Shown piece by piece: positions 1 to 64,000 of a DNA stretch of 64,000 bases. A program made the translations under genes and the position numbers. The stretch is from Phallusia mammillata (taxonomy: Eukaryota). The stretch is taken from contig OZ281499.1 of the NCBI GenBank assembly GCA_965637545.1, forward strand, positions 2,170,001-2,234,000. Reading direction: 5' to 3'. Numbering within the stretch: position 1 is the first letter of the stretch; every line of letters starts with the position of its first letter. Under the pieces are notes generated by a model. It was given only the letters and a program-made list of their open reading frames with translations. It had not been told where the DNA came from and searched no databases.

Positions 1-484
1 AAGCCCGTTTTATCGAAGAAACCAAAGCCCTAACCCGGCCCGACTTCCAACTCTGCGCCAAATGTCCATTTTCAAGAGGGACATGGAAAATTTTGCTATT
101 TTTTGTTCAACAGTTCTTTTTGCACTATTGACTTCTTTTTGCACTTGGTTGCTTTTTTTGTTAGAGATCAAAAGCTTTCTGTGTGCGTGAAATAAATATG
201 AATATTTGATCGAACATCAAGATATTTAAATTAAAACATCAAGATATATAAAATAAAAAGTTAAATTAAAACTTGTTAAATTTTATCATTATGAAATAAA
301 CGTCGGGTATAAACAGGCATTGAGATAACGCAAAGCGTAATCCTGCTGGGACGGTCACGAATAGCACGACCCACAGAATAACAGATATTGCGCTATTTGG
401 CGGTCATTTCTCTAATACACAAGCGGTCCGCATGGGGGCGTAGCTGCGCAAATCCCATATGGTCGTGTCTTAAAAACTTAGGAT

Positions 485-598
485 GGGCAGGAACTTGGCC
501 AAGTGGTCCAGCACGCCTGACCCATATACAGACATAAAAAACTGATCGGGATTCGTCCCCGGGAGTGTCCTGGGTTCGAACCCCGTGAAAAATAAAAA
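485..598 (+). mobile_element. tRNA-Leu-derived short SINE
   Basis: A box TGGCCAAGTGG, B box GGTTCGAACCC, A-rich tail, imperfect TSD AAAAA(C/G)TTAG; homologous to 59851 and 61484 copies. Confidence 0.8.
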
Positions 599-602
599 GT
601 TA

Positions 603-755
603 GGCAGAAACTTGGCCGAATGGTCCTGCGCGCCTGACCCATGTACAGAAATAAAAAACGCTAAACGAAATCCGTCCGCGGTCAGACATTATGCTGACTT
701 AAAAAACTGATCGGGTTTCGTACAAAGGAGGTCATCGGTTTCAACTCAACCTACC
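603..755 (+). mobile_element. Two further tandem, degraded fragments of the same SINE
   Basis: GGCAGAAACTTGGCCGAATGGTCC... at 603 and AAAAAACTGATCGGG.TTCG at about 700-720. Confidence 0.6.
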
Positions 756-1623
756 TATGCAGGTATCGCCAGTCTCTAAAAACTGCAAACAATTAAGGTA
801 AAATAAAGGAGAACCTGGAAGAATTTGTGACTTTTAATTGATCACACTTTTAACGTTGTCCGCAAAGGCGAAAAAGCGTCAACGTACGAAACGAAGAATA
901 AGAGACATCCCTGGTAAGACAGAATAGTATAGGATTGTAAGGCGCAGAATCCGAAATGAAACCTGAAATTTTGTTAAATTAAGATCAAATTAGGCCTGAA
1001 ATATACTAAGGTAAAATTTCGACACAAATGTGACTTAGTGCAAAGTCAGGTCCGATTTTAAAGCCCTAGGATTTAACTTTAGGGCAGTTGCATGTCCTGA
1101 AGTTGCCTTGATAAGCAGTGAAACAGTTTCAAAACCAAGAAAACCAAGCGGAACCACTTTGGCGCTAGTTACAACTAAAATATAAAACAACATCGCCAAT
1201 CACCTATTTTTTGTCAATCAAAATTATGACCCTATTAAGTTCAATTTAATTTAATCTGTATCAAACACGGACAATAGATTCAGTGTTAAAACGCACCATT
1301 CGAATCACTACTGAAAGATTTTTCTACCCGCAGCAACACGCAAAGCGCTGATTGGGTTAATTGGCTTCAAGCAATTCAGATGTTAACTGTGGTGGCTTCA
1401 CTCTGTCGTCAGACTGAGTCTTGTTTTCAATGATATTATGTTCAGTTTTGGTTGAAGACCTAAATTTAAACAATATAAGCAAGAAGATAAGTAAGAAATT
1501 GGAGAATACATCTGATTGAAATTTAAATGGATCCTATCAAGGTATTATATGATTGATGGTCTTTTAATTCCAGTTTCATTTGTTATTTGCAAAGATATTG
1601 CAGGTAAAATCTAATGCGTAGAG

Positions 1624-1877
1624 CAGTGGTTCTCAATTGATGGTCCATGGACCACAAGTGGCCCATCACGACTTTTTTGGTGGTCCACAGTACGTCCACT
1701 GAAATTGGTTATATACTGGAGAACATTGTATATTAATTCTAAAAGAAGGTCAAAGAGTTTCAAGCCAAAATGCTTGTTGCGTATGCTTACATCAATCTCA
1801 ACAAAAAATGAAATGGTCCATGATACTATTTTTTCTGGGCCGGTGGCCCATGGTCTGAAACGAGTTGAGAACCACTG
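1624..1877. mobile_element. hAT (Charlie-type) MITE
   Basis: TIR CAGTGGTTCTCAA...TTGAGAACCACTG; same family as 35883. Confidence 0.85.
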
Positions 1878-2015
1878 GTGTGGTGTAAACGATTTCATCA
1901 TAGTCCTGTAAAAGATTTTTATCAAATCACTGTTGTTAATATTGTCTCTTGCAGTGCAATATGCTTTGAGAAACGTGTTTGAAAGATAAAACAAGTATGT
2001 TACATTCCCAGTACA

Positions 2016-2802
2016 CAGGGTTGGGTAACGAGTCCCATCAGTCGAGTCTCAAGTCAAGTCAAGTCAGTAGGGGTTCGAGTCTCAAGTCGAGTCAAGTCAA
2101 ATGAGGTTCGAGTCTCAAGTCGAGTCAAGTCACTAGCGGTTCGAGTCAAGGCAAGTCCCAAAATGTTTTTGCAAGGAAAGGTTAAAGGTTTAGAATTAGA
2201 TAGTTAGTCTATTTGAATGGTTCATCTCGACTTTTTTACCTTAAGAACCGACACCGCTTCATCACAGTGAACATATCCCATCAACGTCCCTTTCTTAAAG
2301 TAGGGTCAACTTTAACGCAACACGTTAATTGACACTCATTAAACAGCGTGGAAAAGAACGTCAATCTGTTCAAAGGAGTTTTTCAAAACCAAAAATTCAT
2401 GTTTTACGGCATGCGCTAGAGCGTTTGTTCAGTAATATAAGCGCGTATAAAAGCGAATACTTGGCCTTGGCATGAACTGCATTCGATTACCTTAACCCAA
2501 GCAATAAGTACAACGCTTAACGCCAGCGTTAAAAAGTTTGTGCATGTAGCAGCGACTTCGAGCACAGTAAATTGCTGCTGTTGTTTGGTTGAAGCAAGCC
2601 AACTGAACAGGTTATTTATTGTAAGAAATTTCCGTTTTGTTGGTGAAATAACGAGTCCGAGTCCGAGTCGAGTCTCTACTAAGACGAGTCCAAGTCAAGT
2701 CGAGTCTTTTCACAACTGAGACTCGAGTCAAGTCAAGTCTTTTAAAAAGGTGACTCGAGTCGGACTCGAGTCGAGTCACTGACTCGAGTCTCCCCATCAC
2801 TG
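2016..2802. mobile_element. Non-autonomous hAT element with GAGTC/GACTC subterminal repeats
   Basis: TIR CAGGGTTGGG / CAGTGATGGG; exact 8-bp TSD CCAGTACA (2008-2015, 2803-2810); inverted arrays of (C/A)GAGTC pentamers at both ends. Confidence 0.9.
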
Positions 2803-3350
2803 CCAGTACATATGTACGTTTATTCTCTACCAGCTATCTTGCTCAACTGCGTTACTTAGTGGTTATACTTATCTTAATTTAAATTGCTAGTTGGCGCTAG
2901 TGGTTAGCAGGCAAAAACTGTATTTGGCTCGGTCAAGGTATCAAAAGTTGTTATATATACTTTTTGTGTTCAAAGCTGAAGTTAATGGCACAAAATTGTA
3001 GTTGAATTCAGAAAAACAACAACTTTTTAACTGAACAATAGAAATCAAAAAAATTAATTCACTTTTTTGTTTTAACACAAAGGTCACTCGAGTTCACAAG
3101 TGGTACCACGTGAATAAAACGTCCAATCAGGGCTTTGGCGAACAAATTGTTACTTTTTACCACTTTAATTCAAGTTTGTTTTTGGTGCAGACTCGCATAC
3201 TGAATAAGATTTTCGTTTAATTACAACTTGAAATAATTTAATTGTTATGTACAGCATGAATGGATGAATGAACGTTATTATAGTAGATTAACTTTAAACC
3301 CATTGTTAGAACACAAACCAATTGTGTTTTTTAATGAATAAATTTTTCAG

Positions 3351-3760
3351 TGATCTGCTTCGTATGGACCAGTTACCAGTACAGAATGTTTAACTTTGAA
3401 GATGAGATTATTGGAGTAACTGTTGTTTAAGGTACGTTTTATTGCGAAACTATGTTAAAAAGGGCGCAATAATATATTCATAGTAATGCAATAACTATAT
3501 TTCTTTTGTTGCAAATACGATTTTAGTGATCTACAGTGTACACTAATAAGCATAATAAGTACTGGCCTTTACTTGAGGTTTTATGTGATCTTACAGGCTT
3601 GGTCATGTGTTCTGGTGCTTATAATGTGTTTTTATACAACTTTTTTTCATTTTAGAGCGTTTAATATTGCCAACAATGAAACTGGAAAAATGTGGCAAGC
3701 AACCAAGAAAAAAAGTTATGAAATGCAAATGGACGACCTTGCTGCTTTTCTGCAATTAAG
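3351..3760 (+). CDS. Putative exons (3351-3415, 3597-3760) of an unidentified membrane protein
   Basis: Acceptors tttttcAG and cttacAG, donors GTAACT and GTAAAT. Joined reading ICFVWTSYQYRMFNFEDEIIG-AWSCVLVLIMCFYTTFFHFRAFNIANNETGKMWQ...LQLR. Rest of gene not located. Confidence 0.35.
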
Positions 3761-4139
3761 GTAAATTGGTACAGTAACTAAAAGTTTCATGTGTACTTTA
3801 TCTAGGTTTTCTCGGTCAAACTTTTGAAAGAGTGTTTTCCGATCGTTTTTTCCAAACGAATTTTTGCCTACTAACTGCTTGTGTGGACATAATTAACGTG
3901 TTTTACTTAAAACTCCTGGTCGCTTGTCACTTGCTATGTTGACTGCAGCTAATTTATAAAAGGTGCAAAATTGAGAGCAACAGCAACATTTGTAAACCAT
4001 ATGTTTACCTTTGAATTGTTTCGTCACTATAACAAAGATAAAGACAATGCCCCAGCAATCAAACTAGTTTAATGTGCACAACTATAGTAGTTCAGGTACA
4101 TAAAGATGCTGGGACTTTATGTGTGTAATATGGCTTAGC

Positions 4140-4499
4140 TTTTGGGCGGCCCGCGACCGCATTTTAAGTGCGTTATGTATCCAGTCCGTGACCGCATTAA
4201 AATTTTTTATTATTCTTCATCGGCCGGATGCAATTTATGCGTTATATCCCTTTTACATACCCAAGAGTTTTTAACGCTAATAGTTTTTAATAGGGATAGG
4301 CATTGTTACGTACAAAGACAAAATTATTTTGTTAAGCAAACCTATCCTACGGTAAAGTTTAAGCCTGCAAGTGCGGTAGTTTCCTTGGCAATTGTACATA
4401 TTCACACTGAACAAATACTTGAAGTTCAGTTTGCCTACAATCTTATGTTATTGCATAAGCATTTTTGCGGCCCGCGTCCGCAAAAGGTTGCCCAGGTTT
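4140..4499. mobile_element. Degraded GGCCCG-family MITE
   Basis: GCGGCCCGCG motifs at both ends; right end AAGGTTGCCCAGGTTTG. Confidence 0.55.
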
Positions 4500-5809
4500 G
4501 GTTTATTCGATTTCATTTATTCGATTTCACATATTCGAAGTATTCGATTCAGAAAAGAAACAGTCTTCTGCTAGAAAAAACAGTCGTCTTCAAAAAAGAA
4601 ACAGTCGTCTGCTCGAAAATAATTGTTTCTAAAAATGGTTAATACAACGTGTACCTTAAAAACGGATTTTACAGGGTTTTTTTTCCCAAAAAAAACAGGT
4701 GATACAATGTGTTACCTCCAAGTCCGAAGTGGTACGCGACCACAAAACGGTTGAGAACCACTGATCTAAGGTCTTGTGTTAAACAATGGGTTACACAACA
4801 CTTTTTATCCGGTAACAGGCATTCCAAGTGGCTTAAGCCAATACCCGTGAACATAAAGCGTTGCTAGCACGTTAAAAACACCTGTGGTGTGTGGTTTTGG
4901 CTATTCAATTTCTCCCTAAATTCACTTCACAACGCTAGTTACTGTATCCAATTACCTAATAGTTCGATTTTGCTTACGATGACTTTTGACTCTTGGCATC
5001 GCAACTGTTGCTAATACAGTTTTGTCCAGTCTCACATTACGGCCAGATGCATTTCAATTAGCCGATAACTGCTGCCAAGCGCATTTATCTCGGCTGGAAA
5101 AGCTGTCGCTAGCGGTGATAGGGAGCTTATCAGTGTCGATAAGGGGTGTCCATTGCTTCTGAGATGGATTGACCTTTGCTTAAACCCACAGTTTGACGCT
5201 TGGTTTTATGCAGAAGGTGTCTGGTTTTTTGGTACAAAGGTGTCCATTGAACATTATGTATTTTCGTTTCATAAGAAATATTTTGAAGAACTCTTTGTTG
5301 ATCTTTTGAGGTTGGGTGAAAATTTCAGTTCTTCCAACCAATTCTTGACTATACTTAAATATTTGTCGCAGAATTTAGCAAGATAATATTTTCGGAAGAT
5401 CTAAACTCATATATTTTTGCACTAAGTAAAAGTCATTAACACGTTTTAGGGATTTTTTACTTCGCTTTATACTTTGGGCATTGTCATTGTTTAATTTGGA
5501 AGAGGCAAACACAGTTATTAACTAAAATGTCGAAACTTACTGCAACCAATTGCTTTATGAACGCGTTGGTAAACTTGTTTAATTGCAGTTTACTCGCGAA
5601 AAGCACGAAAGATTTGTCGCCGAAACCAAATACTGGATTTTGAACCAGTTTTTCTGTTTTAATATTTTTTAATTCGGTTTCCAACCTTTACATTAATCAT
5701 ACTGCGCCTTCACGACACTTTGTCAAAGCAAACAATAATTTGCCATGGAACACTATACACGGATCTGTTAATAAGTTTTGACTCCAGTGGTTATAAACGG
5801 GTGTAAATG

Positions 5810-5975
5810 ATGTGGTCCCTCATATCAATGATGATGACATAGGCATTTGCCAAAACATTTTAACAATAAAGCATGTCGCTTTTTGAGTCTGTTTAGGCCG
5901 AAACGTTTGAACAATAAAGCATGTCAGTTTTTGCCTCTGTTTAGGCCGTTATATTCGTCATTAAAATAGTTTGCT
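5810..5975 (+). mobile_element. Copy of second pLTR family with internal 49-bp duplication
   Basis: AACAATAAAGCATGTC at 5863 and 5912; GCCGAAACGTTTG; GGCCGTTATATTC shared with 53790. Confidence 0.5.
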
Positions 5976-6740
5976 ATTTTTTGTACTTGCGCACTGTTCT
6001 GTCGCTTGTGGAAAGTGTCTGCATATTTTGCCTTGTTCCAAAATCAATTCATCTCGTTTTCGCGGCTTTTAATCTCACACCATTAAACTCCTCGATGTCT
6101 TTAAACGCAGCCGGTGTTATTATTTGATATTCCCGCCGAAGTAGTGATAGCCAATCAAATGTTACCTGACACGAATAAGTAGTGAGGTCATAAACGCAAT
6201 CGCGAAGTCTTTGTCGAGCCGAAAACATGACTCAAACGATCACAGCAGATTTTCTGGACCTCCGAGGCTATCTTGTTACCACTGCCTGACCGTCTTCGCT
6301 GGTCACAATCGTTTCATTGTTATTTTTGGCGCTTTGCAGACACTGGTAAATTAATGGAAGAAAAATTGATAAAAATTGTTCTGATATCATACTATCTGTT
6401 TTATTGTTGTCAATCCTTCTGGTGTAATGTGTTAGCTCGAATTGGACATTTCAACAAATTCAATTCTAGCTGGGAAAATTGTGTTTTGATAAGGTTTTGT
6501 TTTCGACTTTTATACCAATGCAAATTAACTTAAAACTAGTTTTATTCTGGCTGTGATTTCTGTCGGATATAAATCTTTTACAAATAATTCTGATTAGAAA
6601 GTAGGAAAGAAGTATGAGGGAGAGGTAAACATTACAATTTTGCTTTCTGAAACGAGGTTTCTCTAAAATTGATGTAAATTGAGTATCAATTTGCCCTCCT
6701 AGCATTTTGCCCCCCCACACATCAGAATTTTGCAAATAAA

Positions 6741-7076
6741 CAGGGTTCCCTCGGGTATGAAAAACCTGGAAAGGTTATGGAATTAAAATTTGTATTTTAA
6801 GGCCTGGAAAAGTTTTGAAAAACGCCAACTTGAAAAAGTATGGAATTTGGCGCCTGTTTTACCCTGAAAATGCCAATTAGAATTTCAAATTGCCTAACGT
6901 TTGTATATTCGTTGCAAGTATGGTAAATTGGCTGCATCTACCAAAGCCTTTTTACTAGTTTGCGATGGGAATTGCTCGATTTTTTTCGAATAAGGTTATG
7001 GAAATTTGGTTTTTTTTTCTTGAAAAGTTTTGGAAAAGTCATGGAATTTATAAACGAAAATTGCGCGGGAACCCTG
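6741..7076. mobile_element. MITE with CAGGGTTCCC TIR and 6-bp TSD
   Basis: TIR CAGGGTTCCC...GGGAACCCTG; AATAAA on both sides; internal TATGGAATT/TGGAAAA repeats. Confidence 0.85.
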
Positions 7077-7364
7077 AATAAATCTAATTATATTTTGCAT
7101 TGCAGCACCAGCCGATGTAAGTTAATTTCAGTTAATTAAAATCTTGTGCATGCCACAATGATAAAATGGGTATTGATTTAGTCAAGTCATTGATAATTAC
7201 CCGATTTAAAGAGGCTGTCGCAAAAAATAAAATTGTTTGTGATGGAGACTGTTTTTGCGCTAATGACCGATCAAAACTTGTGAACGTTATATTACAAACA
7301 TGCAAATAAGTTGGGTGTTTGGTCAATGGAAAGTGTGGTACACGAATTTTTTGCAAATAAAAGG

Positions 7365-7510
7365 TCCGAAATTAGGTCCGAAATTTAGATTTACTAAAGT
7401 AAATTCACGGTAGTAGTGTGACCCAAAGTGTAAAGCCGGGTCCGAATCAAACCTGATATTGTATTTAAACTGAACCCCTAACCTTCATATGACCTTCGAC
7501 TCTGCCTCAA
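7365..7510. repeat. Dispersed repeat with CCCTAACC/GGTCCGA motifs; related pieces at 1-60, 985-1080 and 16250-16380
   Basis: Shared AATTAGG(T/C)C(C/T)GAAA...TACTAA.GTAAA...GTGTGAC...GTG(C/T)AAAG...GGTCCGA and CCCTAA(C/T)C...CCGACTTC blocks. Confidence 0.45.
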
Positions 7511-9194
7511 ATAGGTAATACACATGGGTTGTTTTAGTGCAAGTGCTTCCCATTAGTTGTAACCAATAAAACCACGCAACATCATCTTTCTACTGTTTCT
7601 ACGCGGGCCAAGAACTATGAAACCTTCATACCTGAAAACCTCATTGCAATTTCGATATTTATGTTGGGTCATTAAACACAAATTTGGGCCGCAGAGTCCC
7701 GAGCAAAATAAAGCAGAAATGCGTTTGTAAACCTGCCTACATATCCTATCCCGTGCATTGTAGCTTGGCGAGAGATAGCATCAATGTTCCAGGCCATCAA
7801 ATACCTATCTTTTTTCGATTAGAGATTGGCCTTGGGGTTTATGCGGTCAAACATTGAACCACAGCACTGCTGTAAGTTGTAATAGTCTACTGTTCATTTT
7901 CCGTGTTTGCAAATCATCTGAAACAACAACGGTTCGCATCCGTGAAGAGATAATATCCACATCTACTTAAATAATGGTGAATGGCATTTATTTTACATTA
8001 TTACTGCATCTCTTTTTTTACTTCATCCTTTTCGTTTGACATTTATTCTGCGTATAGTACACTGCAAGGAACCTGCTTTAGGAATTGGTGTTTTCGTTGA
8101 AGTAAAGTATACATAAGTACATACTGTTATATATTGTAGCAGCCTATAGAGTACTATCACGCTGATTAAATTGTGCTCAGCCGAAGCAAAACGAAAAAAT
8201 AATGTTTTGTATTTTTAAACTTGAATTATTTGTTGTCAAGCTTCGACTGACAACATCGCATGCAGTTGCATGTTGACGTTTCTTTGCATTATTTGAAGTG
8301 GTTGATGTTTGGTATTTGTGGGACATTTTTGTTGACCGCGTTAGTGCTAATTGATTGCGTGTATTTTTACTCCTAACATGAATTTTGTGTGGTTTTTCGG
8401 GCTTTGTTACAACGTGACATACACCAAAACAATAAACCGTCGCGGCAAAAACACAAGCGATGAAATCATGGCCCCTTCATAGGTTTTGATCCATGTAGTG
8501 TAAATGCTGCGAAAATCTTGGGTTTTATGTGCGACAAATTGAGTAACAACTGGATAGCACAAGAAATGCTCGTCCGCTTAAAGATGTGGCATTTTTCTTA
8601 CCATTACTAATCGTTGCATCAAAATCACATTTTGTGTCCGAGTTTAGCTTACTTGTTTTTACAAACAGCTAAATCCTTATCGATTTTCCCGATCAAACAA
8701 TTGGAGTGCCAAAACAATAAAACGACCGAAATAGCGCTTAAATTGCAAGCAGGCAGATACTAACTATTGCGTTTATTCTATTTTGGTCGTCAAATCACGG
8801 TAGGTGGTGGTAATTTGAAAAGTGGATTATTGACAACACGGATCGAAGGCTATGTCCAAATTGGTTGTTTGTCTTTGTCAGTGGGGTCAAATCCCCAGGT
8901 GGTATTGCCTCCTTTACCCCTGAGCAGAACAACGTTAGTTCTATCGAATAAACGTCACAAACCTCTTTAGGGCTTGTCTCTTAACGTCACAACGACGCAA
9001 ACGTATCCCCACCTGCTAAAATGCAAAATGACAAAAGAAATAAAACGACATATTTTCGCAGGTGTTGTTGTTTTAACCGTCTGTCACAAATCACTGGTTG
9101 TTTTTCACGATTTTAGTTCGTTGCAATATTTTGTTTTTCACCACTTGAATATAATTTTATGTTTTAAATGCTGTAACTATAAATATCCACTTTA

Positions 9195-9320
9195 CAAGGT
9201 TATTGGTTCCAATCTTGTCTTACCCAATTGTGGTTTCCAAATTTATTAACTTGAGCGGCATTGCTTCTACCCAATGTTACCCGATGGGTTGAAATAAAAT
9301 GAAGTTAGCTACTGGCTAAG
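9195..9320 (+). mobile_element. Degraded copy of the Cics-like SINE
   Basis: CATTGCTTCTACCCAATGTTACCCGATGGGTTGAAATAAAATGAAGT aligns with 38807-38855. Confidence 0.55.
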
Positions 9321-9321
9321 T

Positions 9322-9514
9322 CAAGGGTGATCAACCTAAGGTCTGCGGGCCGGAGCTTGCCGTGGAACTGTGTCACAAAATGTGTTGAAGTTTATTGTGC
9401 GAGTGGGCATGATTATTAGTATGCATAAATAACCTGCTTAACGTTAAAATTTGAGGAAGTAAGTACTTTTCACTGCTTTTTTGCCCGCGCATACAAAAAG
9501 GTTGCCTACCGGGG
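9322..9514. mobile_element. Degraded GGCCCG-family MITE
   Basis: CAAGGGTGATCAACC...GCGGGCCGG...AAGGTTGCCTACCGGGG. Confidence 0.5.
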
Positions 9515-10882
9515 ATGACAATGAAACAAACGAACTAATGTGAAAGCCAGCAGTTGAAACCAGGACTATAGTTGCAACTAAACCGTATAGCATTAGTGCT
9601 GAACCTTAAAGTGATGCTTTAACCGTGAAGCGTACAATGCTAGGGCAAATGCCTCCGCCAAAATGTAAGAGATCATCCACAGACATTTTACTTGTACTTG
9701 CTTCCTTATTGAGCCCATTCAGTATTCGGGCCAATCCAACCAGGGGTCGGTACCATCAACGGATCACATCAACCATCTTAATTGCTCCCTACGACCAAAT
9801 GATCAGACACAAGCAGGAGCCACTAGATCTTTTCACACGCTCTCTATGGTCGTGGCATTCGTTCGCTTCCTAATTGAAAAGTGAAGCGCTTTCTTTGATG
9901 AGGTATCTTCGCTTCTTGATGGGAACTAAAATGAAATGAATCTTTTTTTGGAAATTCGTTCACTCGATATTTAACTTACACGAAACCCAATTGCAGTGTT
10001 TAAAATCTTTCCAAATCCATGTTTAAACTCTTTTGTCCGAAGTGTTTCTCTTTAAGTAGGGATAAAATGTGTAATAATTTGCAGCACTCTCTTGAACTGT
10101 GGTTTGTCGCGGAATAATATGCTTATTGTGACCTCAAGCCTGAATCGAGATTTTTCTAGCCTGTGCCTTGCCTTATGGAAATGCTTGGGAGACCAGCTGA
10201 TTCGGTACACGCCTTTAATAGCCCTGGCGTACTATATCAACCCTAAATCGGCGCAAGACTTACAGAAGTGTTTCAACAGTTACTTATTCCGTAAAAATCT
10301 TACAGCATTGAAACACCCTAAATTTTGCAGTGTTTAAAATTCGCCTCACTCTGTGCTGTCAGTCAATAAAATTATTCTACTGGGGACATTCAAAACCATT
10401 TTTTCCGATCACCTATTTTTATAAAATTGGTCAGAACCTCCCAAACAAGGTTGGAAAAAGTGGGATTTTGAAACAAGTAGAATTTACTCACTTAGAGATT
10501 CGTATCGTCAGGTCTCGTGTCGCTTATGAATTTTTAATAATTTTTGCATATAACATGGTCGGGTTACACATAATCCGCCGAATCAGACAATGCTATACGT
10601 GTTCTGTTTAGGCTGGAAGTCAAGTTTGTTGCCATTCAACAAATTTAGGGAATTTGATTATGCTTATAACACTAAGAAATAAATATATTCAGGTTTCGTT
10701 GTTGTAAATGTGACGCTTACTAATTTTAAATATTTATAGCGCGCAGTCTGTATATTGAATCAGAAATAACGCTAACTAAACCGCACATCTTAAGTATGAG
10801 TATATATAGCGGCGACTTGATTTATTTTTCTTTATTTTTTATCCATTGACCGACTTTTTATGACGTCTAATATTAGGTGCAG

Positions 10883-11170
10883 CAGGGTTTTCATACAGGC
10901 CGGTTTTTTCGGGCTTAGGTATTTTTTAACAAACGGTCTTGATAACTTTAAATTCTCTGTCAGTATTTAAAAAAAAAATACCTATAGCTAAGTAGCCGGA
11001 TGGTGGAAATATCCTAATGCCAAACAGCTTTTAAAAAGCGTCTTGTGTTTAAGCCATTGTCTATTATAGTTAATGCCTTCTTTATTATAGACCTGTCAAT
11101 CAAACTTTCGGGGCTAAACCGGCTTCTCAAAAACGATTCGGGTTCGGGCTCCAATTTCGGGCCCACTTTT
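10883..11170. mobile_element. Dispersed repeat with TCGGGC subrepeats; second copy at about 24030-24190
   Basis: Shared CTCTG(TG)TCAGTATT(A)n...TAGCTAAGTAGCC...CCTAATG(C/T)CAAACAGC block. Confidence 0.55.
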
Positions 11171-11854
11171 TTAATATTTTAAGTGGAGCTATCTATTTTA
11201 TAGTTGTGACAAAACTTGATACTGTTTAAACTCGTAACCTGAAGCTCAATGCGAAACCAGCAATATTTTTCATGAAATCATATGGGCGAAAAATTTATTG
11301 ATTGACGTTCACGACGATAGGGGCAAGAGGAAAGTAAACGACTGCTGTAGTACGTAAAAATCAACACAAAACAACGACGACGAAATAAATAAGAAAAACA
11401 AAAATCGACGCATGAAATAGATTTTTATTTTTTTAGGAGATTTGTTTCTATGGCACTTTTTTAAATTGTTCAATTAACCGGTAAACAGTAAATGCTGTGG
11501 GTAAAATGGAACCATAAATGAGGTACAATGGCGAAAAAATGCTGCCTGTATGTTCAACGGTTTGGCCAATGCGTTAAAAAACGTGCAGAGCGCAAACCGT
11601 TCCGCAATAATGAAGACAAATAGGAAACTTACTCATCCGTAACCAAAACGCACCAATCAGGGGCCGCGTTGGGGCTCAAGGGGAAAACTCTTTGTGGGCT
11701 TCGACAACACGACAGGCAAAAAGAGAGCAGAAAAAAAAGGTGTAACAACAAAAAATAAACACTCTGAACTGAAGAATGGTAGCGCGAGCGGGCGATGACG
11801 TCCTGTGCGTGTGTGACGTCATGTGCATTTGTGACGTCATTTACGTGTATGACG

Positions 11855-11952
11855 TCACCAGCAGTAACGGCTGCAGGCGCGGCAAGATACGTGGAAGTGG
11901 CGACGCGTCGTGCGCTTCACAATTGTGTGGAGGAGACCGTTCGATAGTTCGT
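11855..11952 (-). CDS. Following coding exon: (D)ELSNGLLHTIVKRTTRRHFHVSCRACSRYCW-stop
   Basis: Very strong acceptor ttttcttcttttcttttcacAG; phase 1 matches the 14618 donor. A perfect GTAAGT donor lies further on at 11632. Confidence 0.5.
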
Positions 11953-14617
11953 CTGTGAAAAGAAAAGAAGAAAATTAATTATTTTGATATTCTATTTGAA
12001 TAAGGTATACTGATGATGCTGAAAAAAGGTTGTGTATTTCATATTAATTAAGTCAAGATAAACAACGCCTTCAATCGGCCAGCGTACAGTGAGGATGAAT
12101 ATTTATAATTAAATTCTGTCGATTTCCACTGTTGATTGTAACTTTAAAGTTTTTTGCTTTAAATTTTTATTACACCAAATTAGGAAAATATGAGACTTAT
12201 CTCAATGGTAGCAATTAGTGTCAAAAAATCTCGATGAATAATATTTTTTCGCACGGTCTTTGTAGCATAATGGAACAAGTGCATACATTCTGCTACCCAC
12301 TTGCGGGTTTGAATATATGCGGATATTGGTGTCTTTTTGCGATTTGGGCGGCGCTTTTGTGTGTGGTATTACTTTTAAGTGGTTACTTGCGTCTTGTAAT
12401 CGCGGCAAACTGATTTAGATCAACGGATTAAGTCGGTGTATAGCCACATACACCTTTTACTCGATTAGTGGAAGCCCTTTGAAGTTTTTTCTAGCACTTC
12501 TGGTTCGCGATTGCGCTGTCAAAATCAGCCATGTTGTAGCATTATTAAATCCGCCACGCAATTTGCATCATCCTAGTTAGCCTTTGCTGTAAATACCTTT
12601 TTACGACCGTCCTCGATACGCTTCACTATCCTACCGCATTATGGGACAATTTTATCGATAATGTCACTCTTTTACCCGAAGTAACGTGTCCCAGTTAGGG
12701 TCCGGTTACTTTGGCGCATGTCGTCGACCGTTCGGCCCAGGGGGTAAACGGCAATTACTGCGCGTTTTTCCGGCCCAAAACACGCTCCCTAATCCGACGT
12801 TTAGCGAAAGTCGATCTTTTTTGACGTCGCCCAACCGTTGCGAACGCCTTTTTTCTCTGGATGACATAATTCCAGTACATAGAGCACAAATCACTGTTGT
12901 TTAAAAGGTCAATGCTTGCTATTTATGAGTGCTTATGTCAGATTTTAAATACAAACGACTCTTTTTAGCACCAAAAGCCATTTTATCGCAGCAGACAGGA
13001 AATGTTTATCAACCTTACAAAGTCTTTTTGTATTACGTGGTGTTTGGTTGCGACGAAATAATTTGACGAATCACTAATTTTTGTAATTGGAGCGAACTTA
13101 AACTATCAGCTTTTGAGCTCTAGGGTTTCTTGCGTGCAAAGCCATGGTTTTATCGCTCCTTTAGCCAACGAGCTTCGTTTCGCTGTTTACACTAAAGATT
13201 TTGACGTCAAAACAATCTTTGTTTTTCTTTATGTTTCTTTGCTTGCCTTGAAAAATGCCCCTGAATCTGTAAGATCCCATTTTTACCTAACAAGTACAAA
13301 CCCTCGCGCCCTTGTAAAGCCCAGCTAAGCGTCCAGTTGTTTGTGGCACGGGTCGCTTAGTGTCAAAGCCCCGTGAGGCGGTAATTCGTAGATGACCGCG
13401 CCGTTGGTTTAAGCTTGACCCACAAAAACCAGCTCGCCAAGACTTAAAAGTTGACCGCGGAGCCGCCAGGTCAATGCCAACGATTTTCAGGCGAATTTTT
13501 TACCGAGAAAATTGCCCGCGCGAAATTGTTTCAAGCCCCGTTATTGCAGCGCACCCTGAATTCAATCGTCAGCGGGGTTTGAAAAGTGATTAATTTCGCA
13601 TTGACACATCGTTTCACCGCCCTTTTGAGGTTGGTGTTGAGCGCATAAAGTTAATAGTCGCTGGCACTTCGCCTATTTACATGCATTATTCAGCGCTAAA
13701 ACCGCACCCGAGTATTCTTATTCTCTGCTCCACGATTTATCAACATTGGCTGAATAAGCGTCTTTCGGCCGCAGAGAAATCGGCGCCACAACCAAACTAC
13801 TGAGCACTCCGCCTTTTGTATTTTCCAGAAATATTAAGTTCAAAAATTCCGAAGTTCATGGGTATCGTTTGTCCTAACGTAAAGATGTAAATTAAAACGT
13901 TACTTCATCCTGACTGTAGCCAGATTACTTTCAGTGCCGAAATTCAAATGATGAAAATTAAAGTGTAACAATATCGTCAAAAAATTATGTGCTATAATAC
14001 TTTGCCGTCTTAGAGCATACTTAAAATTACAATTTTCTAATCTTTGAAACAGATACGAACGTATAGCACGTATTTATTTGCGTTTAATATTAACTTCTAC
14101 GCAGAATGCGACAGTCTGGGCCCACCATCCCTTATTGGTTTTCGACCTTTTTGCAGGTCACTTTTTCGCCCGTTGCTGTCTATTTTGGTCTTGGACACAT
14201 TTAATCGACCACTTGGTGCAAATGTTGATTGGCTTGAGCGCGCGTTGGTGATGTTTATCTATGCGTGGGAAATTTTAGTTTGCTGTAGTCGAGTTTCGCC
14301 GCTGTTTGCTTTTTATAGGACTACAGTTTTCCAAAAATTACCCTCTGTTAAAATCTACTTCCCAAGCGCCCCAAAGATGAAAATCCAATACATTGAGATT
14401 CCTAAACTATTTGACATTGCTTTTGTTGATCCAAATATGATTGTGTTTACGCTTTTAAATGTTTAAATAGTTGCAGCGCGAAATTGAGCAGGTTTATCGT
14501 TTGCGCAATAATCTTTCTAATACTCGAGTGGTGTATTTGCTAACACGAAACGAATTGAGCTGTTAATAAACTGGCAACAGTTGGTTGCTGATGCTATATT
14601 AGCAAACGATAACTCAC

Positions 14618-14718
14618 CTTGGTCAGAAATGCTCCGTTTAAGTAACCGCGGATTGCAGTAGTTTGACATGTACGCGCATTTGAATTTAATCAGGCCTTCG
14701 CACTTGCTGACTCGAATC
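14618..14718 (-). CDS. Exon of candidate Cys-rich peptide gene: IRVSKCEGLIKFKCAYMSNYCNPRLLKRSISDQ
   Basis: Strong acceptor ttgttttatttttggcAG and donor CAAG|GTGAGT; only one frame is open (phase 2 to 1). Confidence 0.6.
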
Positions 14719-16574
14719 CTGCCAAAAATAAAACAAGAATAAATTAAAATAAGTTTAACACAAAAAATTGCGCATTTTTTGTCAGTACGCACGAAATAAT
14801 AACGTTTAGAATTAATATTAATGGAACTACTGCTGTCGCGTACATGTAGAATACAATATTTAAAAACATTTTTGGCTGCAATTTAGTTTTAGATAATTTT
14901 TGGTACAAACACTTTTTGCATTTAATCGTTTATTGCCAATATTTGTCACTCCTATTTTTGTTTTTGCGTTTTTAAATTGTAACTGTAATACAGTTTGTTT
15001 AAAAAAATCGCCTCAGTCATTTGCGTCTCTTACCAAAATCTCGGGGAATATGGTCCCGCATTCGTCGTGGCAATGCTGCAGCATAATAAAATCACTAACA
15101 CGCAAACGGTGGGGTTGTATGTGATTCCACGAATAGTAACGGGGGACTCAAACCGACTCAATCCCTCCAAATAAGACCTTCGACACGATGATATGTACTC
15201 CATAACAGAATTTAAACAAGAATCAGTATTCCGATAATAGCACCTCGGGCTCAGGAGACAAAATCACAGACGGCTGTACTGTGAACTTTAATACGACTTC
15301 ACTAAACTGATTTTCGAAAACGCATGCCGCGTGCTTATAAACGCGCCCATTGTTTTGTCATAAATCCCTTTTTTGCGAAACGCCGTCATTATTCTGCCTT
15401 TAGAATCGCAAGTAAAAGGTCGCACATCTTTGCAAGGAGAAGACGAGCGAAAAAGGCAGCTAGCTCGGCGTTTGCTGGCCTCGTAGCGGCTGACTCGCGG
15501 TTCCTACTGTCCGCGCTTTTTTCGCTGACTCTTAAAAAGAACTAAACTATCAAAGATTCGATTCATCCGCCGAAGCAGAAAATCGATTTATTCCGGCTTC
15601 CCGACAAATTGGCTTGTCCTACGATGGACGTAAAATTGACGCTGTGAGATTGATATGACGCATTGAGAGACCTGTGGGACGGCGTTTTAATGATGTTGTT
15701 TCGATGTTCTTCATCAGTCGTGAATCTTTAATTGACCTAAATATGTTTCACGGTAATAATCGACCTGGTTTGAATAGCAATACCCTGTTAGTCGCAATAT
15801 GGCATTCAGGGGATTTTGAATTTCTTTTTTCTGATCACTATCGGCGATTATTTCTTGTCTTTATCTAAGTTGGTTATAGATGGTAAGTTTTCTTGCTCAA
15901 CTACACGTATTTACTTTTGTTGGTACGTTACGCTTTGCCTGGTTAGCTGTTTCAGAACGAAAACAGAGCAAGGAAAATGTTACCACCACAAGTTACGTTT
16001 TTGCTCTAAAAAGGCAGACATTTTAGCCGACATTCAAACGGTTCTGTTACTGCATGCGGTTTGGGCTTTTATGACCTTTTTTGTGTATTAACCAAGTCGT
16101 AAGTGGTAAGTCGGGTATGGAGTTTGAATAGAGCTGACTTGGTTCCGTCCTGATTTCACAAAACCACTTTTGTGGCGCACTTTTGCCAACTTTAGGCCTG
16201 ACTCGACATTTATTTTAACAAAATTCCGAACAGAACGGATTTCAGTACGTCCGGGTTTGGGTTCTAGCATCACTTTTAGACTGATTACAACTTTGTTTTA
16301 GACTCACGAACCGACTCGAACCCTAATCCGACCCGACTTCCGACTTTGGCACTGCATTAAAAATTTTAGCGGGTCACACTTCTTTCAAAATCCATATAAA
16401 ACGTCTTCACAAGGTCATACAACCTGTAGGAAATGAACCGCAGGTTGTACACCCCTGTCTTACTATACATCAAAATACGACAGTAAACAGTATATTAATG
16501 CGATACAATGCCATACTTGTTAATGTATTTTTGATGACCCTCTCTCAAAACGGAAGGTTGACGTGAACTCCTAC

Positions 16575-18180
16575 CACTCTTGCAAATTTGAAAACGACTT
16601 TGGCATCTCGGAGCCGTTGTCGTATGGGTTTGAAAGAAAATGAATCTGCAATTTGCAATTTGCTGACAGATAATTGAGAATGTTTATGTACCCAAGTTAA
16701 ACAGGCACGACGCGCTCACTTATGACTTGTATGTACTTACTCATGCCAAAAAGTGAAAAATATGATTCGCGCCACTTTATATTTCAGGCCATACTTGCCA
16801 CTATATAGCTTGACCTCATATTTACCATTCATTTTTGGGGTCTTGACCACCAGACGAGATAGGCAATAGTTTCAATTTTTCTGTCGCCAAGGCAATTCTC
16901 GCACTTCACGACTCATTTCGTTCGCGGTTGTGACAAATCCACCAATAATAAGGTTCGTTTATAACGTGGTCAAAACTGCCTCGAAGACATGTGGTAAAAT
17001 CGTTTGTCATTCTCTAATGGTTGTCAACTACTTTGTACAATTCGACCTTAACCCGAAAGTACAAGCCCGTGAAAATTTTCAACCCTATCAGTTGCTGCTT
17101 TTTGAGAAAATCCCCCTTACAGCAAGTTTGTGTGGTAAATGTGAAGCGACCTCGTCTTCTGTAATATTACCTTCGCCTTAATCGCACCCTAGTAAAAACA
17201 AAGCACATACATAACTGGGGTTTTTGTACAACAGGTGTTGTGTCTGTTTAGCTGGAATGCAAAATGTAGTTCAGTTTTGTGTATTGTTTCTTGTTTTTGA
17301 GTTCTGCTGACCAACCTGACGAGACCAATTTGCTGTTACAGATGTTAAGTGCATGTAGGAACGATTCTGTATGTTGCGCGTTCGGTATTTATGACGCATA
17401 TGTGCTCTTGTTTTAACGTGTATCTGCCTTAAAACGTCCGTTTCCTATCGAAAACAAAGATCTTGTTGAAAATTCTAATTGTCATTTTCCAAATCTCTTT
17501 GAAACAAAATTGTCCACGTTCAAACGCGTTTCCTTTATGACTCTCGTATTGGTATCGGCAATTTATAAGTTAGCTCATTTGAAATACGTAAAATTGATTC
17601 AATTATCCCATATCTGTTGTCACATCTTACATATTTTTCTGTGAATCAACTTTCGATGTAAAAAATACAAACAATCACCCCGATTCTTCCTAGGAATGTG
17701 TGATGGTCAGTCACACAAATGACGCCTCGTTTAAAGATAAGAGCTCGCAAGTTCCTTTGACGTAATGTGGTGAAAACGTCAAAATAAATGTTTGCAGTGG
17801 CAACACAAGCAACATAGAAGTCATAACGTGTTCAGTGATTCACCTTTCCAGCAGTTTCAATTGCCCTAAAGTTGTTTTCTACATCTATGAAACGCTATAC
17901 TGCGGTTCTAAAGTTACAAAGTTGAACGTCCTAAACAAATTTGACATCTACATGCAATAAAAGTTCTATATAACGGAAATTCGTTGATCCAAATGGCTTG
18001 CATGTATATTGATGTTTAACATGAAATGAGAGACTTACTTTTGAGCTGACGGCTTTGCATGTCTTGTGTAGGTGACTTTAAAAGGGTGCGACTGTGTAAA
18101 GTCTGACTGCTTTGACGTGAGTGCAAAACACAGCAGCAGAGATGCAAACTGCTATCTTGCATTACTGAGCCATTGCTCAT
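16575..18180 (-). CDS. Tentative upstream exons of the same unit (18180-18039, 17158-17121, 16645-16575)
   Basis: Phase-compatible chain giving a 149-aa ORF in total. Donors GTAAGT, GTAAGG and GTAGGA, but acceptors are weak and alternative chains are possible. Confidence 0.3.
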
Positions 18181-19118
18181 ATCCTAGTATTAGACCCCGG
18201 GCGTTTAGGATTTGGACTAAGCTTGCAGCGCGAAACTGTTAGTTGTCAAATTTGAACAAGATTAGTCGAATCCATCACCTAAATCGAATTTTTCGCACCA
18301 AATTTCGACGATATTTTAAATTTTGTGTAATTTAAGTTAAATAAAATGTAAGGTAAAAATGTTTTTTTTTCGTGTGTGAAGTTTGTAAATAAACTTTACA
18401 ACTGATCAATCCCCAATAAATTCAGCCCTTTTGTAGGTTTCTACGTTTGGATCTTGTATTTTGTGCACGTTTAAATAAAGTCAAATTATTTTAGGAGATA
18501 ACGATATATGTTTATGAATGCAGTAAACAAATTAATTTGCATTTGTAACGTGCTATTCTTCCCGATGTGGCCTGGTAATTTTTTTTGACATTTATGATTA
18601 TCGCCTAATTTGACACTTTTACATTACTGTTAGCAAGAGCATTGGACAATATAGATCTTATTTTATGGTAATCTATGATTTTACTTTTTCGGGCAGTACA
18701 ACAATCACAACTAAAATTAAGAAATGGAAATTATTCTAAAGCTGTCGGTTTGGGTGTTGGAATTAGAACAAAAGTTACTCCCAAAAGGGTGCCGTGCGAA
18801 CCTATATGGATCATGCAGCTTACTTAAAACAACAATATTACGTTGTTTTAACGTGGCTTTAAACCTAGAAATTCCGAAAACATTTTGGTTGTTCACCTCT
18901 GAGCTACGTGTAGCCTACTTATTTATCACGTCACAATATGTGGTGGTGACTTCGCTAGGAAGCATTCCTGAAATCAACCGTGCTTGCTTCCCAGGCCCCA
19001 GACGTGGTTCAATGCTGCTGAAATGTCAATTACAGTGTGAAAAGGTGCGTGCTTTGCAGCTAATGTAGCCGATTTGGTTTAAGTTCCATTACGACTCCAG
19101 CATGAGGCAAATTATCCC

Positions 19119-19832
19119 CTGGTTAAGGTTGGACTCGGTCAAGCGCAAGTACCTGGAAACTTAGTTGGTTTGGTTTTGGTTTAAACTTACAGTTGCATGG
19201 CTGACGTAGCATCCCCATGACGTTTGAAACCACCGCAGACTATACACAACATTGCGAATACCTTTGCAAGAATATTGTGTTTGTAGTGCATAAGTAAGAC
19301 ATTTTGGGGTGAACATTTCAAAGCAACGCCTCGTATTGTTTTATTTTATATTGACACATTACATGTTGTTAACAACATGAGTAAGACATTTTGGGGTGAA
19401 CATTTCAAAGCAACGCCTCGTATTGTTTTATTTTATATTGGCACATTACATGTTGTTGACAACATGAGTAAGACATTTTGGGGTGAACATTTCAAAGCAA
19501 CGCCTCATATGGCTTTATTTTATATTGGCACATTACATGTTGTTGACAACATGAGTAAGACATTTTGGGGTGAACATTTCAAAGCAACGCCTCGTATTGT
19601 TTTATTTTATATTGGCACATTACATGTTGTTGACAACATGAGTAAGACATTTTGGGGTGAACATTTCAAAGCAACGCCTCGTATTGCTTTATTTTATATT
19701 GACACATTACATGTTGTTAACAACATAATTCCTTAAGAAGCTGCGTCAGCCATGCAACTGTAAGTTTAAACCAAAACCAAACATGCTAAGTTTCCAGGTA
19801 CTTGCGCTTGACCGAGGCCAAACTTTAACCAG
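19119..19832. mobile_element. Fold-back/TIR element with ~92-bp inverted repeats
   Basis: 19119-19210 is the near-perfect reverse complement of 19740-19832; TTAA sits 4 bp inside each end; flanks TATCCC/TATCTC. Confidence 0.75.
19294..19726. repeat. 87-bp tandem array (about 5 units)
   Basis: GTAAGACATTTTGGGGTG starts at 19294, 19381, 19468, 19555, 19642; a diverged sixth unit lies at about 19866-19955. Confidence 0.95.
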
Positions 19833-22025
19833 TATCTCAGGAACATATGGTGTTTGTAATGCAAGAGTAAGACAATTCAGGGGTGAACATTTCAAAGCAG
19901 CCCCTCGCATTGCTCTATTGTATGACACATTATATAATTTTTTTGACAACATGCATTATATTGAGTAAATGTAGCTTACAAACAAGTTGGCTCACTTTTA
20001 AAAAACGTTAGGATAGGAAGAAAAGAATGTTTACTGCAGAATAAACCAAATGAACCAATGTCCAAAAGCGTTTCTTCATGTTGCAAACTGCTGAGGGGTT
20101 GTGTATGATATTTTGTTACGGTGTTGAAAATTTATTGGTCTGTGTTTACCCAAAGTATGAACACAAATGTTGATGGATATTTATCATTTACGCCCGATTT
20201 CCTTATGTCTGGACCGGTATTCCGAAATCAACAACATGCTATTTCATACAATAGAGATAATTGTTGGCATTTTTCGAAAAAATTGCAATCATGCACTTCC
20301 CGGCCATTCAAGTCCATAACCCTTGTCGTTGTTGACTTGGACTTAACGGAAACGGGATTTATAAGCATCGGAATGCATCATTACTTTCTAAAGGGTATCT
20401 CATATACGGATCGACTCCTGCACTGAACACTGTACAAACATTGTTCTAAGTGCTTTGCTGTTTTGACTGCTGCGAAGCTGAGTTGGCTATTTGCTCCGGC
20501 GTCGACAAAAAACTTTCCGCAAAATTTTTGTGACCCTCAGTGACGTGGTGAAAGTTTTTTCGTCCCACATTATCCGAATTTTATGCTTGAATTGATTGCA
20601 ATAAGCTGGTTTGTGTGTTTTGACATGACAGATCAAAGTTGAACGTCAATAATAAATATTCTATTATCCTAACACAGGTATCTCGTTTGGCATGTCAAAA
20701 CGTCGGTAGTTTGTAACAAAACTGACGAAGGAAAGATATACGTTTTTACTTTAAGCCTCGCAGCAACAAGAGCATATTTATTTGTTAATAATAAATGATC
20801 TGTAATTTTTGCAAACAACACTTTTGTTATTTAGAGAAATCTCCCGCAGACAATAACATGTAAAAAAGAAAGATTCTTGCTTCTGATCTGTTGAATATTT
20901 AGACTGTTTAAATTCGACAGTTGCCCACGTTTTGGCTTTTACGGAATTCTTGATGGCTGTTTATTTAACGCGAAATATATGTTTCTGTTGATTTTGAAAA
21001 AAGATTTACACTTTTTACTTTTTTTTTATGAAACAGTCTTATATGTAATTTTTGCATATGTTCAAAGGTTGAAGTTGAAAATCAATTTTTCAACGGAAGT
21101 GGATCTCTTCAAGCGTTCATATTTCCTGCAGTGATGCTCTTTTAAAGTGGTGAGCGCTCTGGATAATTTCCTTCACTGAGGTGACAGTTCATGTTTATGG
21201 ATCTTGTAAAAAATAAAAACATTTGTACCTCACAGAGCGATCGTATATCAAAAACCCAACAGATTCCAAACCGCGTAGTAGATTGTTATTGATGTTTCCT
21301 TTGCTTTACCGGGGCCAACGACTGTTGTTTGTTTCGCCTTAGACCCGGTAAATCAACACCTGTTAGGAGCCTTAGCGCTTCTGATCATCAAAGCCGCCTA
21401 ACATGGCGATAACTGACATCGGTCAGAGGCCTACGCGGTTTTGGAGGCCTAATCGAATCATTGTAATGGAGAAGAACACACACCGCTTTAACAAACTTGT
21501 TTGAAAGACCCGTGACAAACTATGGGAGGTTTTGCCCGCGAAGAGGCTCTCTCATAGGATCAAAGTGTGCAGGATTTGTAAACAGATACCTTGCCCCGAA
21601 ACTCATTCTTCTGTTCTTGAGCTACCTAGTAAGCTTAACGCGTTATTGTACCATAACACCCCAAATACTAAAGACCAATCATACAGCGTTCTAATACCCT
21701 TACATATTTTTCCCCGGAATTCGAGTACTGCTTACTTAGCTGCTGCAATATTCATGTTTTCAAACGCAGCTGAAGCGTGCAATATAACGCACCTTTTATT
21801 GTTTTGGTGTTAACACGTGCCAGCGGATCAGGTAACCCACCCACGTTAAGCTGCGAAACGAAATTGAATCCCTCGCTATTTTACTTTTATAACCGCGTAA
21901 AGCGTAGTAAACACAGATGCTTGTCCTCAAATTTCAAAGTGGAATGCACTTTTACATATTTTCCAGGTTTGGAAAAAAAACTTGCAGCATTGCAATCATG
22001 ATTTGTGTGAAGTGACTTCGGTAAT

Positions 22026-22284
22026 CAAGTTTAAAGAGCTCTTCTGGCAAATGTGATTAGAGGGCCAATCATTTGTTATCGCGCGGTGTTTTCGTTGCGT
22101 TGTTACGTGCTTGCGTTCTATTCTTTTTTTCCTTTGTTTATCGTGCACTGTACTAGTCGCATTCAGTGTTATTTACCCTGATGAAGACGACCTGTATAGG
22201 ACGTCGAAACGTCGGAATAAAATCACATTTGCCAGAAGAGCTCTATAAACTTGATACTATGCCTGGCAGCAATAGCTTATATAT
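22026..22284 (+). mobile_element. Penelope-type pLTR fragment with inverted arm and hammerhead core
   Basis: 13-bp direct repeat TGACTTCGGTAAT (22013-22025, 22285-22297); 35-bp inverted repeat 22024-22058 / 22221-22255; CTGATGA...GAAACGTC inside. Confidence 0.7.
22169..22222 (+). ncRNA. Minimal type I hammerhead ribozyme motif
   Basis: CTGATGA (22178) - A - helix II GACG-A-CCT-GTAT-AGG-A-CGTC - GAAAC - GTC (22211-22213); loopless ACGT helix III; helix I TTATT..CC / GGAATAA. Confidence 0.65.
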
Positions 22285-22430
22285 TGACTTCGGTAATGTA
22301 ACAGCATTAGAACATTGGTTTTCAACTGTAGGTAAGGTTGAAATAGTGAACTTAAAAAAAATATAGTCTCTTTCGAAGTGAAATCAACCCCACAGTAGCA
22401 GTTTCCCTGTGATTACTGTTCTATACATAC

Positions 22431-22849
22431 TAATGATGTACCGAATCGGCGAAATTTCGATTCGGCCGAAACCGAATATTCGGTGGTTTTGCCGAATAAA
22501 TTCGGCCGAATCAACCGAATTATTTGTGACGTCACGCGAAGTCGTACCCTACGCCTTTGACATGAAAACATAAGTTTATCTACCTGGCTATTAGTACAGA
22601 ATGGTTGTGTTTCGTCCTTATTTTGATTGCCTCAATCATGATTTCCAACCCGACAATGAATCACTGATTTTTCGTATGCAGCTGGAAAAACGATATTGTG
22701 TTAAAAATACAATGATTGACACGATTTGCGTTGGTACTAAGCAGAAAAGACACGTTTACGCTTTAAATGTGTGTTCGTAAAAGATTCTTTGCAAAAGTGG
22801 CCGATTCGGCCGAATAAATTCGGCAAACCGAATATTCGGTACATCTCTA
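22431..22849. mobile_element. hAT MITE with TTCGGCCGAA subterminal repeats
   Basis: TIR TA(A/G)(T/A)GATGTACCGAA; exact TSD ATACATAC. Confidence 0.9.
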
Positions 22850-24235
22850 ATACATACATATAATCTAAAACCCAGGGTTTATACACTGGGTTTTAGATTA
22901 TAATAGTGAACATAATTACGTTGAAACGATATTTCGAACGATAATATTCCTAATGACAATCCTAGCTTTCAAATATATTTTATCACTTTTCGCAATTTTC
23001 TTTCCTTTATCGTTAAATAGATTAGTTTACAATATTTTAATTGAGCTGGTGGTCCATGGCATGAAACGAGTTGAAAACTACAGCTAGAGTTAAAAAAAAA
23101 CCAAAACGTAGAATTCCTGACCTTGAAATCGTTTTTAAACAATTATTTTAGCTTGTATTTTCTCCTACTTTGAATTAAACACATTAGGTAATGTATACCG
23201 ATGACGACATGCGTGAAACTTGTTGCGAGAAATCGCTTTAATCCGTTTTCAGACCTTTTATCATCTGCCATAATAATATCTTTGTGATCATGATTATACA
23301 TCCTGGCATTATAAACGATAATAGAAGGTGGTCGTATCCTTAAGCTGGTTTAAATACCAACATTTTCTTCACCACAAAATACAAATGCGCTCATTTGATT
23401 TGTCAGAATTAGTTCAATTCCGAGGAAACCGATTTAGGATTACAAAGTCGTTTGCCTATTTGTCATATCTATTAACTCTTCAATGATATTTTACTAAGAT
23501 AAAGATGCCGCCTTGGTCTATGACTATACTTTGGAAAATTAGACGTTTGTTTCTTGTGCTAAATTGAAAACAGATTTTCTATGTCACGAGTTTTTTCCTA
23601 ACGTTTTGTGGTAACATTTTAGTTAATGCCTTCTTACATACGAACAACTATGATGATTACATGGGCATTAACACACAAGTACAAGGCATTAATATGAGAT
23701 CTTTGGTACATATGGTGGCGTAAGGCTGTAAAACCAAACAATCTGTCAACAAGGACCAAATTTCGAAACAGTCAAAACTGATATTGTTGCAACAAGACTG
23801 TTTGGCGATGTCTGTGTCGTTTTGACCTGTTACTTAAATCGTTGTTTTGCTAACTCTAATACTTTAATCCCCGGCATTACTTAAGAGATCGACGGGCTGC
23901 TGGCGTTCAAATAGAACCCCCGGGAAGGTTGCAGTTGTCGATTGATATCTTTCGTTTCGCCCTGTTGGTAGTATGTGGGTGTACAGGTCCTCTCCTGGAG
24001 AGCCCCCAGTCTGCTTATGTGCGTCAAAGCAGAGCTGTAAGTCGGGCCGGGTTCGAACTTAGGTTTTTTTTCCATTCGGACCTGACTTTACACTCTGTGT
24101 CAGTATTAAAAAAAAAAAATTAAACTAGCTAAGTAGCCAGTTGCTGGACCTGACCTAATGTCAAACAGCCTTAAAACACCTTGTTCGAGACCAAATGTCT
24201 AATGTGTTTGTTGTCTTGGTCTTTTTCAAGCTTCA

Positions 24236-24346
24236 GATGTCGATTAGTTAAAGCCTTACCACATTACAAATCATTTGTACTTCAAGTTTTGTCCAAATTA
24301 GGTGAAAATCCGGATTAACCGAATCCGGTTTACCCGTGGTTTACTG
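24236..24346. mobile_element. 3' half of the same Tigger-like MITE
   Basis: Aligns with 45137-45248 (CGATTAGTTAAAGCCTTACCACATTACAAATCA...CCGGATTAACCGAATCCGG). Confidence 0.7.
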
Positions 24347-25449
24347 TGCAATAATCTTCAAAATAGGTGCTAGTGCATATGAACAAATCCGGAAGATGTA
24401 TGTAAGGACTTTTCTTGTCGCTGTCGGTTGTGTGATTTTTCATTCAATTGTAAAGCGACATCTCAAATTGGTATAATGCCGCAAGCACGACCTGGGCAAT
24501 ATTCCCACTCTATTTTGTGAAAATCTATAATGTATAAATAAGACTAGATACCAATTGTAAAAGCACTTTGATCAAAACTTTACATACAGTAAACACGATT
24601 TATTGTTGTTTCTGGAGTATTTGTTTGCAATTTTTTGTTCATTCTACTTTTAATGACAGGGAACTTTGAGCAAAAATGTACCTCGCTTTTGTTGAGGTAA
24701 AGGAACCGTTACCTTTTGCATATGATGTTTTTCTGGGCTATCAATATGTGCATTTAATCGATACGCCAACGCAATGTGTGCCTCAATGACTTAAATTTAA
24801 CCTTGAAACTGAAAAAAACTTAAACAGAACAACCAGGTCGCAAACTTTGTGAACCGTTGTGAATACGACTAAAGTTTAAAATCGGATGAGACCAGGATCG
24901 GATTTCTCATACATTAAAAACTATAAGCAGTATAGACCTTAGTAACTTCAGGTACCGATTCGTTAACGATTTGCCACAACACGTAGACATTACTGCGTCC
25001 TTGCCTCAGACAAACAATACGAAGAAGACGTCACGAAAAATCGATGTTTCGGACTTTAGGTTTCGATTTTCGTTGTCGCTGTGAAGCAGTGACGTCAAAT
25101 TAACGCTTAAAGCTTTCCGAAAATTTTCCGTTGTTTTTTGGCACTAAGTTATGACGTAATGTGCAACAACATTTATTTCCAAGAATCGAAGTAGGTTTAC
25201 CCTTGACACTGATGACGAAATGTCACTTAATACGTTCAGCATCAGGACATCACGAAATCTTGAACCTAATGACCCTTTACCACGAAAGCCAGTATTTTTG
25301 CGACTTTGTTGACAAACACATGTGATGTGTTCGGCTGTTGTTGTATACATGGCACAATTTGTTGACTTAGAATTGTGTTGGTGTCAGTTTTCTTCTTGAT
25401 ATAACCCTGTTTGGTGATTTTGGTGCTGTAAAAACGTTGGCTGGTGTTA

Positions 25450-25690
25450 CTTTGCCCTGATGAAGACGCCCCCAATGAGACGTCGAAACATTGGGTGACC
25501 TGTTTATAATTGCCGGTCGAGCAAGAAGAGTATTGCCTCAGTAATAAAATGTCTACGTCTTATTCACTGGCAATTTTGTTTTTGTAATGTCAGTTTATTG
25601 TCAACTATATAGAGCCCTTCTGGCAATTGTAATTTTGTACCGACGTTACGACGCCCTATACAGATCGCCTTCATTACGGTAAATTTATTT
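25450..25690. mobile_element. Two decayed hammerhead-bearing pLTR fragments, tail to tail
   Basis: + CTGATGAAGACG...CGTCGAAACATT at 25457-25492; - GTAATGAAGGCG...CGTCGTAACGTCGG at about 25640-25678, with a tail matching 22214-22255. Confidence 0.6.
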
Positions 25691-25899
25691 ATTGTAATAG
25701 GTGCGTTTCCTATGCATTGAAAATACCACTACAAGCATACGTTGTTGTATGGTCCAGTAGCTTAACAAGCCAGCCACAAACGGAACAAACTTTCAGAATT
25801 CGCTTCACCACGAAAACCGCCAAGGGTTTCTTATCAGGCCCACAATCAGCCGAACAGCGCAGCCGTAACTTCCACAGCAGCGTCAAAACGCTAAAAAAC

Positions 25900-27300
25900 A
25901 CCCACAAACTTACTGGCCCGGCTTGCACGACTTCTTTTCTCCGCAGACGCAGAGCGCTTATCGGAAATTCCGCTGTCAACTAATAGATTTCCCGCGTCCC
26001 ATTAATCCTTGTTAGTGTATTTCTGGCGCGCTGCAGCATGAGACGAAACACTTCATTTATCAAACGCGAAAACGAATGTTATTTCGATGCGTGATCAGTT
26101 ATTGTGACCGCACAAACGGATTACTGTAATCGCTATCTCAAGGTCGCCAGCCATCATGGCGGTCTGATAAAAGTCGGCTTGAAAATATCGTTTTTCGCGT
26201 CTCGTAGATTTATCTTTTTCGTTGCCAACGTGATAAGGTTTCAACGCAGCGTATATCTTTGACGCTGTTTTGCATATTTAGATAAATATTTATTTTATGA
26301 TTTTTATTTTGACATAATGCGTGATAACGGTGCAAAAGTTGCACATGGGCCAGTGCTTCTCAACCGGCAGGGAATTACTCATAAGGGAGGAATTTTAAAA
26401 CTTAAGGGGTGGAATTTACTTTTATTTGTGCATGTGGTTTGTAAATAGACACTTTAGCTCTGGGAATATAACTTGTGAAGTTGATAAAAGACTCAATTTT
26501 AAACCCAATTCATCTACTATGTAGAATGAAAATGTTTTGATTTGTTCAGTGAGGGATTCGCCGAAAAAGGTTGAGAACCACTGGTTTAAACATTTGCGCA
26601 AAACAACGTGAATACATACTTGGTTTTATCAATGCATTTGTTAAAGCACACTGCACTGCACCCAACATTTGTAAAATTGCACAATTCGGTTGAAAAATGT
26701 GTAAAGCGTGTAACGGAAACTTGCGTTTACTGGAAATAAAAACGTAAAAATCAAATTTTTAGATTAAGCACCAACATATTTCAGGGGGCAAAGTCCTCTT
26801 AACTACACTGTCCAACAGTTTACATGCTGTCCCATTAGCCTTCAAAACCGCTGTACATATAATGAGTACTGTAGGTCAATTTACAGACAGAGCGCAATTA
26901 TTCCTCAATTTCCTATTTACACGTGGCAACACCCTATTCGTGGAACATCGTAAGAAAAGAATCCAACAATTTTGTACAAGGACACAAATAATAAACGTAA
27001 GAAACCGGAACAATTTGGCCGCGCATTCAGCTATAGTTTCATGACACGCGTAATTCACTCCTCCGTTGGACCCGAACCCCTTCCCCACCATGTGTGACGT
27101 CACAAGTAGCATTTGTGAGGCAACAATCAAGTGCCAAAACACGCGACGCGTCGCTTGTAGCTCGTCCCGGCGGAAGTAATCGTCCGACCGAAATAAATTG
27201 TCGCGGCTTTGCGTGTACGCGCTTTTTTGGGCATCCCGTTTCCTGTGCGTAATGCACGGAATTGCTGTGGCGTCCATTTCCAATCCAACTTGCCCCCAAC
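25900..27300. promoter_or_regulatory. Candidate CpG-rich promoter region
   Basis: Local CpG enrichment; perfect minus-strand donor CCA|GTAAGT at 25912 closing an ATG-less exon; TGACGTCA (27095) and CGGAAGT (27171) motifs. Confidence 0.3.
26351..26583. mobile_element. hAT-type MITE
   Basis: TIR CAGTGCTTCTCAACC...GGTTGAGAACCACTG. Confidence 0.8.
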
Positions 27301-27499
27301 ATTTATTTGTCTCAGTGTTTCGAAAATATTTGCACGAACAAGTTTATATGTCATTCATTGCTCTGAAGTTCGTTGAAAAACAACTAGTAATTTGTTAAAT
27401 ATGCAACCTGGTGGACGAAATGCTTGTTCAGTATTTTCTAGCACAAGTTGAAGTCGATTATGATAGCGTAAAAATTTTGAGGCAAGAATTGAGAATATT

Positions 27500-28750
27500 T
27501 GCTTTTGTTAATTTGTCGTGCCAAGTACTATACCCAAAGTGCAAATCTTAAAGATCTTTAAAAGAGTCGAATAAACCAAGTAGTGGCTAGCGAAATCTGC
27601 ATGTTGACCTGATCGGTAATTTCAGTTTGCTGCAAGAATGCGTAGCCAGCCGAATCGGGGTTTTGCATTCCAAGCAAATTGAAACTTGATTGCAAACTTT
27701 TGAGAATCAAATAAAGCCAGACTGCGCTTGTTGTATGACATGTCATCATACGAAATACTAATGAGACGGAAATAACATTGCTAGAAAAATTGGTATTCAA
27801 ATGTGGTTTTTGGTTTAGTATTAGGGTTACTATGGATGTGCAAAAGTTCACCAGTGTGGTTAAAATTCCATTCTTGTTTCCACATAGTTATAATGAGTTT
27901 GCGTTGTTTTTTTACCAGTTTGTAAAGTGTTAGCACTTTATTTGACATCAACATCAAGCTCATTTGATAATTAGTTCATCGAATGGTCACCACAATTCAT
28001 TATGAGCGGTATCCTTTTTTTTATTATGTCTGTGGTGCTTTGTTTTTCGCGGAAATCCCACAGATATTGGCTGCTGTGAAGTTCAAATACCTCCTATGAT
28101 GGCATTGTGTGACCTCTGTGTCTGTTGGAAGCACTTAAAAGCCACTTTAGCAAAGATCTTTGGGTATTTAAAAGCGAAAATTATCAAGCTCGTTAACATT
28201 CTCGGAAGTAAGCTGGTTAAATCGGCGATAAACCTGTAGAGCCCAGTCCATAAGTCCTTTGTATACCGGCATAACACGGTAATGCTCATTAATATCAAGA
28301 AAACGCAAACACCTTTGACTTTTTGTGACCCGTGTGTGGACTATACGTTTGAAAACAACCGATTCATTTGGGTTTTTTTGTTACTAGGCTGATTGAAGTC
28401 GTTCTGTGTGGTTTGTCACAAGCGTCAGACTGGACCAGGGGAAAAAATAGTGCTTTTCGAACAATATGGTCATGATCATATTTAAACGGGTCCAACAGTT
28501 GTATTAAAAGTTCAAAATAAGCTTTTTGCTAACGTTTCGCTCACAAGCGAATGGTCATCATCAAAGCAACCAAGTCGCAATTGAAACAATTTGACATTCA
28601 CCACCCGCTGCGTGCAATATTCAGTAATATCTAATATGCGCTTTAGATGTTTTCCTTTCAAACGCATTCGTGTAAATACAGGACAAAACACGTTTTGTAC
28701 CAATATTCGCATTATATTTCTATGTAAAACCAAACGCCAAGACATAATTA
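27500..28750 (-). pseudogene. Possible decayed coding sequence (transposase-like relic, family unassigned)
   Basis: Several long semi-open frames with sparse stops on the minus strand (e.g. ...YKGLMDWALQVYRRF...CHHRRYLNFTA..., ...HTGELLHIHSNPN...ISYDD...) and no splice structure. Confidence 0.3.
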
Positions 28751-29804
28751 ATTTTGGAAAACTATATTTTTAAACTTTTCAAAACATCACAGTACGCCAA
28801 GCCGATTGGAGGCGTTATACCGAATCAGCCGGTCACCAAGCATTCACCAACATATGGCAAGGCGTAGGCTAGAAAAATCTAAGAGAATTTGCAGAACTTG
28901 ATGACAAAATGCGTTTACAAGTCAAAGCTTGAAAATGACAAGCACGCATTTTTCGAAAAGAGGCGATGAAATTGTTGTGATTTATGAACACGAACCTATT
29001 TGAAAGGTTTTAGTTTAGAACACCGCCATTAACGTAACGTAGCATTACTTGGTGGTTGATATAATGCCCAGCAAAGCCGGAGATGTTTTGATGTGGTTCA
29101 TTGACACAAATAAAGTATGTGGTTATTGACAGACATGCGCATGCTTTTTGGCAGGTTTCAAATGCCAAAACGTATACCACCCTTTTATGGCGTCAAAACT
29201 GTCTCAACGCAGTTGAAATATGTCTCAAATTTGACTTATTTATTCAAACGTAAATGGAAAAAATAATCAGTTCCTTTAATTTTCTACGCACATGCAATTT
29301 ATCAAACCGAGTCATATAAGTCCTAAGGGAGACAGAAATAGAGAATTATCTCTCAAACGTACATAATGTACTTTTATCTCGAAGACGAATCGTCAGAGAA
29401 TAATGGATGCATTGTTGCCAAATGCATCTCGTCAAACTCGCAACAGTTCGAGTTCACAATGCATTGTCGTTAATATGCAACCGAACGCTCTTTTACTTCG
29501 GGTCTAATGCTTTATTCGCTATTATCCTCTCAATTCACGAGAGATAGTAAATCTGTATGTTGTTGCAACAAAGTCGTTGTAGATGATGCGAGTTGTAAGA
29601 TGGATTGGTAGTTGAAGTATTTTGTTTTTATTGTGCCCAGTGTCATTTGACCATTTTTTGCATTCAATCATGCACATAGTTATGTAAAGTACGGAACATA
29701 TCTTTTGTTATGCCAAACAACTATTATTTGATCGACAGCTAGTCTGTACAAATAGTGTTATATTTCATAAATTGTCGTTTTGCTTAACCGACATTTATAA
29801 ACAA

Positions 29805-29855
29805 ATCATCCGACGTTTCGACGTCTCATTCGGGGCGTATTCATCAGGGCATTGG
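29805..29855 (-). ncRNA. Minimal hammerhead motif (helix II closing G mutated)
   Basis: CTGATGAATACGCCCCGAATGAGACGTCGAAACGTCGG on minus strand; same family as 25457. Confidence 0.55.
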
Positions 29856-29882
29856 CAAACTACTCAACACAATCGTTCTTAT

Positions 29883-30878
29883 TAGTGATGCACCGAAGTT
29901 TCGGTTGGCCGAAACATTTCGGCCGAATACGCTGTTTTTCGATGTTTCGGTTTCGGCCCGAACTTTTTTTGAAAATTCGGCCGAAACCGAACTTTTTGAT
30001 TGCATGGAATTAATGCCTAAACCAGGGGCGGGCAACTTCTCCAGTCGGCGGGCCTGATATGGGAAAATGAAGTACTTGGCGGGCCGGATTCGTGAATCGA
30101 TACATAAATCGCGTATTTATCCAGTGATTTAAAACGGATTTTTGACCACCTAAACTAAATACAATCAAGAACGTCGCAATTACAATACAGTCCAAACAAT
30201 CTAACTGATATAACATAAAATTATTCATCACAGCAAATTTAATGCATACACCACAGACTTAGGTACTGCTGAAACACTAACCACACTACACGTGGGGAAA
30301 CAAAGGAAACCGTGAAAGCAGGCCACACGCAAGGTTGGCAGTTATGTCGTAACAATGGATGTATGGTGCAATGGTAACAACGGCGGGAAAGTTTTTTTAT
30401 TATTGGGGAGCGTTACTGTTTGTTACAACTATAATTTGACGTAGTAAGCAAGTAGTGGGGGATTCGGCAGACTGTGGCCGCGGGCCACGTTATATCATGT
30501 AAGACCAGAAACTGTCTGCGGGCCGCTCACAATCCCGTCGCGGGCCGGATCCGGCCCGCGGGCCGTATGTTGCCCGCCCCTGGCCTAAACTATCATTTTC
30601 GCCTGTTCGAAACGTAATAAATTACCTAATTGTTGTGTTTATAAAATACAAAACATTGTCTACAAAATATTCCAAGTTTAGTAAAACTTCCGCATTGTGA
30701 AAGGGATTTTGATTTATTATAATTCACTTCACTCGCATCAACGACACAAGGTTCAGTTGAAAACATCCATAGGAATGGGGATTTTAGGTTCGGCCTGATT
30801 CGGCCGAAATTATTCGGCCTCGTGGCCGAATATTCGGTTTCGGCCCGAACCTTTTTAGGCGGGTTCGGTGCATCACTA
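29883..30878. mobile_element. hAT MITE (TTCGGCCGAA family), host of a nested insertion
   Basis: Perfect TIR TAGTGATGCACCGAA; exact TSD GTTCTTAT. Confidence 0.92.
30023..30582. mobile_element. Nested hAT MITE (GGGCCG family)
   Basis: Perfect TIR CAGGGGCGGGCAAC; exact TSD GCCTAAAC. Confidence 0.92.
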
Positions 30879-30914
30879 GTTCTTATAACACCATACAGAC
30901 TAAAAACAGGAGGA

Positions 30915-31259
30915 AACTGGCAAAAAAAAACAGTGATAAAGATGTATTTCAGATGTGAACGCGACCATATCGGCATGAGAACGATAACGTCTTTAACTAA
31001 GTTAGATATAGTGTAATTATTCTGTACATTTGGAAACCCTTCAATACGAGGTCTGATGTACATTCTGGCAATACCAGTGTGGCTACAAACTGGTACAAAC
31101 CAGTCATAAAAACTGTACTTCAGACGTGTAAAAGCGACCTATAGCAAACCGGCAATAGAACATTCATCGTTTAGCTCCTTCAACTAAATTTATTTTTAAT
31201 TTATCTTTACATTTGGGAAATCTAAATATGTGGTCTGGTGTACATTCTGGCAATACCAG
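30915..31259. repeat. Diverged ~170-bp tandem duplication
   Basis: Both units run AAACTGG...T(A/C)TTCAGA.GTG...TACATTTGG.AA...TGTACATTCTGGCAATACCAG. Confidence 0.7.
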
Positions 31260-32701
31260 ATTTGCAACATTTCTTGTGCGTCAGTTCACTTCAAAAGCTT
31301 CCTGTGTTTACCAGTGGATAATTTGTTGTTTAACATGTTTTCCAAACAAGTTCAACATGACCGTAACATCGCCACATTAACGCCTGAAATCGGCAACATT
31401 TCCTGTGAAGTTTTGCGCAGTTTGAAGCCAAGCGTTTTGCAACAATTCGAAACTACTCGACTTTGAACGCGACGAATGTTGTTGTTAAAACATTGTTTAA
31501 AGCGCTCTTGCATACCCCATGTCCTGCCACTTATCCTCGTCGGGTCAAAAATTCGCCGAATTCTTTCGCTGTGGTCTCGGTTGCCCCCCGGCATGTTTGA
31601 ACCCTAATTGAAATTCACAATCGATTTCTGGTTGCGTCGTTACATGACGTTATAATGCATTCTATGACGAAATAGGTTGCCAAGCATTTTTCTTTATTTG
31701 TTTTTTTACCCTTTGCAGATTTCAATGGAAAATTTTGCACCGTAAGTCACTCAGAATCGCAAGGGTTAGATGAACTAGATAATTTGTTTTTAGGTAATCC
31801 GGTTAAGCTTTTACACAGTGTGCAGTGGTTAGATGTGCTATGCGATTTAACATGCTGGACATACTTATATCTTTATGTCATTTCACGTAAGGGTGTGTCG
31901 AATTTTAATATGTCAAATCTTATTCAACAACACGCCGTTCCAACCGACTACGCTTTACGTCAAATCTTATGACTGAAACAACGCAAAGTCCTAAAACGTA
32001 GCAGCGCGTAAAGCTACCTTAGGTCCCTACACTGCAATTAACTTACACAAGTCACGGTGTAACCCAACATATCTAAGCTCCCACGCATACCTGCTGATTT
32101 CAGGTGCCAAGTTTCAGTCTTTTGGGACAGGAATAGACACAAACGGACGTTGGAGGCGTTAATCCTTTAAACAGCTTGGCATGTTTGCGTGTTTTTTATG
32201 ACATTACCCTTTGAGAAATTGACGTTCTGATTGCCCTTACGTGGAAACTGATATAAACGTGCGTTGAATCTTTAAAGCCGTAAGTATATAGTAAATAGTT
32301 TCGCCGTTACGCAAAACAGCGTCGTAACTTACCACGTTTGTTATTTGCTAAACGCATAACACGTTTCGTGTTCACGCTATGTAAACGATCAAAGCTGTTT
32401 CGATTCGACAGCTGCTTTTATTGATGTTTGCCACATTGTTGAACAATTCTTCACCAGTATGTCAAAACAATGAGATTGTTTAAGATTTACACGAAACCAA
32501 ACAGACACGTGCTTTTCGACAATAAGTCTTTAATACCACAACATTAAAAACGAACTGTGCTGTCGTCCAGTGTAAGCTATTTAATCATTTTGGCCTGTAG
32601 TGCATAAAGTCGCTTTTATAACAAATTTTAGGTATTTGAAAAAACATGACGGCAAATACTTGTTACAAATACAAAAGAAGGTGGAATATAAATGTCTAAA
32701 C

Positions 32702-32880
32702 CAGTGGTTCTCAACCTTTTTGCCTTTGCGGACCCCTTTTGGTACTGTCAAGCTAATCGCGTGCCCCTTTGAAGGTTTTGGTATTTTTTGTCCTTTTTTA
32801 TTATCAAGCAACCCAAAAAAGAAAAAAAGACTCTAAGTGGTGTATAAAATTAATGTTTTTTGGAAGATTGAACCTGCACT
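32702..32880. mobile_element. Partial hAT-type MITE (left TIR only clear)
   Basis: GTCTAAAC|CAGTGGTTCTCAACC; right end degenerate. Confidence 0.5.
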
Positions 32881-33248
32881 ATTTATGTCTTTCAATAAGA
32901 TTATGAAAATATCCGTATTGGATTTCAATTCGTGTTATTGGCAACATCTATAAAGTTTTGACCCCCAAAATATGTGATCTCTGTCAACCCATAGCTGCTG
33001 TAGCCTAAGTACTTTTGGAGTGAATTACTCACGTTTCGTTTATTTATTTGCGGAGAACAAGGAATTCGTTCCAACGCTCAGGTCAAAATAATGTTATAGG
33101 ATAGCAAACGAATCAGTTTTACTTGAAAGAGCGAAAAGAACTAAGTGGCATTATGCGCAAACAATTGATGTAATTTTGCTAAAAAGTAAAATTAAAGCTG
33201 CAATACTTTGTTATTTATAAACCAAATAATGCTTCAGGCAAATTTATT

Positions 33249-33310
33249 GTTTTACCGACGTTTCAATGTTTTATTTAGTTCGCCTTAATCGTTCATCGGG
33301 GTAATAACAA
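33249..33310 (-). ncRNA. Variant hammerhead motif (CCGATGA core)
   Basis: TTACC-CCGATGAA...GAAACGTC-GGTAA with a good helix I and a poor helix II. Confidence 0.4.
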
Positions 33311-35882
33311 TCAATTGCCAAGTAAAGCCCGAAATTAAACAAACGAAAAAGGGGCGGACAAGGCAGACAGTAACACGACAAGCGCAAAGATAATAATAAC
33401 GCAAAGACTTATAATGAAATGTCTTTAAGCCTGTAGCACTATCATAATTGTTTTCTACATTTAATTTTTTATTTTAATATAATCATCGCTATAAGGCTTT
33501 AAAATTTCTTCCTATTGTCTCACCCCTTTTTTCGAGTGTCATTTCCTCATGATGTAAATACATCATAGGTTTTGAAAATGCATTTCATCCGACATTTATT
33601 CGCTCCACCTTTTCTAGCGAACAACCCACAAACGTTTTGCGATGCGGGATATAGGCGTTTTTTCACTTTAATATTAAAACGTCACTCAACCACTTCATTT
33701 ATCTTCCCCAGCCCACAAGGATTGAGTACCGCAATCCATCGACATCTTATGATGTTATCCATCGACATCTTATGATTTTTTAAGGCAACCACGTATAACT
33801 TGACAAATACCTGAAGGTTAATTTTCCGGAAAATAGCACGTGCTTCCCGAGAATAAGTCTGATATACTATCAACGAGTGTGTTTGCCAGTCTTAAGTGAG
33901 TTTTAGTGTTTCATAACGCTTGAAACGGGATCCACAACAAACCTCAAGCAGAATAGTTCAAAACAATGCGACAACTATAAGTTTTAAAAACATATTACAA
34001 ATTCTACACCCACAGCCTGCCTCTGAAGTTTAAAATTTGAGGTTAGCTTTAGTTTTGTCACCTGATTACGCCGTTGACGTAAAAATGAGCAAAAAAAGGA
34101 ATTACGTACATTTTAAAGCGGTTCGTCTACAAATTTGACATCGATACTTCAAACTGATTTCCGTGGTTCAAGCAATCATGTGGGTTTTTGTTAGATCCTA
34201 TAAATATTCAGTACATTAGCAAATGTCGTCAACTATGAACTGTACACGTTCATTTTAGTGTGACGATATGGGATTTGGCATTTAGCAAAATCCTCTTGTG
34301 TCCAACTACTCTATCGATAATGCTAAAATACCTCACGTACAGCGTTTTAAAGTGGTGTACGTTTATTTTGCACTCGTTTTGTAGATGACGTTTTCTCGGT
34401 ATCATGAACGCAAAAATGGATATACACATTATTGCTGGGCCATAGGTTAAATTTTGGGCGTGTTATTATATTTCATTTTCAGGTTTGTACACAAAAGTTC
34501 AAGCATATGTAGTTTTTACGTCACGAATTTCAAACGTTGTCTGATTGCAATGTATTTGTTATTTCCATTGTGTGCCATTTTCCCATATAAAGGAATACAG
34601 CAACCTTTTTAGCAGCCGTGTATTTGACCAATTGTTCCCTAACCTATGCTCTTTGTAACCTAAAGTATTGAAAACATTCAACAAACGTTTCGTCCAGCAA
34701 GTTGCATATTTGGTAAAGTTCCTGGAACGTTTACAAAATAACAAATTCTTCTTAAACTTATGTGTTACCTTATTCCAGTTCAGCGAGGACCTTACTAAAT
34801 ACGACTTTGCAATAAGTTATTTCGATTAGGAGATTGTTTAATTAGTTACAACAGGGGATACATCTTAAAGGCAGATTCTATGTGAATAAGGAAATAAAAA
34901 AAATGCATGTAAATTCATTGACTGATTCTGTTAACTTACCAACGGCCAGTTATTTATATTCTCATAAACAGTGATTGTCAATGACCATGCTGTCTGTTGG
35001 AGGGTCTGATGCTGTTCAGCATATTCACAATCACCTTGAAGGCTAATTGAACATACCTAAAGGAATTCTTCCATAAACTAGGATTTATTGCCTCGTATGT
35101 TGCACATTTACCGCAACTTTGCGGATTTCATACAATAAGCGGCTTAGAAAGTTTCGTACGATCGACCTATACAGCAAAAGTGGTTTATAAGTATCAAACA
35201 CCACACCTTTGGCGTGTGTACTGTAATAAACTTATCGCAGTGCGGTTTTCTTCATAACGATTGGTGCTTAGCACGGCCTGTGGCGTGGGGACCAAGATAG
35301 GAACCTCAACAAACGTCTTTTGTTTTTGCAGCACGTGGCAATGGGCTTGACTCGTGTAATTTGATAAACAGCGGTCCAGGTTTATACACCTTCGGTAGAT
35401 TTTAATAGATTTAAATAATGAAACTTGTATTGTGGTCGTTCCTGTTTCCGGCTTTTCTTGCTGCTCCAACACCACAGACCATTGCGAATAACAACAGTAA
35501 GGATATTTTTCACGTTTTTTTGCCACCTTTGTTCTGTAACACAGAGTTTCCAAACTAACTTATATTGATTGCTGGCTTTTGTACTTTGGGAGTTTATGTT
35601 TTTACGTTTTTTACAATACTGCTTTTTGTTGTGTTTTATATGGTGAAGATACCCACTACTAATTAATTGCAAATCATTTTAAACTACCCCATATACAACA
35701 TAACGCTGATATATTGTGGTACTGACATAAAAGTTTTATCGTGGCTTGATGACATTGGCAGCATTTGGACAATTTTTACCATAGCAGGTTAATCACATAT
35801 ATTCCAATGGAAGTGACATGATGAGCGCAATCAAGAGTTTCCTTTATGGCCCTCAGTAAAAGTAGTGGGATTTTATCTAAGA

Positions 35883-36124
35883 CAGTGGTTCTCAACTGGT
35901 GGTCCATGATGACTTTTTGGGTGGTCCACACAACGTTAATTATATTTAGTGATAAACTAGAATTAGTTGCATATAACTTATTGAATATTTAGCACGAAAC
36001 AAGCTTATCCAAGTTATTGGCCGTTTATTGTTAGCTGTCAGTTGTTGGACATTACTTCTTGAACTCCTGTATTAAAGGAATATATTTCAAGCCAATATGG
36101 TCTGAAACGAGTTGAAAACCACTG
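35883..36124. mobile_element. hAT (Charlie-type) MITE
   Basis: TIR CAGTGGTTCTCAAC...GTTGAAAACCACTG; flanks ATCTAAGA/GTCTAGCG resemble the NTCTAGAN target; a 3' fragment also lies at 23041-23082. Confidence 0.85.
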
Positions 36125-38719
36125 GTCTAGCGTAAAGAGGTCTTCCTTAGGCCCAAAAACATGCGCCCCGTTCTAGGAAAACACTTCAAGTGATGAAACA
36201 GCGACAGAATGAAATCTCTTGCCCCGATAAAGTTATGTCACCCTACTTTTTGTAACAACTTATTTCCATTACAAATTTTCTACGCTATCACAATAAAACC
36301 CTGCACGATTTATTGCTAAAAAAATCCCTTCACGCAGATAGTGACGTCCCACATCCGGGATACTTGATCGCGACCAATCAGAGCGCAGCATGGCGGACAG
36401 CAACGAACAATTCCTCGTCTTCAAACAAGACACTGATGCCGCGAGGTGCAATATTTAGGAGACGCCTGTCAGCTGTGTTTAGCGTAGGAAGGGCAAAGAG
36501 ACCACACAACCGAACGCGATTTTATCGATAAGACCAGCGGGTTGATACGTAGAAGACAAGGCATCCCTAATCACGTTATGAAAGGCGTACGTGATTTACC
36601 ACGTTTTCACACAACTTCTCTTGGGGTTAAATTATATGCTTTAGATTGGGTTCAGATTGACGCCATTGTTTACAGTACAGTCGCCCTGTGAAGTGACCTC
36701 TATTGCTAAAACCCCTCTTAGGTTCACCGTAGAGTGCCTTTGCGGCATGTAATTGCGAAATAACGTGATGCAATTGATGTAATCCGCTGCTAATAAAATG
36801 GCTCCATTAAGTTCGTTTACTTTCATGGACGCTACTCTCTTCGTCTTGGTGGAAATGGCCTCTTTGGTTCGCCAGATAGAGCTGCGAGGGCGTGAAATTG
36901 AAAAATTGCGTTTGATGCAGGCAACGACTGAGGGAATTGGGTGCGTAAATACTTGCGTGTTTTGGGTTGGTAAAATGAAATTTCGTTTCGGTAACGGTTT
37001 AATTTGATTTTTGCATATTACTGGGCACGCGAACCCACGAAAAATAGGTGCTACCGAATTTAAAAACCAAAAAGGTTCTGCCAAATGCAACCAACGATGC
37101 AACGATACCACCCATTTTTTTGGCTAGGTAACAATATGCAAATAATTTCGGGCAGGGTGTTACGGCAGTTTTTGCAACGTTTTTTGAGAAGTGCAAATTC
37201 TAAACTTAAATTGTAAAACCTCTTAATTTTTTATGATGTTAATCACTAATAACACTTGGTAATTGGTAAATTTTTAGCCCAATGGTGCAAAGTTGAGTAA
37301 AATGCTCGTTTTTGTTAAACAACTTGTAACACTTGTCGTGTTAACTTAAAAAGCGAGTTAATAATTCTAATATATTCCTGTTAAAACACTGAACGTCCAG
37401 CCATTTACCTAACTTGCTTCATTGCTTAAACCCGTACACCAATGTTTGTGTTATGTGCCGATAACTGGGCTTGTCTGTTGGGAATCGTTCGCCCTTCAAC
37501 ACGTTTCTGTAACCACGAGCCGCTAACAGTTGATTTATTTGGAAAGCATGACCTTCGAAAGGCCCGATTTCGATGGAATGATAATATCTGCAGATTCACG
37601 ATTGTTGCGCATCAAATCCCAGTTTGAAAACGACGTAGATCTGTCAATGTACTTTCCGTGGCTGTAAAGTATTAAGTGTAATAATTCATAAATCAGGGAT
37701 TAAACAGTTAACGTTAGGTGCCTCCAAGTCTCAGTTAACATGCTTTATGCCCAAACTCGTTTGCGAGCAAATGCATTCAACCGCAACGAAGTTGTTCAAA
37801 TTGACGTAAATTTTGCTTCACAAACGCACACATAATGTATGAACTAAGAGAAAGTTTGGATAAAGTCAAAACGTTACAGAATGTCAAATTGTTTTTGGCA
37901 ACCCGAAAACGGTAATCAATTGCCCTTTAATAAAAGACCACAAAAAGGATGGTTTGTTTACCAGAACCTGTTAAACCCGAAATGCTTTTTAATTAACGTT
38001 CATCGAGATTAAGACAGACGACCGTTCCCTAAAATCTGAACCCTTCCCTTAGGCGAGTTGTGTAATGAACCGCATTTGGCGCAGATACAAAGCCCATTGA
38101 AAACAAGCCCCCAAGCTCATTGCCTATTCTTAGTGGTGACTCGTTTTCCGCAAACCTAACAAACATCTAAACACCGCAATATCGCCCCTTTAACATGCGG
38201 TTTGAGCGCTGCACAGACCACATAGATTATCTCCCATCAGTGCACAGAGTCCATCCATTCCTGGAAACTCCGTACACCTCAGAAACGTGGTCTTTTGGTT
38301 TGGGCGGATGATGGCAGCGTATCTGGGCTCACGTCAGTACATAGAGCTGCGTTTGTGTGTGTGTGTGCATGTAAGGGATGAAGAAGGCGATTGTCTGGTT
38401 GCTGTTGTTGTGCTTTGGCAGTTGTGACAAAGATCTGTTTTGTACGGCTTTCCTAACAGCGGTTTCGGTATCGGTATCGGTTGGATCAAACTGTGTTTAG
38501 GATCACATCCGCTGGTAATTGCTTATTAGGGCTTGTCATATCTGCCAGGCCTCGTGTTTATACGCGGTTAAGCACACGCACATAGGTTTGATTGTGTATA
38601 GATTGCCCTAAATGCGTCGCTTAAAGTCGGTTTAAGTCAGCAACACTCGACAAGATAAACGTTTAAGCTATAAGTGTTCCTATGTAATAACGTCACTTAC
38701 AGTGTTTCGTTTTATCGCG

Positions 38720-38995
38720 ATATGCCTGAACGAGTGGTTAGTGTAAATCATGGATTCTAATCCTATCCCTTTTGCTTGCGTTTTCCTGAGCAAGAATCTT
38801 AAGCAACATTGCTCCAACCCAGTGGTTCCCGATGGGTTGAACTAAATTGAAGTCACCAACTGCCTAAAATCGAAAAATTCAAATAAAAAATGATTCAGAG
38901 GTTGCAATAAAACAGGCAGCTCGATGGCGGACTCATTGTGAGCATAACACATTCAAGGGTAGCCCACCCACCAAGGATAACAATGTAACAAAGAA
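38720..38995 (+). mobile_element. Cics-like (ascidian-type) SINE
   Basis: Degenerate A/B boxes then CCTGAGCAAGAATCTTAAGCAACATTGCTCCAACCCAGTGG...ATGGGTTG, resembling the Ciona Cics SINE core as recalled. Confidence 0.6.
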
Positions 38996-39499
38996 ACTAA
39001 CAAACAATATTTGTTTTTGTAGTGTAGAAAACGATCTGTTTGGTCACTCTAAATTTTGCGTACGCTGTACATGAACACGCCCTGCTAATTCTTGCTGCCA
39101 TACCGCCGTGCCAGCAGACTATACCAAGGGCTCAACGGCCGGTGGCACCACATGGCGTCTGCATCATCTTACGATAACATTCCTTGTCAGCGTTTAGCGG
39201 ATTAACTCATTTGTTGCACTCGAGTCCGTCAAACCCCGCTTTACAACTTTCCCGCTTTGATTATGACGAACTGAATCCAAATAGGCTTCAAGAAGACATT
39301 AAGCCCCCATCGTCCCAATAACTAGGGGTCCCAGCGACAGGGGTGCGTCTGTAGTTACCCAAGGTCCCCACTATCGCGAGCAGAAATCACCCACTTAGTT
39401 AAACATGTGTTGATGCCCAAAACAATCAGTTGAAGGTTTGCACAGGGATTAATGCACAGTTGAACTCTGACTTTGCAGACCACCACTTTTTCAACACAG

Positions 39500-39584
39500 A
39501 CCTCGGAATAGGAATTTTGATTGGACTCGCCGTCGGAACTTGTCTCCTCTTCGCCTTTCTGTCTTTCAAATGCTGCAAAAAGAG
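39500..39584 (+). CDS. TM exon of adaptor-like gene: (D)LGIGILIGLAVGTCLLFAFLSFKCCKK(R)
   Basis: Acceptor tttttcaacacAG, donor GTATGT; phase 1 to 2; hydrophobic helix then CC and basic cluster. Confidence 0.85.
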
Positions 39585-42500
39585 GTATGTTATAGTGGCT
39601 CTTGTCTCATTTTTAAAGCGTACATCGCAGTTTCACCAAAATATCCGTAAAATACTTAATTCCATTTGAATAAGGTACTGTTGGGGCTATTAAGGCGAAA
39701 TGTATTTATCTCATAATCTTAAGGACAAATGACTCGATGTTCTTCATGAACTTACATCTACTAATTCTATTTGTAAACGATTGACTGACAGAATGATATT
39801 CTGTATACGACATAGGAGGGATAGATTCAATGCAAAATTCTGATACACTCAAGATTTTTACCTAACAAAATTGCAATGTAAATCCCCTTTTTACCTCTCT
39901 TTGACGAAAAAATGTCATATGAGTTTTGAACTGTGTTTGAAAATAATTACAAACAAATCGTCCCTTTTCAGCAATCAAGTATTTTGTTGACGAACTCATT
40001 TCCTTTTAAACTTTTTGCCTCGGAAAATAAGAATAGATTGCATTTGCGGGCTTGGTATGTTTACGCAAAATACTGAAGTTTAATGTCAAACCCAGAAGCA
40101 GCTGCACCTTATCGATCGTCATGGCTGACTCCTCAAACCGTCGATTCCTCTATAACCTTGTAGTTTCAATTAATAAGGGCGGGTGCTATACTTGGGTGCA
40201 GTGTGGTGTAAACGGTGGTTAGAGTGTTTGTAGTTTATACTTTATGCTGTGGTTTGTGGAGTAAACTAATAACTTATCCAGACTTTTGCTGCCAGGGGTG
40301 CGACAGAAACCCAATAAAGTTCCTCTGACAAATGTACTTTTTACACCAACTTTATGGTCAAGCCGTTTTAAATAGGGTAAAGGCCCTAAAATTTTCAAAC
40401 AATTATGTACTTTTCGAGTTCAATTCTTGATATTTTTGAATTTTTGTTCGAATTTCGTGTACATCTGCACACAAATTTGTATAAAATCTAATCCGCCTAT
40501 GAGGTTGCTTCCGCTAATTTGACTTGCATCACAGCAAATTTACCTTTGGTCACAGCCAATTTAACTGACGTCATGGGCCTCACAACAAGGCCTCTTTCAA
40601 AATAATGCTAATCCCCACTTACGATTATGTCAAAGTGTCTCACGCATGTTTCACTCACTTCATCGCCACTACTCGTTGTGCATTCCAAAATGAACTCTCA
40701 CTCCTAATTAGCAATGCTTTGAGCGTTCCTAAACCCGCCAGCAATAACAACACATAAGTTAACACAACGGGTTTTCGCCTGTCAACTGGTGACGATTCGA
40801 ATGCTTTGTTGTTGTTGTTTGCTTTGGCTTGTCGTCTTGTTTGTCAACAGTGACTATAGTGATGTCTACCTGTTGCATTTTTTCTGCTACTGTCAGCGGT
40901 CTTGTCTTGATTATGTTGTATTGTGGAGGTGAAATCATGTTTGTTGGTTTAGGACTTTAGGCTGACTTCTGTAAAGTCTTAATTAACTAGTTTCGGCGCA
41001 TTTGTGTAGGCTCTGCTATTTGTGGCATTTTTGACAGATTTGTCCGCTTATATGTGACTAATTCAAACGATTACTTTTCTTATACAACCAAATATCCCTG
41101 TTTAAGGAGTAGGTATATATGATGTTTTATATTAACAGTCTTTGTTTTATATAGAAACCCCAAAGCTGCATTACGTGGTATACTGTTGTTCATACTTATA
41201 GCTATATACAATATCTCATCCGTAAGCCGCAATGTAATTACTGTTAAAAATTATGGTTTAGGTAAGGTGTTTTCTTAAAAATCAACAACATATACATCAG
41301 AGATACCAATAAACTTGTCTGTTTGGTCGTAGCATACATTTGTTAAGGTTTAGCAGAAAACAATTTTAACAGAAGAATAGAGCAAATATCAGAGTACAAG
41401 ATTTCTCAAAATTTCTGATCAAAACAAGTTACAAATATAAAGTTCAATGGTTTCCTTCGCGGAACGGCTGGATCAGGCAACGTAGCATTACGTCAAACCG
41501 CATGTTACGCACACAAACCTGCAAAACAACCTTCTGTTGCGACGTAATGCAGATGTTCGATGCAAATTCTGCACAGCATCTTAATCTATGACGTCAACCG
41601 CCTGAACGTAAGGCGAGGTTGGCTTCGTTGACTCATCATTCGAAACCGCTGACCTCTCGTTTGTTCGTCTGTTTGTAAACAGAGGTAAAAAGGCTTTAGT
41701 GCATTGTATACCTTGTCAGACCGCACATGCACACCGCCCGCACCACTACAGCGGGTTATCAAGGAAGCTTAGTGCAACCAACCGCGTCGAATAGGGTTTA
41801 AATTTGCCCCAGACAGTTAACCACTATCTATAAAATTGACCCAAGTGCTTTATATCAAATTGTATGTATTTCAGTTTTGTTTAAAAGACTGTGCATGCAT
41901 CGTCAAATAAAATACGGCTTCTGTTTTCAGGTTTTTTATTGATGTACTTGTTTGATTTTAAAACCGAGCCCATTAATGCAAATCAGTATTTCGTTTTGTC
42001 TTGAAGTTATAGGTTGTAAAACTTACATCACAACATTGAAATTGTGGAAATAGCTAAAAATGTCTTAATGATAAAACAATATCATTTATGGTGGCAATAA
42101 ATTAGCCTTGAAAAATAGCCCGATTCGCAACAGTACAATTGAGCAACTGCCTTGCCAAACAGCAATGTGTGTAATACCGCTCAGTGTTGGGCGTTTTTCT
42201 GTTTATGTTCCTCTTTTGCCAGAGCTTAAGCAATTGCTAATAAACGTTTAATGACGTGTATCCAGTTGATACTCCTAGGCCCAAATGTGGAAAAATATAG
42301 TTTTGTATGGGTAAAGGTTAACTGGGCCAGAAAAAAATAACTTTTCAGCCACGCAATCCAATTAGGCCAGTTTTTTAAGCCAGATATCCAGCAAAAACGT
42401 TATTTTTAATGCATGGCTGCCAATACAGATATTTCAATGTATAAGCACGGCGGCTGTACGACTGTAGGTTGTGCACTATGGTTTAAAATATTTTTCATAT

Positions 42501-45500
42501 TTACATGGTCGAAGCCATAAACAGAACGTCAATATTACGTCAAGACTCCACGTCAATTGGAACGATTTAGTGTAGTTTGTCAATCATTGTAGAAAAAAGG
42601 GTGTAACGCAGTTAAGGGCCACTAATTTAAAGTGGCAGGCAAAACATGATGCAATACTAAAGGTTACTTAAATTAGGATGAACCCAAATGACTTTAACCC
42701 TTCCTCAAATTGGTCAGGGTTTCTCAAAAATTCGGACAACAAAATAAATGATTCATTCTTACCGGCGTTGCACTTTCTAACGAGATATTTATATCACTGT
42801 CGTCATGTATTCACTATGCTAACTGTTTATTTAATGGGCTGTGCTCCTATAACGTCAAACCGCTGTTTTTTTTTCAAATAAGCATCTTTCGCAATTTTGG
42901 TTTAAAATAATTGTTCTGATTCACCAACGGAATGCTACTTCGTGTATTTTAATCTTCGTCGATAAAAGATTAAATTTTTATCTATTGTTTCTACCGAAAC
43001 TGACGTGGTCGATTGTTGTGTAAACACCAAAATGAATGCCGGAAAGTTTTGTGAATAGAATATTTATCATGTCGTGGTCTATGAATAATCATAGCTATCC
43101 GTCCCTACAAGTTTGTTGACCCTACATAGCCTTAAAAACCGATTGTCATCATGAATTATTTTCCCTGTTTTGCCCCGTGGTTATAAGGTATTAAATAATT
43201 TCAATTTCAGCCTGTTTTTTTTATCTGATAAACGTTTGTCCTTACGTTTTTTTTTTGATGATTGATTAGCACATGCAAGTCGTATTACTTCAATCCAAAA
43301 CTCAATATACCCTTGGCCAAACAGAATCAGTCGGTTTGCTATTTTTATGCACGAAATATATATTTTTGAGATTGTATAGGGTTGGTATTTGTGTAATATG
43401 TTTCATGGAGATGACATGTTACTTAAACATGGTTATTTACCAAAGAAATGATTTAGAAACCAATTTTTATGTAATTATAAGTTCTGAGCATTCGAACACA
43501 CCCAAAATTCGGGAGATTTTTAAGTATTGGTTGGTTTTGCTTCTGTTACATAAACACTACAGTATGCGATTAACCTAATTCGTCTGTTTTTCAAAGTAAC
43601 TTTGCACATTTTACGCTTTAAAGTAAATGTTAAAGTTGTTTCAAAAAAAGGCAATCGCAAACTTGACAGTTCTGAAGTGCGTTTTCTCCAAGCCATTGAT
43701 CTTCAATCGCTTTTGCAGCCACCAGGGCATAAAGTTCAAGTATAATCCAACCTAACCTATTTAAATACGCTCAGCTGCCTTCCAAACTGCCTGAAAGTAT
43801 TTGGTTGTGAAGATCATGGCTCGGGAACGGGATATTTGCCAAATTTGCTCGTTAGCTTTACATCATAAAGAATTCTAACCAACTGTGGATGCTGTTTTGT
43901 AAACTACACAAAGCCTTTAAATCTTTGGTTATGAGAAAATTTGTTAATAAAAAAATACCACATGTGTAGCAATCTATAGTGCCGAAAAACTGCATAAAAA
44001 TGCGGCAATACATTATAACCCACTGTGGTGATATGTACATTGGCTCACAAGTTTCTAACAAAATCACCAAAAACAGTTTGTAAAAACTAATCATTTCACA
44101 ATCATTAGTGTCAAATAACTGCATGGTGATATATTATTTGGCACAGTAATTTTCCAGAGCATTTTCGCATGACTACTTCCCACAATGAACCACATTTTGT
44201 GGCGAAAAAGTGACTTTGCAGATTTTAATTTGGTTGTTCAACGTACAATGTCCCATGAGTTCAACGTAAGTGTCCGATATGTTGATATAAATTGCAAATT
44301 TTCTCAATAAATCATCAGATTCTTGTTCCTGGCTGCACACCCACAAAATAATTCGTCGAATAGGTTGCGCATAATCCGCCATGTGATAATGGTATTGGTG
44401 ATTTTGCAGTCACCACTTAAATAAAGTTAAAGTTTTTTAAATAAACGCAAAAATTCCGAACATACATGCCGTAAGCTCTAAAACTGGACTTAATTCAAAC
44501 GTAAACAATTCCACTTCCCAGCATTTTATATCGATCTATTACGTCACCATGGCCACAGTGACGTCATAGTGAACCTGTGGATTGAGCTAGTGGAGATGTT
44601 CTGTGTATGTTTGTTGTCAGTCAGATGTAATCTTACTTTTAAGGCTTTGCGGGGGTTGAATTTGATTTGGAACTTGGCTCGCGTTTTACTCGACAGCTGT
44701 GCCTCCCGCCTCGATGTTTGTATGCATGTTTTTTGCGCAATAAAATCCAGCCAATCAACTTAATCCAGTCTGCTTTAAAAGTGTATCACGTAAAAACATG
44801 CCTTTTTTAGAAGTTGAAATAAATAGAGTCCGTGGGGGGGGGGGGGGGGCATGAAAATTAAGGTTCGAAATTGAAATGTGCAATTACGTTTCAATTTTGT
44901 TACTTTACAGCCAAAATAATGCAGCAGTTTGCAGAGTATGCTCTCAAATTTCTGACACAAAAAGGGCTCATGTAAGTATGACTAGAGTTCAAAAGAGGTC
45001 AATATAATGTCTCGCATGCACCAGCATACCTTTCCTCAACATGGTATTTGCGTATTAAAGATACAATAAACCTCGGTTAATCCGGACCCGTTTGAACCAA
45101 ACGATTTGTCCGAACTAGGCGAAGATCCGGATTAACCGATGCCGATTAGTTAAAGCCTTACCACATTACAAATCAATTGTACCTCCAATTTTGTCGGAAT
45201 TGGGCGAAGATCCGGATTAACCGAATCCGGTCGAACCGAGGTTTACTTTTTTTGTTTGGGTAGATTTTATTTCTTACAACCAAATGCACAACAACAGAAA
45301 ATAACTTCTAACTACAATTCCAGAATCGCCAAACGTCGCATGAAAAACTTCCAGCAATCGCACAAGAAGAAAAAAAGAGACGACAAAATCGAATTGTGCG
45401 TCACAGATGACCCTGATGACGTCATAAAGGAAGAAGTCGAACGTCCCGCGACGGCGAAATCGGTGCCCTTGCCCGACAGGAACCGTCGCAGCGGCCGTGA

Positions 45501-48500
45501 TAATAACGGGAAAACCACCGAACCACAAGGCCGCGCGACAAGTCACGGAAAATCCTCGCCCCCTAGGTCTTTGTCTTCGGGCAAAAGCTGTGCAACTGTG
45601 CTTGAAAATCTCACTTACGACGACATTGTTACTTCGGTTAAAGGTGAGTCACTCATGTGCAGACGTGATGTGTACCACGTGTGTTGGGGTGGAGATTTAG
45701 GGGCACGATTTTTTTCTATTTGAACAAGTAAATCCCTGTTGAGTTGCTTTTTTTATAGACACTGACGATGCTTGTGGAAATGTATGTGACAGATTTTAAC
45801 ATGCAAATGAACTTTTTAAAGGGGATTTAGTGGCACGTCTTTTTTTCTATTTGAATGAGTAAATCTTTTTTGTTGTGATTTTTTATAGCCACTGGCGATG
45901 CTTTTGCATTAGAATATGTTTGTCTACAGATTTTATTCTGCAAATGAACTTTTTAAAGTGGATTTAGTGGCACGTTTTTTTTTTCTATTTGATTAAGTAA
46001 AACCCTTTTATAATAGACACTGAAGATGCTTTTTCTTGCAAGTATATTTCTCTACATATTTAACCTGCAAATAAACTTTTCCAAGCCTGCGGTTTAAATA
46101 AGTAATACACAAAATTTCGAAACGTTGCATTAGTATCCTCGCTGTAGTTTTAAACTCAAACAGGGCCAACGATATCTTTGTGCATTAACCCATGATGTAC
46201 TTTTGCAGTCAAATTTTATTTTGGTTTTGAATTGATCCAAATTTTTGCAGCGTCCTACTGAAACGCGAATAAATAATATATCTGTGAATAAGAAACCGAG
46301 GAATGACCTCTAGGAAATTGACCTTCAAATCAGTATGAAGCGACAGCAACCTGGCAATGTTACGCATCAAAATTTTCAAAAAAATTCAGACCAATTGAAA
46401 TTGTTTTCGGCCGGTTATTTGAACTTTCGCTAACTACCTCATATCCCCTTGATGGAAACCTCACTAAAGTCTAGAAATTTTACGTGTGATCCTTATCACT
46501 AAGGATACTGGTTAGCCAGTCTGTAACGTGCGTCGTTTCACCGGACATATAAAAACAACATTTATTTAATGTCTGCGAGCCCGGGTTTCCGAAATATATT
46601 TTACGGCAAAACGTCGCCCCCGTAGACAACAACACTTTTTCGGGTTCAACCTGCAGCCGTCTATGATTCGCATTGAAACTGTCTGCAACTTTTTTCCCCA
46701 ACAGTTGACATCAACCATAGAGAAAAGGACAACAAGAATGTTCGCGTCGCCCCCCAACGCCAACCGGAAGCTGTCTATGACGTAGGAGATACGTCACCAA
46801 CCGCTGTAGAGTATATGAACGTCGGAAGCAAGTTCACACGACCCAGACAGTAGGTTGTTTTTCACTCTTATTGTTGTATTTAGGTTTTTATTTGCTTCTT
46901 TCAAACAATGTGCTTTACTATTGTACCATTAACACTTTTTATCTTTTTTTCCCAATCCTGTTTCCTAATTGATTCATGACGTCACCATGCCCATTATGAC
47001 GTCATAGGCTAAGCGGAGATGTTCTGCGTATGTTTGTCAGGTGCATTAACACTTTTTATCTGCTTTCAAATCCAGTTTTTGTAAACTTGCAAGGAGTTTA
47101 TGTGGTGCGGTTCGAATGTTTTGCAACTAAAAGTGGCAGATACGAGATTAGAACCAGCAACCTTTCAATAACATCTGCACCAACCGGTCATCTTACCCGC
47201 TTATGTCTTTTTTACCCACGAAACTTGATATCAATAGTCCATGCCCCTAATGTACAGAGATATCGTATCTTGGTTTTAAGGGCTTGGGTGACCCTAAAAA
47301 GGCTGTTTTGTTTCGTTTTTTTTTTTGCCCGCAAAACCCAGGTGTGATGAAACTTATTGCTGATGGCATTTGAGTTTCCTATTTTCTAGTTTTGTAAAAG
47401 ATTGTTATTGTCGATTTTTTTTAGAGCAGGTTCATATTAAGTCACTGGTTGCTTGTGCAGCAAAACGCTTTCGCTAGAGCCATAAACTGTATGAAGCAAT
47501 TCCTTAAAGTGAATAAAACCTCTCAAAACGCTATGTAAAGGTCTAGTTTATTTTCTGTTGGTTGTGTACGTTCAATACAAGTGCGGTGCAGTAGCTGATG
47601 AATTTCATAACCCTGCGGTCGCGATGTATTTAACGTCGGAAGGTTTGAACCTCAAAATTTGTTTTGAACATTTCGCGCGAAGATTGCTTGGTGCTCAGCG
47701 GAAAAACACAACGATTATTATTTCCTGTTGTTTCGATCACCACCACGCCGCAGTGGATTTGTTGCGTCCGGAGCGGCAGCGTATAGTGCAAAGCGACGCA
47801 GGATTTCCTGTTGTGGTTATCACCTGTAAATCTTATCATTCGTATCTGATTGAGAGTAAAGAGAAAATTTTGACCCTCAATTTTCAGACAAAAGTGAATA
47901 CGACACCATAACTTGCTATGTTAATGGGAACCAGAGTAAATTGCCTGTAACGAGGTCTTGGAAGTGACCAAGCATCTACTAAGCCTTTCAAAATTGCGAA
48001 TGGGGGACACAGAAACGGCTAATGGGTCATAAACTGGTTGACCATGACCTAATATGGACAATATATTATAGGTGTTCCGGCGCCTTAATCTCTATCTCGA
48101 GAAATTTATGAAAATTTTCGGGGACTTACGATGTCCCACGCATTTTGTGAAAATTCTCTTAACTGTCTCTGGGAGCAACGCGAGTGCCACGTGGTATTGT
48201 CATCTGTGGCGTCATAAGCGACTTAGCAAAAATTAGCTTTTCTCCGATATTCGTTTTATGGGGGTGGTAATGTCGTCTGAGAAAGTGGTGTTTTATGACA
48301 AATAGTCATGAGTTTCACTACGCGGACTTTGCACCAAAAAACAACAACAGTTTCTAGTACACATTTATAAAAAGTAGGTTTATTCCAGTCTACTCTATAT
48401 CTATATAGTACCTAGAATGTTATTTATATATTTTATATTTTAATAACATGACCAGACACATCACAGGTTTGAAAATTTCCAGTCTAAAATCAGTTAGCTA

Positions 48501-51500
48501 TCGTATGAAGAACAAATATATCTCTCTTATGCAAGGAAATGGGTTGCTAGGATATAAATAACTATTTTGTCTAACAACCATGAGTTTGAAAACGTACGGC
48601 AAAAACATGCAAATAAAAGCCATAAAATAACAGTTTTTTAAACCTAAAACCAATCAAGAAGTCTTTGTTGCTATCTAATCTTTGTAAGTTGCTTGCAACA
48701 TTATAGTTTTTGTCAAGTTATGATTTCCCCATTACTTGGAGCTTTCATGGACAAACTAATCCACGTTGGGCGTTTTTCACTAATCTCGTGACAGCATTGG
48801 ATTACCACAAGCGAAAGTTGTAACTTTACAAATTGCCTGAGGTTGTTTATATGGCACCAACTTGCTGGCGGGACGGAATGCGGTTGCTACCGTTTCAACT
48901 TGAAGAGGTCGCCCCGAATAATCCCGGTTTAAACCCTGGAAAAGCTTGTTAAAGGGCAAGTTTATGGTGCTGCTGGCTATAGAGGTTGATACACCCTTGT
49001 ATACGTGATACGGGCTCCAGACAGTATATAGTGAGCAACCAATTCTGTTATATCAATGGTTTCCAACGTTTTGGTTAGCACTGGACCACTTTAAAAATTG
49101 TAGTAGGTTTACGGACAGTCACGTAAAGTTAACGTAAAGCTCCATTTGAAAACTTTCTTTAAATGCTTGCATTCCCCCTGGAACCGCTCTACAGGCCCAA
49201 ATAGTAATAGGTACCTAAAATTTGGGACCACTGTGTTAGAGCAGCAATCTTAATTTGCAAAAACGTATACATTTATTAAGTTTAATTGATTGAAACAAGT
49301 TTATATGTTTTCAATTTTGACCCACCTGGTTTAGAAATATAAACCAATTCATAAACTGGCATCTAAATTTCTTGTCATGTCATAAAATAAACCGCCAAAC
49401 TAGACTCGTGTGCAAGTATAACGTAACAATGTCAGTCGTCAAGGCAATTGTCACGTGACTGATGATTCATTTTTCCACTGGCCACCCGCGTATTGTTCGA
49501 ATTATCGCGTAATATCGATGTTTCGGGGATCGGTATCGATTTCCGGGAGTATCGTGGCTGATTGTGATGATATAAGCTTGTTGTTTTTCCGGTGGCCAAT
49601 CGATCACAAACATTTTGACAGCTAGATTGTGAAACAACCTTTAAGTCTACAAACAACATCCTTATTCGGTGAAGTCAAATAAGTTTATACTCTGTGTGAA
49701 TTTATGTGAAGCTTTGTTTTTTTTCAGCTTCTGGGATTGTTTTTATAATCAACATTTTTCTACTCGAGACAAATCTTATCTTTGCTAGGATTAGACTCAA
49801 CTTAAAATCTAAACGTATTGTAGCAAAACAACTTTGAAGTCACATCCGTTATTATTATTTATATATTTTTTAAATGCTAAACCGACGTAAAAAACATTGG
49901 TATTGAGTAACAAGTTGATTACAATCCAGCCATTTATAACTTTTTGCAACGCAAAAGTATTATTTTATGCTTTAAGCAGTGACTTGAGACATTTTTTTTT
50001 CTTTGGGAAAACTCCTGCCAAATGAATGTGAATTTAGAAGAAGCTTTCAGGGTTCCCGGAAACTTACACAATATGCAAACTGAAAACCGTTTGTCAAAGT
50101 TGAAATTAAAGTTATGGCGTCGGAGTCTTTTTGCTGAACGTTTGTTCCAGTATATACGTAAAGTCAAAGAACTCAAGTATACAAATTAATCATCAGTGTA
50201 ACCATAACTCGGTGTACTAAATACCTCCCCTTACTTGATCTCAGCCATCAAAACAAACACTTCTGGTCTTTAATAACCTTTTTATGTCCCATTGTTACGT
50301 CCATAGTTGCGTCACAAAGAGCATCCGCTTCCCCCCGGAAATCATTCTTGGCATCCAGCCGGTAATAGCATCCGGATAAAATGGGCCGAGATGCATATAA
50401 ACCGACCATTACTGCAATTGAATGCGACTGCGGCCGTTATGAGGAAAGTTTTTTCGCAACAGGTGTATGTTTACTTGGAAAACCAGTGTTCTCTTAAATT
50501 AAAACATTTCCCAACCTTTTTGGCTAGCGAAAACCTTGACAAGACCAAAAAATATTGCGTCGTCCAGTGGCTGATTAACAAACGTTCTCAGCGAATACTG
50601 TATTCAACATTAATTAAATGAGTTGAGTTGGGTTTAATGACACTAAAAAAACTATAACAACCACCAAGCGGTAAATAGCTGCGCAACGCTGAAACGTTAT
50701 GGAGCGCGAAACAGTGAAGGGCACAATTGGTGGATAGCGGTACAACGCGCTGCAGCTACACTGTATTATAAAGCTGTATGTGACAGGAGCTCCAGAGTGT
50801 GAGTTTGGCGCACTGTGAGTATAACAATAGTTCACTGCAAGGAATTAGCGTAAAATATAGGTAAATAATATCGTAACTAATATTACCAAGGTGAATAAAC
50901 ACTTCAGCAGTGCTCGGCGGCACTCATGAAATATAAAAAATCCACCCTCTAGTTGAAACCAGCGCCTTATAATGTACAAATGCGTTTATGCACAGTTTTG
51001 TTGGATACAGCTTTCATGCACTGAGTCAAGTTCGTTTATCAGGTCGGCCCTGGTGTATTACGATCTGCGAATCGTGAGCGATAATCACAATCTACAACGC
51101 TTCCTGGTGTCCGATTAATGTGATAGGCCCCCAAAGTGCAAAACTGTGTCGTTTTAACGACCTTAGGCTGCTTGGGACTTATATATTGGTGCAGAGAAAC
51201 GTGTAGCGACTGGTGGTTTAACTATCGAAAAGAGGGCGTTTGAACTTCAGTAATTGTTCGGGCTAATTTTTTGTTTCAATTTTGGGGCAACAGCTTAGAT
51301 ATTTTCGTTTTTGGGAGAATTTAACTGTTTGTTTGTTCGTTTCGTTTTTAGAGCAGTTTCCAAACAAAGTTCCACTTACAATAAACTAAAAACCAATAGT
51401 GTTTGAGAAGCAAAGCGAAAAGCGATTTTAGCGTCGTTATGGTTACATGCGTTTTCTCGCTTTTTTGCAAATTCAACGAAACTGACAATCTTTTTGCGTT

Positions 51501-54500
51501 GCAAGCATCATCACCTCAAAAATGTTGCAAGCTTAGTATAAAGGTTTAAAGCAAAGGTGTTTGCAACATTTTTGCATACGCGGGCCAAAATGTACTGATA
51601 TAGTGCGGAGGCGGGCCGCATTGATGGTCATGCAATAACATGGCAGTGCTAGGCAAAAGTCAAACACAATGATTTTGTCTCTGTACGTAACAATGCCTAT
51701 CTTAGTAATAAACTAACAACTATCAACGTTTAATGTAACAACTCTGTGGTACAAAAAGGGATTTAACGCATACATTCCTTCCGGTCGATCAAAATAAAAC
51801 ACATGTCGCGGGCCGCTCAAAAGTTGCTCGAGGGCCGGATGTGGCCCGCGGGCTGTAGGTTGCCCACCCCTGGTTTAAAGAGTCCGTCAGCCTTGGAACG
51901 TTTCTTCAAATATATGCTTACCCAACGCATTTCTGCGCTATTTTCGCACGTATTCACTTTGGGCAACCGTAAGTTAAATGAAGTGTCACTTACAAAAAAA
52001 CTGAAAAAAAGATTATTTTTACGAAGGAAAGCGAAAAATACAATTCTCACATTTTTGGTTAAATGTGGTTTCTTGTTTATTTGCAAATTCCATGAAACTG
52101 TATTTGACAGAACACGTTTTTGCTAACCTAGTGGTATAGGAAAAATAGTCCGCCATTCCTTTGCAACGTTTCCTCCAATACATACTTACCTTACACATTT
52201 TTGCGTTATGGCAACCAGTATTCACTTTAGGCAATGCTAAATTACCACCAATTCCGTGTGTTATTGTCAGGTTACAGCGGTCGAGCAGAAAGCGTTCCTA
52301 ACGACGGGGTAACACTTGCTAATGGGCGCCGTGCTCGCGCCCTGCCATCAAATGCGTTTGCTGGCTTACGGGGTGATCCGTTATGCAAACCGCAACCCTT
52401 TACAAGTATTGCCACGACAACCGCCGAAGCTTACCCTATGACGTCACAATGTGTTATGGCTCTTTGCGTTCTTTTATTTCAAACCTTTGTCCTACTCTCC
52501 CGCCATTAAACGTGAATGCGGTCTTTAGTCTATTGTGCCTTTCTAAAGTGCGTTATTCGATATTTAGAGGGTGAACTATGGTTAAGAAGATGTTTTCGTG
52601 GTGCTGTTGGTTTTGAAAGTTCGGCCAGACGTGGCTTACCGAGTTTGTTATCCAAACTTATAACACGGAACTCCATATAATTAGGTGTCTGAATTTCAGC
52701 AATGATGTCATTTTTCCGCGTTTTTTTGGGTTTTGCAAACAATGCCAAAAATTCTACAGAACTTTATCATTTCCTCGTCCTGACTTCCAAACTAAAACAT
52801 ATTTTGTCAAATATTTTGGTAAATTGATCCTGGGAATTATTCCCAATTCTGTTGCAATTCTCTTAACAATTTCCACCTCTCATCTTGTTTACCACAAGTT
52901 TGACAACATTTATTTCCACGTTAAAATCTGTTAAATTCTATTTGAATAAGGCACTGATACTTAGTCACAAAAAAACACGGATTTAAAAAGTAGCTTTACT
53001 AAGGTAAAAATTGCCAGCGATGTAGAATAAAACGTATTTATTTTATTAATCAAACGTTTCGACAAAAACAGATGTCATCATCGGAGAAATAAGGCACAAA
53101 CGGCGTTATATCTTTTATAGTTAAAGTAGACGAAGAATAAGACATTGAGAATAGTTTGATAGCGATACATATTTGTCTTAAATGAGAAAGCCTACAGATT
53201 GGAACCTGGAAATAAACATATTCTGTTTTTTAATGCGTAAACTTGAAAATATTCAAGTTATATAATGGCAAAAGAGGTATAAATAAATCCCCTTTTATTG
53301 CCCTTTATGGTCACTAAAGATGTTTTTTTAGCGAAATATATTTGTTCTTTATATGATTGCAACTGATCTTAACCCGGAAGTAAAGATTCCCCAACTTGTG
53401 AGAGGAAAAATATTAGTGAATATTTTGCCAGAGCCAAGCTAATGTTTAGCAATGGCAGAATGCAGTTGTGTAATGGAAAACCTAAAACTCACTGTTATTC
53501 AGGCGGGAGCACCCTTACGAGACTATTGCTTATGACTCGAGCGGTGTGAAGATAGTGGGTCGTCTTAAGCCTCCGCCAAGTCCGATTCAGATTAAACGTC
53601 AATCAAAAAGCGAAGGTGGGTGACGTCACATATATTATGACGTCATATATATCGCTTGCATATTGAAACAACGCACTAGACTAGAAGTTTCGAAGTACAG
53701 TTCTACACTGCGAAATGCCAATTCTTGCATAGGACCTGTCCCTTATTTTTTAAACATTTTTGTGAAAATACTTCAATTGACTATGTTTAACGATGAATAT
53801 AACGGCCCAAATATACGTAAAAAGCGACATGCTTTATTAATTATTATTTAAACGTTTCGGCAAAAGCTCATGCCATCATCACTGTTATAAAGGCCCCCAC
53901 CCGTTCATATACACTTGAGTCACGTGAAGGAATGATAAAAGGTGCGAAATAAGCGTCGCTTAAAAACGACAGATAAAAAGGTGCCCAGAAGCGAGGTGTG
54001 CCGTTATTTTCATCATTAAACTTATGAACAGGTACATAGTGTTTCAATTGATTATGTTTTTGAAGTCGCATATTTAATGTGCAATTTTGTTTTTTGAATG
54101 GAGAGCCTGTGGATTACTGGACATTACAAAATATTTTAGTTTAATGCAATTGGAACTCTAAGTTGGAGCAGTGAACTTATTTGTGACGTAACAGCCAATT
54201 GTTTGTTCCATTTTGATTCAAAAACCTCCCCTTTTTGTAGACGTGACCATCTTTCCATTTAACCCTGAACAACCGAACTACGAAGATATCGACGTTAAGC
54301 CCCGTTCCAAAACCACCCGAGTAAATCCGAAAAATCGCGAACCCTCAATAACCAAAACGTCCGGGCCTAAACTTCTTCCAAAGCCTAATAGCGTCGGGCT
54401 TGCTTCCCGTTCTTCCTTATGCGTGAACCCGACTTCGGCCATCGAGCCGTCGCCGTATCTTCAGCGGACTTGGAGTGCACCGAACACCGCCACGTTGGAT

Positions 54501-57500
54501 GTCCGCCCTCGAAGTCGAGCGGCTCCTGAAAGTCCTCAGCAGAAAAGTTCGAGAAGCAAAGCGTTATCCCCTAAACTTCGTTTATCCAAAAATAAAGTAG
54601 GTTTCCATCTTTTGTTGTTAGCCGATGTCAATCTTAAAAATCAATTTAAAATCAGTATCAATCTGGAGATTTTTAACCTTTTTTAACCACTACATTCGTT
54701 TCGGAATCCGCTGCTTTCGTTTTTTGGGCATTTGTTTAGGGATTTCAAGTTTCTACCACTAAAAAGTAATCGTGGTTAAGGGCACATACACTGAAAAAGT
54801 TTGTTTGCTGATAACCAGTTTTGTCATTGACCCAAAGAAAAAAAATAAGTTATGAGTTGGGTAGAAGTAATGATTTTCCTTATTCTGGAGAAAGTTATGA
54901 CAATTTTACAAAAAACTTTTCGAAAATATTTGTATTTCAGCAAGCAATGTTAAATAGGTACACAAGACACAGACTTAAAGAGTAGTTTTACTAAAAAAAT
55001 TGCCAGTGATGTACAATATAACGTAGACATTTTATTAGGCAAACTTGGCCCAAAAAAATTGTCAAATGTTGGATAGTTTATTATTGATATATAAACCTGT
55101 GCCATACACTAAATTTTCACGCAAAAAATAGTCCTTCTATGTAATCCACGCCACTGTGGTGGTTTTGCAAACAGTTGTTTTTTCTTGTGTTGAAAAAATT
55201 TGTTTTTTGTCACAAATTATGGGGCAACCATCTAGCATAATACCGAACCTAAGGACGCAAGCCGAAAATGAGGACATTTCTTAGATATTAGGAAGGTATT
55301 GCAACCCTGCTTTTAACCATTATATTTCCTCTGAAACAAATTAAAACGTGACCTCGCTTTTACCTTTAGCCATATTTGGTTTGTGGCCGCGCCCACGTTT
55401 TGTTTTCTGGCTTGCCAGGATTACACAAATACCTGACACAACAATAACGCATTTTGTGCCCCAAAATAGACTGCACTTTTGAAGTTAGAGGGCAGCAAAG
55501 GCTAGATTTGACAGCGTTTTACGTCACTAACCCTCTGATTGGATTACAACATTTGGTTTAGTGGATTTTGGCTGACTCGAAGGGTAACCTACTTCACGAG
55601 CCTTTGGGTTAGGGTCTTTCTGCGGGTTACTTAACTAATTTACCCAACCTCTGGCTTAATTGTGGTTTCTGCATTCCCTTTGTTGATTGAACTGCTACTG
55701 ATGGATTAGTTTGTGGTGTCGAAACGAAGTGGTCCTTATGTTGTGGGAAACCGTTCACCGCTGTTTGCCCAAAAAATTGTGGCATTTTAAATACGATTAG
55801 CGGAAGGGAAAGGGTCAAAACCTATTTGAATTTGGCTCTAGTGCAGTGTTCTTCAGTCTTCAGCCAAACCTTGAAGTTTTAAGAGGCGAAATTTTTGCAT
55901 GCTTAAGGACGCAGAAAAAAAATTTTTTGGCAGTAATTAAATGCCAGTTTTAGGCTCCAGCCAAGCGTTTAATTCCTTCCTAAAATGTCTGCAATTTGGC
56001 TTTGTGCAAAGTTATGGCGAGGAAATAAAGAACTACGCACTTTTTCAAGGTTTAGAACTGTTAACCCAGTTTAAACCAACTGTTTGTTTTTTTCATATAG
56101 CAATCTACCTAATTAAAAAACATACTTTTCTGTTTTAGGAGAAATATGCCATACAACCTTAGTTTTAACAATCTTAACAGAAAGCATGACTTTGTTCATC
56201 CAAAAAAGACAAATTGTAGAAATAATAACAGTATAAGCACCCTTTACAGAACCAATGTGTTTTTCAATGCCCACCACGTAAATCTACGTACTTTTAATCG
56301 TTAAAAAGTCCAAATCAACATTAGAAAACATCTACCTAATGAAAATAACACATTTTTCTGGACAGTTTTAAGAGAAATTGGCCGTACAACAAGTGGTGGA
56401 AATTATTTTTACCTAAAAATAAGATCAAAACATAAAAATACAGACGGTATGGACATGGCCACTCTTTCATATAACGTATTTGTTATATTACCTTCTCACC
56501 AAGCAAACCCAGTTTATTGCTTCTCCTAAATGCGTGTGGTCCTGTCAAGTCAAATCCGTAACTGATTAACGTAAGCCGTGTTCACCCTGTTCGTATCAGA
56601 CAAAAATCCTACTTAAAAAATGCATCCCATGCCTTAGCTGTGAGCCGGGATTAACTGTTTCCAAATCTCTGACTTAAACTGCATATCAACGTACAGTATC
56701 TCGTTTAACGAGGTCAGGTGTCGAAATGATTTGGGTTTTACTGCGTTGAACTTTCTACAAGTTTAACTTTGATGCAACACAAATTGTTTACATGTGCCGG
56801 AGTACACATTTGTCATTAGCTTTTAAACCAAAAATGCCCATTTTTAACAATTACAATGAGTTTTTACGCATATTAATGTACATGACTCGTTAAATAATTT
56901 GAAAAAAAACTCTACATAATTTTAATGAGGAAAATAACGACCAAATTAGACGAAAAAAGCAACATGCTTTATTATTCAAACGTTTCGGCAAACTTTGCAT
57001 AAAGTTGTGTTGTAAATTTGTGTAAAAATAGTCAAAAAACGATATTTTATTTACCACATTGTAGTGGGATTATTATTGATTATGTTTGTTTTGATTTGTT
57101 TAGTATTGAAACTAAAGAAATAAATGCAAAATGTAACGTATCGTTGTGAATTTGAAACACCAACGAAAATGTTTGAAAGCATTACGGTACTTTAGAACCG
57201 GCCGCCTCGTGCGTCCTTACCAAAATATTTACCCCTGAACCAAACGCTACAAGCTGATACTCGCAGATCAAAGCGCGCATTGCTGAAGTTATCGAGCGAA
57301 AGGAGGAACTGATTGGCGAGCTGTCCAAGAAGAACGAGGTTAATCCAAAGTGTCCACAGCTCAGGTAAGTGACCCTGTATCAATTACTGGACATCACAGG
57401 CTGCTTGGGGTTTGCAAGCTAATTTTCCCACCTTTTCAACTGCCCCGTTCCCACCTTTGTTGTTTTGGGGTTTAATTTGCTCGCGTCGGTTTACAAATTC

Positions 57501-59662
57501 GAAAAATGTTGTGTTGTGCAAAAGTGTGGTTGTTTGAAGTGGCTAAAAAGTGAAAGTTAGATGATGTTATTTTCATCTATACCGAAAACTTTACGCTAAA
57601 TTGGAATCTACAAGTTTTTTTTTGCTTTGAAACAAAATTTTATTGGAAAATGAACTGACAAGTGTATTTATAAAAACGTTCGGGGCCATTTAAAACTTTT
57701 GGGAAAGAATAATTTTGGTTATTAGTGCATTTAAACCTGTGGGTTTCTTTCAGAACAAACTAAAATGCAACATTTGAGAAAGTTTTTGTTTTATCATATT
57801 CTTTCTTAGAAACAAAAATTAATAAAAAAATTCATTTACGGGTTTATTTATCGTTTTATGCAAAACAAAGCGGTCTGATGAAAATTTGTGAGAACCTTTT
57901 TAACTCTTTTCCAACAGACACAAAGAAAATCGCTTCTACTGCGAAAAGCCGCGCATGCGCAGACGCATCAAACGCAAAGTTCGCAAGAAGCGACGCGTTT
58001 TGGACGAAAGACGCCGCGTTGGGATTCAACTTATGAGGTCACGTGACGACAACGCCGCTCGGGGGCGCCAGGGAGGCGACGATGACGTCACGGGCCAGCA
58101 GGAGGGCCACAATCGCTGGCCGCTGCCGGGGGTCTACTTTGAGAGCAGCAGCGGAAGCGGAAGTGATGTATGGCGGTTTAGGTCGCCCTTGTTGCGCAGC
58201 GAGGCATATCGCGACGCGGCCAAGCGTGAAGCATCTTTGCTTGAAGACATCTGGTGTCATTTGGACGAAATTACGCAACGATCGAATCGTATCAAAGGTA
58301 AATATGTCATCGCCCCGATAAGAAAACTTGTTTTTTCCGCTTCGGCGCTCGAGTGTGATTCAGGTGCTACGTGATTTACGTCACATAGAGGGTAATTGTG
58401 ACGCTTAAAAGTGATTTTAACCCGCTACATTAAGGCGTGTTCCTGCCTGGCCCAGCGAATCATTACATAATCCCTGCTATATCAGGAGGTGACTCTAAAC
58501 TCGTTTTACCGCAGAATCCTATTCTTCACGTCGCGCTTCGGACTCACTCTCTAGTTTGAGCGATGATATAATTATCCACCATAACACCGACGCAGTTGGA
58601 CGACAACTAAGCCCAGCGACAGGCGACACGCGGTTTGCAACACGCGACAGTACATCCGACCGCGGCTACTTCACCTACAAGTACTTGGCCTCCGGAGGCG
58701 CCATGCGAAGGGTGTTGGGACGCCAGCGGCGCAGGAACGGCCCGATGACACGTCAGAGGCCACACAGTTGCGTAATCATGACGTCAAGCGGCATGAGTAC
58801 TCTCACAGACACGGGTACGGGCGCTTGGGTGTCGAGTACCGCTACTCGCTGCAGCAGTTTCTCGAGTTCCAGAAACAACTCGCTCTTTGACTCCGCGGCA
58901 CTCGCGCGGCATGAACGTTTCGACTTCAACAGATTCGTGATTCCAAAAATAACTTTCAGCACTCCTAGTGACGTCACAAACGGAATTAATGACGTTAGTG
59001 GCACAGAGAAGCGGGAAAAGTCGTATTTGTCCGTTCTGGATTTGTATTTAGGCAGCACAGCAGATTCGGATCCGATTTACGAGCAGTTATCCAATTGTTT
59101 GACGCCGAAATCTGACTGTGCTAAGGATCGTGAGCGCTCACTAACGGCCAATGATTCTGTGCGGGTTAAGGGCGACAGGGCGGGTTACGCTGTGATAACA
59201 AAGCGAGCTTGTGTGCAAGAGGCAACCTACGTTGAAGTTCACCATTCACAAGACGAACAAACTACAAATGCGACAAAATTGATCAACGATGTTACCGATG
59301 TAAAACAAGACGAAAACATTTCAGATTCCGAACGCACCTCCGACACGATACGCAACGGATCGGTCGGTTCCATCGATGACGTCATAGTTACGTCACACAC
59401 TGACGTCATAGTTACGTCACACATTGACGTCACCGGTCCTAAGCGACAGGCGTTGGTGGAGCGAAGCTCGGGCAAACATTACGTAGTGGTCGCGCCTGCG
59501 TTGTCTCGCAAACGCGTGACGTCATCGGACGACAGCATGGGTGACGTCATAGCTCGTGGTGACGTCAGTGATTGCGTCAAAGTCCGAGGTTCCAAGGAAG
59601 GGGATGGTCTGAGTTGTGTTGAAGATAATGGGCTGTGCGTGTTTATGGAAATGAGTGTTTGA
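39500..59662 (+). CDS. Multi-exon single-pass transmembrane protein with long Tyr-motif-rich cytoplasmic tail (transmembrane-adaptor-like); N-terminal exon(s) unresolved
   Basis: Eight phase-compatible GT-AG exons: 39500-39584, 45324-45643, 46705-46849, 53503-53615, 54241-54596, 57267-57364, 57918-58297, 58515-59662 (stop TGA). About 881 aa from the TM exon onward, with no in-frame stop across any junction. TM LGIGILIGLAVGTCLLFAFLSF is followed by KCCKKRIAKRR. Confidence 0.8.
45064..45248. mobile_element. Tc1/pogo (Tigger-like) MITE
   Basis: TA|CAATAAACCTCGG...CCGAGGTTTACT; internal CCGGATTAACCG repeats. Confidence 0.7.
45324..45643 (+). CDS. Adaptor-like gene exon (IAKRRMKNF...LTYDDIVTSVK)
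   Basis: Acceptor ttccAG, donor GTGAGT; phase 2 to 1; part of ORF 45256-45723. Confidence 0.85.
45695..46080. repeat. Degenerate ~130-bp tandem repeat (3 units), intronic
   Basis: GATTTAG(G/T)GGCACG...TTTTCTATTTGA at about 45695, 45824, 45961. Confidence 0.85.
46705..46849 (+). CDS. Adaptor-like gene exon (VDINHR...AVYDVG...VEYMNV...RPR)
   Basis: Acceptor tttttccccaacAG, donor GTAGGT; phase 1 to 2. Confidence 0.8.
49054..49233. mobile_element. hAT-type MITE
   Basis: Degenerate TIR CAATGGTTTCCAA / TTGGGACCACTG; TSD TGTTATAT/TGTTAGAG (6/8). Confidence 0.65.
51552..51872. mobile_element. hAT MITE (GGGCCG family)
   Basis: Right TIR GTTGCCCACCCCTG, degenerate left TIR; exact TSD GTTTAAAG. Confidence 0.85.
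53048..53092 (-). ncRNA. Variant hammerhead motif
   Basis: CCGATGAT-GACA...TGTC-GAAACGTT; its tail (52960-53050) is duplicated at about 54950-55050. Confidence 0.4.
53503..53615 (+). CDS. Adaptor-like gene exon (REHPYETIAYDSS...KPPPSP...KSE)
   Basis: Acceptor gttattcAG, donor GTGGGT; the phase 2 to 1 exon needed to bridge 46849 and 54241. Confidence 0.7.
53770..53890 (-). mobile_element. Second pLTR family with decayed hammerhead (GTGATGAT-GGCA..TGCC-GAAACGTT)
   Basis: Tail AATAAAGCATGTCGC; related copies at 5810-5975 (+, with a 49-bp internal duplication) and 56945-56995 (-). Confidence 0.5.
54241..54596 (+). CDS. Adaptor-like gene exon (DVTIFPFNPEQPNYEDI...PKLLPKP...LSKNK)
   Basis: Acceptor cccctttttgtAG, donor GTAGGT; phase 1 to 0; part of ORF 54213-54686. 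Confidence 0.8.
57267..57364 (+). CDS. Adaptor-like gene exon, coiled-coil-like (IKARIAEVIERKEELIGELSKKNEVNPKCPQLR)
   Basis: Acceptor ctcgcAG, perfect donor CAG|GTAAGT; phase 0 to 2. Confidence 0.75.
57918..58297 (+). CDS. Adaptor-like gene exon (basic RRRIKRKVRKKRR stretch...SLLEDIWCHLDEITQRSNRIK)
   Basis: Acceptor ctcttttccaacAG, donor GTAAAT; phase 2 to 1; overlaps ORF 57955-58374. Confidence 0.85.
58515..59662 (+). CDS. Terminal coding exon of adaptor-like gene (Ser/Thr/Asp-rich; YEQL, YAVI, YVEV, YVVV)
   Basis: Acceptor ttttaccgcAG in phase 1; continues into the 368-aa ORF 58556-59662; ATTAAA about 120 nt after the stop. Confidence 0.85.
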
Positions 59663-59698
59663 TATACAGTATAAGATATTGCTGACTAATAGGCATAA

Positions 59699-59741
59699 CA
59701 TCAAGTTTAAAGGGCTATATAATAGCTCTATAAACTTGATG
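59699..59741. repeat. Hairpin in the 3' UTR of the adaptor-like gene
   Basis: CATCAAGTTTAAAGGGCTA-TATAA-TAGCTCTATAAACTTGATG; arms match the 22024 and 22240 inverted arms. Confidence 0.8.
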
Positions 59742-59850
59742 AGTGTTTGATGTTGGAGATGTAAAAGTTCATTTTGTATTTTATTAAATTTCGTCCGGAA
59801 AAGGGCGTTGGAAAATTGCGAAACATACAAATGCAACATGTGGAAAGTAG

Positions 59851-59962
59851 GGGCAGGAACTCGGCCGAATGGTCCAGCGCGCCTGACCCATATACAGATA
59901 CAAAAAACCTTGAACGGGATTCGTCCCCTGGAGCGTCGTGGGTTCGAATCCCGCGAAAAAAA
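59851..59962 (+). mobile_element. tRNA-Leu-derived short SINE
   Basis: GGGCAGGAACTCGGCCGAATGG...GGTTCGAATCCCGCG plus A7; sits between the two convergent genes. Confidence 0.85.
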
Positions 59963-60515
59963 CTGTGGGAATTATACAGAGGTAGGCAAGTTGAAAGAAG
60001 TGTGATGTTTAAATCTGGGCTCATCTATTCACTTCCAGGGTATTCAACCACGTAGCTCTTAAAAGAAAGGGAGAGAATTAGTTTGTACTAAACAGTAAAG
60101 TTAATAACACTAGCTCAGCATTTGTATCACACCTAAGTATAATTTATACAGTAGTCAAAACGTTTGTCTATGTCAGAATTGCCAATTCGTGGGGCCACAC
60201 AAATCAAGGATCAGAAGGGTCACTGAGGCATCGACAGAGCGTGGGTGTATACAAAACATTTAGGCTCAAATATTTTCATACATCCATATAGATTTGCATG
60301 GGGCAAGATGAACATAAATTCATAACTAGAGTCAGCCCTAAAGCATTCATGCAGCCGAGTGATCACGGCATACTCACATATAAATCACAGAACGCCAGGC
60401 TTATTAAAGGCGTTGTACCCAATCAAGCCGGACCCAAGCATTCCCATATGACAAGGCGCAAAAAATTGGCATAACGCTTTCAATGGGCCTGGTGTACTGT
60501 GATTGATCTGGAGTA

Positions 60516-63500
60516 CTACACGGTTCTGATTGGGGCAGTGCTGGGAAAGCTAAGAAAGCCCCTGGATATTTTTTTAAACTTTTTGCTCACCGGTCTTGGC
60601 ACTCCGGGACACGAAGTTGACCGCTGAAGGTTGGGTGTTGTCCCTGAAACGTTTGCATCATAGCCTGGTTCGTGGCTAGGTAACGTTATCCGCTGGTCGA
60701 ACTTAAACAGAAAGGGTAAAAGTTTGAGAGTGTTGGGATTACAGACAATTTAGGTATACCCAGTGGTGGGATTCAAATTTTTTGTCACCCGGTTCTATCA
60801 CAAAAGTCATATTTTTCAGCCGGACAGTAACCAGTAATGCTAACCGGTTCGCTGATCTCATAAAATTTCGTGAGACGGTTCTATAGAACCGATGCGAACT
60901 GGCTAAATTCCACACCACTGGGTTTACAGCCTAATCCATTAATCGTTTAGATAATCGCACATTCCGGTTATTCGCATAACCAATTTGCCAAACTTGTTTA
61001 TGCAATTACCCGGATCATGCGATATCTGAAAGATTTTTTAACAAATAGCCATAGCTAGGATAATTACCTCTATGCAAATAACTGGGTTACGCTTTTAACC
61101 AGATCCGTCTGCATGTCAAATAAACGACTTACCGGGCTAAAATGGACGTTGGGTTTTCGCATCTGCATTTCTTGCTCAGAAAACCCGTTTGCTGCAACAA
61201 ATACAAATTTCTCGTTGCAGTCTACTGTTAGAATTTAAACCTTTTTTTTATTGTGAACTACCTTGATAAGAAGTGTTGAATTGCCACTGCTGAGATGGTG
61301 ACCTCGAACAAAGACGCTTCATTCTAAAGAACAAAACAATTTAAAACGACGACATAGTAAACCAAGTCTTTCGTTTGTACAGTAAATTTTACACTAGAAA
61401 CTGTGTTTTTAAGTCAGCATTGTTGAATTGCTAATAATACTAGCCAAAAACCAACCCTAGTAGCCCTAACCGTAAGCATTTTTGTTTTTTATTATTATTA
61501 TTATTATTTTTTTTTTTCACGGGGTTCGAACCCAGGACACTCCCGGGGACGAATCCCGATTAAGGTTTTTTTTTTATGTCTGTATGTGGGTCAGGCGCGC
61601 CAGACCATTCGGCCAAGTTCCTGCCCACCGTAAGCATTTTTAGAGATATACTGTTTGTTAGTCCACTTTGCGCCACCTATCGAAAATTAGCTGGATGGCC
61701 GGCTGACGTGAGTTACGATGTTAGCAGATTTTCCTTGAAAACTTACTCGTCATCTTTTCTTCGCTTTTCGATCGCTCGCCATTTCTTCCGACCACGGTTG
61801 ATGACACAGCAATAACATATGACTGCTGACAACAATATGGTGCCGAGGCAAAGTAACACGGCCGCTGCGCTGAGTACTACCATGTCATGGTTATCCACAT
61901 ATTCACACTGAGGGTTCATTAGAGTCCACTTGTAGGCTGTTGGACATCTGAAGATGACATTGCTGTGTTAGATTTCGACGGCTAATGTGTTGTTACCGGC
62001 TAAGACCAAACTAAGGTAGTTAAAACAAATCATGTGTCACCTGCATGTTGGCTCCTTTCCTGGAAGCAGTGTACAAATGCCTCCATTCTTACAAAAGTCC
62101 TTGCGAACCTCACAGATAGACATGCACTGGTTTGGACGAACTTTCCTGCAAAAAATCACAGCAAAATTTGTAACTGTGAGGAGAAAACGAACATTTGACA
62201 TTGTACTCACACGTATCCGATCCTACACACACATTTGGTCTCACCCACTTGGTGTGAAACGCAGTCAGAATTGGCAGGACATGTCGTGAAGTGGCAACGA
62301 TCTGATTGGGAGGCTGAATATGCGATTTCAATCAACAGTATAAAATAGATTGTGTAGTAATAGTTGAATAATTGCCCTTTACTGAAGCATTACTCATAAG
62401 TAGCTAAAATGGTTTTTGTTACAAATCTTCCAACAATCGCTATTTTTGTTATGTCTGCTAGAATTAAAAAACGCCGTTTATAATAAAGGTTTATTTTCCT
62501 TATATCTGTCAGTGCCACATAAGGTTTAGCCTACTTATATTTTATTTTTTCCCCCTTACCACAGGCAGGTTTGTTTATAGATTTTGGGGCAACATTCAGT
62601 TCAGGGCGCTCAACATGTACAAGTTATCACCAAGGTTAAATGTGTATTCTTTTGCATCATGTTATGGCACTTTTGTTTCAAAGTATTAATACCGATGTTG
62701 TGTACTTACCAGCGATGACCTGAGTTTGATTGACATCAATAAGCAGTTTGTAGTGTTTAAAATATTCGCTTGAATCTGCAAAGACTCGATCCACAAGATC
62801 CAATGTATTATTTGTGACCACTGAGTCAAACACGAGTTCTTGGTTCACTAAAACGCTTCCCTTTGTAAACCCGATTGTTCGACTTAAAATGAATCCAGGT
62901 TGATGAATAAACAGGCCATCTGTGATCTAATAATGTTGCTGCACGTGAGTTTTTGGTGCAGCTTTTTCAAACAGGTAGTTTTATCATTTTTTGTGTTGTC
63001 ACTTTTCATATAATATGCATACATTGACACTCGATGGTCTACCTATACTGAATCTATTTTAGGTTCAGCAACAAGCTATACTCTAAGATTTTAAGAGCCT
63101 AGATTAACATCTAAGTTTAACGACTATCAAATAGCTCAGTTGTTAGAGTACCAGTACAGGCAGGCTCCTGCCGTGTGTTCGAATCCTATACACAAACCTC
63201 AGTGACATTTTTGTCCAACTCCAAATACAGTTTGCTGGTGGGTTCAGATAAATCCTTCACAAACTCTAAGTTTCTTACACGAAGCTGAACATAGACGGAC
63301 ATATCTATAACACTGTGTACAAAATGTGTATTAAAACGGGTTAAATTACAAGTGTATACAAACAAAGAACCTTCTGTTTTCGTTTGTGTTATCCAAATCA
63401 TGTCCACTACCTTCGGGGAGTGTTTCAAATCCTGAAGAGCCAAACGTTTCAAACACGTTTCCCTTCTCTGTTGCATCTGACTCATTTATCTCTGCCAACA

Positions 63501-64000
63501 AGATTTAAATTAATGAAAGACATTAAGTCATTCGCTCAAGCAATTTGTGTCGTTTCGTGGCTTGGAGAATAAACGTCCGGGTATTAAACGACAAAGGGTC
63601 TTTTCAGTCCAATTTAAAAAGCCAAATACAACACTTCAGATTTTATGCATATTATAAAACTTTCTCGTTAATAATCAATTTGCTCTAAGTGTCTTAAAAC
63701 GGTATGTAGTCTGAATCCAATAAAACAGCGAAAGTTTTTTGATAACAATTAAAACCTTTTTATTTCTTTTTACCTTTTTCTTTGCTTTGAGTTGATACTT
63801 GTGTTTCCTGCGAGTAAAATAGGTTTGTGTAAGCAGTATTTCATTGAATTGGTTTGAGGAAATACCTGTAAAGCGAGCCTGAGCTTCATTGCGACATCTT
63901 GTGGCACAAGTTTAATAAAATTAATGTCCACTTGGGGTCGCATTGCGGATCCTCCAAATTCGCTTTCGTTTTTCAAGGCAGTATTTCTAATGATCGCGTT
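60516..64000 (-). CDS. IMPG2: IMPG2-like membrane proteoglycan (SEA-EGF-EGF-TM-cytoplasmic tail), 5' part beyond window
   Basis: Phase-compatible exons (minus): >64000-63866, 63807-63774, 63491-63411, 63304-63198, 62926-62710, 62313-62211, 62145-62041, 61947-61747, 61323-61262, 61191-61133, 60701-60516. SEA domain with GFTKG/SVLV motif. EGF pair CHFTTCPANSDC...CVCRIGY and CMSICEVRKDFCKNGGIC...CRCPTAYKWTLMNPQCE, whose Cys spacing matches vertebrate IMPG2 as recalled. Then a TM helix. The symbol means 'like'; orthology is untested. Confidence 0.8.
60761..60920. mobile_element. hAT-type MITE in last intron of IMPG2-like gene
   Basis: TIR CAGTGGTG...CACCACTG; TSD GGTATACC/GGTTTACA (6/8). Confidence 0.7.
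61484..61626 (-). mobile_element. tRNA-Leu-derived short SINE with exact 15-bp TSD
   Basis: A/(TAA)n tail; ACCGTAAGCATTTTT at 61469-61483 and 61627-61641; inside an intron of the IMPG2-like gene. Confidence 0.9.
61747..61947 (-). CDS. End of EGF2 plus TM helix exon (VVLSAAAVLLCLGTILLSAVICYCCVI-NRGRKK)
   Basis: Acceptor catcttcAG, donor GTAAGT; hydrophobic helix then basic stop-transfer residues. Confidence 0.9.
62041..62313 (-). CDS. Two EGF-like exons (62313-62211 and 62145-62041)
   Basis: Six-Cys EGF spacing; GTGAGT and GTGACA donors; 65-nt intron. Confidence 0.9.
62710..62926 (-). CDS. SEA domain exon with G/SVLV cleavage motif
   Basis: ITDGLFIHQPGFILSRTIGFTKGSVLVNQELVF...; donor GTAAGT. 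Confidence 0.85.
63132..63186 (+). other. tRNA-like Pol III promoter remnant (pseudo-tRNA or SINE head)
   Basis: A box TAGCTCAGTTGTTAGAG, B box GTTCGAATCC; no acceptor stem. Confidence 0.5.
63198..63304 (-). CDS. SEA domain N-terminal exon (MSVYVQLRVRNLEFVKDLSEPTSKLYLELDKNVTE)
   Basis: SEA-type L..p.S..y.el pattern; donor GTTTGT. The TAG acceptor at 63305 keeps phase; a CAG 8 nt upstream would not. Confidence 0.75.

What the first reader, a model, noticed from the sequence alone, without database searches (positions are those of the whole stretch)
39500..59662. Large LAT/PAG-like transmembrane signalling adaptor hidden across 8 exons
Seen: eight exons join in phase into about 881 aa. A TM helix is followed directly by KCCKKR, then a ~850-aa low-complexity tail with no recognisable catalytic domain. 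The tail carries spaced tyrosine motifs (LTYDDI, AVYDVG, VEYMNV, HPYETI, PNYEDI, PIYEQL, AGYAVI, ATYVEV, KHYVVV) and PxxP stretches (KPPPSP, PKLLPKP). Established: a TM, juxtamembrane palmitoylated cysteines and a multi-pTyr tail define vertebrate raft-targeted transmembrane adaptors (LAT, NTAL, PAG1, LIME); YxN binds the Grb2 SH2; LTYDDI and VEYMNV fit the (I/V/L/S)xYxx(I/V/L) ITIM consensus. Inference: a lineage-specific invertebrate-chordate adaptor or immune-type receptor subunit, much longer than the vertebrate ones. The ORF track shows only fragments of it.
Basis: partly seen in the sequence, partly recalled or inferred. Interest (0 to 1): 0.75.

Follow-up and report, generated by a model that had tools for sequence, protein, structure and literature searches.

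The report
Tunicate membrane-anchored disordered docking protein
A real, transcribed sea-squirt gene encodes a single-pass membrane protein with a floppy inner tail of about 870 residues that carries a few conserved tyrosine and other docking motifs; it resembles vertebrate LAT/PAG adaptors in layout only, shows no detectable kinship with them, and its outer end and function are still unknown.

Summary
Spliced RNA contigs from three runs confirm four junctions: E4-E5, E5-E5b, E5b-E6 and E6-E7. The TM exon, E2 and E4-E7 recur in the same order and splice phases on contigs of a related tunicate, so this is one conserved gene. Exon 3, which carries AVYDVG and VEYMNV, has no RNA or conservation support. 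One RNA contig instead joins E4 to a diverged copy of an unnoticed 28-nt exon at 50787-50814. The first coding exon is not found, so the size of the ectodomain is open. Only four of the nine listed Tyr motifs are conserved: YDD[IM], YETI, Y[ED]QL and YA[VL][IV]. The best-conserved parts are a coiled-coil, polybasic-helix and acidic-helix module, a Ser/Thr block and the C-terminus LCVFMEM[SN]V. Pfam, PDB, ESM Atlas and a 1.84-billion-protein HMMER search found no known family. My verdict is an undescribed tunicate-restricted membrane scaffold that is PAG-like in architecture but not shown to be a LAT/PAG relative or an immune adaptor.

The parts
38378..38420 (+). Candidate first coding exon (low confidence, about 0.25). 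An ATG with G at -3 is followed by a signal-peptide-like start (MKK plus a 10-residue hydrophobic run) and a phase-1 GT after 14 codons.
   Evidence: The relative has a similar 14-codon hydrophobic ATG ORF with a phase-1 GT 2.2 kb upstream of its TM exon. Both donors are weak, and there is no RNA or sequence-similarity support.
39479..39584 (+). E1, the TM exon. It encodes about 8 outer residues, the TM helix (39502-39567) and KCCKKR (39568-39585, with its last base from E2). Its donor is AG|GTATGT. It has no in-frame ATG, so at least one coding exon lies upstream.
   Evidence: The homologous exon in the relative scores tblastn E=1.3e-6 with 47% identity and the same two splice phases, and lies 6.7 kb upstream of the E2 homologue.
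45264..45643 (+). E2, 380 nt. It is basic and low in complexity, and ends in a conserved block around LTYDDI (45565-45627).
   Evidence: It has a strong acceptor and an AAG|GTGAGT donor, and the coding score is best in this frame. The homologue in the relative scores E=2e-11 with the same phases at both ends.
46705..46849 (+). E3, 145 nt, carrying AVYDVG and VEYMNV. It is predicted only.
   Evidence: It has a strong acceptor and an ACA|GTAGGT donor, the same hexamer as the confirmed E5 donor, and is in phase on both sides. The coding score is weakly positive. An in-frame TAG follows at once if the exon is not spliced.
50787..50814 (+). An RNA contig of run X2 joins a diverged 30-nt version of it (25 of 30 bases alike, with a 2-nt indel) directly to E4.
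   Evidence: One search gave the loose end at 53503. Searches found no near-exact match in the window. Searches found the diverged copy. The 28-nt form is in frame only as E2-E3b-E4, and the 30-nt form only after an exon that ends like E3.
53503..53615 (+). E4, 113 nt, with HPYETI (conserved as NAYETI) and KPPPSP (not conserved).
   Evidence: The acceptor and donor are used in RNA contigs. The homologue in the relative has the same acceptor phase.
54241..54596 (+). E5, 356 nt. PNYEDI and PKLLPKP in its first half are not conserved. The second half is conserved, with SPYL and RTWSAP (54465-54482).
   Evidence: RNA contigs are.
57267..57364 (+). E5b, 98 nt, a coiled-coil-like helix.
   Evidence: RNA contigs are, the sequence. 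It is conserved in the relative at 52%.
57918..58297 (+). E6, 380 nt. It holds a polybasic helix (57952-58017), the NRWPLPGVYFESSSG motif (58111-58155) and an acidic amphipathic helix (58228-58275).
   Evidence: RNA contigs are. Homologues at 89, 63 and 48% identity come from three other sources. AlphaFold predicts two helices with pLDDT up to 95.
58515..59662 (+). E7, the last exon, 381 codons plus stop. It holds a conserved Ser/Thr block (58778-58882), PIYEQL and AGYAVI (both conserved), ATYVEV and KHYVVV (not conserved), and the conserved C-terminus LCVFMEMSV (59633-59659). The RNA contig ends near 59700.
   Evidence: AlphaFold mean pLDDT is 28.

Best explanation
This is one + strand gene of at least nine coding exons (about 38.4 or earlier to 59.7 kb). 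It encodes an N-out, C-in single-pass membrane protein. The protein has a conserved TM helix and a juxtamembrane Cys and Lys/Arg cluster. It also has a cytoplasmic tail of about 870 residues that is mostly disordered. I read it as a membrane-anchored docking scaffold of an undescribed, tunicate-restricted family. The anchor, possibly reinforced by S-acylation of the conserved Cys, would hold the tail at the inner membrane face. Partners would bind short conserved elements in the tail. These are three Y-[DE]-x-[ILM] motifs plus a YA[VL][IV] motif, which could be SH2 sites after phosphorylation or YxxPhi sorting signals. There is also an RTWSAP site of 14-3-3 type and a coiled-coil, polybasic-helix and acidic-helix module. 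A Ser/Thr-rich block and a hydrophobic C-terminus (M-x-V) could serve as a class II PDZ ligand. Shown: the gene, four splice junctions, expression, conservation and synteny, and the absence of known domains. Inferred: the topology, lipidation, every binding function, and the E1-E2-E3/E3b-E4 joins.
For: Spliced contigs in three RNA runs confirm E4 through E7. E1, E2, E4, E5, E5b, E6 and E7 are colinear on one strand in a relative, with identical splice phases. The positive-inside flank KCCKKR and a mean hydropathy of 2.4 over 19 residues fit a TM helix. No Pfam, PDB or Atlas hit was found. E7 has pLDDT below 50 throughout, and E6 forms two confident helices without a compact fold. The conserved motifs are listed. 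There are 4 Y-[DE]-x-[ILMV] motifs in 867 tail residues against about 0.5 expected from my rough composition estimate.
Against: The first coding exon is unknown, so a real ectodomain, and thus a receptor, cannot be excluded. No RNA evidence links the TM exons to E4-E7. The one contig that crosses the E4 acceptor carries a diverged microexon, and another retains 58 nt of intron. More than half of the listed Tyr motifs are not conserved. Tyr conservation in E7 (6 of 10) is only mildly above the overall 39% identity. No binding function was tested. The AlphaFold alignments hold only 2 to 4 sequences.
Confidence: 0.55

Rival explanations
1. One reading: a raft-targeted, palmitoylated phosphotyrosine adaptor of the LAT/PAG type. 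It would have a tiny ectodomain and be phosphorylated by Src-family kinases. It would then recruit SH2 proteins (Src-family, Csk, Grb2) and, like PAG, a PDZ linker through its C-terminus.
For: The layout matches the published definition of such adaptors and of PAG. That definition covers an N-terminal TM, juxtamembrane Cys, a long tail with YEEI/V-type tyrosines, Pro-rich stretches and a C-terminal PDZ ligand (PMC4861716 and PMC3492796). YDD[IM], YETI and Y[ED]QL are conserved. No conserved ectodomain exon lies within 4.9 kb upstream of the relative's TM exon. A candidate first exon would leave only about 10 outer residues.
Against: No sequence similarity to the LAT, PAG, LAX, NTAL or LIME families was found. 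Only one Cys is conserved. The only YxN lies in the unverified, unconserved E3. The ITIM fit is not conserved. The best-conserved modules have no counterpart in LAT or PAG. Phosphorylation, raft targeting and immune expression are all untested.
Confidence: 0.2
2. It is a type I receptor or adhesion protein. Unseen upstream exons would encode a signal peptide and a sizeable ectodomain, and the tail would be that protein's signalling and scaffolding part.
For: E1 has no in-frame ATG and begins in intron phase 1, the phase usual for ectodomain exons. There are 39 kb of + strand sequence upstream.
Against: No conserved exon was found between 39.5 kb of the window and 4.9 kb upstream of the relative's TM exon, although the short TM exon itself was detected. 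No domain-like + strand ORF appears upstream.
Confidence: 0.25
3. There are two products. E4-E7 would be expressed mainly from another 5' end, as a soluble isoform or from a start just upstream of E4. E1-E3 would form a separate small TM protein ending at the TAG that follows E3, or an alternative 5' end.
For: The X2 contig has 243 nt before E4 whose last 30 nt are not E3. The X1 contig starts in the intron 58 nt before E4. E3 is followed at once by an in-frame stop if it is left unspliced.
Against: E1, E2 and E4 keep the same order, strand and compatible phases in a species whose tail is only 33-63% identical. E4 and E5 hold no Met, so a start near E4 would lose about 300 residues. The 30-nt piece matches an exon-like element inside the E3-E4 intron and is in frame after E3.
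Confidence: 0.12
4. It is a membrane-tethered signalling precursor. The tail would be released by proteolysis, and the conserved polybasic helix would act as a nuclear import signal, as in neuregulin or Notch-ligand intracellular domains.
For: A strongly conserved run of about 20 residues, rich in Lys/Arg, sits in a confident helix.
Against: No cleavage site, DNA-binding domain or transcription domain was found. A polybasic helix fits lipid, calmodulin or coiled-coil partners equally well.
Confidence: 0.08

Closest known systems
PAG1/Cbp (vertebrate transmembrane adaptor)
   Same: Both have an N-terminal single TM followed by Cys and a long domain-free tail. Both carry several tyrosines of the Y-E-x-I/V type, Pro-rich stretches and a C-terminal hydrophobic tail that could bind a PDZ domain. 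In PAG this is VTRL, which binds EBP50 (PMC4861716, PMC3492796, PMC2213442).
   Different: No detectable sequence similarity was found. The tail is about twice as long. Only one juxtamembrane Cys is conserved. There is a conserved coiled-coil, polybasic-helix and acidic-helix module and a Ser/Thr block that are absent from my recollection of PAG. The ectodomain length is unknown. Phosphorylation and Csk binding are untested.
LAT / NTAL / LIME / LAX (vertebrate transmembrane adaptors)
   Same: Both have a TM, juxtamembrane Cys and a Tyr-bearing disordered tail.
   Different: Those proteins are 200-400 residues long and are built around several YxN Grb2 sites. Here the single YxN (VEYMNV) sits in an unverified exon that is not conserved.
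Single-pass receptors with long disordered tails and PDZ ligands (for example ephrin-B, syndecans, neuregulin)
   Same: Both have a single TM, a basic juxtamembrane stretch, conserved tail tyrosines and a C-terminal PDZ-type ending.
   Different: Those have defined ectodomains and recognised families. Here no ectodomain is known and no family matches.

Membership tests
Transmembrane adaptor proteins (TRAPs: LAT, NTAL, PAG, LIME, LAX), a class by architecture | The extracellular part is only a few residues long and has no ligand-binding domain (PMC4861716). | tested here: inconclusive
   E1 encodes about 8 outer residues but no start codon. The first exon was not found. No conserved upstream exon appears in 4.9 kb of the relative. 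The candidate start exon at 38378 is weak.
TRAPs | A single transmembrane helix near the N-terminus. | tested here: met
   The hydrophobic stretch of 22 residues at 39502-39567 has a positive-inside flank and is conserved in the relative.
TRAPs (raft-targeted subgroup) | A palmitoylated juxtamembrane CxxC or CC motif. | not testable with these tools
   The motif is KCCKKR here and KCLKKR in the relative, so one Cys is conserved. Acylation itself needs an experiment.
TRAPs | A long tail with several tyrosine motifs that are phosphorylated and bind SH2 proteins. | tested here: inconclusive
   The motifs are present. YDD[IM], YETI, Y[ED]QL and YA[VL][IV] are conserved. PNYEDI, ATYVEV and KHYVVV are not, and the two motifs in E3 are unverified. 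Phosphorylation is not testable here.
Pfam families LAT, PAG, LAX, NTAL/LAT2, LIME1 (homology) | Sequence similarity to the family profile. | tested here: not met
   hmmscan of every exon, and of the relative's last exon, at E<=10 gave none of these families. The HMMER search of the last exon against 1.84 billion proteins gave one true relative, an unnamed metagenome ORF.
ITIM-bearing inhibitory receptors | A conserved (I/V/L/S)xYxx(I/V/L) motif in the tail. | tested here: not met
   LTYDDI fits, but the relative has FAYDDM. VEYMNV lies in E3, which has no homologue in the relative.

The most novel reading that the evidence does not exclude
This is a pre-vertebrate working counterpart of PAG/Cbp-type adaptors. 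It would be either an independent invention or an orthologue diverged beyond recognition. A lipid-anchored, tiny-ectodomain protein would present YEEI-like sites to Src-family and Csk kinases and tie them to a PDZ scaffold. This would place membrane-adaptor control of Src signalling before the origin of vertebrate adaptive immunity.
Probability: 0.17. Interest if true: 0.65.

Novelty: new member of a known kind. Interest (0 to 1): 0.4.

Why it matters
Src-family kinases and Csk are conserved across animals (PMC3492796). The membrane adaptors that position them are, to my knowledge, described only in vertebrates. A conserved tunicate membrane protein with PAG-like architecture is therefore a concrete candidate to test for that role in the closest invertebrate relatives of vertebrates. 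More modestly, it adds an expressed, unannotated gene family with a well-defined set of conserved short motifs and a helical module that can be tested for partners. It also shows that an ORF track alone misses such genes.

Tried and rejected
- **E2 searches.** The word-based protein search found nothing, and neither did a JGI metagenome scan. E2 was found only through synteny on L012.
- **The 30-nt upstream piece of the X2 contig.** There was no match in the window at up to 3 mismatches, and no exact 12-mer. I first read this as an exon outside the window. A peptide-level scan then found the diverged copy at 50787-50814.
- **E3 and E3b in the relative.** tblastn, tblastx, blastn and local alignment found none. 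A 97-nt exon-like piece at L012 7370-7466 has good splice sites, but it gives a stop after the strong E2 donor there, so I left it open.
- **Domain and fold searches.** Sequence searches of PDB and the ESM Atlas gave no usable hit. Weak Pfam hits (DUF6724, EME1-MUS81_C, Bud3_N) fall far below their cut-offs and I rejected them as chance. P0002 from the big search is a repeat artefact.
- **Coding score.** It is driven by composition: the antisense strand of E1 also scores well. I therefore use it only as weak support for E2.
- **TM-like stretches.** They are not rare in this AT-rich DNA, with 16 in six frames. The TM exon rests on its conservation, not on hydropathy alone.
- **Other hydrophobic + strand ORFs upstream** (12315, 22117, 24599, 35577) gave nothing usable.
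- **Not searched.** A distant relative among long proteins is therefore not excluded.
Full report
**Observation.** A hydrophobic stretch of 22 residues (39502-39567) is followed at once by KCCKKR and then by a donor, AG|GTATGT. I reconstructed eight exons with AG/GT borders: 39479-39584, 45264-45643, 46705-46849, 53503-53615, 54241-54596, 57267-57364, 57918-58297 and 58515-59659 plus stop. Phase bookkeeping closes exactly on the stop codon. The total is 2723 nt, about 907 codons. No exon has a Pfam domain at E<=10. The window has no N runs. The joined protein was never built for a search.

**Transcripts.** One run search found three runs (X1-X3) that hold about the exonic share of 53450-59449, and DNA runs that hold most of it. 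Laid on that stretch, the X1-X3 contigs cover only the exons. They are spliced at 53615|54241, 54596|57267, 57364|57918 and 58297|58515, after shifting the aligner's ambiguous 2-3 bases to GT-AG. The DNA run X5 is colinear. So X1-X3 are RNA, the gene is expressed, and the last four junctions are confirmed, including the 98-nt exon at 57267. The longest contig ends near 59700, just after the stop.

**The E4 acceptor.**
- In X2, the contig continues upstream of 53503 for 243 nt. Its last 30 nt are not the end of E3, and have no match in the window at up to 3 mismatches or as exact 12-mers.
- A peptide-level scan then found a diverged copy at 50787-50814, inside the E3-E4 intron. It is 25 of 30 bases alike with a 2-nt indel, is preceded by AG and is followed by ACT|GTGAGT.
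- The X2 contig also carries two private differences, 31 and 37 nt into E4. The X3 contig starts right after them. A second, diverged version of this short region therefore exists, either an allele or a paralogue.
- The 28-nt reference form is in frame only as E2-E3b-E4. The 30-nt RNA form is in frame only after an exon that ends with two spare bases, as E3 does. I take this as indirect support for E3 plus a cassette microexon, but it is inference.
- The X1 contig instead retains 58 nt of intron before E4.

**Relatives.**
- The last exon has one true relative among 5.8 billion (word search) and 1.84 billion (HMMER) proteins. It is P0001, an unnamed ORF on metagenome and Logan contigs, 33-39% identical, starting at the same splice acceptor. 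The second hit was a repeat artefact.
- E6 has relatives at 89, 63 and 48% identity.
- By walking contigs I tiled the orthologous gene of the 63% species. Its order on one strand is the TM exon, 6.7 kb, E2, 3.5 kb, E4, 6 kb, E5, E5b, E6, 3.4 kb, E7.
- The TM exon is 47% identical, with conserved FF..D before the helix and SFKC.KK after it. It ends with the same AG|GT split of an Arg codon that E2 completes.
- E2 keeps both phases and a conserved block around the tyrosine, RSLSS.KSCATVL.N..YDD.
- E4 keeps its acceptor phase and RE..YETI.
- This synteny is the main evidence that the TM exon and the tail belong to one gene.
- E3 and E3b have no detectable homologue there.
- Notes from other agents call this genome a tunicate. 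I did not test that myself.

**What is conserved.**
- PNYEDI, ATYVEV and KHYVVV are not conserved, and the two motifs in E3 cannot be judged. KPPPSP is not conserved.
- Six of the ten tyrosines in E7 are invariant, against 39% identity overall. This is a mild excess.
- The best-conserved parts are others:
  - the second half of E5, with SPYL and RTWSAP, which has the R-x-x-S-x-P form of 14-3-3 sites (my reading);
  - the E5b helix;
  - the E6 polybasic run, NRWPLPGVYFESSSG and EASLLE[DE]IW.HLDE;
  - a 35-residue Ser/Thr block, IP.IT[FL][ST], and the C-terminus LCVFMEM[SN]V in E7.
- AlphaFold gives E7 a mean pLDDT of 28, and gives E6 two long helices with pLDDT up to 95 but no compact fold. The alignments hold only 2 and 4 sequences, so low confidence is weak evidence of disorder.

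**N-terminus.**
- E1 has no in-frame ATG and starts in phase 1, so a coding exon lies upstream.
- tblastx between 39.7 kb of the window and the 5.1 kb that end with the relative's TM exon found only the TM exon itself.
- A candidate start lies at 38378. It has a good Kozak context, a signal-peptide-like start and a phase-1 GT after 14 codons. A similar 14-codon ORF lies upstream of the relative's TM exon. Both donors are weak, however. I give this candidate about 0.25.
- If it is right, the outer part is about 10 residues long.

**Interpretation.** The gene encodes an N-out, C-in single-pass protein with a very long, mostly disordered tail studded with a few conserved short elements. I think a membrane-anchored docking scaffold is the most likely function.

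The architecture parallels the published description of transmembrane adaptors, and of PAG in particular. PAG has a short outer part, a TM, juxtamembrane palmitoyl cysteines, YEEI/V-type tyrosines, Pro-rich stretches and a C-terminal PDZ ligand that binds EBP50 (PMC4861716, PMC3492796 and PMC2213442).

That is a likeness in how it may work, not membership. There is no sequence similarity, only one Cys is conserved, the ITIM and Grb2-type motifs are not conserved, and the dominant conserved module has no PAG counterpart. The Y-x-x-hydrophobic motifs could equally be endocytic sorting signals. A receptor with an undetected ectodomain remains a serious rival.

**Limits.**
- There is no read evidence for E1-E3.
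- The joined protein was not searched.
- The E5b/E6 module was compared only with proteins of 69-220 aa and with Pfam and PDB.
- Tissue of expression is unknown.

Noticed in passing
window, whole; clusters at 11814-11857, 46977-47004, 53621-53645, 59377-59432, 59517-59567: The CRE palindrome TGACGTCA occurs 25 times against 0.85 expected. Nine copies lie inside coding exons E2, E6 and E7, where they produce DVT/DVI peptides that are not conserved in the relative. Other readers noted the same excess elsewhere in this genome.
   Followed up: partly
window 61746-63485, minus strand: Pieces of another gene: a TM helix followed by CYCC and basic residues, and two ORF pieces with weak SEA-domain matches (Pfam E 0.006-0.01, below the cut-off).
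   Followed up: partly
window 55528-55848: Short unspliced RNA contigs in X1 and X2, at low depth, lie inside the E5-E5b intron. Contigs give no strand. They could be an intronic transcript, a repeat or a pre-mRNA remnant.
   Followed up: no
window 53650-54050 and 56850-57050: Very high word depth in the DNA run X5 (tens of thousands against about 85), with many rearranged joints, marks high-copy repeats in two introns. They are also present in the RNA contigs.
   Followed up: no
window 11632-11960 and 11855-14718: A GC-rich patch with three evenly spaced TGACGTCA sites looks like a promoter. Whether it is a separate gene or the 5' end of the gene studied here was not tested.
   Followed up: no
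L017 minus strand, about 10,780 (just before the relative's TM exon): The relative has an in-frame ATG six codons before its TM-exon acceptor. It would give a 15-residue outer part without any upstream exon. The window has no such ATG, so I took it for chance.
   Followed up: partly
window 19287-19733, + strand: A tandem repeat shows up as a 149-codon open frame with a repeated unit of about 29 residues.
   Followed up: no
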